From a virus (Duplodnaviria; Heunggongvirae; Uroviricota; Caudoviricetes), in IMG/VR virus record IMGVR_UViG_2541047882_000004: 38,061 nt of DNA. One strand, written 5' to 3'. The notes beneath the pieces are model-generated. The model was not told where the DNA came from. It did not search any database and saw only the letters and a list, made by a program, of their open reading frames with translations. Positions 1 through 38,061 of this stretch are shown here, piece by piece. How positions within the stretch are numbered: the first letter of the stretch is position 1; each line of letters begins with the position of its first letter. The position numbers were made by a program, and so were the translations under genes.

Positions 1-1314
1 CTAACCCACTGATTTTAATAAGTCTCTTGTGTCACTTTGGTGACCATGGGACATCATTGGGACATAATCTGCCAGCTTCTGATTCAGCATTGCGATCTGT
101 TCTGCATTACTGTCAGTCATCCATGCTCCGTATACATTGAACACCATCTGGGCACTTGCATGGCCCATCTGGCTGGCAATGAAGCTTGGGTTTGCTCCGG
201 CAGATAATGACCAGCACGCATAAGTGTGTCGTGACTGGTATGCTTTCCGGTGCCTGATGCCCGCACGCTTAATGGCTGTTTCCCATGAGTCGCCAATAGA
301 ATCTACCTTGTAGATAAAACCGACCTGTTTGCTTTTTCTAACCACCTGGGGGTTAAATACGAAAGTACATTCATGGTTCACTGTACGTCCATATTCACGT
401 AGTTGAACCTTGATGTGGTGCTGCTTACCCAGTCTTGTCATTTCAGCCTGATTTTTCAGGACACTGATAGCGGGCTGGATAAGATGCACAACCCTGTTTG
501 TACTTGCTTCAGTTTTAGGTAGAGTGAACTCACCGAGTTTCGTATAATTGCGCCTGATAGTAATTGTTCCTGCTTTCAGATCGATATCTTCCCAGGCCAG
601 GGAGACCAGTTCACCATGACGCATTCCTGTGTACACAGCCAATGACCACAGGTTTTTTGTCTGCTGATGCCGGCAAGCATCTATCAGGCGAATAAATTCG
701 TCACGAGTTAGCGGATCTGGCTCTGCCCTGGCTCTTTTAAGAGGCTTAATTCCCTCGAAGGGATTTGCTTCTAAGTAACCGTGATCTGCAGCAAACTGAA
801 ACATTCCAGCGATTGTCGTCATATAATAATTTACAGTAACGACGCTCCGTCCTCTTGCTGGTGATTTGTCTTTCGTTGAATTCTGATATCCGGTCAGCAA
901 ATCTTTCCTGATATACAGTAATTCCTCTTTGGTCACCGTTGACACCAGTCTGCTACCTCCAATTTTCGGAACCACCGTTCTTGCAACGGATTCATAGCGA
1001 TTGAATGCATTTGCAGAGATTTCCATGCGTTTCAGATCCAGCCACTTTTCTTCAAGCTCTTTCACCGTAATTTCTTTTTTATTTACCCCAAAAGCCTTGA
1101 GGTTAGGAGAGTCAGGGAACTGCGCAGCGTAATCAAAGTTTCCTGTACGAATGGCAAAACATACAGATGTCCGCAGCTCTCCGGCGATCTTCCTGTTCTT
1201 GGCAGTGTCAGGGACACCAAGATTTTCCCTGACACGTTTACCTTTAAAATTAAACCAGATGCGTAATGTGCCACCGTGGTTTTCGACGCCTGTTGGATAT
1301 TTGACTTTATCCAT
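1..1314 (-). CDS. int: Tyrosine-type site-specific integrase
   Basis: 437 aa ORF; C-terminal catalytic region with R...HxxR...Y signature context (RHGEL..., SRHTYACW...); stop codon is at window positions 1-3, so the gene is complete. Confidence 0.9.
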   Translation of the reverse strand: MDKVKYPTGVENHGGTLRIWFNFKGKRVRENLGVPDTAKNRKIAGELRTSVCFAIRTGNFDYAAQFPDSPNLKAFGVNKKEITVKELEEKWLDLKRMEISANAFNRYESVARTVVPKIGGSRLVSTVTKEELLYIRKDLLTGYQNSTKDKSPARGRSVVTVNYYMTTIAGMFQFAADHGYLEANPFEGIKPLKRARAEPDPLTRDEFIRLIDACRHQQTKNLWSLAVYTGMRHGELVSLAWEDIDLKAGTITIRRNYTKLGEFTLPKTEASTNRVVHLIQPAISVLKNQAEMTRLGKQHHIKVQLREYGRTVNHECTFVFNPQVVRKSKQVGFIYKVDSIGDSWETAIKRAGIRHRKAYQSRHTYACWSLSAGANPSFIASQMGHASAQMVFNVYGAWMTDSNAEQIAMLNQKLADYVPMMSHGHQSDTRDLLKSVG

Positions 1315-1369
1315 CGATACCTCCAGACGCCCAAGAGCGATACGAGCTTACATATTTCATGGTATTAAA

Positions 1370-1606
1370 TCACCCAGGTTGTTTGTTTTTCATTGAAGCG
1401 ACCCAGGCATCGATTGCTTTTCTGTTATACATACATTCGCTGGAAGGTTTTGGATTACCGTCAGGCGATACGTGAATATACTCTCTTCCTACCATCCAGC
1501 ATTCTTTCCGGGCCCGGAGAATTGTGCCTGGTTTGAGCCCGGTAATTGCGATAAGAACGCTTTCACAAACCCATTCATTGGGAGCCAGTTGAATCACATT
1601 GCCCAT
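1370..1606 (-). CDS. xis: Excisionase-like protein
   Basis: 78 aa ORF immediately upstream of int on the same strand; RBS GAGGTAA upstream; sequence resembles enterobacterial prophage excisionases as I recall them. Confidence 0.6.
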   Translation of the reverse strand: MGNVIQLAPNEWVCESVLIAITGLKPGTILRARKECWMVGREYIHVSPDGNPKPSSECMYNRKAIDAWVASMKNKQPG

Positions 1607-1614
1607 GCATTACC

Positions 1615-1761
1615 TCACACAACACTCAGCCCACGGCAGTGGCACCACACTTCAAACATTCGTTTCACAATTTCACGGCAGTAGAAACCGTCAACATCTC
1701 GCGTCAGGTCATAGCGATTGCCGTAACGCTGGCGTACCCATAGCTCAAACGCTTTATTCAT
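1615..1761 (-). CDS. Small hypothetical protein (48 aa, Cys-containing)
   Basis: Hand-translated ORF MNKAFELWVRQRYGNRYDLTRDVDGFYCREIVKRMFEVWCHCRGLSVV below the 60 aa track threshold; AAGGA RBS 9 nt upstream; sits between two other minus-strand genes. Confidence 0.35.
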   Translation of the reverse strand: MNKAFELWVRQRYGNRYDLTRDVDGFYCREIVKRMFEVWCHCRGLSVV

Positions 1762-1764
1762 TCT

Positions 1765-2007
1765 TTATTTCCTTTTCATGGCCCGTAATTTTTTCAGATG
1801 AGTTTCCTGTTCTGTTTCTGCCAGAATTTGTCGGTATTCCTGGTGATCGAGCCGTTCAAACAGTTCATTAAAATCGTTTATTTTTACCGACTGTGTTCGC
1901 CCATCCATTCTTCTGTACAACACAGTGTTATTTATGCAGCGAATAATTTTTACCGGGTAACCGGCACTGTCGGTATACAGTTGTCCCTGATTAATCAAAG
2001 CGAACAT
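1765..2007 (-). CDS. Hypothetical phage protein (80 aa)
   Basis: Track ORF 1765..2130 trimmed to the internal Met at 2007, which has an AGGAGA RBS; the upstream part of the track ORF overlaps the intergenic region. Confidence 0.5.
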   Translation of the reverse strand: MFALINQGQLYTDSAGYPVKIIRCINNTVLYRRMDGRTQSVKINDFNELFERLDHQEYRQILAETEQETHLKKLRAMKRK

Positions 2008-2038
2008 TTTTTCTCCTGCTCTCTGAATAGTGAGAACT

Positions 2039-2410
2039 TCAGAGTCGTATGTTTGTAGCGGGTTCAATACTGATAATTTCTGCTGAGATAAGCATCCCGG
2101 CAAGCCAGAGTTCTCCGGACAGGTCTTCATCCTGACATATCAGTTCGCCAATATTAATGGTGGCCATGATATCTGTTCCCCCTGTGCGCTCATCCTCGAC
2201 TTCTTCATAAGGCAGTGTTGCGTACAGGCTTTCAATAGCGCAACTGATAACATCCAGTCCGGTCAGATTGCCGCCGACAGTAACTTCGAATGTTTCGCGG
2301 TATTCCCATAACCCGAAAGTTAATCGAACGGTTTGTTTTGTCATGCGTCCGCATGACGTCAGATTCGGGTCATAGTTCATTATTTGCGGTTGGGCATTAT
2401 GGATGTTCAT
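2039..2410 (-). CDS. Hypothetical phage protein (123 aa)
   Basis: Track ORF with AAGGGA RBS upstream of the ATG at 2410; no family recognised. Confidence 0.55.
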   Translation of the reverse strand: MNIHNAQPQIMNYDPNLTSCGRMTKQTVRLTFGLWEYRETFEVTVGGNLTGLDVISCAIESLYATLPYEEVEDERTGGTDIMATINIGELICQDEDLSGELWLAGMLISAEIISIEPATNIRL

Positions 2411-2450
2411 CTGCTTTTCCCTTAGCCCGGCGACCTGCCGGGCATATAAG

Positions 2451-3278
2451 TTATTTAACCTGGATAAATGGTGTACTGGCGCCGCTGGTCATGTATTGCG
2501 GCAGTGTGCCGTTCCATTTATTGATGGCTTCCAGCTCCATAACACCGGGGTTCTGGCGCAGAGCTTCACCGCGTAAACGAATAGCATCGGCTTCAGCCTG
2601 GGCTTTTGTGCGAATCGCATCTGCCTGTCCGGCAGCTTCCGCGCGCAACATGTTGGCTTCCGCTTCGCGCTGTTTAACTTCCTGCTCGCGCTGCAGTGTT
2701 TTCTGGTTCGCCGTGACTTTGGCATTAATGCTGTCGAGAACGGTTGGCGGATACTCCGGCTTACCCACATATGAGAGGCTCATTACCTGAATACCGATGG
2801 GCGTCATTTCTTCCTGAATGTCTTTAAGAGCAGCATCCAGCAGCTCAGACTTGCCGCCGTCGATAAATTTGTCGGTGGTCATTTTGCTGGCCAGTCGGTT
2901 AAGTGCGTCGGCGATCTTCTGACGCAGGTCGGTGTCGGTAATGTCATCCACGCCTTTGCGGTAGGTCTGAAACACCGTGGTAACTTTGGATGGATCAACT
3001 TTGTAGGCCACGCCAATGTGATAGCCGATGGTTGTACCGTCACTCATCTGGAAACTGAACGGTTCATCGTAGGTCTTCATTTGCTTGAAGGTGGGGAAGA
3101 TGTAAACTTCAGTATTCCAGCCAGTCCAGTAGCGACCAACACCGACCACCTCACCGACGCCTTTGTCGTCGCCCAGTTTATTTACCTTGATGCCAACATT
3201 ACCTGGTTCAACGCGATCGCAACCGACAAGGCCAATAGTCGGCAGAACAATGGCTAAAGCAAAAATAATTTTTTTCAT
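2451..3278 (-). CDS. SPFH/band-7 (stomatin/prohibitin-like) lipoprotein
   Basis: 275 aa; N-terminal signal peptide with lipobox LVGC; central SPFH-like region followed by an Ala/Glu/Gln-rich coiled coil (QREQEVKQREAEANMLRAEAAGQADAIRTKAQAEADAIR); AAGGA RBS. Confidence 0.8.
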   Translation of the reverse strand: MKKIIFALAIVLPTIGLVGCDRVEPGNVGIKVNKLGDDKGVGEVVGVGRYWTGWNTEVYIFPTFKQMKTYDEPFSFQMSDGTTIGYHIGVAYKVDPSKVTTVFQTYRKGVDDITDTDLRQKIADALNRLASKMTTDKFIDGGKSELLDAALKDIQEEMTPIGIQVMSLSYVGKPEYPPTVLDSINAKVTANQKTLQREQEVKQREAEANMLRAEAAGQADAIRTKAQAEADAIRLRGEALRQNPGVMELEAINKWNGTLPQYMTSGASTPFIQVK

Positions 3279-3463
3279 CTTTTATCCTTAGTGAAAGAAA
3301 GACCCTTGTAAATGGCATAAATGCAGGGCGGGGTCAGAAACGCCAGTGCAAAGCCAGAAATAACTGCTATCGTATCCTTCATGGATATAAGGAACGGAAC
3401 AAGTAATCCGTAAATACATGCGATAATTGCCAGTAAAATTACTATTGTGAAATACAGTCTCAT
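3275..3463 (-). CDS. Small hydrophobic membrane protein (62 aa)
   Basis: Two predicted transmembrane helices; its stop overlaps the SPFH start (ATGA), suggesting translational coupling. Confidence 0.5.
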   Translation of the reverse strand: MRLYFTIVILLAIIACIYGLLVPFLISMKDTIAVISGFALAFLTPPCIYAIYKGLSFTKDKR

Positions 3464-3486
3464 TGGTCTGTGGTATCCCGATATTT

Positions 3487-3594
3487 TTAACCGACTGACA
3501 GCACAATAAAGAGAATAATGATTTCAGTTAGTGTCAGTACTGTGGCAAGGATTAAAATCAGTTTTACTCTGTTTAATTCACGGTTGCTTTTCAT
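3487..3594 (-). CDS. Small membrane peptide (35 aa)
   Basis: Hand-translated ORF MKSNRELNRVKLILILATVLTLTEIIILFIVLSVG; single hydrophobic helix; no clear RBS. Confidence 0.2.
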   Translation of the reverse strand: MKSNRELNRVKLILILATVLTLTEIIILFIVLSVG

Positions 3595-3606
3595 ACAAAC
3601 GGTTAG

Positions 3607-3632
3607 TAAAAAACGGAAGAATTATATTCTTC
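3607..3632 (-). terminator. Rho-independent terminator after the 193 aa gene
   Basis: Plus-strand stem GAAGAAT/ATTCTTC (3616-3632) with a 3 nt loop; on the minus strand it is followed by a T tract (plus-strand A run 3608-3613). Confidence 0.5.
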
Positions 3633-3639
3633 TTAATAT

Positions 3640-4221
3640 TTAATGTGTCACTGGCGCTTCTGGCATACTATGAGTATTCAGGTCGTTAATCATTTCATCC
3701 AGAAGGAGTTCAAGCCCTTCGCGCCCCATAGCAGAGACAATGAAACCATTATCAGGATCTGCGATGAGCATTTTTTGATAGAGAAACAGAACTCGCCCCA
3801 TGCCTTCAGCTTCGCCATATTTTTCAATAAATCCCCATTCGACATGGTTTTGCAGGGCAATGCGAAGTGGTCCGGGGTAGATACTCAGGCAACCATGTTT
3901 CCCCTTGTAAATAACTGCGCGATCTGTAGTTCCATTATCGTTAGGGATATCAACAGTGCCGTTCTTGTCTTCCTCTTCATTTATAAATGTCGTCACATAC
4001 AGCCATCGCCACTGAGCAACCTTCATATCGACTGAAAATCGTCCCAGCAACCCTGCATCATCGGCTTCAGCAATACATTGCATGATTCTTAAACCGTGTG
4101 AGTTTGGATAATCGTATTCACCATCATTAAGTCGCTGTACGGCATCAACAAAATCAATGGTTGTATTGCCAATTTTTATGCCATGTGGCGTAACTTCTGG
4201 TCGGAACTCTGAATGATTCAT
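3640..4221 (-). CDS. Hypothetical protein (193 aa), unknown function
   Basis: Track ORF 3640..4296 trimmed to the Met at 4221 (MNHSEF...), preceded by AAGGAG; its ATG overlaps the stop of the upstream 62 aa gene (ATGA). Confidence 0.6.
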   Translation of the reverse strand: MNHSEFRPEVTPHGIKIGNTTIDFVDAVQRLNDGEYDYPNSHGLRIMQCIAEADDAGLLGRFSVDMKVAQWRWLYVTTFINEEEDKNGTVDIPNDNGTTDRAVIYKGKHGCLSIYPGPLRIALQNHVEWGFIEKYGEAEGMGRVLFLYQKMLIADPDNGFIVSAMGREGLELLLDEMINDLNTHSMPEAPVTH

Positions 4222-4406
4222 AATGTTTGCTCCTTTGCTGGTGGAATAATCGTGTAGCCAGCTCTTTTTGCCATCCACAGAAATGTATCCATGCAACCAA
4301 CGAATTCATTATCCAACAGATGTTTTGAGTAAATTACTTCACCATTTTCAATGGTTAGCAACACTCTTACTTTTTTATGTGTTATGTTTTGTTGTTTTTC
4401 TTCCAT
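4218..4406 (-). CDS. Hypothetical small protein (62 aa)
   Basis: Track ORF 4218..4421 trimmed to the second ATG, which has a GGGAGA RBS 7 nt upstream; coupled to the 193 aa gene. Confidence 0.5.
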   Translation of the reverse strand: MEEKQQNITHKKVRVLLTIENGEVIYSKHLLDNEFVGCMDTFLWMAKRAGYTIIPPAKEQTL

Positions 4407-4410
4407 TGAC

Positions 4411-4524
4411 TTATCTCCCATATGCTTTGCGCAAATACAGGCTGGCTATATGAAGATAAGAATCTCCATGTTGTGCAATGAGGCAGGCAGTTTTATACGA
4501 TGCCTTATGTTTCAGGAAAGTCAT
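4411..4524 (-). CDS. Candidate leader or small basic peptide (37 aa)
   Basis: Hand-translated MTFLKHKASYKTACLIAQHGDSYLHIASLYLRKAYGR; strong AGGAGA RBS 7 nt upstream; its stop lies 4 nt before the next start. Confidence 0.25.
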   Translation of the reverse strand: MTFLKHKASYKTACLIAQHGDSYLHIASLYLRKAYGR

Positions 4525-4602
4525 AACATAATCTCCTGCGAATAAAGGTTGCAACAATCCCCGGCGATAAAACCGTAATAAACATTCAGGGAATATTTAT
4601 TG

Positions 4603-4974
4603 TTATTGCGCTAATTCTTTTTCGGCAGCAGATTTTGCATATTCACATGCAAAATTCAGAATTTCGCTGCCAAGTGTTTTTGTTTCGTGATTACTGGACA
4701 TATGTAATACCTGTGTTGCATGCAATAAATGATAAACATTTACCGCAAATGAGTCCGGCTCCAGACAAATGCCTTCATAATCATCTTGTTGTGAGGTTGT
4801 TTCTGTCATTGCTCCTGAAGTGCATGCGAGTCTGTTTTTGACAATTCTCTTTCCTCTAATCACTATATCGGCAACATCTATTGCCTTTACAACCTCCGGG
4901 AGAAGTTCCGGGTTTGTATAATCAAAGTCATCAACATGGAGAACGGTTATGTTTTCGAACTTTTTCATGCGCAA
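4603..4974 (-). CDS. Hypothetical protein (123 aa), unknown function
   Basis: Track ORF; overlaps the stop of the upstream HTH gene by 10 nt, so likely co-translated; no motif recognised. Confidence 0.6.
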   Translation of the reverse strand: MRMKKFENITVLHVDDFDYTNPELLPEVVKAIDVADIVIRGKRIVKNRLACTSGAMTETTSQQDDYEGICLEPDSFAVNVYHLLHATQVLHMSSNHETKTLGSEILNFACEYAKSAAEKELAQ

Positions 4975-5426
4975 GTATCTCCTGCTGTTGGTTTACCGGT
5001 TAACAGCCACATCGGGTCGCAACCAAGGACATTTGCCAGCGGGATAAGCATACTGATAGTTGGTTCATAGTCTCCGCTCTCCCACTGAATGATGATTTCT
5101 TCATCGAGATCGAGCAGCCTGGCGAGTTCGGCGGTTGTTAAGCCGCAGGCTTCGCGTTGGGTGCGAAGGTTAACCAGCCAGCCTTTAGGGAAGGATTGTT
5201 TTTGTTGTGCAGGAGAAGCCGCAGATAGAGCATATTCATGGATAAATTCCATTACCTCAATGCCCAGTTCCTTTGAGCGAGCACAATCCAGAAGATGGAA
5301 TGTGCGTACAGCACTTAGCAAATTTGCAATATTTAATGCAAAGGAATCAAGTTCTAAGCCTTCAAGCGTAACACAGCCGCAGTTGATAAAATTAGTTGTT
5401 TCTGGAGTTGCTTTTAGTGTCTTCAT
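4965..5426 (-). CDS. DNA-binding protein with a C-terminal XRE-type helix-turn-helix
   Basis: 153 aa; C-terminal segment LTTAELARLLDLDEEIIIQWESGDYEPTISMLIPLANVLGCDPMWLL matches the XRE HTH pattern; N-terminal ~90 aa unrecognised. Confidence 0.65.
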   Translation of the reverse strand: MKTLKATPETTNFINCGCVTLEGLELDSFALNIANLLSAVRTFHLLDCARSKELGIEVMEFIHEYALSAASPAQQKQSFPKGWLVNLRTQREACGLTTAELARLLDLDEEIIIQWESGDYEPTISMLIPLANVLGCDPMWLLTGKPTAGDTCA

Positions 5427-5479
5427 ATACCCACAAACAATTTTAAATTGAATTTAACCAAGTTATAATTGATGATGCG

Positions 5480-5508
5480 ATATTATGCTTTGAGAAATAG
5501 GCTGTCAA
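5480..5508 (-). promoter_or_regulatory. Sigma70-like promoter driving the HTH/123 aa operon
   Basis: Minus strand reads TTGACA, 17 nt spacer, TAATAT; about 50 nt upstream of the ATG at 5426 and downstream of the cI terminator. Confidence 0.45.
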
Positions 5509-5535
5509 GAAAAAATTGATATCGTGTGTTTTAGG

Positions 5536-5561
5536 CAGAAAAAAACGGGCAAAGCCCGTTA
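5536..5561 (-). terminator. Rho-independent terminator downstream of cI
   Basis: Stem AACGGGC/GCCCGTT (5544-5560) with a 3 nt loop; followed on the minus strand by a T tract (plus-strand A run 5537-5543). Confidence 0.55.
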
Positions 5562-5571
5562 AAATCAAAGA

Positions 5572-6261
5572 CTAACCAAATCTGTTTATATTGAATGGTA
5601 CTGATGAGATCACTTTAGACTGGATATAAAGCAGAGCTAACCCCTCTTTTTCGATGCTCCATGGTTGATAATTGGGGTTATCAGATAACACCATGATTTT
5701 GCTTCCAATTTTTTGAAGTCTTTTCACGTAGCATTCTCCATCAAAACAAAATGCATAAATGCCATCGCCATCAAAATAAGTTACTGTCTTATCAAGAAAA
5801 AGAAGGTCGCCAGGTGAGATTGTGGGAGCCATACTGTCTCCTCTGGCGTTACCTATTTCTATATTTTTGAATGCCCGATTTCCAACAAGGCGTCGGGCAT
5901 ATTCAGGATCAAGTTCTATTGAGCGCACTACATCTATCAAGTCACCACGGACATGAGTTCCATCACCGCAACTAAACTCAACATCAAGGACATTAAACAC
6001 GACGCTATCTGTTCTTGTCTGGTGTTTCTCTTGCGAGGAAAAGGTTGGTGAGGAGTCTTCACCTAAGAACCAGGATTGTGGATAACCGCTAATCTCGGAT
6101 AAATGCGCGAGCTTATCACTCCGTGGAAATGTTTTTCCTGTTGTCCAGTACTGCACTGATTGCGCACTCACACCTAACTTGCGGGCCAGTTGAGCCTGAG
6201 TCCATCCTTTTGCTTTCAGCATCGCGGCTATTCGATTTTCCGTGTTTTTGACGTTCTTCAT
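5572..6261 (-). CDS. cI: CI-like prophage repressor (HTH plus S24/LexA-type autopeptidase)
   Basis: N-terminal XRE HTH (WTQAQLARKLGVSAQSVQYW); C-terminal S24 domain with the Ser (GDSMAPTI) and Lys (YVKRL) dyad context. Start set at ATG 6261 (AGGA RBS); the track ORF begins two codons upstream at a TTG. Confidence 0.85.
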   Translation of the reverse strand: MKNVKNTENRIAAMLKAKGWTQAQLARKLGVSAQSVQYWTTGKTFPRSDKLAHLSEISGYPQSWFLGEDSSPTFSSQEKHQTRTDSVVFNVLDVEFSCGDGTHVRGDLIDVVRSIELDPEYARRLVGNRAFKNIEIGNARGDSMAPTISPGDLLFLDKTVTYFDGDGIYAFCFDGECYVKRLQKIGSKIMVLSDNPNYQPWSIEKEGLALLYIQSKVISSVPFNINRFG

Positions 6262-6394
6262 GACCAAATCCTGTGGGTTTCTTTACAAGGATAAATCTTT
6301 ACTTGATTTTAGTGTATTCGATCCTTTTGCAACTTGCATGTTAATTTAAACTTGATGTATTCTTGATTTATAAAGTTAATATTGGTGCTTTGTT
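6262..6394. promoter_or_regulatory. Divergent cI/cro intergenic control region (candidate operators and promoters)
   Basis: 133 bp AT-rich region between divergent regulators; CTTGAT hexamer repeated at 6302, 6351 and 6362; AAGGAT/ATCCTT inverted pair; possible rightward promoter TTGATG-18-TTAATA. Confidence 0.4.
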
Positions 6395-6694
6395 ATGAAA
6401 GGAAATGATTACGACAAACTTCGTGCATTAATTGCGCAAAATGCCATAGCGCGAAATCTTGGTGTGACGCCGCAAGCGGTGAATCAGTGGTTTTCAAAAA
6501 ACACAATTCCTGCTCGTTTCGTTTTACGCGTATGTGAAGTAGTTGCATGGAAGGTCACGCCACATGGCTTAAGGCCAGATCTTTATCCTCACCCTGAAGA
6601 TGGAATTCCTGATTCGTTACGCAAAATTTCAAATCCAAGCCTAGCGCGCACGGAAGATGGGCAGAGTGATTCATCAGAAATGTCCACGCGATGA
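6395..6694 (+). CDS. Cro-like HTH regulator
   Basis: 99 aa ORF divergent from cI with HTH segment ARNLGVTPQAVNQWF; position equivalent to cro. Confidence 0.6.
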   Translation: MKGNDYDKLRALIAQNAIARNLGVTPQAVNQWFSKNTIPARFVLRVCEVVAWKVTPHGLRPDLYPHPEDGIPDSLRKISNPSLARTEDGQSDSSEMSTR

Positions 6695-6770
6695 ACGGTT
6701 ACTGAACGAAAAAAGAAAAGCCGGGCCGCACTCCGTCAGCCCGACTTATTCTGATTAGTAAGGGGATTTC

Positions 6771-7625
6771 ATGATGATCAATAAACAAAAATTAGTCAAC
6801 CCTGAAAACTTGCCAGTCATTGAGTGGCAGGGAGTACGTGTAGTTACCACCGAAACGTTGGCGGCGGGATATGGAACAACGCCAATCCGTATACAACAGA
6901 ACTACATTCGAAACGAAGATCGTTTCGTTGAGGGTAAACACTTTTTCAAAATCAGCGGTGATGAGCTGAAATCTTTCCGACTATCTTTTAGCGAGTCGGT
7001 TAATAAACATACAACATCACTTGTCCTCTGGACAGAACGCGGCGCTGCCCGCATGTCAAAAATCGTCGATACAGACGAGGCCTGGTTGTTCTTCGAAAAA
7101 ATGGAGCAGGCGTATTTTCGTAAAGCAACGCCTTCTTCAAACACTATTCCAGACTTTGACGATCCGATCGCTGCTGCTGAAGCGTGGATTGAAGCCAAAA
7201 AATCCGAACGCCTTGCTCTCGGGTATGCAGAGCGTCAGGCTCGCTACATCAGCAAACTCGAAAGCCATCTCGCCGATGGCATCACTCCTGTGCAGTTCTG
7301 CAAACAGCTCAACGGTGTAAACACTCGTCAGATTAATGCGTTCCTTGAAGAGCGTAACTGGCTGTATGACGACCGTCCGGAGGCTATGTATCCGCGCTGG
7401 CGTGTAAAAGCGTATGCACGTGACCAATACCTGACTGAGCGTTCTGGGCAGGTTGAGCAGGAAAACGGGGAAATGCGCGAGATTTTCAAACCACTCCTGA
7501 AGAAAAAAGGTGCCGCCTGGTTATATCGCCATTATCTGAACGGCGAACTACCTATGAAGAAAACATGGGATGGGCAATTTACCCATAACACTGAGCTCGC
7601 GAATCTTTTACAGGAGAGCAAATGA
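6771..7625 (+). CDS. Phage antirepressor (ORF6N-type N-terminal domain plus C-terminal antirepressor domain)
   Basis: 284 aa; N-terminal PVIEWQGVRVVTTETLAAGYG...EGKHFFK pattern typical of ORF6N-type antirepressors; AAGGGG RBS. Confidence 0.7.
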   Translation: MMINKQKLVNPENLPVIEWQGVRVVTTETLAAGYGTTPIRIQQNYIRNEDRFVEGKHFFKISGDELKSFRLSFSESVNKHTTSLVLWTERGAARMSKIVDTDEAWLFFEKMEQAYFRKATPSSNTIPDFDDPIAAAEAWIEAKKSERLALGYAERQARYISKLESHLADGITPVQFCKQLNGVNTRQINAFLEERNWLYDDRPEAMYPRWRVKAYARDQYLTERSGQVEQENGEMREIFKPLLKKKGAAWLYRHYLNGELPMKKTWDGQFTHNTELANLLQESK

Positions 7626-7834
7626 TGCAAACCAAGACATGTGTAACTGGTGATGTCGATCTGAAACCTTGCCCGTTCTGCGGAAATCCGGAAGTACAAC
7701 TCATTGAGGTGAAATATTTTCTGGATGGCGATGATGGTTATTACGTCGCATGTACTTGCTGTAACGCGAATCAGATTCCTGATTCGAAAGAACGTGCTGT
7801 TCATGACTGGAATCAGCGCGAAAACGCGGATTGA
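7622..7834 (+). CDS. Lar-family restriction-alleviation protein
   Basis: 70 aa; CPFCG...CxCC zinc-ribbon pattern typical of Lar-family proteins; AGGAGA RBS; start overlaps the antirepressor stop. Confidence 0.65.
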   Translation: MMQTKTCVTGDVDLKPCPFCGNPEVQLIEVKYFLDGDDGYYVACTCCNANQIPDSKERAVHDWNQRENAD

Positions 7835-7870
7835 CGGCGAGTAGGTACAAAATGATCCGCAACCAACATA

Positions 7871-7899
7871 TTGATTCTGCAATTTCGGGACGTTACACT
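7871..7899 (+). promoter_or_regulatory. Candidate sigma70 promoter inside the GC-rich untranslated region
   Basis: TTGATT (7871-7876), 17 nt spacer, TACACT (7894-7899). Confidence 0.3.
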
Positions 7900-8130
7900 G
7901 TTCCGGCACCTTATAAAGCGGGTGCCGGGATTGGAACCCCGGAATTGCATACGGCGATATACGACGCGCCAGCGTCTTTTTTATCGTCCATGCTCGCGCA
8001 CGCCAGAATTATGGTGGGCTGGGCAGGGGAGCCGAAAGGCTCGCCGGTTTCCGTATGCGCCGGTAGTTCCAACCCTGTCCAGTCCGCCACCAGTGAGATT
8101 GGAACCTCCGGTGGTGGAAGTTATCCATTG
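7900..8130 (+). ncRNA. Candidate structured RNA or cis-regulatory leader (put/nut-like); function unknown
   Basis: GC-rich segment open in three frames; perfect 8 bp inverted repeat CCGGCACC/GGTGCCGG (7903-7928); GNRA hairpin GAGCC-GAAA-GGCTC (8029-8042); TTCCAA/TTGGAA long-range complement. Confidence 0.25.
7963..7982 (+). terminator. Intrinsic terminator within the Lar-Rha untranslated region
   Basis: Stem GACGC/GCGTC (7963-7976) with loop GCCA, followed by TTTTTT (7977-7982). Confidence 0.4.
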
Positions 8131-8148
8131 CATACGGAGGCTGCCATC

Positions 8149-8514
8149 ATGGCTACAGTCCCAACTTCCCCATACCTGAAAATTGAAGTTGTCAACGGCA
8201 AGGCCGTTATTTTCTCCCTGCATGTTGCCTGCCATTTCAAGCGCATGCACCAGAACATCGTCGACAAAATCGAGTATCTGAACTGCTCACGTGAATTCTT
8301 CTCCCGTAATTTCATTCCGGGCACTTACCACGTGTATGGCGATTCCCTGCGTGGTTATTACATCACCCTTGACGGCCTGATGATGCTTCAGCTTGGGTTA
8401 AGTCTGCGCACAATGCGGTACTACGAGAGCTGTATTGAAGCATTCCATAAGGCAGAAACCAGCCTCAGTCACACCGCTTTTCGCCGTAATCAATGGGAGG
8501 CGCGCCATGTGTAA
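8149..8514 (+). CDS. Rha-family phage regulatory protein
   Basis: 122 aa from ATG 8149 (GGAGG RBS 8 nt upstream); KAVIFSLHVACHFKRMHQNIVDKIEYLNCSREFFSRNF...TLDGLMMLQLGL matches the Rha-domain pattern. The track ORF 7831..8514 is trimmed because its N-terminal part lies in the GC-rich region containing a terminator. Confidence 0.6.
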   Translation: MATVPTSPYLKIEVVNGKAVIFSLHVACHFKRMHQNIVDKIEYLNCSREFFSRNFIPGTYHVYGDSLRGYYITLDGLMMLQLGLSLRTMRYYESCIEAFHKAETSLSHTAFRRNQWEARHV

Positions 8515-8740
8515 TAACCATTATTCAGACACCTCTGTTACGGTAATTAAAACCCTGATGGATGCACTGATTGACATCTCTGTTATCGCAGATATGGCGC
8601 ATAAACACGCCACCAGTGAAACAGAATATGCCGGTGCTTTTGTTCCTCATTCACTGGCTGTCATGCAAATTAGCGCCGACCAGGCGCTGGAAACAGCCAG
8701 CAAAATGCTCATGGCTGATGTGCAGGAGGAGCGCCCATGA
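8507..8740 (+). CDS. Hypothetical phage protein (77 aa)
   Basis: Track ORF 8435..8740 trimmed to ATG 8507 (GGGAGG RBS 6 nt upstream); overlaps the Rha stop. Confidence 0.5.
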   Translation: MCNNHYSDTSVTVIKTLMDALIDISVIADMAHKHATSETEYAGAFVPHSLAVMQISADQALETASKMLMADVQEERP

Positions 8741-8961
8741 TTCGTCGCATCGTTAATTCCCTGTATCACCGATACAACCGTTGCCCCCGTGTGGGGCAGT
8801 GGTTCGCCACCAGCAACGGTCACGTTCTGCGGGTTTGCCTGGTCAGTACCGAAAGCCAGAAAGTCGTGTGTGAATTACTGGGGCGTAACTACACCATCAG
8901 TTACCCACTGGTGGCGTTTCAGTCCGGAAAAATGTTTAAACGCCTGGGAGGTGCCGTGTGA
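8737..8961 (+). CDS. Hypothetical phage protein (74 aa)
   Basis: Track ORF; AGGAGG RBS; start overlaps the upstream stop (ATGA). Confidence 0.5.
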   Translation: MIRRIVNSLYHRYNRCPRVGQWFATSNGHVLRVCLVSTESQKVVCELLGRNYTISYPLVAFQSGKMFKRLGGAV

Positions 8962-9950
8962 GTCGTTACGCTCCAACACCGGAAGTTATGGCTATTGGTC
9001 AAATTAATATTTCCGGCAATGTCACACCAGCGAACTGGTGGAAACATATTCGGCTACCCAGTGGTCGTCCGGATGCGACCGCTATCGCCCTGCTCTCAGA
9101 GATCGTTTACTGGTACCGCCCGACAGAAGTCAGGGATGAACATACCGGGGCTTTGCTGGGATATCGCAAGCGTTTTCAGGGGGACAAGCTGCAAAGAAGT
9201 TATCAGGCGTTTGCTGAGCAGTTTGGTTTCGGGAAAAGGGAAACCGCAGATGCGTTGAAGCGCCTTCGTGATGCCGGGTTTATTTCCCTGGATTTACGCA
9301 CTGTGGAAATGCTCGATGGTGTGAAATGCAGCAATATTTTGTTTGTCGGGATCAACCCACAGGCAATTGCTGCCATTACTACTCCTTCTTCTGTTTCGCC
9401 AGAAAGTAACAGCAATAACGCAATCAGCGATACAGCTATTACGTTAAAACGGAACACCCCCCAACGTCATAACGGAACAGGGGATACGCCGAATGTTGAT
9501 ACAAATACAGAGATTACTACAGAGATTACAACGGAGACTAAAAACACTATTGGCGCATCCGCTGACGCGTCTGCACCAGCGCGTTCTGCCCGACAGGAAT
9601 ATTCACCGGAATTTGAACAGGCCTGGCAGGAATATCCCAAACGTGCTGGTGGTAATTCCAAGTCGGCAGCCTTCAAAGCCTGGAAAGCCCGTCTCAGGGA
9701 GGGAATAAAACCGGAGACCATGCTTGATGGCGTGAAGCGGTATGCCGCCTGGGTACGTGCTACAGGAAATACCGGCACACAGTTCGTGAAGCAGGCTGCG
9801 ACGTTCTTTGGACCCGATCGTCACTTCGAAGAATTCTGGCAACAGCCAGCCGCTCCCGGAGGTGGGCGACAGCGACAGGTCGATGTCCTGGCTGGCCTGG
9901 GAGCCATGTCTGACAAATTCGGTAAATCCAGTGACAAACTGACATTCTGA
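8958..9950 (+). CDS. Replication initiation protein (O-like) with conserved phage C-terminal domain
   Basis: 330 aa; GTG start with GGAGGTG RBS; C-terminal motif EFEQAWQEYPKRAGGNSKSAAFKAWKARL typical of phage replication initiators; internal Thr/Glu/Ile repeats coincide with DNA iterons. Confidence 0.7.
   Translation: MSRYAPTPEVMAIGQINISGNVTPANWWKHIRLPSGRPDATAIALLSEIVYWYRPTEVRDEHTGALLGYRKRFQGDKLQRSYQAFAEQFGFGKRETADALKRLRDAGFISLDLRTVEMLDGVKCSNILFVGINPQAIAAITTPSSVSPESNSNNAISDTAITLKRNTPQRHNGTGDTPNVDTNTEITTEITTETKNTIGASADASAPARSARQEYSPEFEQAWQEYPKRAGGNSKSAAFKAWKARLREGIKPETMLDGVKRYAAWVRATGNTGTQFVKQAATFFGPDRHFEEFWQQPAAPGGGRQRQVDVLAGLGAMSDKFGKSSDKLTF
9507..9542. repeat. Tandem 12 bp iteron-like repeats inside the initiator gene (candidate ori)
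   Basis: ACAGAGATTACT / ACAGAGATTACA / ACGGAGACTAAA in tandem, followed by an A-rich stretch. Confidence 0.35.
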
Positions 9951-9960
9951 GGTGACAGCG

Positions 9961-10839
9961 ATGATGACGTTTAACCTGCGTGAACAACAAAAAAGACTAC
10001 AGGCGCGAATGGATGAGTTACGGGCAGAGATTGCATTTGCTCAGAAGGGCGAAAAGCCATGGCCTTATCGTTCCTGCCTGATGCGTGAAGGCCGCGGATA
10101 TTGCGAAAAACACGGTAAATACAGTACGCATATACTGGTGTGGAGCGATCGTAATGGCGAGGACAGAGAAAAAATTTCATGCTGCCCTGACTGCTTGATC
10201 GCTGAGGCCAACGATTTGACCATGGAGCTGTCGTCCCTCAAGGCGGAAGAGCTGACTGATAACGCCGGAATTGCCCTGCGTTTTCGGGACTGTGAGTTTG
10301 ATAACTATCTGGAGGTTAATCCTGACGCAGCCAGAAATCTTGCAGCCTGTCGCCGCTATGCGGAGAACTGGCCAGATATGCTGGAGAACGGTACCAGTCT
10401 TGTTATGACCGGCAGTTGCGGTACCGGGAAAAATCATCTGGCGGTATCAATGGCAAAACACATCATCCGTAACTATCTGGCCAGTGTGGAGATCACCGAC
10501 GTGATGCGCCTTACCCGTGCTGTGAAAAACTGCTGGCGGAATGACAGCGAAAAAACAGCGGATGAAGTTATTGAGCATTATGCGTCAATGGATTTGCTGA
10601 TCATCGACGAAGTTGGTGTTCAGTTTGGCAGCGCGGCTGAAATGGCTATTTTGCAGGAAATTATCAATGCCCGGTACGAAAGTATCCTGCCCACCATCCT
10701 GATCAGCAACCTTTCACCGGAAGAGTTGTGGGCGTTCATCAGCCCCCGCATTGCCGACAGGATCACAGACGGGGGGCGCAACTGGTTGTCGTTCAACTGG
10801 CCCAGCTACCGTTCTCGTATCAGAGGTGTGGCTGCATGA
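9961..10839 (+). CDS. DnaC/IstB-like AAA+ helicase loader
   Basis: Walker A GSCGTGKNHLA and Walker B LLIIDEVG; N-terminal Cys cluster (C...C...CC..C). Start set at ATG 9961 (GGTGA RBS); the track ORF starts at GTG 9952. Confidence 0.8.
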   Translation: MMTFNLREQQKRLQARMDELRAEIAFAQKGEKPWPYRSCLMREGRGYCEKHGKYSTHILVWSDRNGEDREKISCCPDCLIAEANDLTMELSSLKAEELTDNAGIALRFRDCEFDNYLEVNPDAARNLAACRRYAENWPDMLENGTSLVMTGSCGTGKNHLAVSMAKHIIRNYLASVEITDVMRLTRAVKNCWRNDSEKTADEVIEHYASMDLLIIDEVGVQFGSAAEMAILQEIINARYESILPTILISNLSPEELWAFISPRIADRITDGGRNWLSFNWPSYRSRIRGVAA

Positions 10840-12227
10840 CAACACCAGTCTGGCGTAACGATGATCTGGAAGGCGCTGTCATTGGCGCGTTCTTTCTGCG
10901 TGGGGCAGATCATGAAGTGATGGATATTCTGGCCACATTGCCGGCAGACGTTTTTTCTGTACGAGCGTATCGGGATATCTACACAGGCATCTGCAGACAG
11001 GCCCGTGTTTCAGGTGTGATTGATCCTGTGCTGTTGTGTAATGAGATGCCGGAACTTGCTCCGGTGATTACTGATACCGGGCGTAAAACCTGGGTGAAGT
11101 CTTCACTGGAGCACTATGTTACGGCGTTGCGTCGCAATGCTGCATTGCGTGATGCAGAAAAAACACTTAATGAGGCGTTGCAGAAATTACGTGATGCGCA
11201 TACCTGTGAAGCAGCTGAAGATGCCCTGAAGGATGCGCAGAACATGATGGCCTCATTGTCGACGGAAAAGGGCATTATTCAGCCGGTACATATTGATGAT
11301 GTGCTTCCGGAGGTGGTTGAGCGTGTTGAATGCCGGAATCAGGGGCTGGAGAAATCCAGGACGTTGATGACCGGTATTGATGAACTGGACGCAAAAACAG
11401 GCGGCATGGAGCCCGGCGACCTGGTATTTATTGCGGCTCGTCCGTCAATGGGCAAAACCGAACTGGCGCTGGATATCATCGACAAGGTGACTGAGCAGGG
11501 GCATGGTGTTCTTCTGTTCACAATGGAAATGGCGAACATCCAGATTGGTGAACGCATGGTATCTGCGGCTGGAGGAATGCCGGTATCACGCCTGAAATCT
11601 GTCACTCACTTTGAAGACGAAGACTGGGCACGTTTCTCTCAAGGGGTGGGGCGGATGACCGGGCGCAATATCTGGATGGTGGACCAGGCGAACCTGAGCA
11701 TTGACGAGATATGCGCAACAACGAAACACCACCTGATTAAACATCCGGAAACGGCGCTGGTGGTGGTTGATTATCTCGGGCTGATAAAAACCCGAACCAC
11801 GGGGCGTCATGACCTTGCCGTTGGTGAAATCTCAAAGGGGCTTAAAGGCCTGGCAAAATCCGGTGGTTTTCCGTTGATTGCGCTGAGCCAGCTTTCCCGT
11901 GGTGTGGAGTCCAGACCCAATAAACGCCCCATGAACTCAGACCTGAAAAATTCCGGAGAAATAGAGGCGGATGCTGACATCATTCTGATGCTTTACAGGG
12001 ATGAAGTGTACAACCCGGATACGCAGGCCAGGGGCATCGCAGAAATCAATATCACGAAACAACGTAACGGTTCTCTGGGGACGATTTACCGGCGTTTTTA
12101 TAACGGACATTTTCTGCCTGTGGATCAGGAAAGCGCACAGATTCTTTCCACCCCAATGCAGCAACCCCAGCCGCGCAGATACAGCAACAAACGAACTGAC
12201 AGCAGTAAGATGGAGCGTTTATTTTGA
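10836..12227 (+). CDS. DnaB-like replicative DNA helicase
   Basis: Walker A AARPSMGKTELALD and DnaB-type C-terminal domain. Start set at ATG 10836, overlapping the loader stop (ATGA); the track ORF 10728.. is an upstream extension. Confidence 0.9.
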   Translation: MTTPVWRNDDLEGAVIGAFFLRGADHEVMDILATLPADVFSVRAYRDIYTGICRQARVSGVIDPVLLCNEMPELAPVITDTGRKTWVKSSLEHYVTALRRNAALRDAEKTLNEALQKLRDAHTCEAAEDALKDAQNMMASLSTEKGIIQPVHIDDVLPEVVERVECRNQGLEKSRTLMTGIDELDAKTGGMEPGDLVFIAARPSMGKTELALDIIDKVTEQGHGVLLFTMEMANIQIGERMVSAAGGMPVSRLKSVTHFEDEDWARFSQGVGRMTGRNIWMVDQANLSIDEICATTKHHLIKHPETALVVVDYLGLIKTRTTGRHDLAVGEISKGLKGLAKSGGFPLIALSQLSRGVESRPNKRPMNSDLKNSGEIEADADIILMLYRDEVYNPDTQARGIAEINITKQRNGSLGTIYRRFYNGHFLPVDQESAQILSTPMQQPQPRRYSNKRTDSSKMERLF

Positions 12228-12481
12228 ACAACCAGACAATGACGTTTACCCCTGAACAACTACGTAAACAGGCACAGGAAATGTTGCGACAGGCGGAACA
12301 ACTGGAAAAAACAGGTGTAACAAAAGATGCCATTCGTCGGGATATGGTGCCGGCGCTCAGGGAACTGATGCAGGCGAAACATCGCGCACAAAAAGCAGTG
12401 GATGAGCTGGTGGATTGTGTGGCGGAGCTGGAAACCAAAGTTGGAAAGTTTGAAAAGCTGGTGCAGGAGGTACTGCGCTGA
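12224..12481 (+). CDS. Hypothetical coiled-coil protein (85 aa)
   Basis: Track ORF with predicted helical, charged sequence; start is TTG (GGAG RBS) or the ATG at 12239. Confidence 0.45.
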   Translation: MNNQTMTFTPEQLRKQAQEMLRQAEQLEKTGVTKDAIRRDMVPALRELMQAKHRAQKAVDELVDCVAELETKVGKFEKLVQEVLR

Positions 12482-12828
12482 TGCGTGATATGTACGAAGT
12501 TTTAGATCGTTGGGGGGCTTGGGCTGCAGCAGAAAATAGTGGTGTCGACTGGCAGCCGATAGCGGCTGGTTTCAAGGGGCTTCTACCACACGGTAAAAAG
12601 TCACGTCTCCAGTGCGATGATGATGAAGGAATTATGATTGATGGATGTGTGGCCCGGTTGCGGAAATATAAACCAGAAGAATATGAGCTGATCATTGCTC
12701 ACTTTGTTATTGGTGTTTCTCTACGCTCAATCGCGAAGAAACGCAGGTGCTCAGATGGAACTATAAGAAAGGAGCTGCAAACTGCATTAGGCTTTATTGA
12801 TGGATGTAGATGCTTGATTCTATCATAG
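12481..12828 (+). CDS. Q-like late-gene antiterminator
   Basis: 115 aa; MRDMYEVLDRWGAWAA...IAAGFKGLL...CDDDEG...CSDG matches the Q-antiterminator family pattern as I recall it from E. coli cryptic prophages; GGAGGTA RBS. Confidence 0.7.
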   Translation: MRDMYEVLDRWGAWAAAENSGVDWQPIAAGFKGLLPHGKKSRLQCDDDEGIMIDGCVARLRKYKPEEYELIIAHFVIGVSLRSIAKKRRCSDGTIRKELQTALGFIDGCRCLILS

Positions 12829-12840
12829 CTATGGCTGTCA

Positions 12841-13227
12841 CTACTCATTTACTTGAGCTTTCGATTCGGCGTCAGATAAAGCATCAATACGAATGTTTAT
12901 GTTTTTTAATAGCTTGTTGTCTAGATCGATAAGACATTGGTTGTAGTGCGCAATTTGGTCTGGTGTTAGGTTAGGGTTGGCCAGGCAGTTCGTGATGAAT
13001 TTTCTGGCCGTTTTTATTTCCCTTTTCATTCTTACATCATTAAGCGTAGGCAAACCTAGGTAAGCGATAAGAAGAATTACCACGTGAGATAAGCCGACAG
13101 CAGCTCCAGGCGCTAATGATTTGAAGAAGGCTAATTGAGGAAGCCAGTCAAAAAGGAAATTCAATCCCGCAGTGATAAGGGTGGTAAACCATGCCTGCAT
13201 TGCCAGGTAGGATTTAGTGTTAGCCAT
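12841..13227 (-). CDS. Membrane protein (128 aa), unknown function
   Basis: Two or three predicted N-terminal transmembrane helices and a C-terminal helical domain; last gene of a three-gene minus-strand cassette. Confidence 0.6.
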   Translation of the reverse strand: MANTKSYLAMQAWFTTLITAGLNFLFDWLPQLAFFKSLAPGAAVGLSHVVILLIAYLGLPTLNDVRMKREIKTARKFITNCLANPNLTPDQIAHYNQCLIDLDNKLLKNINIRIDALSDAESKAQVNE

Positions 13228-13473
13228 TCACCTTCCTGCACTTGCTTCGTTGCGAGTTTTGAGTTCGCGTAACAGTAACGCCAACTGTTCTGCGTCATTT
13301 TCGTTTCTAACGCTGACTTTCCTTTTAGCGGTTCTGCCTTCAGGATCGGTGTAGGTTAGTTCAATGTACGCATTCGGCTTTACCCAAACCAAGAACCTAA
13401 GCACAGCATATCTGACCATCGCTGCGACAGCCATGAATACAGTGATGTAAAGCATAATGCTTAGGATTGACAT
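13228..13473 (-). CDS. Small membrane protein (81 aa), unknown function
   Basis: N-terminal transmembrane helix (LSIMLYITVFMAVAAMV); tightly packed between neighbours, 3 nt from the upstream stop. Confidence 0.55.
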   Translation of the reverse strand: MSILSIMLYITVFMAVAAMVRYAVLRFLVWVKPNAYIELTYTDPEGRTAKRKVSVRNENDAEQLALLLRELKTRNEASAGR

Positions 13474-13476
13474 GAT

Positions 13477-14355
13477 TTAAAGTAGTTTCCTATCTGCCGC
13501 CGCTCTGTGGCGTATAACCTTAGTAATACTATAGCGTGGTTTAGACAGCGCGCCATTTGTTTCTTTTGTTGTTTCTGTCAGTTCTACAACAAAAAGATCA
13601 CCCTTACAGAATGCTGCTTGGTTGTGTTCAACCCGTTCAAGAAAAGCCTCATCTTTCATAGATGCGCTAACTTCTTCGCCATTTGGCAGGATGATATCCC
13701 AGCTTTTGCCTTGCTTGAATCGAACATTAGCAAAATGTACATTAGCTTGGCGTGTCGTTACGTGCGTTTTCTCGACAAAGGTGGATTTTGCAGTTTTAAA
13801 ACTTGCTGCTTCAGCTTGCGTCACCCTGACTACCTTATGCTTCTGCTGTGAAACTGAGAACGTGGATGGTTTTTCAGTCTGCAGGGGTTTATAGATTAAT
13901 TTATCCAGTTCTTTTCGGATGATTGGACTGGTTATTAATTTTTGAATGTCGTTACTGCATTTAACCTTCTCACCATCCACTTCGATTTCTGCTGTATCTT
14001 TTTGTTCATCGACGACAATGGAGCTGATTTTACGCCCTTTGAGCCATTCGATTATCCCGAGTACGCCGCCTGCGGCAACTCCACCACCAGCAACGAGGCC
14101 AAGAGCGTTAATAGTTTTTATGCTTCCCATCACAGCAACAAGCAAAGTAAATGAACCTTCTTTTGTTGCCTTGATGTTGACTTTCGGCTCTGCTGTTTCG
14201 CCATTAATTATTTTTTCGGCATGTTCAATCAGGGCACTAAGAGAGGTTAAGGCTTCGCCTAATGTTTTGGCGTCGATCTGATTATCTGCGTATGCCTCTC
14301 CACCGTAGGCAATTTCGATTTCTGTTATTGGCATGTTTTCGAGCTGCTGTGCCAT
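13477..14355 (-). CDS. Hypothetical protein (292 aa) with central Gly-rich hydrophobic segment
   Basis: Track ORF 13477..14388 trimmed to ATG 14355 (AAGGA RBS 8 nt upstream); central LLVAVMGSIKTINALGLVAGGGVAAGGVLGIIEWL segment; no family recognised. Confidence 0.6.
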   Translation of the reverse strand: MAQQLENMPITEIEIAYGGEAYADNQIDAKTLGEALTSLSALIEHAEKIINGETAEPKVNIKATKEGSFTLLVAVMGSIKTINALGLVAGGGVAAGGVLGIIEWLKGRKISSIVVDEQKDTAEIEVDGEKVKCSNDIQKLITSPIIRKELDKLIYKPLQTEKPSTFSVSQQKHKVVRVTQAEAASFKTAKSTFVEKTHVTTRQANVHFANVRFKQGKSWDIILPNGEEVSASMKDEAFLERVEHNQAAFCKGDLFVVELTETTKETNGALSKPRYSITKVIRHRAAADRKLL

Positions 14356-14622
14356 CAAAAGCATCCTTTGCGAAAGATAAATAGCCACAGGATACAGATA
14401 ATTATGAAAAAATCACTAACGCGTACGCAAAAAATATCTTAATCTGTTAAGAGTGGTTACTTCGCCACACAGCTTAAACCCGCCGCCGGGCGTTTTTTCT
14501 ATACCTGAAAAACGGCACAGGACGTTAAATGCGCTGGTGGTTGCGAATACGAGGCTTTCAGCTTGCTGGCTTTTTCGACAAGAGTTATTGGTATGTCACG
14601 TTAACCAGAAAAGGGAAAAGAC

Positions 14623-14820
14623 ATGCTAAAACAGCAGGATATGACCGAAACTGCCAGAGTGGTGTTTAATGAATTAAGCGTCACCGAACCGGCGACCGTC
14701 GGGGAAATTGCGCAGAATACTTACCTTTCACGCGAACGCTGCCAGTTAATACTGACTCAGCTTGTTATGGCGGGTCTGGCAGATTATCAGTTCGGTTGTT
14801 ACAGACGCCTTCCGCAGTGA
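14623..14820 (+). CDS. Small winged-helix/HTH-like DNA-binding protein (65 aa)
   Basis: AAGGGAAAAG RBS; PATVGEIAQNTYLSRERCQLILTQLVMAGL resembles a winged-helix recognition region; sits upstream of the methyltransferase. Confidence 0.45.
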   Translation: MLKQQDMTETARVVFNELSVTEPATVGEIAQNTYLSRERCQLILTQLVMAGLADYQFGCYRRLPQ

Positions 14821-14970
14821 AGGCTTTTTTATTTGTGGTAATGGGCGGCTGGTGGGTGTTAGCGGCACCTGCCAGCCATCTGCTCATGCGTTGTGGTCAC
14901 AAGCAAACCTCAGGCCCATCTGCTTTGCGCAAAAGCGGTATGAGCCTATCAGAGAAGTGCTTATTGATCT

Positions 14971-16011
14971 ATGGCTAATACTGTAAAAATATCCAGTTGT
15001 GAGTTAATCAACGCTGATTGCCTGGAATTTATCCAGACCTTACCGGAAAACTCTGTCGATCTGATAGTCACAGACCCGCCATACTTTAAAGTGAAGCCCG
15101 AGGGCTGGGATAACCAGTGGAAAGGTGACGATGATTACCTGAAATGGCTGGACCAGTGTCTGGCGCAATTCTGGCGGGTACTGAAGCCTGCCGGAAGTCT
15201 CTACCTGTTCTGTGGTCATCGCCTGGCATCTGATATCGAAATCATGATGCGTGAGCGCTTTAATGTGCTGAACCACATTATCTGGGCGAAGCCGTCCGGA
15301 CGCTGGAACGGATGCAACAAGGAAAGCCTGCGGGCGTATTTCCCTGCAACAGAACGCATTCTGTTTGCAGAACATTATCAGGGGCCATACCAGCCCAAAA
15401 ATGACGGCTATGCGGCAAAGGGACGCGAGCTAAAACAGCACGTCATGGCCTCGCTGATTTCTTACTTTCGTGATGCGCGTGAATCACTGGGAATAACGTC
15501 AAAACAGATAGCGGAAGCCACCGGAAAGAAAAATATGGCTTCGCACTGGTTTGGTGCCAGTCAGTGGCAGTTACCGAACGAAGCTGATTACAGAAAACTG
15601 CAGGCATTGTTTGCGCGTGTTGCAGCAGAAAAGCATCAGCGCGGGGAACTGGAAAAGCCACACCACCAGCTGGTCAGCACATACAGTGAACTGAACCGGC
15701 AATACGCCAGCCTGCTGGAAGAGTACAAATCCCTGCGGCGTTATTTTTCCGTATCGGCAGCTGTTCCTTATACGGATGTCTGGACGCATAAACCTGTACA
15801 GTTTTATCCGGGCAAACATCCCTGTGAAAAACCGGCGGATATGTTGCGGCAGATAATTAACGCCAGTAGCCGTCCCGGTGATTTGGTCGCTGACTTTTTT
15901 ATGGGGTCTGGCTCAACAATAAAAGCAGCACTTTCGCTGGGGCGTCGTGCGGTTGGCGTGGAACTGGAAGAAGAGAGATTTAATCAGACTGTAAGTGAAA
16001 TAAAAAAATAG
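14971..16011 (+). CDS. Orphan DNA methyltransferase (beta-class amino-methyltransferase, N6-adenine or N4-cytosine)
   Basis: Motif IV DPPY near the N-terminus and AdoMet motif I FFMGSGST near the C-terminus (beta-class order); no restriction endonuclease partner adjacent. Confidence 0.85.
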   Translation: MANTVKISSCELINADCLEFIQTLPENSVDLIVTDPPYFKVKPEGWDNQWKGDDDYLKWLDQCLAQFWRVLKPAGSLYLFCGHRLASDIEIMMRERFNVLNHIIWAKPSGRWNGCNKESLRAYFPATERILFAEHYQGPYQPKNDGYAAKGRELKQHVMASLISYFRDARESLGITSKQIAEATGKKNMASHWFGASQWQLPNEADYRKLQALFARVAAEKHQRGELEKPHHQLVSTYSELNRQYASLLEEYKSLRRYFSVSAAVPYTDVWTHKPVQFYPGKHPCEKPADMLRQIINASSRPGDLVADFFMGSGSTIKAALSLGRRAVGVELEEERFNQTVSEIKK

Positions 16012-16186
16012 TCGTTAAATACGAATATCACTTATTTCTAAACTTCAGGAAAAATAAGAAGCTATACGTATATTTGCAAATGTTGGCGCAATTTTTATTG
16101 AGAAAATAACTGCCCTCATTATTATTTGCTCCGGTTCTGAGGGGAACTCCTGTTCATCGGTGATATCGCTCCCCCGAAGAACCAAT

Positions 16187-16262
<76 letters not shown>

Positions 16263-16265
16263 TAT

Positions 16266-16337
<72 letters not shown>

Positions 16338-16597
16338 CTAACAGTAGACGATGCCAGGCTGTGTTGGGCACTGACACATTTTATGTGGGGCGTTTTTCCT
16401 GACTCCTTACCTCGCCCTGTACTGTAATGAGTGATATCGGTTGCAGCACCAGTGCCATTTTTTACGCCACCGGAATGGTGCATTATTGGTAGAGATTTGC
16501 AATGTCTCTGGCAGGGGGCTGGTAATGCATCATTCCGATGTTGTAAACATCGCTCAGATAACGTTGAAATCAATCAAACCCAGGAAATACATCCTTA

Positions 16598-16622
16598 ACC
16601 GCCGCACCAGGCGGTTTTTTTA
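16598..16622 (+). terminator. Intrinsic terminator downstream of the tRNA region
   Basis: Stem ACCGCC/GGCGGT (16598-16615) with loop GCACCA, followed by TTTTTTT. Confidence 0.5.
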
Positions 16623-16642
16623 TTCACAATCCTGTTTCTTAT

Positions 16643-16668
16643 GGCTCGCTACGGCGGGCCTTTTTTAT
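16643..16668 (+). terminator. Second tandem intrinsic terminator
   Basis: Stem GGCTCGC/GCGGGCC with loop TACG, followed by TTTTTT. Confidence 0.4.
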
Positions 16669-16802
16669 ATCCGCGCCACGCCCGGCGCACATCAAAAACC
16701 ACAGAGCCTTTCAGGGGTGAGCTTACGGGATGGTCAGTGTGACTTTCTCTGTGGGCTGGTCACCCCCGGGCGCAGGCTCACCCACTAAAAGGAAAAGTCA
16801 CG

Positions 16803-17228
16803 ATGTTTGGTATTTTCAAAAAGAAAACCCGCAAGGCCATTACCGAAGTGAAGAAGATGGAGAACCGCGACGCAGTGGAGGCGACCGTCTGGGGTGCGTA
16901 TTCCATTGCATATGCTGACGGCACCTGTGACGCGAAAGAAATCGCAGTACTGGAGAAAACCATTGCAGCACTTCCTGCCTTTGCGCCGTTCTCCGGTGAG
17001 ATTGCACAAATGAGTGCAAATATCCGCGCCCGTTATGAAGCGTCACCTCGTAGTGCGAATGCTCAGGCTTTGCGTGAACTGGCTGATGTGGCAGGAACCG
17101 CCGAAGCGGTTGATGTGCTGTGCCTGTGTCTTGATATTGCTGACCAGGACGGCATTGGTCCGGATGAAGAAGCGCAGCTCAAGAAAATTGCTCAGGCGCT
17201 GCAGTTGCCGCTGGAGCAGTACCTGTGA
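16803..17228 (+). CDS. TerB-like protein
   Basis: 141 aa; paired ADG...D..E...L and IADQDGIGPDEEAQL motifs characteristic of TerB-type domains; AAAAGGAAAAG RBS. Confidence 0.6.
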   Translation: MFGIFKKKTRKAITEVKKMENRDAVEATVWGAYSIAYADGTCDAKEIAVLEKTIAALPAFAPFSGEIAQMSANIRARYEASPRSANAQALRELADVAGTAEAVDVLCLCLDIADQDGIGPDEEAQLKKIAQALQLPLEQYL

Positions 17229-17383
17229 AAAGTGCGCGCCTTGTGCTGGCTGCCATCCTGCTGTTTCTGGTAGTGGTGGTGGATTTTACCGGACGGCTGA
17301 TGTCGGTGCTGGCAGATGGTGTGCTGGTGGCGATGGCGCTGGTCGTGCTCCGGCCTTTATTCCGGAACAAAAACAACGGCTGA
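17225..17383 (+). CDS. Small membrane peptide (52 aa, GTG start)
   Basis: Hand-translated VKSARLVLAAILLFLVVVVDFTGRLMSVLADGVLVAMALVVLRPLFRNKNNG; start overlaps the TerB stop (GTGA); two hydrophobic helices. Confidence 0.35.
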   Translation: MKSARLVLAAILLFLVVVVDFTGRLMSVLADGVLVAMALVVLRPLFRNKNNG

Positions 17384-17390
17384 TTATTTG

Positions 17391-17420
17391 AGCGGGCATT
17401 TAAAGCCCGCTGCATTTTTA
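17391..17420 (+). terminator. Intrinsic terminator between convergent genes
   Basis: Stem AGCGGGC/GCCCGCT (17391-17411) with loop ATTTAAA, then a T-rich tail. Confidence 0.45.
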
Positions 17421-18098
17421 TTGCTGTTGTTCCTTAATGCGTTCCGGTAGCACAAATGCCACTTCAAGGAACAAGCGGAGAAACGCCACAAACTCTTTTG
17501 CCTGCTCATCACTGGCCTCGAGTTCGTGCACAGCTTCATTTCCTTCCATACGGATTCGGTGAGCCCAGTTTCTCATTGATTCCGTCAGTATGCCGTCCTG
17601 CCGTGCCAGTTCAATGCGTGACAGCAGATTGCCTTTTTCGTACCCCAGGGCACGGAGGGCAACCTCGAGGACGCTACGGCAGCCAACAATGATACGCGGG
17701 GCAGTTCTGCCGGACCGAACATCCTCCTGCAACTCAGTGAAGACTGCGCGAATTTTTTCGGGATAGTGGGGGGAGTCATCGGGCAGCCTGAGTTCAGGAT
17801 AGATTTTGATGCTCCCCTCAAGTGGAGCATTCAGCACCCAGGCTTTGTTGTTGATGGCTTTTTTCATGTCCACCAGTTCACTGACTGAACATTCGAATGT
17901 GATCATTAATGGGTTGTTGCATTCTGTGCAAAAGTCCGTTGAGTATGCTTTTGCTGATGTTATTTCAGAAGTACGCGGCTGTTGCACGTAAAGCTTGTTT
18001 TCTGTAGCTGGATGTCTGCTGTGGTACTGGGTGACCTCATTCAGAGAAATATGAACCTGATGAAGGCAGTACGGGCATTTAATTTTCAGGGAGTACAT
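17418..18098 (-). CDS. Zinc-ribbon protein with C-terminal DUF4145-like domain
   Basis: Track ORF 17418..18287 trimmed to ATG 18098 (GAAGAGG RBS); N-terminal CPYC...CTEC zinc-ribbon pattern; C-terminal region recalled as DUF4145-like. The upstream extension is Cys/Arg-rich and not protein-like. Confidence 0.55.
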   Translation of the reverse strand: MYSLKIKCPYCLHQVHISLNEVTQYHSRHPATENKLYVQQPRTSEITSAKAYSTDFCTECNNPLMITFECSVSELVDMKKAINNKAWVLNAPLEGSIKIYPELRLPDDSPHYPEKIRAVFTELQEDVRSGRTAPRIIVGCRSVLEVALRALGYEKGNLLSRIELARQDGILTESMRNWAHRIRMEGNEAVHELEASDEQAKEFVAFLRLFLEVAFVLPERIKEQQQ

Positions 18099-18305
18099 AT
18101 GACCTCTTCGACAGAAGTGATAACTGAATTTGAAAATTGCATAGCAGATTCTGCCATTGATTCTGTAGCAGCGATAGAACGAAGGTTTGCTGCTGCTCAG
18201 ACCCGGTATGGTCATGATGCAGCCGTCAAGGGGCTGGCAATGGCGTTTGTTATTGCAGAGAACCGCCGTCGCTTTATTGAAGCGCAAATGGCACTAAAGC
18301 AATAA
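18099..18305 (+). CDS. Hypothetical small protein (68 aa)
   Basis: Part of track ORF 17982..18305; ATG 18099 has an AGGGAG RBS 6 nt upstream; helical-looking sequence; start abuts the divergent gene start (shared CATATG). Confidence 0.4.
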   Translation: MTSSTEVITEFENCIADSAIDSVAAIERRFAAAQTRYGHDAAVKGLAMAFVIAENRRRFIEAQMALKQ

Positions 18306-18356
18306 ATAGCACCACACAAAAGGCATCTGAGGGTGCTTTTGACGGGGTGTTTTTAT

Positions 18357-18379
18357 GGGCCGCTGGTGGCCCTTTTTTA
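18357..18379 (+). terminator. Intrinsic terminator just upstream of the lysis cassette (possible tR'-like)
   Basis: Stem GGGCC/GGCCC with loop GCTGGT, followed by TTTTTT. Confidence 0.45.
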
Positions 18380-18396
18380 TTTACAGGAGAAAAAGT

Positions 18397-18789
18397 ATGT
18401 CTGAACCCTTGTCCGGTTCCGGCACGGCTGCGGCGCTCGGCGGGGCGACGGTATTCGGGCTGTTTACCGGAACGGATTTCGGGATTGTGTTTGGTGCGTT
18501 CGCCGGGGCGTTATTTGTGGCAACGATGCCGCAGACGCTTTCAGCCTGGCGTGTTGCGGCGCATTTTCTGGTGTCGTTTATCGTGGGCGTACTGGGGGCG
18601 CGCGTGCTGTCAGCCTGGATTGCTGTAAAAACAGGGCATGACGGCACCTCTGCTGATGCGCTGTGTGCTGTGGTGGTGTCTGTATTGTCGGTAAAAGTGC
18701 TGTCCTTTGTGCACAGGCAGGACGTTATATCACTGATGTCCTGTCTGCTCTCCCGCCTGAAGAGTGGAGGAGGCGACAATGTTAAGTAG
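18397..18789 (+). CDS. Putative holin (membrane protein, 131 aa)
   Basis: Track ORF 18355..18789 trimmed to ATG 18397 (AGGAGA RBS); multiple Gly-rich transmembrane segments; first gene of the lysis cassette. Confidence 0.6.
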   Translation: MSEPLSGSGTAAALGGATVFGLFTGTDFGIVFGAFAGALFVATMPQTLSAWRVAAHFLVSFIVGVLGARVLSAWIAVKTGHDGTSADALCAVVVSVLSVKVLSFVHRQDVISLMSCLLSRLKSGGGDNVK

Positions 18790-19054
18790 CCTTCCCGGAT
18801 TGCTGAATGTGGCGTTATGCACGGTTATCGTGCTGACGCTCTTTTTTTATCGTCGCCGTGATTCCAGACATAAACCGCTGATGTCATGGCTGGCCTGGCT
18901 GCTGATGCTGCTTTATGGCTTTGTTCCACTCAGCTATCTGTGTGGTCGCCCGTTAGAAACAGACTGGTTCCAGGTGTTTTTTAACCTGCTGTTCTGCGTG
19001 CTGGTGATACGCGCACGCGGGAACGTCACAAAAATCTTTCCATTGTTGAGGTGA
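18778..19054 (+). CDS. Second lysis-cassette membrane protein (holin or antiholin-like, 92 aa)
   Basis: Track ORF 18764..19054 trimmed to ATG 18778; two or three transmembrane helices; overlaps the holin stop. Confidence 0.5.
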
Positions 19055-19056
19055 AT

Positions 19057-19434
19057 ATGTCGGGTAAATTCAGATTTAGTCGTCGCAGCGAAAAGAATCT
19101 GGAGGGCGTTAAACCACAGCTGGTTGCTGTCGTTCGCCGTGCCCTTGAGCTGACGGAGGTTGATTTCGGTATTACGGAAGGGCTGCGCAGTAAGTATCGC
19201 CAGAAACAGCTGGTCGCAGAAGGTAAGAGCCAGACCATGAACAGCCGCCACCTGACCGGTGATGCGGTGGATGTTGTGGCCTACATTGGCAGCCAGGTGT
19301 CATGGGACTGGCCTCTGTACGAGAAAATCGCGCAGGCATTTAAGCAGGCTGCCGCAGAGCTGGGAACTGCCATCGAATGGGGCGGGGACTGGAAAACGCT
19401 GAAAGACGGGCCTCACTTTCAGTTGAAACGCTGA
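19057..19434 (+). CDS. Endolysin, M15-family peptidase (L-alanyl-D-glutamate peptidase type)
   Basis: Peptidase M15-like pattern (SRHLTGDAVDV... GGDW); start is ATG 19057 or GTG 19051. Confidence 0.75.
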   Translation: MSGKFRFSRRSEKNLEGVKPQLVAVVRRALELTEVDFGITEGLRSKYRQKQLVAEGKSQTMNSRHLTGDAVDVVAYIGSQVSWDWPLYEKIAQAFKQAAAELGTAIEWGGDWKTLKDGPHFQLKR

Positions 19435-19448
19435 TAACCAGGTGTGTT

Positions 19449-19625
19449 ATGAGCAGAAAACACTGGACACACAGAATGCCGCGAACGGCAGCGAAATGGG
19501 TAGCGATACTGGTGCCTTTTTTATTGGTGGGCTGTGTCAGCTTAAATAAGGCGAGCCAGCTTTTCGATACGGCTTCTCAGGTCTGCCAGCTTATCGATGG
19601 CGTTCGGCAGTGTCTGCAGAACTGA
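19449..19625 (+). CDS. Small lipoprotein (58 aa), possible o-spanin-like lysis protein
   Basis: Track ORF 19377..19625 trimmed to ATG 19449; signal peptide with lipobox LVGC; located after the endolysin. Confidence 0.45.
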   Translation: MSRKHWTHRMPRTAAKWVAILVPFLLVGCVSLNKASQLFDTASQVCQLIDGVRQCLQN

Positions 19626-19799
19626 TCATCTGTAATAGCAGAATATTTTGCTGAAAAATGAAGGGTGCGCCAGCGTCCGGAAAGCATGAAATTCTGTGTT
19701 AGTGGCTATTCAATAAAATAAATTCTTTCTGTCGCCGCGAATACTCAAATGTTGATCAGTGCCCGGTGCGGCGACGGGCTTCGATATCAGGAGACGATG

Positions 19800-20097
19800 A
19801 TGGAAAAAAACAGAAAACAAACCGATTGCAATTGGTGCTGATGCTGCTCCGTTTAAGTTTGAGTTGTCTCAACTGGTGGAGATGCGCATCAGTGATGAAT
19901 GGGGTGAGGTTAAAGCTCGTGCGCAGTATGCGGATGGCGAAAACCAGTACTTGATCCACTACAAAGCAGCTGACGGTCGCGCCACGACGGAGTGGTTTGG
20001 TGAGTCAATGCTGGAAGCAACAGAAGATGATCGTCACCCAGGTTGCCCGGTATTTGCTGGTATGGAATTACCGGAAGGTGCAGTCGTTACTGAGTAA
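19800..20097 (+). pseudogene. Frameshifted small ORF (about 98 aa if an A7 run were A6)
   Basis: Strong RBS AGGAGA then ATG 19800; frame 0 stops after 13 codons; the +1 frame remains open to 20097 and is protein-like; the shift maps to the A run at 19804-19810. Confidence 0.35.
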
Positions 20098-20349
20098 CAG
20101 GCATTACAGCAGCTCTTCAGCGAGGGGCTGCGATAATGCAGGTGTTGGAGTGTATGCAAATGATAATCGCTCCCATTTTCACGGGTCCTTCCTGAAATTT
20201 GGAACACCGAGGGGATGCGGATGCGCAGAAATCGCCAAATTTTTGCATTTTCATCGTTCATCACCACCACTGTAATTTATTGATAATGAAAGGTTAAAAA
20301 ATAGCTGGTGTCGAAAATGTTTGTTTTTTGTTCATCACTGGAGGGGTAA

Positions 20350-20850
20350 GTGGATAAGGAATTGAAACACCTTGTTCTTAATGTCAGCCAGTTAGCTGCG
20401 CTGTCGGGTGTGCACCGACAGACTGTCGCATCAAGAATCAAAAATGTCCGAACAGCGGGTGGGCATGAGAGTAACCTCAAGCTGTATAAACTTACTGATA
20501 TTCTGGCAGAGCTAATGAAGTTGCCACCACCTGTCGCTGAAGGGGAAATGGATCCCCATGACCGAAAAGCCTGGTATCAGTCAGAACGGGAACGTCTGAA
20601 ATTCGAACAGGAGGTCGGAGAACTGATCCCTGCGTCTGATGTCGCCCGTGAATTTGCTGAAATGGCAAAGGCTATGGTGCAGGTTCTGGAAACTCTCCCC
20701 GATATTCTTGAACGCGATTGCGCTCTCGAGCCTTCGGCTGTCATGCGGGTGCAAAGCATTATTGATGATTTGCGTGACGAAATTGCGCGGCGGGTGGCAG
20801 ATGACAGCAAACAGGAAGATACAGAGGAGGAAAATCAGGAGGACGAATAA
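20350..20850 (+). CDS. Terminase small subunit (Nu1-like)
   Basis: 166 aa; GTG start with GGAGGGG RBS; N-terminal HTH LNVSQLAALSGVHRQTVASRIK resembles lambda Nu1; acidic C-terminus; directly upstream of the large subunit. Confidence 0.7.
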   Translation: MDKELKHLVLNVSQLAALSGVHRQTVASRIKNVRTAGGHESNLKLYKLTDILAELMKLPPPVAEGEMDPHDRKAWYQSERERLKFEQEVGELIPASDVAREFAEMAKAMVQVLETLPDILERDCALEPSAVMRVQSIIDDLRDEIARRVADDSKQEDTEEENQEDE

Positions 20851-22967
20851 TGCCTGTGCAGGCGACCGCCAGATCGTTGAAACTGGATACGGGCCAGTTA
20901 ATTAAAGCGCCGCGCAGGATGCCTGTTGCCGAAGCGGTACAAAAATTTATGCGAGTCCCTACATCTGGTGGCAACTCTGTTCCGTGGGATCCGCTGGTTG
21001 CACCGTATGTGATTGAACCCATGAACTGCCTGTCGTCCCGTGAGTTTGATGCGGTTGTTTTTGTTGGCCCTGCCCGTACGGGCAAGACTAACGGCCTGAT
21101 TGATGGCTGGGTGGTTTATAACATTGTTTGCGATCCGTCAGACTTTTTGCTGGTGCAGATGACGCAGGATAAGGCGCAGGAGCACTCCAAAAAGCGCCTG
21201 GCAAGAACATTTCGTTGCAGTCCGGAGGTCAGAAAACGCCTCAGCCCACGCCGCAACGATAACAACGTTCATGACAAATATTTTCTGTCAGGAAGCTTTC
21301 TGAAAATCGGCTGGCCCTCCATCAATGTCATGTCATCCTCTGATTTTAAATGTGTGGCGCTGACTGATTACGACCGATTTCCTGAAGATATCGATGGCGA
21401 AGGTGATGGTTTCTCCCTGGCTTCAAAACGTACCACCACATTTATGTCAGCTGGTATGACGCTGGTGGAGAGTTCTCCCGGGCGTGAAATCACAAACAGC
21501 AAATGGCGCAGAACGTCACCGCATGAAGCCCCGCCCACCACGGGGATCCTTTCTCTGTATAACCGTGGCGATCGTCGTCGCTGGTACTGGCCCTGTCCGG
21601 ATTGCGGTGATTATTTCCAGCCATCGATGGAGGCTATGACGGGATATCGTGACAATCCTGATCCTGTAAAAGCCAGTGAAGCGGCTCATATATTGTGTCC
21701 GCATTGTGGCAGTCAAATCACTGCAGATATGAAGCGTGAACTGAATGGTCGCGGCGTCTGGTTGCGTGAAGGTGAGCAGATTGACAGAGAAGGGAATGTT
21801 ACCGGAACGCCACGTCATTCAAGGATAGCCAGCTTCTGGATGGAAGGCCCCGCTGCAGCCTATCAGACCTGGGCGCAACTGGTTTACAAACTACTGACTG
21901 CTGAGCAGGAATATGAAGCCACAGGCAGTGAGGAAACACTGAAGGCGGTGATTAACACCGACTGGGGATTGCCTTATTTGCCTCGTTCCGCCATGGAGTT
22001 GCGCAGTGCAGATGTTCTGATGCAGCGGGCTGAGGATTACGGTAAGCGCCTGGTACCGCCGAAAGTGCGTTTTCTTATTGCGGCTGTGGACGTGCAGGGC
22101 GGGAAGAACCGACGGTTTGTGGTGCAGATTATTGGCTATGGCGAGGACGGCGAACGCTGGCTGGTGGACCGTTATAACATCCGACAGTCATTGCGTTGCG
22201 ATGAAAATGGCGAAGCATTACCTGTGCATCCCGGAGCTTACCCTGAAGACTGGCAGTTGCTGGTCACCGATGTACTGGAGAAAACGTATCCGCTCCAGTC
22301 CGATCCGGCCCGCAGAATGCCTGTACTGGCAATGGCGGTGGACAGTGGTGGTGAGGACGGGGTGACGGATAACGCCTATAAATTCTGGCGAAAATGTCGT
22401 CAGGATGGACTGGGGCGACGGGTTTTTCTGGTAAAGGGAGACAGCACGAAACGCCAGAAAATTATCACCATCACACACCCGGATAATACCGGGCGAAGCG
22501 ATCGCCGTGCGGATGCTCAGGGAAAGGTGCCGGTATATCTCCTGCAGACAGACCTGCTGAAAGATCAACTAAGCAATAACCTGCAACGTGAAATGCCCGG
22601 ACCGGGCTACATTCATTTTCCTGACTGGCTCGGGGAGTGGTTTTATGAAGAGTTGACCTATGAGGAACGCGGTGCTGACGGGAAATGGCGCAAGCCAGGA
22701 AAAGGGAATAACGAAGCATTTGACCTTTTTTGCTATGCCCATGCCGTCGCCATTCTGCGTGGCTATGAAAAAATCCGTGACTGGAACAACCCTCCCCAGT
22801 GGGCAAGAGGGCAGAATGCTGACGCTGGGGCTTCAGCAGACGGACGTTCTTCCGGCACAGTGGACAAGAAAAACGTTGCCGGAAGAGATGAGCGGCAAAA
22901 AGCAGCATCGTCGGAAGCGTTATCCGGAAACTGGTTATCACTACCCCGAAACGGAGGATGGTTGTGA
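20850..22967 (+). CDS. Terminase large subunit (lambda gpA-like)
   Basis: 705 aa; Walker A VGPARTGKT; GGAGGA RBS; start overlaps the small-subunit stop (TAATG). Confidence 0.9.
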   Translation: MPVQATARSLKLDTGQLIKAPRRMPVAEAVQKFMRVPTSGGNSVPWDPLVAPYVIEPMNCLSSREFDAVVFVGPARTGKTNGLIDGWVVYNIVCDPSDFLLVQMTQDKAQEHSKKRLARTFRCSPEVRKRLSPRRNDNNVHDKYFLSGSFLKIGWPSINVMSSSDFKCVALTDYDRFPEDIDGEGDGFSLASKRTTTFMSAGMTLVESSPGREITNSKWRRTSPHEAPPTTGILSLYNRGDRRRWYWPCPDCGDYFQPSMEAMTGYRDNPDPVKASEAAHILCPHCGSQITADMKRELNGRGVWLREGEQIDREGNVTGTPRHSRIASFWMEGPAAAYQTWAQLVYKLLTAEQEYEATGSEETLKAVINTDWGLPYLPRSAMELRSADVLMQRAEDYGKRLVPPKVRFLIAAVDVQGGKNRRFVVQIIGYGEDGERWLVDRYNIRQSLRCDENGEALPVHPGAYPEDWQLLVTDVLEKTYPLQSDPARRMPVLAMAVDSGGEDGVTDNAYKFWRKCRQDGLGRRVFLVKGDSTKRQKIITITHPDNTGRSDRRADAQGKVPVYLLQTDLLKDQLSNNLQREMPGPGYIHFPDWLGEWFYEELTYEERGADGKWRKPGKGNNEAFDLFCYAHAVAILRGYEKIRDWNNPPQWARGQNADAGASADGRSSGTVDKKNVAGRDERQKAASSEALSGNWLSLPRNGGWL

Positions 22968-23182
22968 AAAAAGATGAGATTTTCCAGATGCTGGTTATCG
23001 TGCGTCAGGCATACAGGGATTCCCTGGATGGTAAAAGTGTGTCTTTTACCGGGGTGAATGGCAGGGCGATCACCAACCATGATCCTGTTGCATTGCGCAG
23101 GGAACTTGAATACTGGGAAAAACGCTGGGCGGCGGCCTGCCAGCCCACAAGGAAACCGTACAAACTCGCCCGTTTCTCCTGA
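22964..23182 (+). CDS. Head-tail joining protein (gpW-like)
   Basis: About 72 aa, directly after the terminase and before the portal (lambda W position); GTG start overlaps the terminase stop. Confidence 0.55.
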   Translation: MKKDEIFQMLVIVRQAYRDSLDGKSVSFTGVNGRAITNHDPVALRRELEYWEKRWAAACQPTRKPYKLARFS

Positions 23183-23190
23183 GGTTTTTT

Positions 23191-24702
23191 ATGGGTTTTT
23201 TTGATAAAGCACTTGGTGCAATTGCGCCAGGGTGGGCAGTTTCGCGCGCCAGAAACAAAATGCTGCTGAGAGCTTATGAGGCGGCGCAGCCTTCACGCCT
23301 GAATAAAGCCCGGCGTGAGAGTCGTTCTGCCGATACAGCAGTTTTTTCTGCCGGCACTTCGTTAAGGGAGCAGGCCAGGGCGCTGGATGAAGATCATGAT
23401 ATCGTGATTGGTCTGCTGGATAAGCTGGAAGAGCGGGTTATTGGTGCGCAGGGGATCCAGGTTGAACCACAACCACTGAGAAGCGATGGCACCCTGCATG
23501 AATTGCTGGCAGAGCAGATCTCGGCATTGTGGTCTGAATGGTCTGTTCGCCCTGAGGTCACGGGGATGTTCACTCGCCCGGAGGCCGAACGGATGGCATT
23601 GCGATCTGCTTTGCGTGATGGCGAGATGTTCGTACAACTGGTGCGTGGTCCTGTCGCCGGTCTGAATCATTCCACTGTGGTGCCATTATCACTGGAACTT
23701 CTCGAAGCAGATTTTGTTCCGGTCAGTCTGAACACGAACGCGGGTCAGCAAGTCCGCCAGGGCATTATTCTTAACAACTGGGGGCGGCCTGTAGGGTATC
23801 GGGTTTATAAATACCATCCTGCAAATATGCGTGGATTCAGCGCCGATCTCAAAACTGTTCACGCAGACAACATGCTTCATCTGGCGATGCGGAAACGGCT
23901 TCATCAGGTGAGAGGTGTCAGCCTGTTACATGGTGTGATTCGCCGGATTGCTGATCTGAAAGATTACGAAGAATCAGAGCGTGTGGCTGCCCGTATTGCT
24001 GCCGCGCTGGGTTTCTACATTAAGCGTGGTGATGCCGCCAGCTTTCCGACGGATAACGACTGGACACCCACAGAACAAAAACCCCGGTACTTTGATATTT
24101 CGCCGGGCATGATTTTTGACGAACTGGCCCCCGGTGAAGATCTGGGGATGGTGGAGTCGAATCGTCCGAATGTTCATCTTTATGAATTCCGGAACGGGCA
24201 GTTGCGTGCTGTGGCTGCCGGAACCCGTGGCAGTTATTCCAGTATTGCCCGTGACTATAACGGCTCCTACAGTTCGCAGCGTCAGGAGCTGGTGGAAGGT
24301 TACGAAGGCTACGGGGTTTTACAGCAGTGGTTTGTCGGTCAGTACAGCCGCCCGGTGTACCGGGCATGGCTGGAGCAGGCGATACCTTTTCTTGAAATTC
24401 CTCCTGATGTGGATATGTCCACGCTTTTCAATGCCACTTATCTTGGCCCGGTGATGCCGTGGATTGATCCGGTGAAGGAGGCTGCAGCATGGCGGGCCAT
24501 TCTTCGCGGTGGTGCCGGGACGGAGGCCGAGTGGATACGTGCCCGTGGGCAGTCACCGCAGGAGGTCAAACGTCAGCGACTGCGTGAAACTGAATTTAAC
24601 CGGGAAAACGGGCTGGTGTTCGATTCTGACGCCGCTAACGATAAAGGAGTGATCCCTGATGCAGCAAATGATAAACCCGCGTCTTCGCGGGACGATGATT
24701 AA
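23191..24702 (+). CDS. Portal protein (lambda gpB-like)
   Basis: 503 aa ORF in the portal position with lambda B-like size and sequence character. Confidence 0.85.
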   Translation: MGFFDKALGAIAPGWAVSRARNKMLLRAYEAAQPSRLNKARRESRSADTAVFSAGTSLREQARALDEDHDIVIGLLDKLEERVIGAQGIQVEPQPLRSDGTLHELLAEQISALWSEWSVRPEVTGMFTRPEAERMALRSALRDGEMFVQLVRGPVAGLNHSTVVPLSLELLEADFVPVSLNTNAGQQVRQGIILNNWGRPVGYRVYKYHPANMRGFSADLKTVHADNMLHLAMRKRLHQVRGVSLLHGVIRRIADLKDYEESERVAARIAAALGFYIKRGDAASFPTDNDWTPTEQKPRYFDISPGMIFDELAPGEDLGMVESNRPNVHLYEFRNGQLRAVAAGTRGSYSSIARDYNGSYSSQRQELVEGYEGYGVLQQWFVGQYSRPVYRAWLEQAIPFLEIPPDVDMSTLFNATYLGPVMPWIDPVKEAAAWRAILRGGAGTEAEWIRARGQSPQEVKRQRLRETEFNRENGLVFDSDAANDKGVIPDAANDKPASSRDDD

Positions 24703-26749
24703 TCCCCGCGCCAGCCTTGCGGGGGTGGATGCCGCTAATGGTCAGTGCTGGTATGAAATCCGTGCACAGACTGCCGGGCGGGTGGAAATTTACCTCTATG
24801 ACGTGATTGGCGGATGGGGCATCACCGCGCAGCAGTTTATTGCTGACTGTAAGGATGCGGGGGTGTTTGAGGCCAGCGCTATTGATCTGCATATCCACAG
24901 CCCGGGCGGTGATGTGATGCAGGGGTTTGCCATCTTTAACACGCTGTCACGGCTGAAAGCGAAGGTGGATATCTGGGTGGATGGTGTTGCAGCCAGCATG
25001 GCCTCCATGATTGTCTGCCTGCCAGGCGCCACAGTGCATATGCCTGAAAATTCCTGGCTGATGGTGCACAAGCCGTGGGGCGGGATCGCCGGTGATTCCG
25101 ATGATATGCGTGATTATGCTGACTGGCTGGATCGCAACGAGGCGCTGATGCTGTCAGCCTACATGAATAAAACCGGACTCGGGCAGGAGGAGCTGGAAGC
25201 CATGCTGAAAGCAGAAACCTGGCTGAACGGTGCTGAAGCTGTGGAAAAAGGCTTCGCTGATACGCTTGAACCTGAATTACAGGCTGCGGCCTGTGTGAAC
25301 CAAAATAAACTGAAGGATTACCATAATATGCCAGAACAGATTAACGCGCTTTTTGCTCCACGTGCAGAAACGACAAACGGACAGCCGCAGGAGCCGAAAG
25401 CAACCCCGCAAAATGCGCAACAGATCGCTGCTCAGCAGGCACCATCAACCGGAAATGTGGATATCAGCGCAATTGCTTCGCAGGTTCAGCAACAACTGAT
25501 GGCAGCCAATGCGGAACGTGTGCAGGCTGTAACCGCAGTTTTTGCCTCTTTCCCGTCTTATGCCGCACTGAAAGCGGAGTGTCTGAACGACATGACCTGT
25601 ACGGAAGCACAGGCCCGTGAAAAACTGTTGCAGGCGCTGGCAGCCGGAACGACACCAAGTGCAGGCCCGGGCGCTGTTCATATTCATGCCGGGAACGGTA
25701 ATCTGGTCGGCGATTCCATTCGTGCGGCTGTGATGGCACGCGCCGGATATGCCGAAGCAGAAAAAGATAATGCTTATAACGGTTTTACACTGCGCGAGCT
25801 GGCGCGTGCTTCGCTGGTTGATCGCGGTATCGGTATCTCCGGTCATTCCGCACCGATGGCGATGGTGGGGCTGGCATTTACTCACAGCAGCAGCGATTTC
25901 GGCAATATCCTGATGGATGTGGCTCATAAAGCTGCGTTGCAGGGCTGGGATGATGCCAGCGAAAATTTTGACAAATGGACCCGCAAGGGAACGCTGACTG
26001 ATTTTAAAACCGCGCATCGTGTCGGGCTGGAAACTTTCCCGACGCTACGAAAAGTATTGCCGGGGGCTGAATATAAATATGTGACCCTGAAAGATCGTGG
26101 CGAACCGATTGCACTGGCGACTTATGGCGAATTGTTCAGCATTGATCGCCAGACCATCATCAATGATGACCTGGATATGCTGACCCGTATTCCGATGGCA
26201 ATGGGGGCGGCAGCGCGGACTACCGTGGGTGATCTGGTCTGGGCCGTGCTGACCAGCAATCCGAAAATGTCGGATGGCAAACCGCTGTTCCATGCAGATC
26301 ATGGCAACCTGGTGACTGCAGATTTGTCTATTGAGGGGCTGGATTCCGGGCGTAAAGCCATGCTGCTCCAGAAATCGGGTGACCGCCGCCTGAACATTCG
26401 TCCTGCTTTTATGTTGACGCCTGTTGCCATTGAGTCGCGTGCCAATCAGTTGATTAAGTCTGCCAGCGTGCCCGGTGCAGATGCGAACAGCGGCATTATT
26501 AACCCGATTCAGAATTTTGCCACGGTTCTGTCAGAGGCCCGCCTTGATGACAGCAGCCCGACGGATTATTACCTGGTGGCAGCGCAGGGGCGTGACACGA
26601 TTGAAGTGGCTTACCTCGACGGTATTGATACGCCGTATCTGGAGCAGCAACAGGGCTTTACGGTTGATGGTGCAGCATTCAAGGTGCGCATTGATGCCGG
26701 AGTGGCACCGCTTGACTGGCGTGGCATGGTCAAAGTGAAAAAACAATAA
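24659..26749 (+). CDS. Prohead protease (ClpP/S49-like) fused to scaffold-like linker and HK97-fold major capsid protein
   Basis: 696 aa single ORF: N-terminal ClpP-like protease region (IHSPGGDV...MASM...HKPWGG), Ala/Gln-rich linker, C-terminal major-capsid-like domain; AAGGAG RBS 9 nt upstream of ATG 24659. Confidence 0.8.
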   Translation: MQQMINPRLRGTMINPRASLAGVDAANGQCWYEIRAQTAGRVEIYLYDVIGGWGITAQQFIADCKDAGVFEASAIDLHIHSPGGDVMQGFAIFNTLSRLKAKVDIWVDGVAASMASMIVCLPGATVHMPENSWLMVHKPWGGIAGDSDDMRDYADWLDRNEALMLSAYMNKTGLGQEELEAMLKAETWLNGAEAVEKGFADTLEPELQAAACVNQNKLKDYHNMPEQINALFAPRAETTNGQPQEPKATPQNAQQIAAQQAPSTGNVDISAIASQVQQQLMAANAERVQAVTAVFASFPSYAALKAECLNDMTCTEAQAREKLLQALAAGTTPSAGPGAVHIHAGNGNLVGDSIRAAVMARAGYAEAEKDNAYNGFTLRELARASLVDRGIGISGHSAPMAMVGLAFTHSSSDFGNILMDVAHKAALQGWDDASENFDKWTRKGTLTDFKTAHRVGLETFPTLRKVLPGAEYKYVTLKDRGEPIALATYGELFSIDRQTIINDDLDMLTRIPMAMGAAARTTVGDLVWAVLTSNPKMSDGKPLFHADHGNLVTADLSIEGLDSGRKAMLLQKSGDRRLNIRPAFMLTPVAIESRANQLIKSASVPGADANSGIINPIQNFATVLSEARLDDSSPTDYYLVAAQGRDTIEVAYLDGIDTPYLEQQQGFTVDGAAFKVRIDAGVAPLDWRGMVKVKKQ

Positions 26750-26752
26750 ATA

Positions 26753-26777
26753 ACCGCCGGACAGGGCGGTTTTTTTA
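26753..26777 (+). terminator. Intrinsic terminator after the capsid gene
   Basis: Stem ACCGCC/GGCGGT with loop GGACAG, followed by TTTTTTT. Confidence 0.6.
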
Positions 26778-26821
26778 TGGCTGAAACGGCGCACTTTGCG
26801 CCGCATTTACCGGAGAAAAAA

Positions 26822-27151
26822 ATGTCAAAAAATTTTGTTCAGGACGGAAAAAACGTCGACTGGGTGAACGGGACCGGGAAGGCGGTGTCATCTGGCGATC
26901 TGGTTGTTCAGGATAATCTTGTTGGTGTTGCTCACGCTGATATTCCGGACGGGGATGTGGGCATTCTGCATACGGTGGGGGTTTTCTCTTTACCTAAAGA
27001 GGCAGAGGCGCTAACGCAAGGCAAGCTGGTGTATTTCAAAGCGGATACGGCAACACTGACCGCAACGAAATCAGGTAATACGCTGGTGGGAACAGTATGG
27101 GCATCGGCTGAAGCCGGAGATGCCTGTGTTTGTGTGCGTCTGGGGTACTGA
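26822..27151 (+). CDS. Putative head decoration protein (DUF2190-like)
   Basis: Track ORF 26777..27151 trimmed to ATG 26822 (GGAG RBS); about 109 aa, Gly/Val-rich beta-type sequence directly after the capsid gene. Confidence 0.5.
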   Translation: MSKNFVQDGKNVDWVNGTGKAVSSGDLVVQDNLVGVAHADIPDGDVGILHTVGVFSLPKEAEALTQGKLVYFKADTATLTATKSGNTLVGTVWASAEAGDACVCVRLGY

Positions 27152-27507
27152 TGCATCGATTTTATAAACGGCTGATGCGGGCAGATGCCCGCATTTCCCG
27201 GCTTTTTTCCGAGGAGTGTCCGGCGATACTGTCTATTGGCAGTGAGCGTCGCCCTGTTATGGTGATTTTTGAATCTCCGGATGCGCTGGTTCGTGTTCCG
27301 GGGGGTGGAGAAATTAACGATCAGGCTCCGGCATTCAGCGCACTGACAGAGGATATTAAGGGGCTCAGCACAAACTGCGCAGTGGAGCTGAACCACGAAT
27401 TTTACCGCGTCACGCATATTGGTGCGGATGAAATGGGGCGTACACGCGTAACGCTCGGGCGTGGACGGGGGACGTCATTACCGACCATCGAATGGAGTAA
27501 AAAATAA
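27151..27507 (+). CDS. Hypothetical head-completion or connector protein
   Basis: Track ORF 27130..27507 trimmed to ATG 27151, overlapping the upstream stop; position in the structural module. Confidence 0.45.
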   Translation: MHRFYKRLMRADARISRLFSEECPAILSIGSERRPVMVIFESPDALVRVPGGGEINDQAPAFSALTEDIKGLSTNCAVELNHEFYRVTHIGADEMGRTRVTLGRGRGTSLPTIEWSKK

Positions 27508-27528
27508 ACTTCATAAGGAGATATCGCA

Positions 27529-28212
27529 ATGGCGCGGGCATCACGCATCCGGCGAAATCTGTTGTTTGATATCGACGTCGAAGAATTGCGGGATATTGCG
27601 GCGCAGGCTGGCGCAACGCAGCACCAGTTTCGTCTGGCCTATTCCCGCGCGCTGAAGCGAACAGCATCAAAAATGCGCATGAAGGCGCTTGCGGAACTGA
27701 AAACCGGTCTGGCTCCCCGCAAAATGGACACACTGGACAGGCGTCTTTTTTCCACCCGCATTTCCCGGGGTAATGCGCTGGATGAAGCCCATCTCTGGTT
27801 TGGCCTTAATGCGATCAAGATAAAAGATTTGCGCGGACGCATTCGTGGGCAACGCGTCCGGCGTCATGATCTCCGTGACCCGGTAACCGGGCGTTTTATC
27901 AAAGAGAACCGTGTCCGGCGACGTCGCCGCAAAGCCAGCGATCCAGTTTTTGAACCCAACGGTTCGTTTTTATCTCCTGCCGCGTATGAAAACGGGCTGG
28001 TGATACGCAGCCGTAAAGAGAACCGACGAACGATCATCATCAAAAATCCGGAGACGGGGCGCGCCCGTGAAGCCGAGGCCAACATTTACGCCCGCACGAT
28101 GGATTACGTGGAGGATGTGGCTTTTGCGGAGTGCCTGGAGATTTTTATGAAAGAGTTCGAATCAGACATCCGGCGACGCGCGAAGTACGGCATTACCGTG
28201 ACCCCCCGATAA
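27529..28212 (+). CDS. Hypothetical structural protein (227 aa, Arg-rich), possible tail-completion protein
   Basis: AAGGAGA RBS; lies between head and baseplate/tail genes in the P2 R/S-like position. Confidence 0.45.
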   Translation: MARASRIRRNLLFDIDVEELRDIAAQAGATQHQFRLAYSRALKRTASKMRMKALAELKTGLAPRKMDTLDRRLFSTRISRGNALDEAHLWFGLNAIKIKDLRGRIRGQRVRRHDLRDPVTGRFIKENRVRRRRRKASDPVFEPNGSFLSPAAYENGLVIRSRKENRRTIIIKNPETGRAREAEANIYARTMDYVEDVAFAECLEIFMKEFESDIRRRAKYGITVTPR

Positions 28213-28228
28213 AAAACGTGAGGATGTA

Positions 28229-28798
28229 ATGGCTGAACCCTTATGCATGGCATCCTGGCACACTGCTGTGCTGGATGCCCTGAAAAAACTTAAATGGATC
28301 AATGATGCGGACACCTATCCGGAACGGGTCACGCAGCTGGTCACTCCGGCGGTGTTTCTGGCGGTGGATGGCTGGGATGCGAAAAGCAATGCAGACGGGC
28401 AGATGACGGTGGTGTTGTCTGCCGCGCTGTGGGTACTGGTTGACCGTGCCGGTGAGCCGGATAAAGAAAAAAAAGAAGAACGCAGGGCGATAAAGCCGGA
28501 TATTTTTATCCGTTCGGCGGCCGCCGCGTTGTCGCACTGGCTCGACGGGCAGACGTTCGGACTGGCAAATGTGGAGCCTGCCATTTTTATTTCGGCGGAC
28601 GCAGATGAAACCGATCCGCGTCTGGATGATTATCTGGTCTGGCAGATTTCATTTAACCAGACGGTGACGTTTGGTATGGATCCCTTTGCCACGGATAACC
28701 TGCCGCTACAGCGGGCCTGGCTGGGCGTGGCACCGGAGATCGGGCGACAGCATGTGGATGATTACCGGCTGATTTTTGAGGGAAAGCCACGTGAATGA
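28229..28798 (+). CDS. Hypothetical structural protein (189 aa), possible tail-completion protein
   Basis: Track ORF immediately upstream of the gpV-like gene and overlapping it. Confidence 0.45.
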   Translation: MAEPLCMASWHTAVLDALKKLKWINDADTYPERVTQLVTPAVFLAVDGWDAKSNADGQMTVVLSAALWVLVDRAGEPDKEKKEERRAIKPDIFIRSAAAALSHWLDGQTFGLANVEPAIFISADADETDPRLDDYLVWQISFNQTVTFGMDPFATDNLPLQRAWLGVAPEIGRQHVDDYRLIFEGKPRE

Positions 28799-29411
28799 GG
28801 TTCTGGGGGATTTACAGCGTCGCCTGGCAAATATGGTCCGGCGTGGGGTGATCCACTCGGTGCGGCTGGACGGTGGTTTTCCGGAATGCCGCGTGGATCT
28901 GGGGGATATTGTGACCACCTGGCTGCCATTGTGTCAGGGTTTTGCCGGAAAAAACCGGGCAGATTTTGAGCCGTTTGCTGTGGGCGATGCGGTCACGGTA
29001 CTGTCAGAGGCCGGGGAGCTGAATAACGGTCGTGTTTTTCCCGGCTGGAATACCGGTGAGGCACCGGCTCCGCAGGGCAGCGACAGTGAGCACATCACCC
29101 GTTACGGAGATGGTACTGAAATTTGCTATAACCGGGAGACGCATTCACTGACCATTATTCTGGCGGAAGGGGGCACCTATGCCATTACCGGGAATGGTGT
29201 GCTGGACGGAAATGTCATGATCTCAGAAGACCTGATCGTGAACGGACGCACGATGGTTGAAGGTGAAGTGGTGGTGAAAAGTGATTTTTATGCAAAAGGC
29301 GAGGTGACGGATAAATCCGGCAGCATGAGCCGGATCCGGGAAACGTTTAATGGACACGACCATCCCGGAGACAGTGGGGGAACCACGAAAGTACCGAATC
29401 AGAAAATGTGA
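28791..29411 (+). CDS. Baseplate assembly protein V (gpV-like hub/spike)
   Basis: N-terminus VNEVLGDLQRRLANMVRRGVI and C-terminal FNGHDHPGDSGGTT motif resemble P2 gpV; GTG 28791 overlaps the upstream stop (the track ORF begins at ATG 28776). Confidence 0.75.
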   Translation: MNEVLGDLQRRLANMVRRGVIHSVRLDGGFPECRVDLGDIVTTWLPLCQGFAGKNRADFEPFAVGDAVTVLSEAGELNNGRVFPGWNTGEAPAPQGSDSEHITRYGDGTEICYNRETHSLTIILAEGGTYAITGNGVLDGNVMISEDLIVNGRTMVEGEVVVKSDFYAKGEVTDKSGSMSRIRETFNGHDHPGDSGGTTKVPNQKM

Positions 29412-29432
29412 CCTGCTGCGGCAGGTTTTTTT
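29411..29432 (+). terminator. Intrinsic terminator after the gpV gene
   Basis: Stem ACCTGC/GCAGGT with loop TGCG, followed by TTTTTTT. Confidence 0.55.
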
Positions 29433-29449
29433 ATGTCCGGAGAATGCAA

Positions 29450-30919
29450 ATGGGGCAATTACATGGTGTGGAAACCATCGAGCTGACAGCAGGCACGGTG
29501 GCAGTAACCACAATAGAGACAGCCATTATTGGTGTGGTGGGAACCGCGCCGCAGGCTGCCGGAGCTGTGGCAGCGACACTGACAGCGGGAACGCCGCTGC
29601 TGGATAACGAGCTGACCTTTACGGCAAAAGCGGGGGGACGGAGCGGAAATACCATTACCGTTATTGCTGAACAGGCTTTACAGGCAGCAAAAGAAAAAAG
29701 TGCGGGTGCGGTTCCCACGTCAGCAAAATGGGAAAACGGAAGTCTGTTGATTTGGCTTGGATGCAGTGAAGAGGGGGCAGGCAATGCCACCGTCAGTGAT
29801 GTTGTGACGGCGGTGAATGGCGCGGCGGGGGCCGGGGTGATTGCCACCGGCAGCGGTGACGGTGTTGTGTCGCCGTTTTCCGGCACACTGAGTGGTGGCG
29901 AAGATGAACCGTTTCCGCTGAACACGCCAGTGGCGATGGCGGGAACAACGGCGCTTTCACGTCTGGGGATCACCGGAACACTGAAGCAGGCGCTGACGGA
30001 GATTAACGACCAGCGTAACGCGCTGTCGGTGATCGTCCGGGTGGAAGAAAAAACGAAGCCGGAAGAGCAGCGTGCTGCCATTCTTGCGGGGATCAGCATG
30101 CTGTCATCGGCAAAATCCGTCACCACGTATCAGCCACGTATTGTGATTGCACCAGGATTCAGTGAAGACGATGCGGTAGGTAAGGCACTGGAAACGGTGG
30201 CCGGAAAACTGCGTGCAGTGGCGTACGTGGATTGTGCTGCGGGCGCGACACTGCAGGATGTGGTGCAGCGTCGCCAGTCTTACGGTGCCAGGACTGAATT
30301 ACTGCGCCCGCGTGTGCAGGTCAGTAATGCAGAGGGGCAACTGGTGTATCGCCCGTATTCGGCCTTTGCTGCCGGACTGCGTGCCCGTATTGACTATGAA
30401 AAAGGGTGGTGGTGGAGCAAATCAAACCAGGAGGTTTACAACATCCTCGGTGTTGAGCAGGTGGATGAATTTATCCTCGGTGAGCGCAACTGTGATGCCA
30501 ACCTGCTTAATATGCAGAATGTCTCCACCCTGATCCGCCGCGCCGGATTTAAACACTGGGGAAACCGTCTGTGCTCGTCCCATCCCCAGTGGCATTTCGA
30601 GTCCGTCCGCCGTACTGCGGATGTGATTGAAGACAGTATTCAGGAGGCGATGCTGGCGTATGTTGACCGCCCGCTCGATCGCCAGAATGCGGACGATATC
30701 ATCGGCACCATTAATGCGTATATGCGCCGTCTGGTGGCAGAAGGTGCCATCTTCGGGGGGCGGGCATGGCTGGATCCGGAACTGAATACCGCCGAAACGC
30801 TGGCAGCCGGGGAACTGTACATCAACTATGACTTCGGTCCCAAATCGCCGACGGAACTTATCAGCATGCGGGTGAGCGTCAACAACGAATACGGCATTAA
30901 GGAGATGACGGCAACATGA
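29450..30919 (+). CDS. Contractile tail sheath protein
   Basis: About 490 aa; C-terminal region (GELYINYDFGPKSP) typical of myophage sheath proteins; track ORF 29408.. trimmed to ATG 29450 (GGAG RBS). Confidence 0.8.
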   Translation: MGQLHGVETIELTAGTVAVTTIETAIIGVVGTAPQAAGAVAATLTAGTPLLDNELTFTAKAGGRSGNTITVIAEQALQAAKEKSAGAVPTSAKWENGSLLIWLGCSEEGAGNATVSDVVTAVNGAAGAGVIATGSGDGVVSPFSGTLSGGEDEPFPLNTPVAMAGTTALSRLGITGTLKQALTEINDQRNALSVIVRVEEKTKPEEQRAAILAGISMLSSAKSVTTYQPRIVIAPGFSEDDAVGKALETVAGKLRAVAYVDCAAGATLQDVVQRRQSYGARTELLRPRVQVSNAEGQLVYRPYSAFAAGLRARIDYEKGWWWSKSNQEVYNILGVEQVDEFILGERNCDANLLNMQNVSTLIRRAGFKHWGNRLCSSHPQWHFESVRRTADVIEDSIQEAMLAYVDRPLDRQNADDIIGTINAYMRRLVAEGAIFGGRAWLDPELNTAETLAAGELYINYDFGPKSPTELISMRVSVNNEYGIKEMTAT

Positions 30920-31422
30920 GCAGCAAAAACACATTACGCGCCTGGACTTTTTTCCGCCAGGGGATCCGTATTCAGGGAGCGCATGAGTTCACGCCCCCCA
31001 CGCTGTCCATAACCACCACTGATTTACGCACCGGGGCACAGGATGCCCCCACGCCGGTTGACGACGGCATGGAGGCGCTGACCTGCCAGATTAAATTCTA
31101 TGGTCTGGATACAGACATGCTGTCCAGTCTCGGATTTGTCAGTGGCAACCGCTCCCGCTTCACGGCCTATCAGGGCTATCTGGCAAACGGCACCGCGCTG
31201 GGGACCACCGAAGAAATCGAAGGTTTTGTGAAAACGGTGACGCCGGATGCACGTGGAAACAGCAGCCTGTCAGAAAATGCAGTGACTGTGGAAATCGCGG
31301 TGAATTATTACCGTCAGACACTGGAGGGGATCGAGCTCATTATGATTGATACCGAGCGTTTCGAGCGTCGGATCAACGGCGTGAATGTTCTCGCCGGCCT
31401 GTCGGCAAAAGTGCGTCTCTGA
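30916..31422 (+). CDS. Tail tube protein (FII-like)
   Basis: 168 aa directly after the sheath gene; start overlaps the sheath stop (ATGA). Confidence 0.75.
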   Translation: MSSKNTLRAWTFFRQGIRIQGAHEFTPPTLSITTTDLRTGAQDAPTPVDDGMEALTCQIKFYGLDTDMLSSLGFVSGNRSRFTAYQGYLANGTALGTTEEIEGFVKTVTPDARGNSSLSENAVTVEIAVNYYRQTLEGIELIMIDTERFERRINGVNVLAGLSAKVRL

Positions 31423-31440
31423 TCACTGATTAACGCATAA

Positions 31441-31462
31441 CGGCCTGCGGGCCGTTTTTTTA
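31441..31462 (+). terminator. Intrinsic terminator after the tail tube gene
   Basis: Stem ACGGCC/GGCCGT with loop TGCG, followed by TTTTTTT. Confidence 0.55.
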
Positions 31463-31474
31463 AGGAGCAGATAT

Positions 31475-31774
31475 ATGAATATTCCGGGCGAAACCCGCAC
31501 CATCACACTGTACACGCCGGTCACTCTGGGAGGCGGGGCTGTGCTGGAACGCATCACCATGCGCGAACCGCTGGTGCGCGATCGCATTGCCTTCACCAAA
31601 GACCGGGGAACAGAAGAGGAAAAAGAGGCGCGTATGATTGCGCAGCTTTGTAATCTGAGTGAGCAGGATATCTGGCTGCTGACCGCAGCGGATTATGCCC
31701 AGCTGACGGATGCCTTTAATGTTTTTATGCTGCCACCCGGGAAGCGACCGAAACCGAAATCTTCAGAGGGTTAA
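31475..31774 (+). CDS. Tail assembly chaperone (gpE/G-like)
   Basis: 99 aa acidic protein between the tube and tape-measure genes; AAGGAG RBS. Confidence 0.7.
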   Translation: MNIPGETRTITLYTPVTLGGGAVLERITMREPLVRDRIAFTKDRGTEEEKEARMIAQLCNLSEQDIWLLTAADYAQLTDAFNVFMLPPGKRPKPKSSEG

Positions 31775-31902
31775 GGTTTCTCGGGCGGCGGCTGCATTTT
31801 CCTCTTTCCGATTATCTGTCCATGCCGTTCAGTGTGTTTACGGCATTTTTACTGGATGAAGTGGAGGCAGTAAAACGTGGGAAGCGTAAGCCAGAATCTT
31901 AA
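31720..31902 (+). other. Candidate -1 frameshift extension (E'-like) of the tail assembly chaperone
   Basis: The -1 frame is open from 31720 to the TAA at 31900-31902 and encodes a protein-like segment; a T5 run (GTTTTTA, 31721-31727) lies in the overlap window. Confidence 0.4.
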
Positions 31903-33535
31903 GGCCACCGTGTCGTTCGGGGGCAAACTGGACAGTTCGTGGCGTCGTTCGGCGACGGATCTGCGAAAAAATCTGCAGGATGTGGAGCAGCAGGCTGCGC
32001 GTTTGCGTAAGGAACAGGCAGAGCTGGCGGCAGAAATGAAACGGGCGGCGCTGGCAGGGAAACGTTTTAAGTCGATGGAGGATGAATACGCCCGGCTCAC
32101 GGCTGAAATTAAGAAAGCGGATGCGGCCCAGAAAAAACTGAACCGGAGCCTTGAGCGTCGCGATCGGCTCGGACGTTTTATGGGGAAGGGAAAAAGCCTG
32201 CTTGCCGGAACCGGTAAATTTGCCTGGAATGCCGGTCTGGCGATGGGGGGCGGTGCCGTGACCACGGCACTTGGTGCGCTGATTGCTCCGGCTGCCATGA
32301 ATGCGCAGACGGCTGAAACAGCGGGTAAAGCGACTGCGTATGGCGTGGATACCCGCACGTACATGAACTGGGACGCCCTGGCAAAACAGTACGATATGAC
32401 CGGCGATAATATCGGGGATCTGTTTGAGGAATACCTGCATAAGGCCGGGGAATATAAACAAAATGGCAAGCAGAGTTCGCTTTCTGACGCCTTTGAAACG
32501 CTGGGATTTGAGGAAGGCGATCTTGCCGGACTGAGTGATAAGGAACAGTTCGAAAAAATTATCGACAGGGCGCTGTCACTGAAGGATGAATCAAAGGCAT
32601 CGTTTGCGCTGGATGCATTGTTTGGTGGTGAAGCCAGTAAACTGCTGATGCTGATCAAACGCTCAGGAAAAAGCTTTCAGGAGCTGCTGGCTGAGCAGGA
32701 TAAATATAACCTGGTGACAAAAGAAGGTGTGGCTGGCGCACTTGCCGGAAACAAGGCTGTTTCTGATTTGCAGCAGGTTTTTTCTTCTGCGGTTGCAGAA
32801 ATTTCCGGACAACTGGGCGCAGAGCTGGCCCCCGCCATACAACAGACAGCGGGTGACCTGGCAGAGTGGTTTAAAGGCGGAGGCATTAAAAAAGTTGTGT
32901 CTTTTCTGAGGGACACGCTGTATCCGGCGGCCCTGAAGTTCGGCGAAGGCGTCATTTTTGTCGGAAAAATTATTTTTGCAGTAGCCAAAAAACTCGCCTG
33001 GTTATTACCGGATGAACAGGGCGATCAGAAGCAGATTCTGGAGTATGTCGGGCGTGGTGACATGACCGCTGCCCGGACAGTGGCCCGGAACAGCGGGCAG
33101 GATGCCTGGCTTGATGAGCAACTGAAAAATAATCCGGATTTTGAAAAGAGTGTCCGTGAAAAATATAACGCCGCGAAGGGATTTATGGGCATTGTGGATA
33201 CGGATGCGTTTCATGAATCGGTGAACAGTTACCTCACGCCGGAAAAAACGTTCGATTTTTCGTTGCCGGCAGCGCAGGCAGGATCCGCCGGAAAACAGGA
33301 TGATCCTTTTGCCAGTGCGGGGGCATGGCAGGCTGCCGTGCAGGCCATTCCTGTTGAGAGCGGACAGTCCGGCGCACAGCTGAATGACAACAGTGTGAAG
33401 AATTATAACTTCAACATTGTTGCGCAGCCCGGACAGAGCGAACAGGGTATTGCGGACGCCATTGCCGGAATGACGAAAAACAACCCGGCCTTCAGTGGTA
33501 ATAATGCGTTGTGGGATGGAGGAAGTGTCTGGTGA
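31877..33535 (+). CDS. Tail tape measure protein
   Basis: 552 aa, coiled-coil-rich with Gly-rich hydrophobic segments; GTG start with GGAGG RBS 9 nt upstream. Confidence 0.85.
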   Translation: MGSVSQNLKATVSFGGKLDSSWRRSATDLRKNLQDVEQQAARLRKEQAELAAEMKRAALAGKRFKSMEDEYARLTAEIKKADAAQKKLNRSLERRDRLGRFMGKGKSLLAGTGKFAWNAGLAMGGGAVTTALGALIAPAAMNAQTAETAGKATAYGVDTRTYMNWDALAKQYDMTGDNIGDLFEEYLHKAGEYKQNGKQSSLSDAFETLGFEEGDLAGLSDKEQFEKIIDRALSLKDESKASFALDALFGGEASKLLMLIKRSGKSFQELLAEQDKYNLVTKEGVAGALAGNKAVSDLQQVFSSAVAEISGQLGAELAPAIQQTAGDLAEWFKGGGIKKVVSFLRDTLYPAALKFGEGVIFVGKIIFAVAKKLAWLLPDEQGDQKQILEYVGRGDMTAARTVARNSGQDAWLDEQLKNNPDFEKSVREKYNAAKGFMGIVDTDAFHESVNSYLTPEKTFDFSLPAAQAGSAGKQDDPFASAGAWQAAVQAIPVESGQSGAQLNDNSVKNYNFNIVAQPGQSEQGIADAIAGMTKNNPAFSGNNALWDGGSVW

Positions 33536-34011
33536 GTGTGGGTTCGGTTATTGCTCTCGCTGAAGACAGCCTTCAGCGTGACAACAGTTATCTCCGTGGT
33601 GCTGCAGATGCCAGAGTCATGCTGATGCTGGGGGATTTCGCCTTTTCCGTGGATACCACGGCATATAACCAGCTGACCCGTGAGGCGGGGTGGACCTGGA
33701 GCGAGCAGGCGCGCATCGGTCAGCAGAGTCTGCTGCAGTATACCGGGAAGAACGGGCGAACCGTTCGCCTTGAAGGGGAATCGCACGCCTTTTTGGGGAA
33801 GTCGGGGACAGAGGCGGTGAACACGCTGTATGACCTGGCGAATAAGGCTGAGCCGCAACTGCTGGTCAGCGGAGAAGGTGATGTGCTGGGATGGTGGGTG
33901 GTGGAGCGTTTTTCTGATTCCACCGACCGTTTTTTGCCTGGCGGTGGGCACCGTAACAAAAAGTGGAGTCTGGAGCTGAAACATTATGCCGACGATCTGG
34001 ATAACCCGTGA
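33532..34011 (+). CDS. Tail protein (gpU-like)
   Basis: About 159 aa after the tape measure gene (P2 U position); GTG start overlaps the tape-measure stop. Confidence 0.6.
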   Translation: MSVGSVIALAEDSLQRDNSYLRGAADARVMLMLGDFAFSVDTTAYNQLTREAGWTWSEQARIGQQSLLQYTGKNGRTVRLEGESHAFLGKSGTEAVNTLYDLANKAEPQLLVSGEGDVLGWWVVERFSDSTDRFLPGGGHRNKKWSLELKHYADDLDNP

Positions 34012-34201
34012 CGGGGATGTGCTTGATGCGATTTGCGCCACGCATTACGGCACGGAAAATCTGTCTGCCGTGCTCACTCTTGTGCTGGAGGCCAATCAGG
34101 GGCTGGCAGAGAAAGGCGCGGTTTATCCGGCGGGGATCCGCATTGTGTTGCCTGAAATCACACAACAGGTGTCTGAGTCGCCATACAGCCTGTGGGATTA
34201 A
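33986..34201 (+). CDS. Tail protein X-like small protein
   Basis: 71 aa between the U-like and D-like genes. Confidence 0.55.
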   Translation: MPTIWITRDGDVLDAICATHYGTENLSAVLTLVLEANQGLAEKGAVYPAGIRIVLPEITQQVSESPYSLWD

Positions 34202-34212
34202 GGGAGGAGATG

Positions 34213-35397
34213 ATGACGTCATTATCAGAACAGCTGCAGGCAATAAATGCCGCGTATCAGGAATCCCTGAAAAATGAGAAAAAACAGGAAACCATTGCCA
34301 CGACCGTCCGGGAATTCTGCCCGGCGTATCGGGTGACAGCTGAAGGGCGGGATATCACGCGGGTGCTGGCCCGTTATCTTGTGGATATCACCCTGACGGA
34401 TTACGGCGGAGCCACCGCCAAATCTGATGAACTGAAAATCACTCTGCTTTCTGAAACACTGCCCCTGCCGACAAAGGGGGCGCGTCTGCGGGTGGCGCTG
34501 GGGTTTAACGGTAACCTGGTGGACAAGGGCTGGTTTGTGGTATGCGGCGTGAGCAGTAGTGGTCCGCCGCGTCGGATCGAAATTTATGCTACCGCTGCCC
34601 CCATGAATGCGGAAAAGCAGTCCGGCGACGTGCTGAATCAGAAAACACGTAGCTGGGATAATCTCACGCTGGGCGATCTGGTGAAAACCGTGGCCACAGA
34701 AAATGGCCTGAAAGCACGGGTGGCGGAAAAGCTGGCGGGGATCCGTATCACGCATGTGGATCAGGTGGCAGAATCCGATGCCAGCCTGCTTTCTCGTTTG
34801 GCCCGGACCTATAACGCCGTCAGTAAACCCGCCGGGGGATACTGGTTGTTTCTGGAGCAGGGTGCCGGAACCACCGTATCGGGCGCGCCCCTGAAGACCG
34901 TGACGCTGACACCTTCCGTGGTGTCATCCTGGAATTATCAGGAAGGTGAACGGGGGAGCTCTGGCGGCGGTGGAGATAAAAAAAAGAAGAAAGAAAAAAT
35001 CACGGTTCGTTATTTTGACAAGGCTGACGGGCGAACCAAAACAGCAACCGTGGAGCATGACGGCTCGTCTGTAACCAGTCCGTACACGCAGCCGGAAAAG
35101 GAAACGGCTGAACAACAGGCAAAGTCAAAAAAAACACAGGCGCAACGCAACAGCCGGAAAATGACGCTGACAGGGCCGTGCCGTCCTTCATATGTTGCCA
35201 TGACCGCCGAATCCGGCGTGGTGACATCCGGATTTGGTAAGCGGGAAGATCGCCGCTGGCTCGTGGAGTCACTGGCGTTTTCCCTCTCTTCTTCAGGCTT
35301 TACCTTCACGTTTAATCTGGTGGCTGAAATCAAAAGCAAAAAATCCGGTGATAAAACGCCGCCGGATTATTTTGGTACCGGATCAGGAAAAAAATAA
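34213..35397 (+). CDS. Late control D-like tail/baseplate protein (gpD-like)
   Basis: About 394 aa; AGGGAGG RBS; position and size match P2 gpD; contains a GGGGDKKKKKEK low-complexity insert. Confidence 0.75.
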   Translation: MTSLSEQLQAINAAYQESLKNEKKQETIATTVREFCPAYRVTAEGRDITRVLARYLVDITLTDYGGATAKSDELKITLLSETLPLPTKGARLRVALGFNGNLVDKGWFVVCGVSSSGPPRRIEIYATAAPMNAEKQSGDVLNQKTRSWDNLTLGDLVKTVATENGLKARVAEKLAGIRITHVDQVAESDASLLSRLARTYNAVSKPAGGYWLFLEQGAGTTVSGAPLKTVTLTPSVVSSWNYQEGERGSSGGGGDKKKKKEKITVRYFDKADGRTKTATVEHDGSSVTSPYTQPEKETAEQQAKSKKTQAQRNSRKMTLTGPCRPSYVAMTAESGVVTSGFGKREDRRWLVESLAFSLSSSGFTFTFNLVAEIKSKKSGDKTPPDYFGTGSGKK

Positions 35398-35399
35398 TC

Positions 35400-35753
35400 A
35401 TGAATGGTGTGAACTGCCGGACGGGGAAGCGCCTGTCCGGTGCGGCGCATCTGCGCCAGTCAGTCAGCGATATTCTGAACACGCCAGTGGGAAGCCGTGT
35501 TCTGGTCAGGGATTACGGCAGCGATCTTTTTGAATTGCTGGACTCTCCCCGGGATGACCTGCTGAGGCTGCGCATAATTGCTGCCACGGCGACGGCGCTG
35601 GCGCGCTGGGAGCCCCGGCTGAAAGTGTCAAAAGTGATCGTGACGTTTCCGGAAGATGAGGCCGGATGTGTGGTGGATATCACGGGGACGAATACGGAAA
35701 CCGGTACACAGGTAACAACAGGAGGAATAACCGTTTATGGCAGAAAGTTATGA
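35400..35753 (+). CDS. Baseplate wedge protein (gpW/gp25-like)
   Basis: 117 aa, size and sequence character of the gpW/gp25 family; precedes the J-like gene. Confidence 0.75.
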   Translation: MNGVNCRTGKRLSGAAHLRQSVSDILNTPVGSRVLVRDYGSDLFELLDSPRDDLLRLRIIAATATALARWEPRLKVSKVIVTFPEDEAGCVVDITGTNTETGTQVTTGGITVYGRKL

Positions 35754-36642
35754 TGTGATCAATCTTTCGGATTTGCCCGTACCGGATGCCATCGTGGTGC
35801 CTGACGCGGCGGTGATTTTCGGGGCCTGGCTGGCACGTCTGCGCGAACTGGATCCTGAATTTGATGCTCTGGTGGAATCCGACCCGACTTACAAGCAGGG
35901 CGAAGTGACCGCCTTTCAGCTCACCCTGGCTTTTCAGCGGGTGAATGATGCCGTGCGGGCTGTTTTTCTGGCAAGTGCACAGAAGGCCGATCTCGATCAG
36001 ATTGGCGCGGCGTTCAATGTCGGACGTATGGTGATTGTTCCGGCAAATCCGGATGCCGTGCCTCCGACGGATGCGGTTATGGAAGAGGACGAGGCTTTTC
36101 GCGAACGCATTCAGTTGTCCTGGTCGCAACTGAATACTGCAGGCGCCCGCAACGCCTATCGTTTTCATGCCCGTTCTGCTGATGAAGATGTGCTGGATGC
36201 TGATGCCTATGGTCCGGAAGAGCACGGGCGTGCGGGGGCGGTGGATGTCTACGTATTGTCCCGTGAAGGAAATGGCACTGCCAGCGAGGCGTTGCTGGAT
36301 GCGGTCAGTGCGCGGCTGAATGCTGATGAAATTCGTCCGCTAACGGATTTTGTGACGGTGAAAAGCGCCATTATTAATGACTATACCGTGACGGCTGAAC
36401 TGGAAATACCGGACGGCCCGGATGCCGGTGAAGTGCTGGAAAATGCGAAAAACACGCTGATGTCTTATACCCGGCTGGCAAACCGGATTAATGGCATGGT
36501 GCCGCTGTCCGCCATTTACGCAGCACTTCAACAGACTGGTGTGGCGCGGGTTATTCTGTCCAGTCCCCGGGCTGATATCGAACCGGCAACCGGTACGGCT
36601 CCCCGCTGTGCTGCCGTTAATGTGACGCGCAGAGAGGTATAG
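35737..36642 (+). CDS. Baseplate protein J-like
   Basis: 301 aa; AGGAGGAA RBS; baseplate position. Confidence 0.8.
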   Translation: MAESYDVINLSDLPVPDAIVVPDAAVIFGAWLARLRELDPEFDALVESDPTYKQGEVTAFQLTLAFQRVNDAVRAVFLASAQKADLDQIGAAFNVGRMVIVPANPDAVPPTDAVMEEDEAFRERIQLSWSQLNTAGARNAYRFHARSADEDVLDADAYGPEEHGRAGAVDVYVLSREGNGTASEALLDAVSARLNADEIRPLTDFVTVKSAIINDYTVTAELEIPDGPDAGEVLENAKNTLMSYTRLANRINGMVPLSAIYAALQQTGVARVILSSPRADIEPATGTAPRCAAVNVTRREV

Positions 36643-36644
36643 TG

Positions 36645-37199
36645 ATGGCGGAGACGTTTCGCTCACTTCTGCCGCCTTCCGCTGTCAGGCCGGAGCGGGC
36701 ACAGGAGCAGGCCACAACAGAAAGCATCCTGACACTTGATACGGATATGGTCAGAAAGGTGAAAAATCCGGATACCTGTCCGTTGCATCTGTTGCCGTGG
36801 CTGGCATGGGAGTTTGCTGTGGATTTCTGGCAGGACGACTGGAGTGAAGAGCAGAAGCGGCAGATTTTACGTGATGCGGCATATGTGCATCAGCACCGGG
36901 GGACGGCGGGGGCAGTGTTGCGGGCGCTTGGTGCGGTTGGTGTTCCGGTAGCAATCAAAGAGTGGTGGCAGGATTCACCGCGCAAAAAACCGTACACGTT
37001 TCGTGTGGAGCTGTTTTTGCGGGAAGGGGCTGACAGTGTGCTTTACAGTCGGGTCAGGGCGCTGGTCATTAAGGCCAAGAATTTACGCAGCGGTCTGAGC
37101 ACCATTGACGTAAATACGGATATCGGAAAGGAGAGCCAGTTTTATGTTGGTGGCGCGGTGACCGCGCATATTGATGTGGTGATTGAGGCGGGAGAATAA
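36645..37199 (+). CDS. Tail protein I-like
   Basis: About 184 aa following J; ATG 36645 (the track ORF starts at GTG 36642). Confidence 0.65.
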   Translation: MAETFRSLLPPSAVRPERAQEQATTESILTLDTDMVRKVKNPDTCPLHLLPWLAWEFAVDFWQDDWSEEQKRQILRDAAYVHQHRGTAGAVLRALGAVGVPVAIKEWWQDSPRKKPYTFRVELFLREGADSVLYSRVRALVIKAKNLRSGLSTIDVNTDIGKESQFYVGGAVTAHIDVVIEAGE

Positions 37200-37200
37200 C

Positions 37201-38061
37201 GTGACCACGAAACATTGCAGTATTCTGACAAACAGAGGGAAAGCACTCGAGGCTGCGTCTGCGGCGGGTGGTGCGCCGGTGGTGCTGGACGGGTTTGTGG
37301 TGGGGGACGGAAACGGAAATGCTGTCACACCAGAGGCCGGGCAGACGGCGCTGGTCAGGGAAGTTTATCGCGGCACCATATCACGTCTGACTGTATCGCC
37401 TGACCAGGAAAACCAGTTTATTGCGTATCTTGTACTGCCGGAGGGCGTGGGGGGATTTACGGTCAGGGAAGCGGGGCTGCTGACCACCGATGGTGAGCTT
37501 TATGCCGTCGGAAGTTGTGCAGCCATTGAGAAACCGGTAAATGGCGTTACCGCCACACTGCAGTTCCGGCTGGCAGTGGCAGAAAGTGCGCAGGTCACGC
37601 TGAATGTGGCAACCGGGGATGGTCTGTTTCTGCGTCAGGACAGGAATCTTTCGGATGTGGAAGACAAAGATGAGGCTGTTGAAAACCTCGGATTAAAACC
37701 TACAGTGGATAAGGCAAAAAATGCCGTTCAGCGTGATGGTGACACCATGACCGGAGAACTGAAAATCCGTGGTGTTAATGCGCTGAGGATTTTCAACGAA
37801 GCCTTTGGCCTGATTTTTCGTCGTTCGGAAGAGTGCCTGCACCTTATTCCTACCAGTGAAGGTCAGGGCGAGAATGGCGATATTGGTCCCCTTCGTCCGT
37901 TCACCATAAATCTGCGGACGGGTGAAATATCCATGTCGCACAAAGTGTCTGTTGGCGGTGGTTCGCAGGTCAATGGTGCGCTGGGTATCGGCGTTCAGAA
38001 CGCGCTGGGCGGAAACTCAATTGCTTTCGGGGATAACGATACCGGCCTGAAACAGAATGGT
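37201..38061 (+). CDS. Tail fibre protein, N-terminal part (truncated by window end)
   Basis: Hand-translated open frame from GTG 37201 (GGGAGAA RBS) to the window edge; N-terminus resembles P2 gpH-type fibre proteins; not in the ORF track because no stop lies within the window. Confidence 0.7.
   Translation, partial: MTTKHCSILTNRGKALEAASAAGGAPVVLDGFVVGDGNGNAVTPEAGQTALVREVYRGTISRLTVSPDQENQFIAYLVLPEGVGGFTVREAGLLTTDGELYAVGSCAAIEKPVNGVTATLQFRLAVAESAQVTLNVATGDGLFLRQDRNLSDVEDKDEAVENLGLKPTVDKAKNAVQRDGDTMTGELKIRGVNALRIFNEAFGLIFRRSEECLHLIPTSEGQGENGDIGPLRPFTINLRTGEISMSHKVSVGGGSQVNGALGIGVQNALGGNSIAFGDNDTGLKQNG

Follow-up and report, generated by a model that had tools for sequence, protein, structure and literature searches.

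Genes and signals at the locus

We examined a two-gene locus in a phiP27-like prophage of E. coli; the window referred to below is the whole stretch of DNA that was analysed, 38,061 nt in length. The features that bear on the analysis are the following.

1-1314, minus strand: int (ORF list and phiP27 annotation)
1370-1606, minus strand: xis (ORF list and phiP27 annotation)
2425..2443, minus strand: GC-rich hairpin GCCCGGC-5 nt-GCCGGGC (-17.1 kcal/mol, z = -2.55)
2451..3278, minus strand: gene for an SPFH/Band-7 (prohibitin/HflKC-like) lipoprotein, 275 aa (Pfam, PHROG, AF2, Foldseek)
3219..3278, minus strand: lipoprotein signal peptide and lipobox, residues 1-20 of that protein, MKKIIFALAIVLPTIGLVGC (read from the sequence)
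3275..3278, minus strand: ATGA overlap of the partner stop codon (TGA) and the SPFH start codon (ATG), from the sequence
3275..3463, minus strand: gene for the partner, 62 aa, two transmembrane helices (phrog_1130, conservation, dN/dS)
3487..3594, minus strand: hydrophobic ORF of 35 aa, doubtful as a gene (no coding signal beyond chance)
5480..5508, minus strand: best sigma-70-like promoter, TTGACA-17-TAATAT (promoter/terminator scan)
5572-6267: cI-like repressor gene (HTH and Peptidase_S24 domains)
16803-17228: TerB-like gene, carried by the prophage alongside the SPFH unit
18355-18789: holin gene of the lysis cassette, far from the SPFH unit

The two genes lie in the accessory arm of the prophage beside the integration module, as a preliminary description of this DNA had stated, with both int and xis on the minus strand. 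Every gene from position 5426 down to 1 is likewise on the minus strand and tightly packed, and the promoter at 5480..5508 is located just downstream of the cI-like repressor gene and its terminator-like hairpin. From this arrangement, the promoter is probably the start of a leftward early operon that contains the SPFH unit. A promoter scan around 2451-3640 found no site beyond the chance rate, and shuffled sequence gave more promoter-like sites than the real one. A GTGACA-19 nt-TATAAT element, with a poor spacer and a single -35-like hexamer, precedes the 35-aa ORF, and an internal promoter active in lysogens is conceivable at this place. An AT-rich hairpin with a T-run at the same place, with the embedded TATAAT, was considered as the terminator or promoter of a moron and rejected, given -4.9 kcal/mol, z = -1.1 and the 19-nt spacer. 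The GC-rich hairpin just after the SPFH stop codon lacks a U-tract on the coding strand and is not a canonical terminator.

The larger gene had been described as encoding an SPFH lipoprotein with a long coiled coil, and homology and structure searches bore this out. Residues 22-208 match Pfam Band_7 (PF01145) with E = 8.8e-31 (107.7 bits vs. a cut-off of 23.6), and the protein matches phrog_200 with E = 2.4e-114. An AF2 model made from a 78-sequence alignment reached a pLDDT of 83 (single-sequence AlphaFold only 46) and shows SPFH1 and SPFH2 followed by a helix of 65 residues (178-242) and then by a second, short one; the C-terminal tail carries the conserved motif KW[ND]G.LP...PF[IV]. The top Foldseek match of the model was prohibitin 8rrh (1.4e-14), with further matches to HflK/C (7vhq), erlin, stomatin, flotillin and QmcA-YbbJ, and a sequence search of the PDB gave HflK as the best match (E = 2.8e-4). 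As modeled, the protein is built like the cage-type SPFH proteins, with SPFH1-SPFH2 leading into an extended coiled-coil helix and a segment at the C-terminus. The complexes that match its structure best, those of prohibitin, HflK/C and erlin, all form cages on the side of the membrane away from the cytoplasm. Across 80 related loci the dN/dS of the SPFH gene is ~0.04, and the family is under strong purifying selection in prophages.

The N-terminus reads MKK-IIFALAIVLPTIG-LVGC, that is, a basic n-region, a hydrophobic core and the lipobox L-V-G-C ending in Cys20, and it satisfies the lipoprotein pattern [LVI][ASTVI][GAS]C. Cys20 is invariant in a hand-picked alignment of 40 sequences (A2) and conserved at 90% or above in the 78-sequence alignment (A4). 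Of the 142 full-length representatives of the clusters, 117 carry a motif that resembles a lipobox. The cysteine is followed by Asp21 at position +2 and by Arg at +3. In E. coli, Asp at +2 causes lipoproteins to be retained in the inner membrane through avoidance of the Lol system; Asp+2 followed by Arg+3 is, to our knowledge, not a proven strong retention signal.

The 62-aa ORF immediately upstream matches phrog_1130 (E = 2.5e-23), has 35 homologous protein clusters across Enterobacteriaceae, and shows a dN/dS of ~0.15 in the same 80 loci, compared with the lower value of the SPFH gene. On the strength of these three observations it is a real gene. The protein is predicted to have an N-in/C-in topology, and where its helix 1 would reach the periplasm it carries the conserved motif P-x-[LM]-[IVL]-S, in which P23 and S27 were invariant among 15 diverse partners compared. 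Fourteen of the 15 sequences, fused N-terminal extensions included, match phrog_1130. The partner had no match at all in Pfam and none among holin families, and the NfeD domain (PF01957) was not found in any of the 15 partners, even at E values up to 1, so that an NfeD protein was rejected as its identity. Judged from its sequence, the partner appears to be a new kind of SPFH companion. Coupling of the SPFH gene to a two-helix membrane protein had also been proposed in the preliminary description, and it holds: the ATGA overlap, preceded by AAGGA upstream of the SPFH start codon, recurs as an identical 4-nt overlap in P88, Pylas and the loci L087, L089 and L247, indicating probable translational coupling of the two genes.

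The same cannot be said of the 35-aa membrane peptide that was thought to precede them. The ORF exists, and is open in 50 of the 50 loci that have it among 80 close relatives. However, its coding status is unsupported and it falls outside the conserved unit: dN/dS is ~0.69, variable sites are distributed 10/4/10 by codon position, and the frame would stay open by chance over the ~24 substitutions with P ~0.24. Neither a family match nor a Shine-Dalgarno sequence was found for it, and it is missing from the other 30 close loci, from P88 and RCS47, and from the distant loci whose upstream ORFs were inspected. A third component was rejected on account of this dN/dS, the chance-level openness and the patchy presence.

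Conservation and distribution of the gene pair

The two adjacent, co-directional genes (PHROG 200 and PHROG 1130) form one conserved unit, based on their recurrent order and on in-frame fusions. The gene immediately ahead of SPFH encodes the partner in lambdoid, P2-like, P1-like and N4-like phages, a roseophage, large lytic phages and some bacterial chromosomes. The loci concerned, usually with the 4-nt overlap, include P2-like P88, P1-like RCS47 and N4-like Pylas, in which the partner is annotated '2 TMDs N in C in'; others are a large lytic phage contig, roseophage DSS3_MAL1 and a Salmonella prophage, and on chromosomes Luteibacter and a Xanthomonadaceae MAG. Relatives were gathered by single-protein scans of viral contigs and by exact-protein look-ups. 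Among ~25 clusters formed at 70% identity in which the SPFH gene is full-length, the partner was found in ~23, ~16 of them by profile match and the remainder by a motif seen by eye. In one of the loci (L250) a periplasmic-binding-protein gene takes the position upstream of the SPFH gene and the partner is absent; no partner was seen in two more (L101 and L151).

The partner domain is part of the same polypeptide in 13 of the 142 full-length representatives at 50% identity. In 12 of these it is N-terminal, ahead of a retained lipobox, and one such fusion was verified at the DNA level. The thirteenth (P0169) has a C-terminal partner domain and is counted separately, since its junction includes Trp codons that might be TGA if the genetic code were an alternative one; it may therefore represent read-through of two adjacent genes and not a true fusion. 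A profile was made solely from the extensions that 18 fused SPFH proteins have at their N-termini. Of all reading frames in the window, it matched that of the partner alone (57 bits, E = 7e-14). The order in the fusions is helix 1, loop, helix 2, basic linker, signal-like helix, lipobox Cys and SPFH, which places the SPFH domain outside the cytoplasm, and the fusion to a membrane hairpin supports a probable inner-membrane location of the lipoprotein. The association of an SPFH protein with a small membrane partner, suggested earlier from this one locus, thus extends across phage families, well beyond what the preliminary description could have known.

The SPFH unit was present in 423 of 50,697 phage records, and the SPFH gene in 571 of 5,426 complete E. 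coli genomes. Virulent carriers, which are common, include N4-like phages and Bruynoghevirus; a roseophage and phiCbK-like and crAss-like phages have the unit as well, and some chromosomal copies of the family are found among housekeeping genes. RB43, 44RR and Aeh1 also carry SPFH genes (PMC1524935); neither the 40 relatives listed for the subfamily nor its named organism groups included these phages. In the temperate phages examined, which have four unrelated backbones, the unit is co-directional with its surroundings inside apparent repressor-controlled early operons. In RCS47-type P1 phages the partner and SPFH genes lie between upl and the tRNA/ban genes, within the C1-controlled ban operon. 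This is the slot held in P1 by tciA-tciB-tciC, although the SPFH and partner proteins are unrelated to that TerB-like cassette. The unit is a mobile accessory module.

Likeness to known SPFH systems

Prohibitin, HflK/C, stomatin and flotillin are SPFH scaffolds that are now understood as membrane cages. The phage protein shares with HflK/HflC-FtsH (7vhp, 7wi3, 9cz2) the order SPFH1-SPFH2-coiled-coil-C-terminal-tail, with a full-length Foldseek E of ~1e-14, and is likewise predicted to face the periplasm from the inner membrane. It differs in being one protein and not a K/C pair, in having a lipid anchor in place of a helix anchor and a separate two-helix partner, and in scoring far below the family cut-offs: the HflK/HflC equivalog models TIGR01933 and TIGR01932 gave 23.1 bits (vs. 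159.4) and 24.9 bits (vs. 134.4), respectively. Prohibitins (PHB1/2, 8rrh) are the top structural match and share the predicted non-cytoplasmic orientation.

The prokaryotic p-prohibitins correspond to SPFH4, an uncharacterized group without an NfeD partner (Hinderhofer et al. 2009, PMC2636767). NCBI names relatives of the phage protein 'prohibitin family protein', and a phage genome paper places a homolog in SPFH_prohibitin. The phage unit also resembles SPFH4 in lacking an NfeD partner; unlike SPFH4, the phage protein is a phage-borne lipoprotein with a dedicated small partner of a kind that has not been described for that group. With the SPFH-NfeD operons (QmcA-YbbJ, 8z5g) the unit has in common two genes, an upstream and translationally coupled partner, and natural fusions. 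However, the phage partner is ~60 aa long with two helices and has neither an NfeD domain nor a Pfam match, and the phage SPFH protein is predicted to face the periplasm, whereas QmcA faces the cytoplasm.

A predicted membrane cage and its alternatives

The explanation that we consider best, with a probability of roughly 0.55, is that the unit forms an HflKC/prohibitin-like cage together with a two-helix partner on the periplasmic face of the inner membrane. The 275-aa protein would be exported, receive a lipid on Cys20 and be tethered at the periplasmic face. By way of its extended coiled coil and the tail at its C-terminus it would most likely oligomerize into a dome enclosing a small area of the membrane, for which HflK/C, prohibitin and erlin provide precedent. 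The partner, whose synthesis the overlap of its stop codon with the SPFH start codon would keep matched to that of the lipoprotein, would supply as a two-helix hairpin the membrane-spanning part that a lipid anchor lacks, and its periplasmic P-x-L-I-S loop would lie beneath the SPFH1 domains. Expression would probably come early in lytic growth, as the apparent repressor-controlled early operons of the temperate phages suggest, and in at least two groups of virulent phages it is probably driven from early or middle regions. By these means the unit probably remodels the inner membrane for the phage. Among the points that count against the model is the existence of family members without a partner, noted above. 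Another is the divergence of the partner: the copies in the window and in RCS47 share 38% identity over 45 aligned residues, vs. 92% for SPFH, and a fixed structural role predicts tighter co-conservation.

FtsH is the usual client of HflKC, QmcA and prohibitin (PMC2636767; PDB 7wi3, 9cz2). Because it recurs as the client of SPFH cages that face the periplasm or intermembrane space, the host FtsH protease might be the client of the phage cage as well, a first guess that we hold tentatively and at less than even odds; nothing in the sequence of the unit points to FtsH specifically. Its capture would alter the turnover of phage regulators and membrane proteins.

A different purpose for the same membrane location would be superinfection exclusion or another anti-phage device, in which the unit blocks DNA entry at the inner membrane or sequesters an inner-membrane protein that the incoming phage needs. 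Exclusion proteins typically consist of a small membrane protein and a lipoprotein anchored at the outer face of the cytoplasmic membrane, a make-up that the unit would share. T4 Imm, HK97 gp15 and TP-J34 Ltp are small membrane proteins or lipoproteins on that face, accessory and often early; we know of no SPFH domain in them and of no sequence or fold kinship to the unit, so the analogy is functional only. Early expression would be compatible with exclusion by virulent phages too. The unit moves between P1-, P2- and lambdoid backbones and is patchy among close relatives (PMC8540360), and the partner and signal peptide diversify while mature SPFH remains at least 92% identical, as for a specificity element. 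The P1 tciABC cassette whose slot it fills in P1-like phages is annotated for 'tellurite or colicin resistance', and in PhiSH19 a gene annotated 'superinfection exclusion protein' neighbors an SPFH gene, of whichever subfamily. However, neither SPFH, the partner, the 35-aa ORF nor either flanking gene had a match in PADLOC-DB 2.0.0, and our literature search found no paper tying SPFH proteins to phage defense. Chromosomal copies in housekeeping contexts also speak against exclusion, and repression of the unit in lysogens, if it occurs, would leave them unprotected. We regard this role as unlikely, though it is the most credible of the alternatives. Less probable again is a function in lysis timing or membrane integrity, in which the unit stabilizes the energized inner membrane or holds holin-type proteins, whether to prevent premature lysis or to counter abortive-infection effectors that depolarize the membrane. 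Early expression and the occurrence of the unit across all phage lifestyles would suit such a role, as would the similarity of the partner to class II holins in size and shape; SPFH proteins are linked to membrane-stress systems, for example PspA with YdjI/SamI (PMC8581546). Yet the unit is distant from the lysis cassette of the window, lysis genes were not seen among the annotated neighbors at the other loci examined, and the partner belongs to no holin family searched.

The preliminary description had named lysogenic conversion as one possible function, beside exclusion and membrane stress. In this reading the unit would be a moron with its own promoter that improves host fitness, for example through tolerance of membrane, aminoglycoside or oxidative stress. 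The site near int and xis, the perfect TATAAT upstream of the 35-aa ORF, the abundance of the gene in E. coli genomes and the phrog_1130 category ('moron, auxiliary metabolic gene and host takeover') are consistent with this, as is the reported aid that HflKC gives to stress tolerance (PMC10434171). However, no convincing promoter or terminator flanks the unit, and lysogenic conversion is disfavored because the unit is co-directional within apparent repressor-controlled early operons in four temperate backbones and is common in virulent phages, which are never lysogenic; we find it very doubtful. That the phage has simply captured one of the host's housekeeping SPFH genes (HflK/HflC, QmcA or YqiK), devoid of a phage-specific role, was named at the outset as a finding that would undo the proposal. 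The chromosomal copies among housekeeping genes are what speaks for it. From the sequence comparisons it appears largely refuted and is by far the least probable reading: similarity to HflK/HflC is remote (23-25 bits vs. cut-offs of 134-159), the E. coli core genome holds no close homolog, and the family is large, phage-rich and under the purifying selection described above. The apparent early-operon position and the many virulent carriers likewise argue against capture.

Phage genome papers have noted an 'HflKC-like' gene and called its role unclear (PMC8540360, PMC10269572, PMC13239085), and beyond such annotation and speculation we found no functional study of the phage SPFH unit. The prokaryotic prohibitin-like branch had no studied member at the time of the 2009 survey (PMC2636767), nor did we find one in the later literature. 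What appears to be new here is the fixed small partner of the SPFH gene, the wide presence of the pair and its apparent early-operon position. A vague annotation thereby becomes a defined two-gene system, open to direct tests once cloned from an E. coli prophage. In its broadest form, the cage reading would have phages of many families deploying a prohibitin-like cage and its partner early to seize a patch of inner membrane, whether to shield phage proteins by enclosing FtsH or to bar the membrane to rival phages; we think this full version improbable as it stands. If it is true, the unit would add to phage-host and phage-phage conflict a layer that is common but has yet to be studied, and would be the first tractable model for prokaryotic prohibitins. 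In the fused forms, signal peptidase II would then have to cleave the lipoprotein precursor at a site that follows two additional membrane helices.

A two-gene unit in a phiP27-like prophage

The window comprises most of a phiP27-like E. coli prophage. By nucleotide comparison, the 2.4 kb around the unit examined here (an SPFH gene and the partner gene preceding it) share 96.5% identity with phage phiP27 and 100% with E. coli 08-00022. All genes from ~5426 down to 1 are close-packed on the minus strand, and a cI-like repressor gene and a terminator-like hairpin lie to the right of this block.

Features around the unit, from right to left (window coordinates)
5572-6267: cI-like repressor with HTH and Peptidase_S24 domains, beside the terminator-like hairpin
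5508-5480: TTGACA-17-TAATAT, the best promoter-like site of the region in a promoter/terminator scan
from ~5426, minus strand: HTH protein, then three small proteins and a 218-aa phrog_1515 protein
3487-3594, minus strand: 35-aa ORF
3275-3463, minus strand: 62-aa two-helix membrane protein (the partner)
2451-3278, minus strand: 275-aa SPFH lipoprotein
2039-2410 and 1765-2130, minus strand: DUF5406 and DUF4222 proteins
then, minus strand: xis and int

The 275-aa protein belongs to the SPFH/Band-7 family (Pfam E = 8.8e-31) and to phrog_200 (E = 2.4e-114). Its N-terminus is a classic lipoprotein signal: MKK, then a hydrophobic core, then the lipobox LVGC, whose Cys20 is just three or four residues ahead of the first SPFH strand. 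In an AlphaFold model based on 78 diverse relatives (pLDDT 83), SPFH1 and SPFH2 are followed by a helix of 65 residues and then a short one; the model has full-length matches to the cage subunits of prohibitin, HflK/C, erlin, stomatin, flotillin and QmcA. The family match, the lipobox and the model uphold the SPFH lipoprotein of the preliminary description. Orthology to HflK or HflC was ruled out (23-25 bits vs. cut-offs of 134-159). GenBank entries name the gene 'serine protease', 'lipoprotein' or 'SPFH domain protein'; the label 'putative serine protease' in several of them is without support in the sequence.

The 62-aa ORF is a real gene under purifying selection (dN/dS ~0.15), and its product matches phrog_1130, with 35 homologous clusters. 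From its two hydrophobic helices and its basic C-terminus, an N-in/C-in topology is predicted for the protein, as independent annotation also gives for the homologue in the N4-like phage Pylas; P23 and S27 are invariant among 15 diverse partners. An ATGA overlap joins the stop of this gene to the SPFH start codon, which agrees with the translational coupling that had been claimed. Neither a Pfam family match nor an NfeD domain was found in the partner, and it is therefore a companion unlike the one known from bacterial SPFH operons of the stomatin type; none had been reported for SPFH proteins of the prohibitin type (PMC2636767). The partner gene is unannotated in the phiP27 records NC_003356 and AJ298298 (L003) and in that of the P1-like phage RCS47 (NC_042128; L002 4775-5011), and one partner cluster (P0127) carries the database name 'glycosyltransferase family 4 protein, partial', an evident mislabel.

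What the preliminary description saw in the sequence is real, apart from its possible 35-aa membrane peptide. This ORF is open in every locus having it (chance expectation P ~0.24), evolves nearly neutrally (dN/dS ~0.69), and is absent from 30 of 80 close relatives, from the P2-like phage P88, from RCS47 and from the distant loci whose upstream ORFs were inspected. Neither a ribosome-binding site nor a family match was found for it. Given near-neutral evolution, these two negative results and patchy presence, we leave it out of the system.

Conservation and natural fusion of the two genes

The partner and SPFH genes form one conserved unit. A homologous two-helix ORF lies immediately upstream of the SPFH gene, in most cases with a 4-nt overlap, in P88, RCS47 (where the ORF is unannotated), Pylas, a 168-kb lytic phage contig, the roseophage DSS3_MAL1, a widespread Salmonella prophage, and chromosomal loci of Luteibacter and a Xanthomonadaceae MAG. 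In a gene-order survey of 245 loci, the partner was present in ~23 of the ~25 clusters (70% identity) having a full-length SPFH gene, ~16 by profile match and the others because a two-helix ORF with P-x-L-[LIV]-S could be seen. On one lytic phage contig (L250, 2633-5271 and 6084-7004), an NMT1_3 periplasmic-binding-protein-like gene, not a two-helix partner, precedes the SPFH gene; MotA/ExbB-like and trypsin-PDZ (HtrA-like) genes close by make this a cluster of envelope-directed phage genes.

An exhaustive profile search returned 229 clusters (50% identity) at E <= 1e-30, and the partner domain is within the same polypeptide in 13 of 142 full-length representatives. It is N-terminal in 12 of these 13; after it come a basic linker, a signal-like helix and the lipobox Cys, which is retained. 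The Cys stands behind two extra transmembrane helices and the linker (P0160, P0164, P0167, P0178, P0179, P0181, P0182, P0199, P0200, P0214, P0237, P0255 and locus L084, 8001-9053). The fusion gene P0361, located among housekeeping genes, is in frame, as confirmed at the DNA level. When the N-terminal extensions of 18 fused proteins alone were used to build a profile, it matched the window's 62-aa protein (57 bits, E = 7e-14) and none of the window's other reading frames. Cleavage by signal peptidase II at the retained lipobox would make the fused forms precursors of lipoproteins whose three-helix leader is unusually long; an internal MKK start may also allow separate translation of the lipoprotein. 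In P0169 (344 aa) the partner-like domain is C-terminal, after the SPFH domain. Since its junction contains Trp codons, it may be not a true fusion but two adjacent genes in reversed order with TGA read through (alternative genetic code).

Distribution and mosaicism

Members of the SPFH family are present in 423 of 50,697 phage records, among them lambdoid and Stx-converting phages, P1-, P2- and N4-like phages, Bruynoghevirus, phages with ~142-148 kb and ~84 kb genomes such as GAP31 and MM7 (in our reading rV5-like and Felix-O1-like), phiCbK-like and crAss-like phages, Lak megaphages, jumbo phages and Halorubrum tailed viruses. By nucleotide search the gene is present in 571 of 5,426 complete E. 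coli genomes, where 241 of 660 matching places are plasmid-borne. The plasmid records listed are 73-108 kb long and equal P1-like phage records in identity, so we take them to be P1-like phage-plasmids.

Judged by its sequence, the unit is mosaic within E. coli. The mature SPFH part retains ~86-92% DNA identity across P1-like, P2-like and phiP27-like backbones, and similarity ends sharply at ~2484 and ~3230. The signal peptide and partner (3231-3463) occur in very different alleles, far more divergent than mature SPFH: in one comparison the SPFH proteins were 92% identical, vs. 38% over 45 aligned residues for the partners. In 218 E. coli genomes the match spans at least 80% of the 1,013-bp query, so these carry the window's partner allele; in most of the other 353 only a part matches, typically the mature SPFH segment.

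Timing and possible function

Gene order places the unit, we infer, in the leftward early operon. In lambda, the accessory 'ea' genes occupy the corresponding position. P88 has the pair between cox and replication gene A, all on one strand; the Salmonella prophage has it between ssDNA-binding protein and DNA polymerase genes, downstream of a divergent repressor pair; and RCS47 has it between upl and the tRNA/ban genes, in place of P1 tciABC, a slot that in P1 is downstream of the C1-operated ban promoter. In at least two groups of virulent carriers it is in an early or middle region, and the scan around the unit found no promoter or terminator above chance bracketing it. These observations point to an early lytic function and disfavour the lysogenic conversion suggested earlier. 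A fitness moron expressed in the lysogen is a reading to which we give little weight.

We propose that the lipid-anchored, periplasm-facing SPFH protein would assemble at the inner membrane into a dome like those of HflK/C, prohibitin and erlin. The partner would supply membrane-spanning hairpins, and overlapping codons, or a single precursor in fused forms, would keep both proteins in fixed proportion. Our tentative first guess for the client is FtsH (probability roughly one in three), because this protease recurs as the client of HflK/C, QmcA and prohibitin (PMC2636767; PDB 7wi3, 9cz2). Superinfection exclusion seems rather unlikely, control of lysis or membrane integrity is improbable, and simple capture of a host gene is very hard to credit. 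Phage genome papers have speculated on HflKC, FtsH or lysogeny, or stated that the role is unclear (PMC8540360, PMC10269572, PMC4936722, PMC13239085); we found neither an experimental study of the gene nor mention of the partner in the published literature. The SPFH gene itself was already known, being annotated in many records. As far as we found, its two-component nature, the fusions, the breadth among phages and the early-operon position are new, and the SPFH scaffold here has a new type of partner and anchor.

Several minor features were seen in the window. A stable GC-rich hairpin between the SPFH stop and the DUF5406 start (2425-2443; -17.1 kcal/mol, z = -2.55) lacks a coding-strand U-tract and could act in RNA stability or processing. 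An AT-rich hairpin with a perfect TATAAT (3596-3640, minus strand; GAAGAAT-ATA-ATTCTTC, then CGTTTTTT) separates the 35-aa ORF from the 218-aa gene; it folds weakly (-4.9 kcal/mol), short of significance. As listed, the ORFs for DUF4222 and DUF5406 overlap by 92 nt; translation of the downstream gene probably begins at an internal start. Finally, the gene for a TerB-domain protein (16803-17228, plus strand; PF05099, E = 1.7e-7) precedes the holin gene (18355-18789) by ~1.1 kb; since P1 has a TerB-like cassette (tciABC) in the slot of the RCS47 SPFH pair, this prophage has both cargo types.

Follow-up and report, generated by a model that had tools for sequence, protein, structure and literature searches.

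Positions 7835-8148 of the window (the whole stretch of 38,061 nucleotides analyzed here, IMG/VR record IMGVR_UViG_2541047882_000004, Caudoviricetes) are non-coding and contain a well-known phage regulatory cassette composed of an IsrK-like decoy RNA, a c4-like antisense RNA and target sites. The cassette is of the P1 immI, P4 immunity and Gifsy-1 isrK type; it is already known and ordinary, occurring in about one-sixth of complete E. coli genomes, with roughly 1,000 copies in E. coli. A lambdoid prophage of E. coli carries it in its early rightward operon, with a Lar gene upstream and a Rha-family gene downstream. Two curated Rfam families, isrK (E = 1.7e-11) and C4 (E = 1.7e-15), are matched at full length and above their gathering scores, which answers the proposal of a first-pass annotation that the stretch be checked for a structured RNA family.

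All of the sequence features listed in the first-pass annotation are present at or near the coordinates given there. Its interpretation was supported in part (among other points, a non-coding RNA, a small RNA as one option, and a protein start at 8149), but not in its suggestion of put- or nut-type antitermination. The small-RNA option corresponds, according to the Rfam matches, to two RNAs, one IsrK-like and one c4-like, plus two target sites. The features are listed in Table 1.

Table 1. Features of the regulatory cassette and of the gene that follows it
Feature	Position	Strand	Description
Predicted promoter of the IsrK-like RNA	7871..7899	+	-35 TTGATT 7871-7876, 17-nt spacer, -10 TACACT 7894-7899
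IsrK-like small RNA (a1/b1 element and terminator)	7906..7982	+	Rfam RF01394 isrK
a1 target site GATTGGAACC	7929..7938	+	Direct repeat D2, inverted repeat I3; complementary to c4 a'
b1 target site ATTGCATACGG	7944..7954	+	Direct repeat D1, inverted repeat I6; complementary to c4 b' loop
c4-type antisense RNA	8007..8094	+	Rfam RF01695 C4
a2 target site GATTGGAACC	8097..8106	+	Direct repeat D2, inverted repeat I2
Hairpin between a2 and b2	8105..8140	+	CCUCCG 8105-8110 paired with CGGAGG 8135-8140
b2 target site ATTGCATACGG, running into Shine-Dalgarno GGAGG 8136-8140	8127..8140	+	Direct repeat D1, inverted repeat I4
Regulated gene, 121-aa Rha-family putative antirepressor/regulator	8149..8514	+	Pfam, phrog, coding signature

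Base composition and conserved structure

The stretch had been described as GC-rich and open in three reading frames at once. The GC excess is real but modest in size (55.7% in 7835-8148 versus 49.6% in the flanking genes, with a peak of 59.5% at 7900-8099). Three open frames are found approximately when both strands are counted, but not on the plus strand only. The plus strand contains no stop in the frame of the 7831-8514 ORF, one (7853) in the second frame and five in the third, and two frames of the minus strand contain one stop each. The six plus-strand stops compare with 12.2 +/- 2.8 in shuffled sequences (fraction at or below the observed number, 0.0135). The second open plus-strand frame, 7871-8179, a possible counterpart of a P4 kil-like ORF, contains stops in roughly 30-39 of 74 homologues and was dropped as a candidate.

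Conserved structure was observed among 73 unique homologous regions out of 120 IMG/VR loci, in which both the c4 and the IsrK stems carry compensatory changes. The fold of 7906-8165 is more stable than those of shuffled sequences (z = -5.1).

The IsrK-like RNA and its predicted promoter

The IsrK-like RNA matches RF01394 with 63.6 bits (gathering score 50) over model positions 1-77 of 77. Hairpin 1 is formed by 7906-7925 and hairpin 2 by 7926-7941. The perfect 8-bp inverted-repeat hairpin that had been noted earlier (CCGGCACC/GGTGCCGG) was found at 7903-7910/7921-7928, and the previously recognized intrinsic terminator consists of a hairpin at 7963-7976 followed by TTTTTT (U6) up to 7982. The IsrK fold has an energy of -26.9 kcal/mol (z = -2.3). 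Across the 73 unique homologues, 94.2% of cells in the IsrK stems are paired, against 35-47% in slid controls, and 10 of 15 pairs show double-sided changes. The match to the c4-a1b1 family (RF03163) is under its gathering score (24.1 bits versus 46.7, E = 0.0013); the c4-a1b1 layout is still present, with two hairpins, a1 in the loop of the second and b1 just 3' of it.

The promoter-like TTGATT-17-TACACT element of the first-pass annotation is also present. It matches the consensus at 8 of 12 positions and is therefore missing from a generic scan with a threshold of 9/12. It was retained as a predicted promoter because of positional conservation and homology with Gifsy-1: divergent homologues carry a TTGAYN -35 and a TAnnnT -10 at the same positions with wholly different spacers, and the equivalent position in Gifsy-1 reads TTGACA-17-TATATT. 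Transcription would start at about 7906. Promoter activity of PisrK has been demonstrated only for Gifsy-1 (PMC4825925). The conserved sequence elements comprise the predicted promoter, the two 5' hairpins and the terminator, followed by the c4/orf45 segment and a regulator gene as in Gifsy-1.

The c4-type antisense RNA

The match to RF01695 C4 scores 84.9 bits (gathering score 45) over model positions 1-87 of 87. The minimum-free-energy fold of this RNA is that of the Rfam consensus (-51.4 kcal/mol, z = -5.8) and contains three stems, P1 (8012-8028/8073-8089), P2 (8029-8042, with a GAAA loop) and P3 (8043-8064). Stem P2 is the GAGCC-GAAA-GGCTC tetraloop hairpin that had been picked out from the sequence earlier. 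Two sites are exposed, the b' loop (8049-8058) and the a' junction (8065-8072). In the 73 sequences, 98.2% of cells in the c4 stems are paired (slid controls, 34-53%), with double-sided changes in 14 of 28 pairs. An AUG at the 5' end of c4 (8011) is conserved in the Rfam consensus. The c4 precursor of phage P1 is processed by RNase P; in the window, stem P1 carries CCACCA (8087-8092) at its 3' end, which is the only hint of c4 processing in the sequence.

Target sites, pairing and co-variation

The long-range TTCCAA/TTGGAA complementarity reported earlier was confirmed at 7928-7937/8066-8075 and at 8060-8072/8099-8111. Further repeats, GCATACGG/CCGTATGC, had been missed and lie at 7947-7954, 8051-8058 and 8130-8138. 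Together these repeats make up a three-way complementarity in which a' and b' of c4 match both a1/b1 and a2/b2; the inverted repeat I4, between b2 and b', is 9 nt long and 100% complementary. Pairing energies were calculated by duplexfold of the exposed segments and compared with shuffles. The a1:a' duplex has an energy of -15.1 kcal/mol, and the b1:b' duplex contains 8 bp with -13.7 kcal/mol (0.4% of shuffles as good). The a2:a' duplex reaches -17.3 kcal/mol (0.6% of shuffles as good), and the b':b2 duplex of 11 bp (-16.7 kcal/mol), which lies over the GGAGG of ATG 8149, was equalled by none of 500 shuffles. When c4 was folded together with IsrK or with a2/b2 in RNAcofold, the energy hardly improved (ddG 0.0 and -1.4 kcal/mol), since nested co-folding cannot represent loop-loop or junction kissing contacts.

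The complementarity co-varies among homologues. There are 19 (a', b') specificity types, comprising 17 distinct b' and 5 distinct a' sequences (for example, AGTTCCAA/CCGTATGCG and TACGCCAA/CCTTGATCA), each with matching a1/b1 and a2/b2. The site a1 co-varies with a' across the five a' types, and b1 and b2 co-vary with b'. The clearer evidence comes from the fixed-offset table, in which a1/a2 and b1/b2 match at offsets of -112, -97, +23 and +53 in the main enterobacterial group, and not from the cross-type control. In that control, self pairing of at least 8/9 is found in 16 of 19 types for both b1 and b2, as compared with 30% and 26% for pairings across types. This background of 26-30% is high because G-U pairs were allowed, the best position within a search interval was taken and several types are related.

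The Shine-Dalgarno sequence is also sequestered in cis by the hairpin between a2 and b2, which is seen in minimum-free-energy folds. In this hairpin, 83.9% of cells are paired (slid controls, 37-55%), with double-sided changes in 10 of 14 pairs; the region is variable and its alignment less certain. The c4 RNA may therefore not be the only or the main repressor.

Protein-coding interpretation of the stretch

The ORF 7831-8514 is uninterrupted, and PGAP and phage annotators read it as a 219-227-aa 'Ash-Rha' fusion protein starting at 7852 (or 7831). A 98% identical copy in E. coli LH50-c carries the PGAP entry WP_053287655.1, a 219-aa 'ash family protein'. Pfam PF10554 (Phage_ASH; gathering score 26) scores 57.0 bits on the 227-aa ORF (aa 22-114) and 49.9 bits on the conceptual translation of 7852-8148, and PHROG families take in the N-terminal extension of the long Rha ORF. 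The frame is open in most lineages, although these differ in their upstream ATG and Shine-Dalgarno starts and carry insertions of 39 and 45 nt in the spacer. Long-protein homologues with conservation, named in the first-pass annotation as a finding that would speak against its view, thus formally exist in PGAP and PF10554, but they are not accompanied by protein-level selection upstream of 8149.

The nucleotide stretch does not evolve as coding sequence. In the same 12 sequences, variable sites at the three codon positions number 33/32/24 in 7871-8148 versus 20/19/55 in 8149-8514, so that the third-position excess is absent upstream of 8149, in agreement with the earlier view that the segment is non-coding RNA and not the N-terminus of a 227-aa Rha protein. 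The long ORF also contains the conserved predicted promoter and the intrinsic terminator. Compensatory changes occur in both RNA structures, and b1, b' and b2 change in concert so as to keep base pairing and not amino acids. The IsrK and c4 parts of Gifsy-1 lie in different frames with a stop between them, and more distant relatives have broken frames. The upstream 'N-termini' of the long ORFs resemble out-of-frame or antisense read-through and were rejected as real domains. A fusion protein is thus very unlikely.

The same family matches an old conceptual ORF over the P4 RNA. PF10554 is in use as a marker for the P4 epsilon protein; in P4, it matches the obsolete conceptual 'cI gene product (AA 1-137)' over the CI RNA and not the epsilon protein. 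PF10554 is likely an artefact of translating RNA genes, and the family appears to have been built on translations of RNA cassettes. In place of an 'ash family protein' or a long 'Rha' CDS, the annotation should show two RNA genes, two target sites and, from 8149, a Rha-family gene of 121 aa.

The Rha-family gene and the downstream operon

The first-pass annotation had placed the start of the Rha-like protein at ATG 8149 with its own GGAGG; the GGAGG lies 8 nt before this ATG, and the coding signature begins there, which supports the claim. Pfam Phage_pRha (PF09669, gathering score 29.9) scores 30.0 bits on the 121-aa protein and 27.9 bits on the 227-aa ORF, TIGR02681 scores 39.4 bits against a cut-off of 45.95, and matches were found to phrog_995 (E = 3e-58) and to phrog_518, 'Rha-like' (E = 4e-14). 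The antirepressor function of Rha is putative, as it comes from a family label with borderline scores.

The Rha gene is the first of five tightly packed genes, the others being 8507-8740, 8737-8961, 8958-9950 and 9952-10839; four of the five overlap start to stop. The genes after Rha are two small ORFs, a replication initiator (phrog_270, E = 8.4e-78) and a DnaC-like gene. The cassette has the same placement upstream of replication genes in three annotated homologues.

Comparison with known cassettes

The isrK-orf45(STnc1160)-anrP locus of Gifsy-1 in Salmonella (Hershko-Shalev et al. 2016, PMC4825925) has the same order of parts: a promoter, IsrK with its terminator, a c4-type RNA with an AUG, a2/b2 with a Shine-Dalgarno sequence and a regulator gene. 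Both loci score above the gathering scores for isrK and C4 (79.3 and 69.0 bits in Gifsy-1), and Gifsy-1 also passes for c4-a1b1 (48.1 bits). The a1:a' pairing in the window is equivalent to the experimentally verified G28/C162 and G31/C159 pairs of Gifsy-1. The two loci differ in position, cargo, frame and specificity. The cassette in the window lies between the cro/antirepressor/Lar genes and the replication genes, whereas that of Gifsy-1 lies between Q and the lysis region. The Rha-family protein has no detectable similarity to the ORF6N-domain AnrP of Gifsy-1. The counterpart of orf45 shares its reading frame with the cargo gene at 8149, whereas Gifsy-1 has an ATGA stop/start overlap, and the a'/b' specificity is different. 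Unlike in Gifsy-1, isrJ was not found downstream of the cassette by the Rfam scan.

The immI region of P1 and P7 (c4, a1/b1, a2/b2 and icd-ant; Citron & Schuster 1990; RF01695, RF03163) likewise has the c4 fold with a GNRA-capped P2. As in P1/P7, a' and b' are complementary to sites flanking the c4 gene, b2 extends over the ribosome-binding site of the gene that follows, and the specificity types behave like heteroimmunity types. The host element is a lambdoid prophage in the window and a plasmid prophage in P1, and the cargo is Rha-like in the former and Icd/Ant in the latter. Unlike that of P1/P7, the a1/b1 element in the window ends in an intrinsic terminator of its own and is a better match to isrK than to c4-a1b1.

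The immunity region of P4 (seqA - CI RNA - seqC) has isrK and C4 matches at seqA and CI in the same order, with scores of 74.9 bits for C4, 60.8 bits for isrK and 44.1 bits for c4-a1b1. The P4 module precedes a replication operon, as does the cassette in the window, but the downstream genes are different. The output described for P4 in PMC4825925 is premature transcription termination.

Proposed mechanism of regulation

By analogy with P1 immI, P4 and Gifsy-1, from which the transcripts, their processing, the direction of regulation and the antirepressor role of Rha are carried over, c4 probably represses translation of Rha and IsrK counteracts it. Transcription from about 7906 would be driven by the conserved promoter, and most transcripts would end at the terminator, giving a 77-nt IsrK-like RNA carrying a1 and b1. 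Read-through transcripts, or transcripts from an upstream early promoter, would carry c4, followed by a2, b2 and the Rha gene. The sites a' and b' of c4 would then pair with a2 and b2, respectively, and translation of Rha is proposed to be blocked because the b':b2 duplex covers its Shine-Dalgarno sequence. Polarity on the replication genes could follow from the block as well, since the genes of 8149-10839 are closely packed and four of them overlap. The same a/b sequences are present in IsrK, which would compete for a' and b' and is therefore proposed to act as an anti-antisense decoy that relieves the block.

Pairing of c4 a'/b' with a2/b2 over a ribosome-binding site has been described before, as has the idea of competition by a1/b1 (Weinberg 2010 supplement; review PMC12197685). 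In Gifsy-1, translation of the read-through mRNA is switched on by IsrK supplied in trans, and a processed stable RNA, STnc1160, is found downstream of IsrK (PMC4825925). The positions of the Gifsy-1 mutations G28A/G31A and of the compensatory C162U/C159U correspond to a1 and a' in the window. The published Gifsy-1 model contains no a2/b2 and explains activation through the orf45 ribosome-binding site and translational coupling, and constitutive STnc1160 did not antagonize IsrK toxicity (PMC4825925). For these reasons, repression by c4 and derepression by IsrK stay a proposal for IsrK-type loci.

Translational coupling as in Gifsy-1 may be the operative route, a possibility that is doubtful but deserves serious weight and is compatible with repression by c4. 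In this case, a1/b1 would pair in cis with a'/b', IsrK in trans would open the fold and free AUG 8011, and ribosomes would pass through c4 and a2/b2 and so express Rha. As the 8011 ORF is in frame with Rha, unlike in Gifsy-1, the product would be an N-terminally extended protein of 167 aa. The Gifsy-1 experiments (PMC4825925) and the conserved AUG at the 5' end of c4 are consistent with this route, and in 59 of 74 unique loci the AUG 8011 frame continues without a stop past the start of the gene. Stops counted by frame relative to the AUG number 0/7/5 in the variable spacer and 1/30/34 in c4, and orf45 is conserved in nucleotide sequence while its amino-acid sequence varies (review PMC12197685). 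AUG 8011, however, is without a Shine-Dalgarno sequence, whereas ATG 8149 has GGAGG at an ideal spacing; the frames differ in 15 of 74 loci and in Gifsy-1, and coupling leaves the strong b'/b2 co-variation over the Shine-Dalgarno sequence unexplained.

A transcriptional gate of the P4 kind is also compatible with repression by c4, and is somewhat unlikely. Pairing of c4 with the a/b sites, together with lost translation, would lead to premature termination before the replication genes as the main output, and the cassette would then not regulate Rha as such but would be a second immunity layer on replication. The isrK and C4 pair is also found in P4, whose CI RNA is described in PMC4825925 as pairing with seqA and seqC, which leads to termination so that the replication genes are not expressed. 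The gene order downstream, from Rha to the DnaC-like gene, and its recurrence in the annotated homologues point in the same direction. The only downstream intrinsic terminator-like hairpin (8194-8208) is weak, however, and the Gifsy-1 module is located after Q and not before replication genes. The first-pass suggestion that the region controls entry into the replication genes is still a reasonable one, given that P4 uses the module in this way and that the downstream genes are tightly packed.

An RNA that acts in cis to prevent termination, like HK022 put or lambda nut/boxB, was also suggested in the first pass and is extremely improbable. It would fit the general picture of a structured RNA in an early operon and the earlier statement that an N gene is not recognizable, but Rfam isrK and C4 together explain all of the stretch, and the conserved single-stranded bases are mutually complementary sites, for which put and nut elements have no need. 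A search for the boxA-like sequence CGCTCTTTA with up to one mismatch found nothing in 7835-8148, and the nut idea was dropped on this account; the matches in the window (2668, 7346 and 18837 only) are fewer than expected by chance.

One feature is left unexplained by the known models. In 59 of 74 unique loci, the frame of ATG 8149 can be followed back without a stop across a2/b2, c4, the spacer and IsrK, with varied ATG and Shine-Dalgarno starts and 39/45-nt spacer insertions, yet it shows no amino-acid-level constraint. It is conceivable, though improbable, that pass-through translation is itself selected, with ribosomes on transcripts from the lytic early promoter suppressing the IsrK terminator hairpin and unfolding c4. 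If so, the region would be an untranslated immunity-RNA factory, served by its own promoter, in the lysogen; after induction, it would turn into a translated leader that antiterminates itself and leads into the replication genes.

Wider significance

The comparison shows that IsrK/STnc1160 of Gifsy-1, c4 with a1b1 of P1 and seqA/CI of P4 represent a single module. In the Gifsy-1 paper, P4 is the only system with which the locus is compared (PMC4825925), and a 2025 review lists IsrK and c4 separately (PMC12197685). It can be argued that c4-type repression belongs in the IsrK model, since b2 over the Shine-Dalgarno sequence co-varies with b' in IsrK-type loci. For the window itself, the main benefit of these results is a correct annotation. 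The module is probably an additional, RNA-based layer of immunity that decides the expression of an antirepressor-like protein and perhaps of replication genes, a role that bears on the induction of E. coli prophages, among them Stx phages with the same cassette.

Identity and distribution of the RNA cassette

Two RNAs of curated Rfam families, isrK (RF01394) and C4 antisense RNA (RF01695), are encoded between the Lar-like and Rha-like genes of this lambdoid E. coli prophage. In an Rfam scan over the whole window, both matched at full length above the curated gathering scores (50 for isrK and 45 for C4), and a permissive scan gave a sub-threshold match to c4-a1b1 (RF03163). The c4 fold is identical to the Rfam consensus, at -51.4 kcal/mol and z = -5.8; none of 200 shuffles did as well. 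The first-pass annotation had offered a small RNA or a put/nut-like antitermination RNA for region 7835-8148; the former holds for both RNAs, whereas the latter is poorly supported, as Rfam gives isrK and C4 instead. Its promoter-like TTGATT-17-TACACT, 8-bp perfect inverted repeat, intrinsic terminator, GAGCC-GAAA-GGCTC hairpin, TTGGAA/TTCCAA complementarity (found by repeat search) and GGAGG ribosome-binding site are all present. The GC excess is modest and weaker than claimed (55.7% vs 49.6% in the flanking genes). Three open frames had also been described; one plus-strand frame is stop-free, but the second has one stop and the third has five (6 in total vs 12.2 +/- 2.8 expected). On the minus strand, two frames have one stop each.

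Coordinates of features in and around the cassette, and of its counterparts in phage P4 and Gifsy-1
Feature	Position	Strand	Evidence or sequence
ORF6N + KilAC (ANT) antirepressor	6771-7625		Pfam 73.6 + 27.8 bits; phrog_63 'anti-repressor Ant'
Lar-family gene	7622-7834		Pfam Lar_restr_allev 43.2 bits; TIGR03655 49.5 bits
Promoter-like sequence	7871-7899		TTGATT-17-TACACT
c4-a1b1 (RF03163)	7893-7945		24.1 bits
8-bp inverted repeat	7903-7910/7921-7928		repeat search
isrK (RF01394)	7906-7982		63.6 bits
a1	7929-7938		GATTGGAACC
b1	7944-7954		ATTGCATACGG
Intrinsic terminator	7963-7976		followed by T6
C4 antisense RNA (RF01695)	8007-8094		84.9 bits
GAGCC-GAAA-GGCTC hairpin	8029-8042
b'	8049-8058		P3 loop of c4
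a'	8065-8072		junction AGUUCCAA
a2	8097-8106		GATTGGAACC
a2-b2 hairpin	8105-8140		predicted
b2	8127-8137		ATTGCATACGG
GGAGG	8136-8140		8 nt 5' of ATG 8149
Rha	8149-8514
Terminator-like hairpin	8194-8208		AACGGCAAGGCCGTT then ATTTTCTCCC
Small ORFs	8507-8740; 8737-8961
Replication initiator	8958-9950
DnaC/IstB-like ATPase	9952-10839
tRNA-Thr (TGT)	16187-16262	plus
tRNA-Gly (TCC)	16266-16338	plus
P4 epsilon protein	7888-8175	minus	PF25738, 170 bits
P4 'cI gene product (AA 1-137)'	8168-8584	minus	PF10554, 59.7 bits
P4 CI RNA	8420-8507	minus	Rfam C4, 74.9 bits
P4 isrK match	8615-8692		60.8 bits
Gifsy-1 isrK	34316-34240	minus
Gifsy-1 C4	34214-34131	minus

The cassette was already known, since both RNAs belong to curated families, the architecture has been published (P1, P4, Gifsy-1) and it is widespread. 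Copies with 80-98% identity occur in 982 of 5,426 complete E. coli genomes, with up to four per genome. The 376 matching phage records include phiP27 (94%), many Stx phages, and the P1-like D6 and RCS47. APSE-7 is also among them, and its record already labels the match a C4 sRNA and marks a' and b'. By-products of the analysis are a corrected annotation of the locus and an explicit equivalence of the IsrK, c4-a1b1 and seqA/CI systems.

Complementarity of c4 with its targets

A repeat search identified two direct repeats, a1/a2 and b1/b2, that are complementary to single-stranded portions of c4, namely a' and b', respectively. The sites a1 and b1 lie inside the IsrK-like RNA, and a2 and b2 lie 3' of c4. 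The b':b2 duplex comprises 11 bp, UUUCCGUAUGC with GCAUACGGAGG (-16.7 kcal/mol, a value reached by none of 500 shuffled targets), and includes the entire Shine-Dalgarno (SD) sequence of ATG 8149. The duplexes b':b1 (8 bp, -13.7 kcal/mol), a':a1 (7-bp core, -15.1 kcal/mol) and a':a2 (7-bp core, -17.3 kcal/mol) are weaker. The c4 of P1/P7 has the same site layout: its a' and b' bind a2/b2 ahead of ant, with one site overlapping the ribosome-binding site, and a1/b1, located 5' of c4, are proposed competitors (Weinberg et al. 2010 supplement; PMC12197685).

In the hairpin predicted between a2 and b2, CCUCCG pairs with CGGAGG, which would hide the SD in cis. Its stem sequence is very different among lineages, with pairing kept. 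No description of this SD-hiding hairpin was found in the sources consulted.

Conservation and specificity types

A pattern scan of IMG/VR with the c4 core yielded 120 loci, corresponding to 73 unique promoter-to-start regions. Covariation across homologous prophages, the check proposed in the first-pass annotation, was found in these regions, where pairing is kept with double-sided changes. The c4 stems, IsrK stems and a2-b2 hairpin were paired in 98.2%, 94.2% and 83.9% of cells (slid-partner controls 34-53%, 35-47% and 37-55%), with double-sided changes in 14/28, 10/15 and 10/14 pairs, respectively. Co-variation of the specificity sites is more telling than stem pairing, and it lends comparative support to b2:b' pairing in IsrK-type loci. 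The IMG/VR loci contain 19 (a', b') combinations (17 distinct b' and 5 distinct a'), and each type has matching sequence in a1/a2 and b1/b2 at fixed offsets (-112, -97, +23 and +53 in the main enterobacterial group). For example, b' CCGTATGCG occurs with TGCATACGG at both b1 and b2, b' CCTTGATCA with b1 TGATCAAGG and b2 CGATCAAGG, and b' CCAATGTTG with b1 CAACGTTGG and b2 TAACATTGG. Self pairing reached at least 8/9 in 16 of the 19 types, for b1 and b2 alike, compared with 30% (b1) and 26% (b2) for cross-type pairing. The window itself has AGTTCCAA / CCGTATGCG, a minority type present in 5 of the 74 unique loci. These types appear to behave like the heteroimmunity types of P1/P7; up to four copies in one genome, together with 19 or more a'/b' types, suggest heteroimmunity-like diversification among co-resident prophages.

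Coding potential and PF10554

An uninterrupted ORF of 227 aa (7831-8514) spans the cassette and the Rha gene. PGAP labels the copy of E. coli LH50-c, which is 98% identical, a 219-aa 'ash family protein'; elsewhere the annotation reads long 'Rha family' or 'Ant' protein, and Pfam PF10554 (Phage_ASH) matches aa 22-114 of the ORF with 57 bits. Homologs of a 227-aa protein, which the first-pass annotation had named as evidence against an untranslated region, are thus formally on record, and a codon-position test was therefore run on 12 unique sequences with the same downstream gene. Variable sites at codon positions 1/2/3 numbered 20/19/55 in 8149-8514 vs 33/32/24 in 7871-8148, so the coding signature begins at 8149, the proposed start of the Rha-like protein, and the upstream pattern is not coding. 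The conserved Rha domain lies only 3' of this ATG. A protein fusion across 7835-8148 and the Rha gene, despite the open frame and the labels, is poorly supported: a conserved promoter and a terminator lie within the ORF, the IsrK and c4 parts of Gifsy-1 use different frames and are separated by a stop, and the c4 AUG of distant relatives opens an ORF of 14-86 aa, in a varying frame.

Phage P4 (NC_001609) carries both RNAs, and an obsolete CDS, 'cI gene product (AA 1-137)', lies over its CI RNA and matches PF10554, whereas the real epsilon protein belongs to a different family. These matches suggest that the 'Ash' family, which covers 7852-8148 in the window, is the RNA cassette in conceptual translation, and PF10554 is likely to be an artefact. 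PF10554 has been taken as the epsilon marker for P4-like satellites (PMC8628076), which looks like a mis-assignment. 'Rha/Ash domain' proteins have been described in Stx phages, with Ash function given as unknown (PMC8951638).

Upstream of ATG 8149, its frame contains no stop across c4 and IsrK in 59 of the 74 unique loci. The upstream ATGs of the long ORF vary among loci, often preceded by an SD-like sequence. Spacer insertions (39 and 45 nt) are both multiples of three, variable-spacer stops by frame number 0/7/5, and the stop-free stretch is without third-position substitution bias. Part of this openness comes from inheritance of RNA sequence with few stops, among lineages that share descent; the open frame is still compatible with selection for pass-through translation, the peptide being unselected. 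Gifsy-1 orf45 behaves as such translation would, being translated and required for coupling, with a variable amino-acid sequence (PMC4825925; PMC12197685). In one IMG/VR locus (L003), the c4-AUG frame is open for ~1.2 kb and enters an apparent tyrosine-recombinase-like sequence, a hint that some members may sit in P4-like satellites.

Comparison with Gifsy-1

Downstream of isrK and C4, Gifsy-1 has ATTGGCGT ... AATCACCGGAGGG and then the STM2616 (anrP) ATG. The orf45 begins at the 5' AUG of c4, and its stop overlaps the anrP start as ATGA; the equivalent ORF of the window, by contrast, shares the reading frame of the cargo gene. The pairs G28/C162 and G31/C159, verified by experiment (PMC4825925), correspond to a1:a'. 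STnc1160, a stable processed RNA downstream of IsrK (PMC4825925), occupies the same place as the Rfam C4 match. The Gifsy-1 authors drew the comparison with P4 seqA/CI, not with P1 c4 (PMC4825925). The module is located in the early rightward operon in the window and downstream of Q in Gifsy-1, and the cargo is a Rha-family gene rather than the ORF6N-domain AnrP; comparison of the two cargoes gave no similarity.

Gene neighbourhood and proposed mechanism

The gene order is CI-like repressor (minus strand), Cro-like, ORF6N/KilAC antirepressor, Lar, RNA module and Rha, followed by two small ORFs, a replication initiator and a DnaC-like gene (then DnaB in a homologue). The antirepressor gene is two genes 5' of the module, with the Lar gene between. 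ORF6N, the domain of Gifsy-1 AnrP, is thus found upstream of the module, which would place it outside c4 control, with the regulated slot held by the Rha-family gene.

The comparisons above establish the family membership, the structures, the complementarity with its co-variation and where the protein starts. In the best-supported scheme, in which we infer the transcripts, their processing, the direction of control and Rha function, c4 probably blocks Rha initiation and IsrK relieves the block. A c4-type RNA would be set free from read-through or early-operon transcripts and would act on a2/b2, blocking initiation at ATG 8149; IsrK, bearing a1/b1, would titrate a'/b' and relieve the block. From 8149 to 10839, the first four of five genes overlap start to stop (8507/8514, 8737/8740 and 8958/8961) and the fifth starts two bases after the preceding stop, so lost translation could be polar on the replication genes. 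Loss of translation causes polarity in P1 icd-ant. Polarity on replication genes has been reported for P4 (summarised in PMC4825925). Two possible variants are compatible with this scheme: coupling as in Gifsy-1, by way of the c4 AUG, and a transcriptional gate like that of P4.

A terminator-like hairpin is located ~45 nt into the Rha gene, which may be a chance occurrence, as 6 such sites occur in 2.7 kb vs 3.2 expected. Two neighbouring tRNA genes, tRNA-Thr and tRNA-Gly, were also detected in the window; the equivalent region of the related E. coli LH50-c prophage, with the Q antiterminator gene on one side and the lysis genes on the other, contains tRNA-Ile and tRNA-Lys instead.

What the first reader, a model, noticed from the sequence alone, without database searches (positions are those of the whole stretch)
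12841..14388. Three-gene minus-strand cassette inserted between the Q antiterminator and the late region
Three tightly packed genes on the opposite strand sit between the Q-like gene and the methyltransferase/tRNA/lysis region. They encode a 292 aa protein with a central glycine-zipper-like hydrophobic segment, then an 81 aa single-pass membrane protein and a 128 aa multi-pass membrane protein. I recognise no known family in any of them. This Q-to-lysis interval is a classic cargo site in lambdoid prophages, and the layout of a soluble or peripheral protein plus small membrane partners resembles abortive-infection or superinfection-exclusion modules such as RexAB-type designs. It is the strongest candidate here for an undescribed defence or exclusion system, but the function is entirely inferred.
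Basis: partly seen in the sequence, partly recalled or inferred. Interest (0 to 1): 0.72.

Follow-up and report, generated by a model that had tools for sequence, protein, structure and literature searches.

The report
Prophage three-gene gp29-like defence cassette
A 1.6 kb, three-gene cassette inserted just after a prophage's Q gene encodes a distant relative of a mycobacteriophage anti-phage protein (MichelleMyBell gp29) plus two small membrane proteins, so it is probably an E. coli-type version of a proven defence system whose mechanism is unknown.

Summary
Three translationally coupled minus-strand genes lie between the Q antiterminator and the late-promoter region: A (292 aa), B (81 aa, one TM) and C (128 aa, two TM). 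An E. coli prophage with the same Q but no cassette shows it is a discrete ~1.57 kb insertion.

The claim of "no known family" is wrong for A. It matches PADLOC candidate PDC-S42 (2e-53) and NCBIfam LAPAL_fam (5e-67). More importantly, it is a full-length homologue of mycobacteriophage MichelleMyBell gp29 (hhalign 98.8%, E 4.5e-17). gp29 is the toxic partner of the validated, abortive-infection-type MMB gp29/gp30 prophage defence.

B and C have no known family and no detectable similarity to gp30. They nevertheless follow A in every proteobacterial locus examined: two lambdoid slots, Mu-like prophages, an integrative island, a tectivirus-like element and megaplasmids. All three genes are under strong purifying selection. 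The LAPAL clade of the family is solo.

Context supports defence. One copy lies next to a DRT8 system, and phiP27 carries a PD-Lambda-1-like gene in the same slot.

Best reading: a prophage-borne, membrane-linked abortive-infection module, a new three-gene variant of a known but mechanistically unsolved kind. Function and mechanism remain inferred.

The parts
12829..14402 (-). Inserted cassette as a whole (~1.57 kb), comprising C, B, A and 47 nt upstream of A's ATG
   Evidence: E. coli Combat2C1 prophage L146 has the same Q (91% identity) joined directly to the sequence that follows the cassette in the window. A synthetic Q-end + 14407.. query matches it in one piece across the junction. Imperfect 9-bp direct repeats flank the insert: ATAGCTATG at 12825-12833 and ATAATTATG at 14398-14406. 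GC is 0.42-0.45 here versus ~0.50 in the flanks.
13477..14355 (-). Gene A, 292 aa, MichelleMyBell gp29-like protein (PADLOC PDC-S42 / NCBIfam LAPAL_fam / phrog_3243). An alternative GTG start lies at 14388.
   Evidence: Family hits: PDC-S42 2e-53, NF053583 5.4e-67 at 226 bits against a cutoff of 60, phrog_3243 1e-94. Versus MMB gp29: hhalign 98.8%, E 4.5e-17; BLASTP 23% over 273 aa, E 1e-7. AAGGA RBS at 14364-14368. dN/dS 0.05.
14128..14328 (-). A residues 10-76: the most conserved N-terminal alpha/beta domain (strand, long helix carrying the 'LAPAL'-equivalent TLGEAL, two strands ending in the invariant GSF)
   Evidence: AF2 model, pLDDT 82 overall. This stretch has the lowest column entropy. 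Pfam DUF7946 matches this region in 58 of 141 relatives.
14038..14127 (-). A residues 77-106: Gly/Ala-rich semi-hydrophobic helix-loop-helix ending in WLKGRK. Candidate latent membrane-active element.
   Evidence: KD 1.97 over residues 84-102. AF2 gives short helices 79-85 and 98-105 with a low-confidence loop at 91-95. A sub-threshold Pfam EACC1 hit covers residues 81-140 (E 0.016, 15.6 bits against a cutoff of 23.6).
13795..14028 (-). A residues 110-187: middle alpha/beta domain. Its C-terminal part (166-210) is the most variable stretch of the protein.
   Evidence: AF2 secondary structure; entropy profile.
13501..13779 (-). A residues 193-285: C-terminal beta1-beta2-beta3-alpha-beta4-beta5 barrel (OB-fold-like) ending in the conserved VxRHR
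   Evidence: The AF2 element order matches OB topology. Foldseek hits IF1, eIF1A, eIF5A and SSB at E 8e-4 to 1e-2 in PDB and similar folds in BFVD. The tool does not report which residues aligned, so the assignment to this domain is inferred from topology.
13228..13473 (-). Gene B, 81 aa: N-terminal TM helix plus a ~50-aa basic C-terminal domain predicted to be cytoplasmic (phrog_27630)
   Evidence: phrog_27630 7e-57; no Pfam, PADLOC or NCBIfam hit. A B-type ORF (79-88 aa, one TM) sits at the same position in the triad loci, checked by sequence in 43 and by ORF size and hydropathy in the rest. Alignment A3. dN/dS 0.06-0.08. Not annotated by PGAP in E. coli.
12841..13227 (-). Gene C, 128 aa: two TM helices (4-28, 30-57) plus two helices (62-82, 89-127) predicted to be cytoplasmic (phrog_26468)
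   Evidence: AF2 pLDDT 80.6. phrog_26468 1e-88, with no other family. Conserved in position and length across the triad loci; alignment A4. Its ATG abuts B's TGA. dN/dS 0.04-0.08.
14356..14430 (-). Region upstream of A: RBS plus the only sigma-70-like match, TTGCGT-18-CATAAT (14430..14401). Its -10 hexamer straddles the insertion junction.
   Evidence: Read from the sequence. It falls below the thresholds of the promoter scan, which reported nothing here. This is a weak assignment.
12481..12828 (+). Context: Q-family antiterminator, convergent with gene C and separated from it by 12 nt
   Evidence: ORF list. The 98%-identical E. coli gene is annotated 'antiterminator Q family protein'.
14403..14622 (+). 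Context: the backbone intergenic region that directly follows Q in Stx2 phages and in the empty-site prophage (presumed pR'/qut region). Contains a hairpin plus T6 at 14479-14498.
   Evidence: 86-95% identity to the Q-to-ORF65 intergenic region of Stx2 phages and phiP27. Junction alignment. Hairpin read from the sequence. Promoter function is inferred by analogy with lambdoid phages.

Best explanation
The cassette is a self-contained accessory module carried by a lambdoid prophage. It most likely acts as an abortive-infection type anti-phage defence, and it is related to the MichelleMyBell (MMB) gp29/gp30 system of cluster N mycobacteriophages.

Components:
- Protein A (292 aa) is the gp29 homologue. 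It is cytoplasmic (no signal peptide) and has no conserved catalytic motif. It has a conserved N-terminal alpha/beta domain, a Gly-rich semi-hydrophobic hairpin, a variable middle region and a C-terminal OB-like barrel.
- Proteins B (one TM) and C (two TM) are inner-membrane proteins. By the positive-inside rule their basic soluble domains face the cytoplasm.

Proposed mechanism. In the lysogen the three proteins are made together through translational coupling, and A is held at or by the B/C membrane complex in an inactive state. An infecting phage supplies a trigger, sensed by A (the OB-like domain or the variable middle domain are the candidates). A and/or B/C then compromise the inner membrane, and the infection aborts after DNA entry.

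During the prophage's own lytic growth, rightward early transcription through Q runs antisense into the cassette and could dampen its expression.

Shown here: the gene structure, the insertion boundaries, homology to gp29, the conserved A-B-C order, purifying selection, and the mobile-element and defence-island contexts.

Inferred: expression in the lysogen, topology, A-B/C interaction, the trigger, the membrane as target, and any phenotype.
For: Homology to a validated system:
- A versus MMB gp29: hhalign probability 98.8%, E 4.5e-17 over 268 columns, nearly end to end.
- Direct BLASTP gives 23% identity over 273 aa, E 1e-7.
- gp29 itself hits the PDC-S42 HMM at 1.6e-16.
- gp29 (310 aa) is followed by an overlapping 67-aa two-TM protein, gp30, in the lysis-to-integrase accessory region. 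The layout is the same: a ~300-aa protein followed by a small membrane protein.

What the literature says about MMB gp29/gp30:
- A toxic protein plus a putative membrane protein, defending against lytic phages (PMC11856565).
- Behaves as typical abortive infection, with adsorption and DNA injection proceeding (PMC6426606).
- Gives a 4-5 log reduction in plating efficiency against phage Tweety (PMC8549241).

The family was predicted independently as defence. All 141 diverse relatives match PDC-S42, a guilt-by-embedding candidate drawn from BREX, DISARM and type I RM loci (bioRxiv 10.1101/2024.01.29.577857).

The three genes form a unit:
- A-B-C order, sizes and overlapping or abutting junctions hold in all enterobacterial, Orbaceae, Vibrio and Pseudomonas loci, and in all 16 scorable loci of the 17 recovered for the A6 clade.
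- Locus tags are consecutive in public records.
- dN/dS is 0.04-0.08 for each gene.

Behaviour as mobile cargo:
- Discrete insertion with an empty site.
- A different lambdoid slot (hokD to DUF968) in other E. coli prophages.
- The end of an Enterobacter integrative island carrying a VapE-like primase.
- Mu-like prophages.
- A tectivirus-like Vibrio element, beside its integrase.
- Pseudomonas megaplasmids.
- About 1.5 kb from a DRT8 system in Tatumella, and the phiP27 slot equivalent is PD-Lambda-1-like.

Other support:
- Among 50,697 cultured-phage records, relatives were found only in phages that carry an integrase or are prophage-derived, or infect actinobacterial hosts.
- Only ten positions are >=90% conserved and one (F238) is invariant across 141 members, and none forms a catalytic motif. 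This fits a non-enzymatic, membrane-directed effector.
Against: - No experiment bears on this cassette or on any proteobacterial member. PDC-S42 is explicitly untested.
- Identity to gp29 is only 23%, and function may not be conserved over that distance.
- B and C show no detectable homology to gp30.
- Most of the family (the LAPAL clade, 80 loci) has no membrane partner at all, so membrane partners are not intrinsic to the family's activity.
- No convincing promoter was found upstream of A.
- AF2 packs the Gly-rich segment as short helices on a globular protein rather than as a TM helix. Its hydropathy is borderline across the family, with medians of 1.4-1.7.
- The EACC1 similarity is below threshold, and the OB-fold similarity is weak.
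- NCBI names the family 'putative phage structural protein'.
- The primary MMB paper (Dedrick 2017) could not be read here, so its details come from secondary sources.
Confidence: 0.6

Rival explanations
1. Superinfection exclusion at the envelope. B and C, with A as a cytoplasmic accessory, block DNA entry or an early membrane step of incoming phages, in the manner of Charlie gp32, HK97 gp15 or P22 Sie, rather than killing or arresting the infected cell.
For: Two of the three products are small inner-membrane proteins. The cassette is prophage cargo, positioned for expression independent of the late operon. Cluster N phages also encode a membrane-protein exclusion system (PMC6426606; PMC9262239).
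Against: The homologous MMB system is described as abortive infection with DNA injection proceeding, and gp29 as toxic. The best-conserved and largest component is the cytoplasmic A, and most of the family lacks membrane partners. Occurrence on megaplasmids, on islands and, by PADLOC's report, embedded in BREX/DISARM/RM loci fits general defence better than phage-specific exclusion.
Confidence: 0.12
2. A toxin-antitoxin-like addiction or stabilisation module, or another lysogenic-conversion function with no anti-phage role. A is the toxin, B/C are neutralisers, and the module persists because it stabilises the mobile elements that carry it.
For: gp29 is reported to be toxic. The module sits on many kinds of mobile element, including megaplasmids and islands. 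The genes are tightly translationally coupled. No phenotype has been shown for any proteobacterial member.
Against: MMB gp29/gp30 confers strong phage defence. One copy neighbours DRT8, and the slot equivalent is PD-Lambda-1-like. The order of a large protein first and small proteins downstream, with non-labile membrane partners, is atypical for type II TA systems. Many defence systems also look like TA modules, so the two readings are not exclusive.
Confidence: 0.12
3. A phage structural, morphogenetic or lysis-accessory function, as NCBIfam's name 'putative phage structural protein' implies or as proximity to lysis genes in some phages might suggest.
For: The NCBIfam name. In Mu-like Orbaceae and Gilliamella prophages the cassette lies directly upstream of, and on the same strand as, the holin-like and transglycosylase genes. 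In Lactobacillus phage A2 and in MMB it follows the lysis genes.
Against: In the window it is on the opposite strand from all late genes and upstream of the late-promoter region. An otherwise similar prophage lacks it entirely. It occurs on plasmids, on an integrative island and beside DRT8, none of which has virion genes. No structural, holin or spanin family matches any of the three proteins in PHROGs, Pfam or NCBIfam. No virion-protein fold was found.
Confidence: 0.04

Closest known systems
MichelleMyBell (MMB) gp29/gp30 prophage-mediated defence (Dedrick et al. 2017; DefenseFinder 'MMB_gp29_gp30')
   Same: A is a full-length homologue of gp29, with shared motifs: GSF, the Trp of the C-terminal barrel, DExFLxRV, and the terminal xKVxxHR. 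The layout is the same: a ~300-aa protein followed at once by a small membrane protein with overlapping or abutting reading frames. Both are prophage accessory-region cargo.
   Different: Identity is only 23%. There are two membrane partners (81 aa with one TM, 128 aa with two TM plus a helical domain) instead of one 67-aa two-TM protein, and neither is detectably homologous to gp30. The host is a Gram-negative enterobacterium. The insertion site is Q to pR' on the opposite strand rather than lysis to integrase. No phenotype is known.
PADLOC phage defence candidate PDC-S42 (Payne et al. 2024 preprint), which is also NCBIfam NF053583 LAPAL_fam and Pfam DUF7946
   Same: A matches the PDC-S42 HMM at 2e-53 and LAPAL_fam well above its cutoff. 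All 141 diverse relatives match PDC-S42.
   Different: PDC-S42 is listed as a single-gene, untested candidate, whereas this clade is a conserved three-gene operon. The eponymous LAPAL motif is absent here (TLGEAL instead) and is found in only 29 of 141 relatives. The window protein does not reach Pfam DUF7946 at E<=1. The link between PDC-S42 and the validated gp29 does not appear in PADLOC's output or in the sources read here.
Lambda RexA/RexB and Sbash gp30/gp31
   Same: This is a design analogy only: a prophage-expressed cytoplasmic sensor-like protein of ~280-300 aa plus membrane protein(s), proposed to abort infection by membrane depolarisation (PMC6426596).
   Different: The RexA/Sbash gp30 signature DUF4747 is not detected in A or its relatives. 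Neither fold search surfaced a RexA-like chain. RexB and gp31 have four TM helices, whereas B has one and C has two. The genes are also in a different genomic position from the cI-rex operon.
EACC1 pore-forming effector (Kaur et al. 2020; Evans et al. 2025 preprint)
   Same: EACC1 has a conserved helix with a central patch of small or Gly residues followed by beta-strands, which is its toxic pore-forming part. A residues 81-140 align to EACC1 profile positions 42-102.
   Different: The score is 15.6 bits against a cutoff of 23.6, and only 5 of 141 relatives hit. No caspase-like protease partner is present in any locus. A is three times larger, with flanking domains. This is a lead, not an established relationship.
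phiP27 L22 (PD-Lambda-1-like) and other occupants of the Q-to-pR' slot
   Same: Same backbone position in closely related phages, with different cargo between Q and the ORF65/methylase genes. L22's C-terminal half matches PD-Lambda-1 at 2e-89.
   Different: Unrelated proteins. L22 is a single plus-strand gene.

Membership tests
MMB gp29/gp30 defence system | A gp29-family protein | tested here: met
   hhalign of A2 versus gp29: 98.8%, E 4.5e-17, 268 columns. BLASTP E 1e-7, 23% identity over 273 aa. Both proteins hit the same PADLOC HMM.
MMB gp29/gp30 defence system | A gp30-family small membrane protein encoded immediately downstream | tested here: not met
   hhalign of the B alignment and the C alignment against gp30 gives probabilities of 0.5% and 0.2%. 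Positional analogues do exist: two small membrane proteins directly downstream with abutting or overlapping frames. Short TM proteins may simply have diverged beyond detection.
MMB gp29/gp30 defence system | Carried in a prophage accessory (non-essential) region | tested here: met
   Discrete insertion with an empty-site counterpart. On the opposite strand from the surrounding early and late genes.
MMB gp29/gp30 defence system | Lysogenic expression, gp29 toxicity, and an abortive-infection phenotype against heterotypic phages | not testable with these tools
   Requires RNA-seq of a lysogen, expression of A with and without B/C, and phage challenge. Only a weak promoter-like match was found.
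PADLOC PDC-S42 | Match to the PDC-S42 HMM | tested here: met
   PDLC05015 at 2e-53, covering residues 22-299 of the 303-aa form.
PADLOC PDC-S42 | Single-gene system | tested here: not met
   B and C follow A in every locus of this clade that could be scored. The solo architecture holds only for the LAPAL clade.
NCBIfam NF053583 LAPAL_fam | Score above the curated cutoff | tested here: met
   226 bits against a cutoff of 60.
NCBIfam NF053583 LAPAL_fam | LAPAL motif | tested here: not met
   The aligned position reads TLGEAL in the window protein. LAP[AS]L occurs in 29 of 141 relatives.
Pfam DUF7946 | Match to PF25678 | tested here: inconclusive
   No hit for the window protein at E<=1. 58 of 141 relatives hit, best 2e-8, over the N-terminal ~135 residues.
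RexAB-type exclusion | RexA-like protein (Pfam DUF4747) plus a four-TM RexB-like channel | tested here: not met
EACC1 effector | Pfam PF19953 match above the gathering score | tested here: inconclusive
   15.6 bits against 23.6, E 0.016, and 5 of 141 relatives. No EACC1 sequences could be obtained for a profile-profile test.
EACC1 effector | Adjacent caspase-like protease gene | tested here: not met
   No protease gene lies beside A in any locus inspected.
Phage structural or lysis proteins | Homology to a virion, holin, spanin or endolysin family, or placement in the late operon | tested here: not met
   All PHROG hits are 'unknown function'. No matching Pfam or NCBIfam family. The cassette is on the opposite strand, upstream of the late-promoter region.

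The most novel reading that the evidence does not exclude
The A-B-C triad is a previously unrecognised membrane-attack defence.

- A would be a latent pore-forming or membrane-disrupting effector. Its Gly-zipper segment plus the following beta-strands would be a cryptic EACC1-like module, kept buried by the flanking domains.
- The OB-like C-terminal barrel would sense a phage nucleic acid or protein.
- B and C would be a new pair of inner-membrane receptors or gatekeepers that replace gp30.

The same effector core would then run in three formats: solo, with gp30, and with B/C. It would be found across Actinobacteria, Firmicutes and Proteobacteria, activated without a protease.
Probability: 0.2. 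Interest if true: 0.72.

Novelty: new variant of a known kind. Interest (0 to 1): 0.5.

Why it matters
MMB gp29/gp30 is a validated prophage defence with no known mechanism, studied only in Mycobacterium smegmatis. PADLOC still lists PDC-S42 as untested.

This work shows that the two are one superfamily of at least 2,900 clusters at 50% identity. It also shows that Enterobacteria carry a distinct three-gene form, present in 37 of 5,426 complete E. coli genomes at 98% identity. That gives an E. coli-tractable entry point to the mechanism, using a coliphage panel, standard genetics and membrane assays.

There are two annotation consequences:
- The NCBI name 'putative phage structural protein' is probably misleading.
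- Gene B is missing from RefSeq annotation, which is one reason the system looks like a single gene.

The Q-to-pR' junction of phiP27-like and Stx-like prophages also emerges as a swap site for defence cargo.

Tried and rejected
- **Sequence profile against PDB.** Nothing below E 0.1.
- **EACC1 lead.** I could not obtain EACC1 sequences from the two papers' supplements, so no profile-profile test was possible. The lead stays sub-threshold.
- **gp30 versus B or C.** No similarity.
- **Family searches for B and C.** Pfam, PADLOC and NCBIfam returned no significant hit. Profile searches of 5.8 billion proteins returned only 'hypothetical protein' entries in the same operons.
- **Promoter and terminator scan.** No promoter upstream of A. 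An internal match at 14078..14051 is within chance expectation, with 2 found against 4.5 expected.
- **Rfam scan of 12000-17000.** Only the two tRNAs.
- **Locus searches.** The search for related loci with the 141-sequence alignment failed for lack of a conserved stretch, so I used clade sub-alignments instead. The genome-contig scan returned only 3 loci.
- **Literature.** No hits for PDC-S42, 'LAPAL motif', DUF7946 or the RefSeq accessions. The DefensePredictor preprint has no held supplements, so I could not check whether this cassette was tested there. Dedrick 2017 is not held.
- **Phrann 'gp29-gp30'.** This (p)ppGpp synthetase system is a different system with the same gene numbers. It is not related to A.
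- **Small ORFs after solo-clade A genes.** They look like non-coding translations, so I did not count them as partners.
Full report
**1. Observation**

The three minus-strand ORFs exist as described.
- A is 13477..14388 from a GTG start. The biologically likely start is ATG 14355 (292 aa), preceded by AAGGA at an 8-nt spacing. PGAP uses this start in E. coli copies.
- B is 13228..13473 (81 aa).
- C is 12841..13227 (128 aa).

B's ATG lies 3 nt after A's stop. C's ATG abuts B's TGA inside a GGAAGGTGA ribosome-binding site, so the genes are probably translationally coupled.

A Q-family antiterminator (12481..12828, +) converges on C with a 12-nt gap. To the right lie a 65-aa ORF, a DNA methyltransferase, tRNA-Thr and tRNA-Gly, and then the late genes. 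GC falls to 0.42-0.45 over the cassette, against about 0.50 in the flanks.

**2. A discrete insertion**

The 14407-14700 segment to the right of the cassette matches the intergenic region that directly follows Q in Stx2 phages and phiP27. By analogy with lambdoid phages this is the presumed pR'/qut region.

I joined the end of Q to 14407 onward as a synthetic query. E. coli prophages match it across the junction in a single piece. In strain Combat2C1 the same Q (91% identity) runs straight into that sequence. The cassette is therefore a ~1.57 kb insertion (about 12829-14402) placed between Q's stop codon and the late-promoter region.

Imperfect 9-bp direct repeats sit at the two junctions. This may be chance or microhomology.

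The identical junctions and cassette (98% identity) occur in 37 of 5,426 complete E. coli genomes. No cultured-phage record carries the cassette at the DNA level.

In phiP27 the same slot holds L22. Its C-terminal half matches the validated PD-Lambda-1 at 2e-89. Other prophages hold an ORF6N gene there or nothing. The slot is a cargo swap site.

**3. Protein A belongs to known families**

Protein A matches:
- PADLOC PDC-S42 at 2e-53;
- NCBIfam NF053583, 'LAPAL motif-containing putative phage structural protein', at 226 bits against a cutoff of 60;
- phrog_3243, function unknown.

A profile search of 1.84 billion representative proteins finds 2,915 clusters at E<=1e-3. Among the best 150 listed, almost all are 280-320 aa. 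All 141 diverse members tested hit PDC-S42, and 58 hit Pfam DUF7946 over their N-terminal half.

PDC-S42 is one of 145 explicitly untested 'guilt-by-embedding' candidates, derived from genes nested in BREX, DISARM and type I RM loci.

**4. Structure of A**

AF2 with 23 homologues gives pLDDT 82 and pTM 0.71. The model has four parts:
- an N-terminal beta-alpha-beta-beta domain, the most conserved part;
- short helices 79-85 and 98-105 flanking a Gly-rich loop;
- a middle alpha/beta domain;
- a C-terminal beta1-3-alpha-beta4-5 barrel.

Only ten positions are >=90% conserved and one (F238) is invariant across 141 members, and none suggests catalysis.

The central segment is semi-hydrophobic, with KD 1.97 here. 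The median is 1.69 in partner-bearing relatives and 1.42 in solo ones. It gives a sub-threshold Pfam EACC1 hit. EACC1's Gly-patch helix plus beta-strands is a protease-released pore former. I treat this only as a lead.

**5. The three genes form a unit**

tblastn and ORF inspection of 43 loci show B-like and C-like genes directly after A down to 37% A identity. B-like genes are 79-88 aa with one N-terminal TM. C-like genes in these enterobacterial, Orbaceae and Gilliamella loci are 124-132 aa with one or two N-terminal TM helices.

The pattern continues more distantly in a Vibrio tectivirus-like element and in Pseudomonas megaplasmids (A about 26-32% identical), where C is 139-161 aa. It also holds in all 16 scorable IMG/VR loci of the related clade, where C is 108-132 aa.

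B and C diverge faster than A. All three are nonetheless under strong purifying selection, with dN/dS 0.04-0.08. PGAP omits B in E. coli.

AF2 gives C two TM helices plus two helices that I predict to be cytoplasmic. By the positive-inside rule the soluble parts of both B and C face the cytoplasm, where A (no signal peptide) resides. This topology is inferred.

In contrast, 80 loci of the LAPAL clade, and Lactobacillus phage A2 ORF19, have no such partners.

**6. Link to a validated system**

The Vibrio homologue carries the annotation note 'MMB_gp29_gp30__gp29'. I therefore fetched mycobacteriophage MichelleMyBell.

gp29 (310 aa) aligns with the A family almost end to end: hhalign 98.8%, E 4.5e-17. 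It aligns directly with the window protein at 23% identity over 273 aa, E 1e-7, and it hits the PDC-S42 HMM at 1.6e-16.

gp30 is a 67-aa two-TM protein that overlaps the end of gp29. It shows no detectable similarity to B or C.

The primary paper is not held. According to papers I could read:
- MMB gp29/gp30 is a toxic protein plus a putative membrane protein, conferring defence by an unknown mechanism (PMC11856565).
- It behaves as abortive infection, with adsorption and DNA injection proceeding (PMC6426606).
- It reduces Tweety plating by 4-5 logs (PMC8549241).

The Phrann 'gp29-gp30' system is a different, (p)ppGpp-synthetase system.

gp29 relatives occur in cluster N phages, M. abscessus prophages, and Gordonia and Bifidobacterium phages.

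**7. Context**

The module turns up in many kinds of mobile element:
- a second lambdoid slot, hokD to DUF968, on the early-operon strand;
- the cargo end of an Enterobacter integrative island carrying a VapE-like primase and a resolvase;
- Mu-like prophages, just upstream of the lysis genes;
- beside the integrase of a Vibrio element;
- megaplasmids;
- about 1.5 kb downstream of a DRT8 reverse-transcriptase defence system in Tatumella (Drt8 8e-151, associated nuclease 3e-73).

This is how defence cargo behaves, not how a virion component behaves.

**8. Mechanism**

My best-supported explanation is a prophage-borne abortive-infection module. I give 0.6 to the defence role and considerably less to the details.

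A would be the gp29-like sensor/effector, docked at or restrained by the B/C inner-membrane pair. Infection would release or activate it, and the inner membrane would be compromised.

Convergent early transcription through Q could silence the cassette antisense during the prophage's own lytic growth.

Every step beyond homology, architecture and context is inferred. In particular, no convincing promoter was found. The only match, TTGCGT-18-CATAAT, straddles the junction and fails the scan's thresholds.

**9. Rivals**

- Envelope-level superinfection exclusion (0.12).
- A TA-like stabilisation module without an anti-phage role (0.12).
- A structural or lysis role, as the NCBI name implies (0.04).

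The last is contradicted by strand, position, the empty site, non-phage contexts and the absence of any structural or lysis family match.

**10. Comparison and novelty**

This is not a RexAB relative. DUF4747 is not detected, and no four-TM partner exists; the resemblance is one of design only.

It is a member of the gp29/PDC-S42/LAPAL superfamily. However, it represents a distinct three-gene architecture whose two membrane components have no known family. I rate it a new variant of a known kind.

Its value is practical. It ties an 'untested' PADLOC candidate to a validated mycobacteriophage system. It corrects a probably misleading protein name and a missing gene call. It also offers an E. 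coli model for a defence whose mechanism is unknown.

Noticed in passing
window 12825-12833 and 14398-14406; L146 2840-2870: Imperfect 9-bp direct repeats (ATAGCTATG and ATAATTATG) flank the cassette. The empty site in E. coli Combat2C1 reads ATAAGTTATG. This could be microhomology-mediated insertion or chance.
   Followed up: partly
window 13228-13473 (gene B); L001 12530-12778: RefSeq/PGAP leaves the 81-aa gene B unannotated in 98%-identical E. coli copies, although it is conserved and under purifying selection (dN/dS 0.06-0.08). This helps explain why PADLOC lists the family as a single-gene candidate.
   Followed up: yes
L145 6383-7315 (MichelleMyBell gp29): The experimentally validated gp29 matches PADLOC's 'untested' PDC-S42 HMM (1.6e-16), so the candidate family already contains a validated member. 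NCBI's family name, 'putative phage structural protein', looks unsupported.
   Followed up: yes
L005 2735-3964 (phiP27 L22): L22, annotated as a GIY-YIG nuclease family protein, occupies the same Q-to-pR' slot. Its C-terminal half matches the validated PD-Lambda-1 at 2e-89. L006 has an ORF6N-domain gene there, and Stx2 phages have nothing.
   Followed up: partly
window 16803-17228: A 141-aa TerB-like gene sits downstream of the tRNAs, where phiP27 carries stx2e. Related prophages annotate it 'TciA/TerB-like' or tellurite resistance protein. It has no PADLOC hit.
   Followed up: partly
window 14479-14498 (+): A short GC hairpin (CCCGCCGCCGGGCG) followed by T6 lies inside the presumed pR' region. 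It is conserved in the empty-site prophage and may be a tR'-type terminator on which Q acts. It is too short for the terminator scan to report.
   Followed up: no
L002 2124-4522 (Tatumella saanichensis): A complete DRT type 8 system lies about 1.5 kb upstream of the A-B genes (RT 8e-151, PD-(D/E)XK partner 3e-73). The contig ends before gene C.
   Followed up: partly
L146 3079-4365 (E. coli Combat2C1 prophage): The cassette-free relative carries a scabin-related ADP-ribosyltransferase and a subtilase AB5 toxin B subunit downstream of Q, in the toxin cargo position.
   Followed up: no
L048-L127 versus L128-L144: The superfamily splits cleanly by architecture. The LAPAL-motif clade (80 viral contigs, GC 0.32-0.69) is solo. 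The clade containing the window protein always has B and C. The central segment is more hydrophobic in the partner-bearing clade (median KD 1.69 versus 1.42, Mann-Whitney p 6e-4).
   Followed up: partly
window 14400-38061: The prophage is a mosaic. Only the Q-proximal, methylase and lysis part is phiP27-like (92% identity), and the best phage record covers just 14% of the right-hand 23.7 kb queried.
   Followed up: no

What the first reader, a model, noticed from the sequence alone, without database searches (positions are those of the whole stretch)
16803..18305. TerB-like gene with membrane peptide, convergent zinc-ribbon/DUF4145-like protein, and back-to-back start codons
Between the tRNAs and the lysis cassette lie a TerB-like protein, a GTG-initiated 52 aa membrane peptide overlapping its stop, and a convergent 226 aa protein with an N-terminal CxxC...CxxC zinc ribbon and a C-terminal region I recall as DUF4145-like, a domain common in defence-associated proteins. 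That protein's ATG is the reverse complement of the ATG of a 68 aa plus-strand ORF (shared CATATG at 18096-18101), so either the two genes have promoters embedded in each other's coding sequence or one call is wrong.
Basis: partly seen in the sequence, partly recalled or inferred. Interest (0 to 1): 0.45.

Follow-up and report, generated by a model that had tools for sequence, protein, structure and literature searches.

The report
Prophage RAZR-like RNase with head-to-head partner
A prophage carries a likely abortive-infection RNase gene (zinc ribbon plus HEPN domain, a distant relative of the RAZR defence protein) whose start codon abuts, on the opposite strand, the start codon of a conserved 68-residue gene, and this pairing recurs in unrelated prophages, which suggests a built-in switch that turns the defence off when the prophage itself goes lytic.

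Summary
Window 16803-18305 holds tciA/TerB-like (16803-17228, +), tciB/DUF3927 (17225-17383, +, GTG start), a 226-aa Cys4 zinc-ribbon + DUF4145 protein (17418-18098, -) and a 68-aa ORF (18099-18305, +). The last two share CATATG at 18096-18101.

Both back-to-back calls are real genes. The 68-aa protein defines an unannotated family (21 clusters in 5.8 billion proteins). In at least 10 phage contexts it sits head-to-head (gap +2 to -2 nt) with close homologues of the DUF4145 protein. Both genes are under purifying selection and diverge in step.

tciAB is an independent neighbour, homologous to P1 tciAB, not part of the module.

In every context examined the RNase gene is the lone gene antisense to the phage operon, and the small gene is co-oriented with it.

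Best hypothesis (inferred, about 0.4): the RNase defends the lysogen. On induction, lytic read-through silences it by antisense transcription and makes the small protein as its inhibitor. This would be analogous, not homologous, to Tha/Ith of staphylococcal phages.

Verdict: new variant of a known kind.

The parts
16803..17228 (+). tciA, a TerB-family protein (141 aa). It is a neighbouring moron and not part of the module.
   Evidence: Pfam TerB 1.7e-7 and phrog_632 1.9e-65. About 81% nucleotide identity to phage P1 tciA. PGAP calls it 'tellurite resistance TerB family protein' in the near-identical locus L001.
17225..17383 (+). tciB, a DUF3927 membrane peptide (52 aa, GTG start overlapping the tciA stop). 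It is translationally coupled to tciA and is not part of the module.
   Evidence: Pfam DUF3927 2.6e-14 and phrog_1470 'TciB-like' 3e-24. PGAP annotates the same pair in L001, L002 and L003.
17391..17411 (.). GC-rich hairpin between the two convergent stop codons (tciB and the RNase gene), followed by a T-run on the + strand. It would end tciAB transcripts in the lysogen and shield the RNase gene from antisense read-through.
   Evidence: Terminator-like hit AGCGGGCATTTAAAGCCCGCT + GCATTTTTAT. A different hairpin occupies the same position in L004, so the hairpin belongs to the flank and not to the module.
17418..18098 (-). RAZR-like protein, 226 aa. It has an N-terminal Cys4 zinc ribbon (residues 1-71, nt 17886-18098), a linker, and a C-terminal DUF4145/HEPN domain (residues about 114-225, nt 17424-17759). 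The putative catalytic residues are R183 (17550-17552) and H191 (17526-17528).
18096..18101 (.). CATATG junction: the two start codons abut with no gap. Each gene's Shine-Dalgarno sequence lies in codons 2-5 of the other (AAGAGG for the minus gene at about 18103-18108; GGGAG for the plus gene at about 18089-18093).
   Evidence: Sequence read. The junction geometry and SD-like runs are conserved in 8 further loci.
18099..18305 (+). Small partner gene, 68 aa. It is a confidently predicted three-helix protein belonging to no described family, and the proposed inhibitor or regulator of the RNase.
   Evidence: Homologues abut the RNase start in L004, L005, L007-9, L014-22 and L028-30. The family has 21 clusters. 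There is no Pfam, PHROG, PADLOC or PDB match. AF2 pLDDT 93, helices 2-12, 19-37 and 39-67. dN/dS is 0.09 against L004, and pN is far below pS in all pairs.
18148..18165 (-). Candidate embedded promoter for the RNase gene. It comprises an extended -10-like TGGCAGAAT (18156 to 18148) and a second CAGAAT (18165 to 18160), 50-67 nt upstream of the ATG. Both are antisense to the conserved (A/C)(D/E)S..DS motif of the small protein (residues 16-22; S18, D21 and S22 are invariant).
   Evidence: NAGAAT or TAGAGT recurs at -54 to -68 in 9 of 10 diverged loci. The Ser codon TCT is used at 9 of 16 of these sites against 15% elsewhere in the same genes, p = 2e-4, a post-hoc test. Stricter consensus scans found no promoter, so this part is inferred and not shown.
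18357..18372 (+). Backbone terminator-like hairpin (GGGCCGCTGGTGGCCC + T-run) just upstream of the holin start at 18397. It belongs to the phage backbone and marks the right-hand edge of the insertion site.
   Evidence: The same sequence follows tciB directly in L002, which lacks the module.

Best explanation
Window 17418-18305 is a compact, mobile two-gene prophage module that runs exactly from stop codon to stop codon.

The minus-strand gene encodes a RAZR-like abortive-infection RNase. It has an N-terminal Cys4 zinc ribbon as the sensor domain and a C-terminal DUF4145/HEPN nuclease with an invariant R183-x7-H191.

The proposed mechanism is as follows (inferred, not shown):
- In the lysogen the RNase gene is transcribed from a promoter embedded in the small gene's coding sequence. 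The candidate is an extended -10 at 18148-18156.
- The RNase stays inert until a superinfecting phage makes a trigger. By analogy with RAZR this would be a ring-forming protein such as a portal.
- Once triggered, it cleaves RNA and aborts the infection.
- The plus-strand 68-aa gene lies in the phage's own lytic operon, here the Q-dependent late operon just upstream of the holins, terminase and portal.
- When the prophage is induced, read-through lytic transcription runs antisense across the whole RNase gene. This would cause polymerase collision and a duplex over the RNase mRNA's 5' end and ribosome-binding site.
- The same transcript produces the small three-helix protein, which I propose binds and inhibits the RNase so that the prophage's own portal (23191-24702) does not trigger suicide.

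The neighbouring tciA/tciB pair is an unrelated moron that shares the same cargo hot-spot.

Shown: gene reality, architecture, fold, co-inheritance, orientation rule and module boundaries. Inferred: defence function, trigger, promoter position, inhibitor function and antisense silencing.
For: Gene reality and pairing:
- The small protein's homologues sit head-to-head (gap +2 to -2 nt) with every close full-length homologue of the RNase. The positions include Q-to-holin, lysis-to-terminase, the cro-proximal early operon, a nin-like region and a Mu-like GemA region.
- dN of the two genes tracks closely. Examples are 0.187 against 0.178, 0.356 against 0.349 and 0.583 against 0.522, with pS saturated.

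Architecture of the RNase:
- Pfam DUF4145.
- The four zinc-ribbon Cys are conserved (C57 and C60 invariant), and R183 and H191 are invariant with the same 8-residue spacing as RAZR R146/H154 (PMC13017515).
- 56 of 92 relatives hit the PADLOC PD-T7-4 model.

Orientation rule:
- In every context examined the RNase gene is the lone gene antisense to the flanking phage genes, and the small gene is co-oriented with them.
- In L016, L021 and L022 the small gene is 11 nt from, or overlaps by 4 nt, the next phage gene.

Module boundaries:
- The boundaries are the two stop codons. The right flank is identical to a backbone that lacks the module (L002). The left flank differs between the window and L004. 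The RNase promoter must therefore lie in coding DNA.
- There is a recurrent NAGAAT at -54 to -68 and a TCT codon bias.

The small gene is dispensable for carrying the RNase:
- In the P0009 lineage (L010-13) the small gene has an in-frame stop after 32 codons while the RNase keeps all invariant residues.

Precedent and context:
- Tha/Ith of S. aureus prophages is a HEPN RNase triggered by a structural protein and inhibited by a 66-aa protein from an antisense overlapping gene. That arrangement is required to avoid autoimmunity on induction (PMC11087260).
- The prophage has its own lambda-family portal.
Against: - No experiment or interaction prediction links the small protein to the RNase. Matched dN shows co-inheritance, not binding.
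- The match to the PD-T7-4 model is weak (2.2e-4, HEPN part only). The solved RAZR structures (9Y9C, 9Y6U) were not retrieved by sequence or fold searches. Trigger type and RNase activity are therefore extrapolations.
- No consensus sigma-70 promoter was found on either strand. The -10 candidate is a 4-of-6 match found post hoc.
- Several more distant zinc-ribbon + DUF4145 genes in phages have no partner (L025, L026, phi644-2, Klebsiella phage 2b). Self-immunity can therefore be achieved otherwise, as in Gifsy-1 HepS, where the prophage carries a non-triggering trigger variant (PMC13043305).
- The small protein has no similarity to Ith.
Confidence: 0.42

Rival explanations
1. The small protein is a transcription or translation regulator (a Cro-, Xis- or Cox-like small helical protein, or an RNA-binding factor) that controls the RNase gene or the shared control region. 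It would not be a direct protein inhibitor of the RNase.
For: It is a 68-aa three-helix protein with an invariant basic RRR patch at residues 56-58. The divergent arrangement is typical of a regulator and its target. Ith itself was long annotated as an excisionase.
Against: There is no intergenic DNA to hold an operator, since the gap is 0-2 nt. No HTH or other DNA-binding family matched. The protein is roughly neutral to acidic overall, read from the sequence. The RNase remains intact and conserved where the small gene has decayed.
Confidence: 0.2
2. The pair is a classical toxin-antitoxin system. The HEPN protein would be constitutively toxic, and the small protein would be the antitoxin needed at all times.
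Against: Toxin-antitoxin pairs are co-transcribed, whereas here the genes face away from each other with overlapping 5' regions, which disfavours simultaneous expression. The P0009 lineage (10 member sequences, 7 contigs) keeps an intact RNase beside a small gene that has an in-frame stop after 32 codons. The RAZR paper describes its homologues as inactive until a phage trigger is present. The small protein is not an MNT.
Confidence: 0.1
3. The small protein is chiefly an offensive anti-defence factor. The phage would use it when infecting new hosts that carry RAZR-like systems, and linkage to the RNase gene would be secondary.
For: It is expressed from lytic operons (the orientation rule). 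Ith also helps phages to infect Tha-positive cells.
Against: The small gene was never found away from the RNase gene. Its 21 clusters pair with RNase clusters contig by contig where the listed contig lengths can be compared. A free-standing anti-defence gene would be expected to spread on its own. This rival overlaps with the best explanation and does not exclude it.
Confidence: 0.12
4. One reading: (a) one of the two back-to-back calls is spurious, or (b) the TerB-like pair and the DUF4145 gene form one functional 'convergent gene pair' system.
For: (a) PGAP itself is inconsistent, calling 162 aa in TUM9757 and 225 aa in A34 for the RNase. (b) Anantharaman et al. 2013 note occasional DUF4145 linkage with TerD systems.
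Against: (a) The full 226-aa ORF is intact in TUM9757. The N-terminal M-[YF]-[ST]...CPxC is conserved in all full-length homologues. Both genes show purifying selection. (b) tciAB and the module occur independently of each other.
Confidence: 0.03

Closest known systems
RAZR (ring-activated zinc-finger RNase) = PD-T7-4 (Vassallo et al. 2022, PMC9519451; Zhang et al. 2026, PMC13017515)
   Different: Sequence similarity is only remote: the PD-T7-4 HMM gives E = 2.2e-4 over the HEPN part, and none of the 150 closest relatives is a canonical member. RAZR is described as a single-gene system that often overlaps an integrase gene. Here the gene lies inside lytic operons of prophages and has a conserved head-to-head partner gene. 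The trigger, 24-mer assembly and RNase activity are untested here.
Tha/Ith of Staphylococcus aureus prophages (Rostol et al. 2024, PMC11087260)
   Same: Tha is a prophage-encoded HEPN RNase that defends the lysogen and is triggered by a phage structural protein. A gene of about 66 aa on the opposite strand encodes its inhibitor. [quoted passage not shown]
   Different: There is no sequence similarity in either protein. In 80alpha the two genes overlap at their 3' ends (1525-1725 + against 1662-2567 -). Here the 5' ends abut, start codon to start codon. There the RNase sits in the cI operon and the inhibitor is the antisense gene. Here the RNase is the antisense gene and the small gene sits in the lytic operon. 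The inhibitor function is shown there and only inferred here.
HepS of Gifsy-1 (Sargen et al. 2026, PMC13043305)
   Same: It is a prophage-borne HEPN abortive-infection nuclease activated by a virion structural protein, and it faces the same self-targeting problem.
   Different: HepS is a single HEPN protein with no partner. Self-immunity comes from a non-triggering tail-tip variant. It has neither a zinc ribbon nor a DUF4145 domain.
P1 tciA/tciB (for the left half of the finding)
   Same: 16803-17228 is about 81% identical in DNA to P1 tciA. Both proteins match the PHROGs named for TciA and TciB. The arrangement of overlapping stop and start is the same.
   Different: P1 also has tciC. Here the pair sits in the late region of a phiP27-like prophage. 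The function is uncharacterised in both cases.

Membership tests
RAZR / PD-T7-4 | N-terminal Cys4 zinc-ribbon domain | tested here: met
   C57 and C60 are invariant; C8 and C11 are present in every row that includes the N-terminus and are >=90% conserved across 92 relatives. The AF2 model shows four beta-strands at residues 3-7, 14-18, 48-56 and 63-71.
RAZR / PD-T7-4 | C-terminal DUF4145 domain with a HEPN fold | tested here: met
RAZR / PD-T7-4 | Catalytic Arg and His spaced as R146/H154 (R-x7-H) | tested here: met
   R183 and H191 are invariant in 26 homologues, within the motif R-x2-GNEA-x-H. Catalysis itself was not tested.
RAZR / PD-T7-4 | Significant full-length match to the family's sequence model | tested here: inconclusive
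   PADLOC PDLC04109 gives E = 2.2e-4, 18.7 bits, over residues 89-225 only. Relatives reach 1.1e-10, and some align over the zinc-finger domain as well. The solved RAZR chains were not found in the PDB copies searched.
RAZR / PD-T7-4 | Activation by ring-forming phage proteins, 24-mer assembly, non-specific ssRNA cleavage and an abortive-infection phenotype | not testable with these tools
   This needs phage challenge, co-expression and biochemistry.
Tha/Ith-type prophage HEPN and inhibitor pair | Sequence homology of the RNase to Tha and of the small protein to Ith | tested here: not met
   BLASTP of the small protein against Ith-1 found no alignment. hhalign of A1 against Tha-1 gave probability 0.1.
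Tha/Ith-type prophage HEPN and inhibitor pair | A small gene on the opposite strand, with transcripts that overlap those of the RNase gene, inside a prophage | tested here: met
   The starts are head-to-head with a gap of +2 to -2 nt in at least 10 prophage contexts. Transcript overlap is implied by the geometry. The topology differs from Tha/Ith, being 5'-5' rather than 3'-3'.
Tha/Ith-type prophage HEPN and inhibitor pair | The small protein inhibits the RNase and is needed for prophage induction | not testable with these tools
   This needs genetics and biochemistry.
HEPN-MNT (HepT/MntA) toxin-antitoxin | An adjacent, co-transcribed MNT nucleotidyltransferase antitoxin | tested here: not met
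   The partner is a 68-aa three-helix protein with no Pfam match, and it is divergently oriented.
P1-type tciA/tciB | A TerB-family protein followed by an overlapping DUF3927 membrane peptide, homologous to P1 tciA/tciB | tested here: met
   81% DNA identity to P1 tciA; phrog_632 1.9e-65; phrog_1470 3e-24.
Ter-linked DUF4145 systems (Anantharaman 2013) | Conserved co-occurrence of the DUF4145 gene with Ter-family genes | tested here: not met
   tciAB occurs without the module in L002, L003 and most of 523 E. coli records. The module occurs without tciAB in L004 and in all other contexts.

The most novel reading that the evidence does not exclude
The 68-aa protein would be the first anti-RAZR-type inhibitor. 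The head-to-head pair would be a self-contained life-cycle switch with these properties:
- The RNase promoter is written into the codons of its own inhibitor, antisense to the conserved DS..DS motif.
- Each gene's ribosome-binding site is written into the other's first codons.
- Expression of one gene therefore excludes the other, at both the transcriptional and the translational level.

Positionally equivalent head-to-head small ORFs lie beside very distant zinc-ribbon + DUF4145 genes in the Stx phages POCJ13 and 75/02 and in Paracoccus phage Pben1. These would then be diverged members of the same inhibitor class, making this a general solution to prophage autoimmunity in Proteobacteria.
Probability: 0.3. 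Interest if true: 0.72.

Novelty: new variant of a known kind. Interest (0 to 1): 0.58.

Why it matters
Prophage-borne abortive-infection systems that sense conserved virion proteins must not fire when their own prophage is induced. Only a few solutions are known: Tha/Ith, BstA with its DNA immunity element, and the HepS trigger variants.

RAZR senses portal rings, which every tailed prophage makes. How a prophage could carry a RAZR-type gene safely is therefore an open question that the RAZR paper does not address.

This locus offers a concrete and cheap test system of 888 bp and two genes, found in E. coli. If the small protein is an inhibitor, it would be a tool for probing RAZR-type activation. 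The start-codon-to-start-codon layout would also be an unusually compact example of mutually exclusive gene expression.

The finding also shows that gene callers mishandle this layout, with PGAP giving either 162 or 225 aa for the RNase. As a result the small family is invisible in domain databases.

Tried and rejected
- Consensus promoter scans, both the tool's and my own at 8 or more of 12 matches, found no shared sigma-70 promoter for either gene. Only a relaxed -10 search gave a recurrent element.
- The genome-contig scan returned only 2 loci. Contexts came from the look-up of encoding contigs instead.
- The small protein gave no Pfam, PHROG, PADLOC, PDB-sequence or Foldseek match.
- Profile comparison of the small family with POCJ13 gp21 was negative. 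Homology of the distant positional analogues is therefore unproven, despite a similar C-terminal 'aLA...I.AE.RR' motif.
- Among the 150 closest representatives none is canonical PD-T7-4, so I could not check whether canonical RAZR loci have a partner.
- The literature search for tciA/tciB returned only unrelated Trypanosoma papers.
- Rfam found nothing in the region.
- I rejected tciAB plus DUF4145 as one system, because each occurs without the other.
- I rejected a classical toxin-antitoxin pair because of the divergent layout and the decayed partner in L010-13.
Full report
**1. The observation**

The window is a phiP27-like lambdoid prophage of E. coli. It has these parts:
- an integrase at 1-1314 (-);
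- the antiterminator Q at 12481-12828 (+);
- a late operon on the + strand with GpA-type terminase (20850-22967), a lambda-family portal (23191-24702) and a ClpP-capsid fusion.

- a 141-aa ORF at 16803-17228 (+);
- a 52-aa ORF at 17225-17383 (+), whose GTG start overlaps the preceding stop (GTGA);
- a 226-aa ORF at 17418-18098 (-);
- a 68-aa ORF at 18099-18305 (+).

CATATG at 18096-18101 contains both start codons, so there is no intergenic base.
- TerB (1.7e-7), with phrog_632 at 1.9e-65;
- DUF3927 (2.6e-14), with phrog_1470 'TciB-like';
- DUF4145 (1.5e-11, residues 137-206);
- two CxxC pairs, at residues 8-11 and 57-60.

**2. tciAB is a separate, known unit**

The first two genes are homologues of phage P1 tciA and tciB, with about 81% DNA identity to P1 tciA. 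PGAP annotates them routinely.

Of 5,426 complete E. coli genomes, 515 carry something similar to the 2-kb region, but only 6 carry the 888-bp stretch 17418-18305.
- In L002, tciB is followed directly by the same 'caccacacaaaaggcatctg...' sequence that follows the 68-aa ORF's stop in the window.
- In E. coli A34 (L004) the DUF4145 and 68-aa pair sits before the same holin but behind different upstream genes, without tciAB and with a different hairpin at its left edge.

The inserted unit is therefore exactly the two ORFs, from stop codon to stop codon. The TerB-like pair is merely a neighbour in a cargo hot-spot.

**3. Both back-to-back genes are real and form a module**

Close homologues of the 226-aa protein form 29 clusters, at 42-98% identity, from Enterobacterales to Paraburkholderia. 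I fetched their contexts.

Each one except the P0009 lineage has a divergent ORF of 66-81 aa whose start lies within +2 to -2 nt of the large gene's ATG. The junctions read CATATG, CATnATG, CATATATG or an overlapping CATG, and once use a GTG start.

These small ORFs are mutually homologous. They share the motif F-E-x-C-I-x-D-S-x-x-D-S...E-R-x-F-A-x-A-Q...G-x-D-x-A...L-A-x-A-F-x-I-A-E-x-R-R-R. An HMM built from them finds them in every such locus and nowhere else in the fetched DNA.

A profile search of 5.8 billion proteins finds only 21 clusters. They pair with the large-protein clusters contig by contig where the listed contig lengths can be compared.

Both genes are under purifying selection:
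- dN/dS is 0.09 for both against L004;
- elsewhere pN is 0.16-0.47 against pS of 0.46-0.91;
- their dN values track each other closely across all pairs.

The N-termini of both proteins are conserved from residue 1. Both starts keep purine-rich Shine-Dalgarno-like runs that are encoded by the partner's codons 2-5.

PGAP is inconsistent. It aa in TUM9757, although the 226-aa frame is intact there, and 225 aa in A34.

**4. What the large protein is**

Alignment A1 shows the following:
- the four zinc-ribbon Cys are conserved: C57 and C60 are invariant, and C8 and C11 are present in every sequence that includes the N-terminus;
- the motifs PDDSP-x-YP and ELQED are conserved;
- R183 and H191 are invariant, within R-x2-G-N-E-A-x-H.

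This is the architecture of RAZR (formerly PD-T7-4). RAZR has these reported properties (PMC13017515):
- a Cys4 zinc-finger domain that confers trigger specificity;
- a DUF4145 'divergent HEPN' with catalytic R146 and H154, the same 8-residue spacing as here;
- assembly as a 24-mer around phage portal or Gp77 rings;
- cleavage of ssRNA non-specifically, causing abortive infection.

The relationship is distant:
- The PADLOC PD-T7-4 model scores only 2.2e-4 over the HEPN part.
- An exhaustive profile search finds 104, 746 and 2,539 representatives at E of 1e-30, 1e-10 and 1e-3 or better. Most of the listed hits are about 230 aa and match over the full length.
- 56 of 92 tested representatives hit PD-T7-4, with a best E of 1.1e-10, and some align over the zinc finger as well.

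I therefore call the protein RAZR-like. It shares the architecture and the catalytic motif, its membership by sequence is inconclusive, and its function is untested.

**5. The small protein**

It has no match in Pfam, PHROGs, PADLOC or PDB sequences. AF2 predicts a confident three-helix protein (pLDDT 93), and Foldseek finds nothing significant for it. It is unrelated to Ith-1 of phage 80alpha and is not an MNT.

**6. The orientation rule and packing**

The module was found in these positions:
- between Q and the holin (window, L018-20, L028-30);
- between the lysis genes and the small terminase subunit (L007-9, L016-17);
- next to a Cro-like gene (L021);
- in a nin-like early region (L022);
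- between DUF3164 and GemA of a Mu-like prophage (L014-15).

In every case the RNase gene is the only gene that points against the surrounding phage genes, and the small gene points with them. In L016, L021 and L022 the small gene ends 11 nt before, or overlaps by 4 nt, the next phage gene.

The small gene is therefore part of the phage's lytic transcription units. The RNase gene is a classic antisense, lysogen-expressed moron. Because the conserved DNA is only the two ORFs, the RNase promoter must lie in coding DNA, most simply inside the small ORF.

Strict promoter scans were negative. A relaxed scan finds NAGAAT or TAGAGT at -54 to -68 in 9 of 10 diverged loci. In the window these are TGGCAGAAT at 18156-18148 and CAGAAT at 18165-18160. 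These hexamers are the antisense of the Asp-Ser codons at residues 17-18 and 21-22 of the small protein.

Although synonymous sites are saturated between lineages, the Ser codon at these two positions is TCT in 9 of 16 cases, against 15% elsewhere in the same genes (p = 2e-4). The test is post hoc, so this is suggestive and not proof.

**7. Mechanism proposed**

In the lysogen:
- the tciB-proximal hairpin (17391-17411) and the lack of Q keep plus-strand transcription out of the module;
- the RNase is made from its embedded promoter;
- its 5' UTR is antisense to the first codons of the small gene;
- the RNase waits for a trigger from a superinfecting phage.

On induction:
- Q-modified polymerase reads through the hairpin and runs antisense over the whole RNase gene;
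- it then transcribes the small gene immediately before the holins, terminase and portal;
- the small protein is thus made no later than the prophage's own portal.

I propose that the small protein inhibits the RNase and prevents autoimmunity.

The closest precedent is Tha/Ith in S. aureus prophages. There, a HEPN RNase is triggered by a tail protein and inhibited by a 66-aa protein from an antisense overlapping gene, and the antisense layout is required to balance immunity and autoimmunity (PMC11087260). In that system the overlap is 3'-3' and the strand roles are swapped. The resemblance is analogy, not homology.

Two observations bear on this reading:
- In the P0009 lineage (L010-13) the small gene carries an in-frame stop after 32 codons, next to an inserted NMT1_3 gene, while the RNase keeps all invariant residues. 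This fits a conditional inhibitor and argues against an obligate antitoxin.
- Gifsy-1 HepS shows that a prophage can instead evade its own HEPN defence through a non-triggering variant of the trigger (PMC13043305). This may explain why some distant relatives lack a partner.

**8. How far the arrangement extends**

Among more distant zinc-ribbon + DUF4145 genes, at about 26-33% identity, several have head-to-head small ORFs:
- L023 has a 63-aa ORF.
- The Stx phages POCJ13 and 75/02 have gp20 and gp21 with overlapping CATG starts; gp21 is 81 aa.
- Paracoccus phage Pben1 has CATG starts and a 68-aa ORF.

All of these small ORFs are co-oriented with the flanking phage genes. They show no detectable homology to the window's small family, although they carry a similar C-terminal 'aLA...I.AE.RR' motif.

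Other relatives have no partner: L025, L026, Burkholderia phi644-2 and phiBt-TXDOH, and Klebsiella phage 2b.

Canonical RAZR is reported to overlap an integrase gene. I could not retrieve its locus.

**9. Novelty and verdict**

- The zinc-ribbon + DUF4145 architecture is known: it was noted in 2013 and characterised in 2026.
- tciAB is known.
- I found nothing in the searched literature on the conserved partner gene, its start-codon-to-start-codon layout or its strict orientation rule in prophages.

I rate this a new variant of a known kind. It is of moderate to good interest because it makes the question of how a prophage carries a portal-sensing suicide RNase safely directly testable with an 888-bp module.

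Confidence is high (above 0.85) that both genes are real, form a mobile module, and that the large protein is a RAZR-like HEPN protein. Confidence in the inhibitor and antisense-switch mechanism is about 0.4.

Noticed in passing
window 13477-14388 (-): A 303-aa minus-strand ORF just downstream of Q (12481-12828) matches the PADLOC candidate defence family PDC-S42 at 2e-53 and has no Pfam domain. It is a second antisense cargo gene in the stretch between Q and the lysis genes.
   Followed up: partly
window 7906-8094 (+): Rfam finds isrK (7906-7982, 63.6 bits) and C4 antisense RNA (8007-8094, 84.9 bits). This indicates a P1/P7-type antisense-RNA immunity and antirepressor region in this prophage.
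   Followed up: no
window 14971-16011 (+): An orphan-looking type II DNA methyltransferase (PADLOC MTase_II 1.1e-153) lies between Q and the tRNAs. The same gene flanks the module in other loci (L008, L010).
   Followed up: no
L010-L013 (P0009 lineage), about 300 nt upstream of the RNase start: The small partner gene is a pseudogene here. It has an in-frame stop after 32 codons, and the remaining codons are still recognisable. It lies next to an inserted 281-aa NMT1_3 gene, and the RNase gene is intact.
   Followed up: partly
L032 (Shigella Stx phage POCJ13) 2008-2926; L034 (Paracoccus phage Pben1) 1065-2070: Very distant zinc-ribbon + DUF4145 genes also have a divergent ORF of 68-81 aa whose ATG overlaps theirs in a CATG. 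These ORFs are co-oriented with the flanking phage genes. Homology to the window's small protein is not detectable, but the C-terminal helix motif looks similar.
   Followed up: partly
L001 (E. coli TUM9757) 4020-4700 and L004 (E. coli A34) 3011-3688: RefSeq/PGAP calls the same RNase gene as 162 aa in one genome and 225 aa in another, although the full frame is intact in both. Several 'short' database homologues (P0012, P0014, P0024) may be start-calling artefacts caused by the back-to-back layout.
   Followed up: partly
window 18147-18164: The small protein's (D/E)S dipeptides at residues 17-18 and 21-22 use the Ser codon TCT far more often than other Ser positions in the same genes (9 of 16 against 15%). 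This hints at a nucleotide-level constraint on the opposite strand.
   Followed up: partly
window 16597-16660 (+): Two strong terminator-like hairpins lie between the tRNAs and tciA. Together with the hairpin at 17391-17411 they bracket tciAB as a self-contained moron.
   Followed up: no
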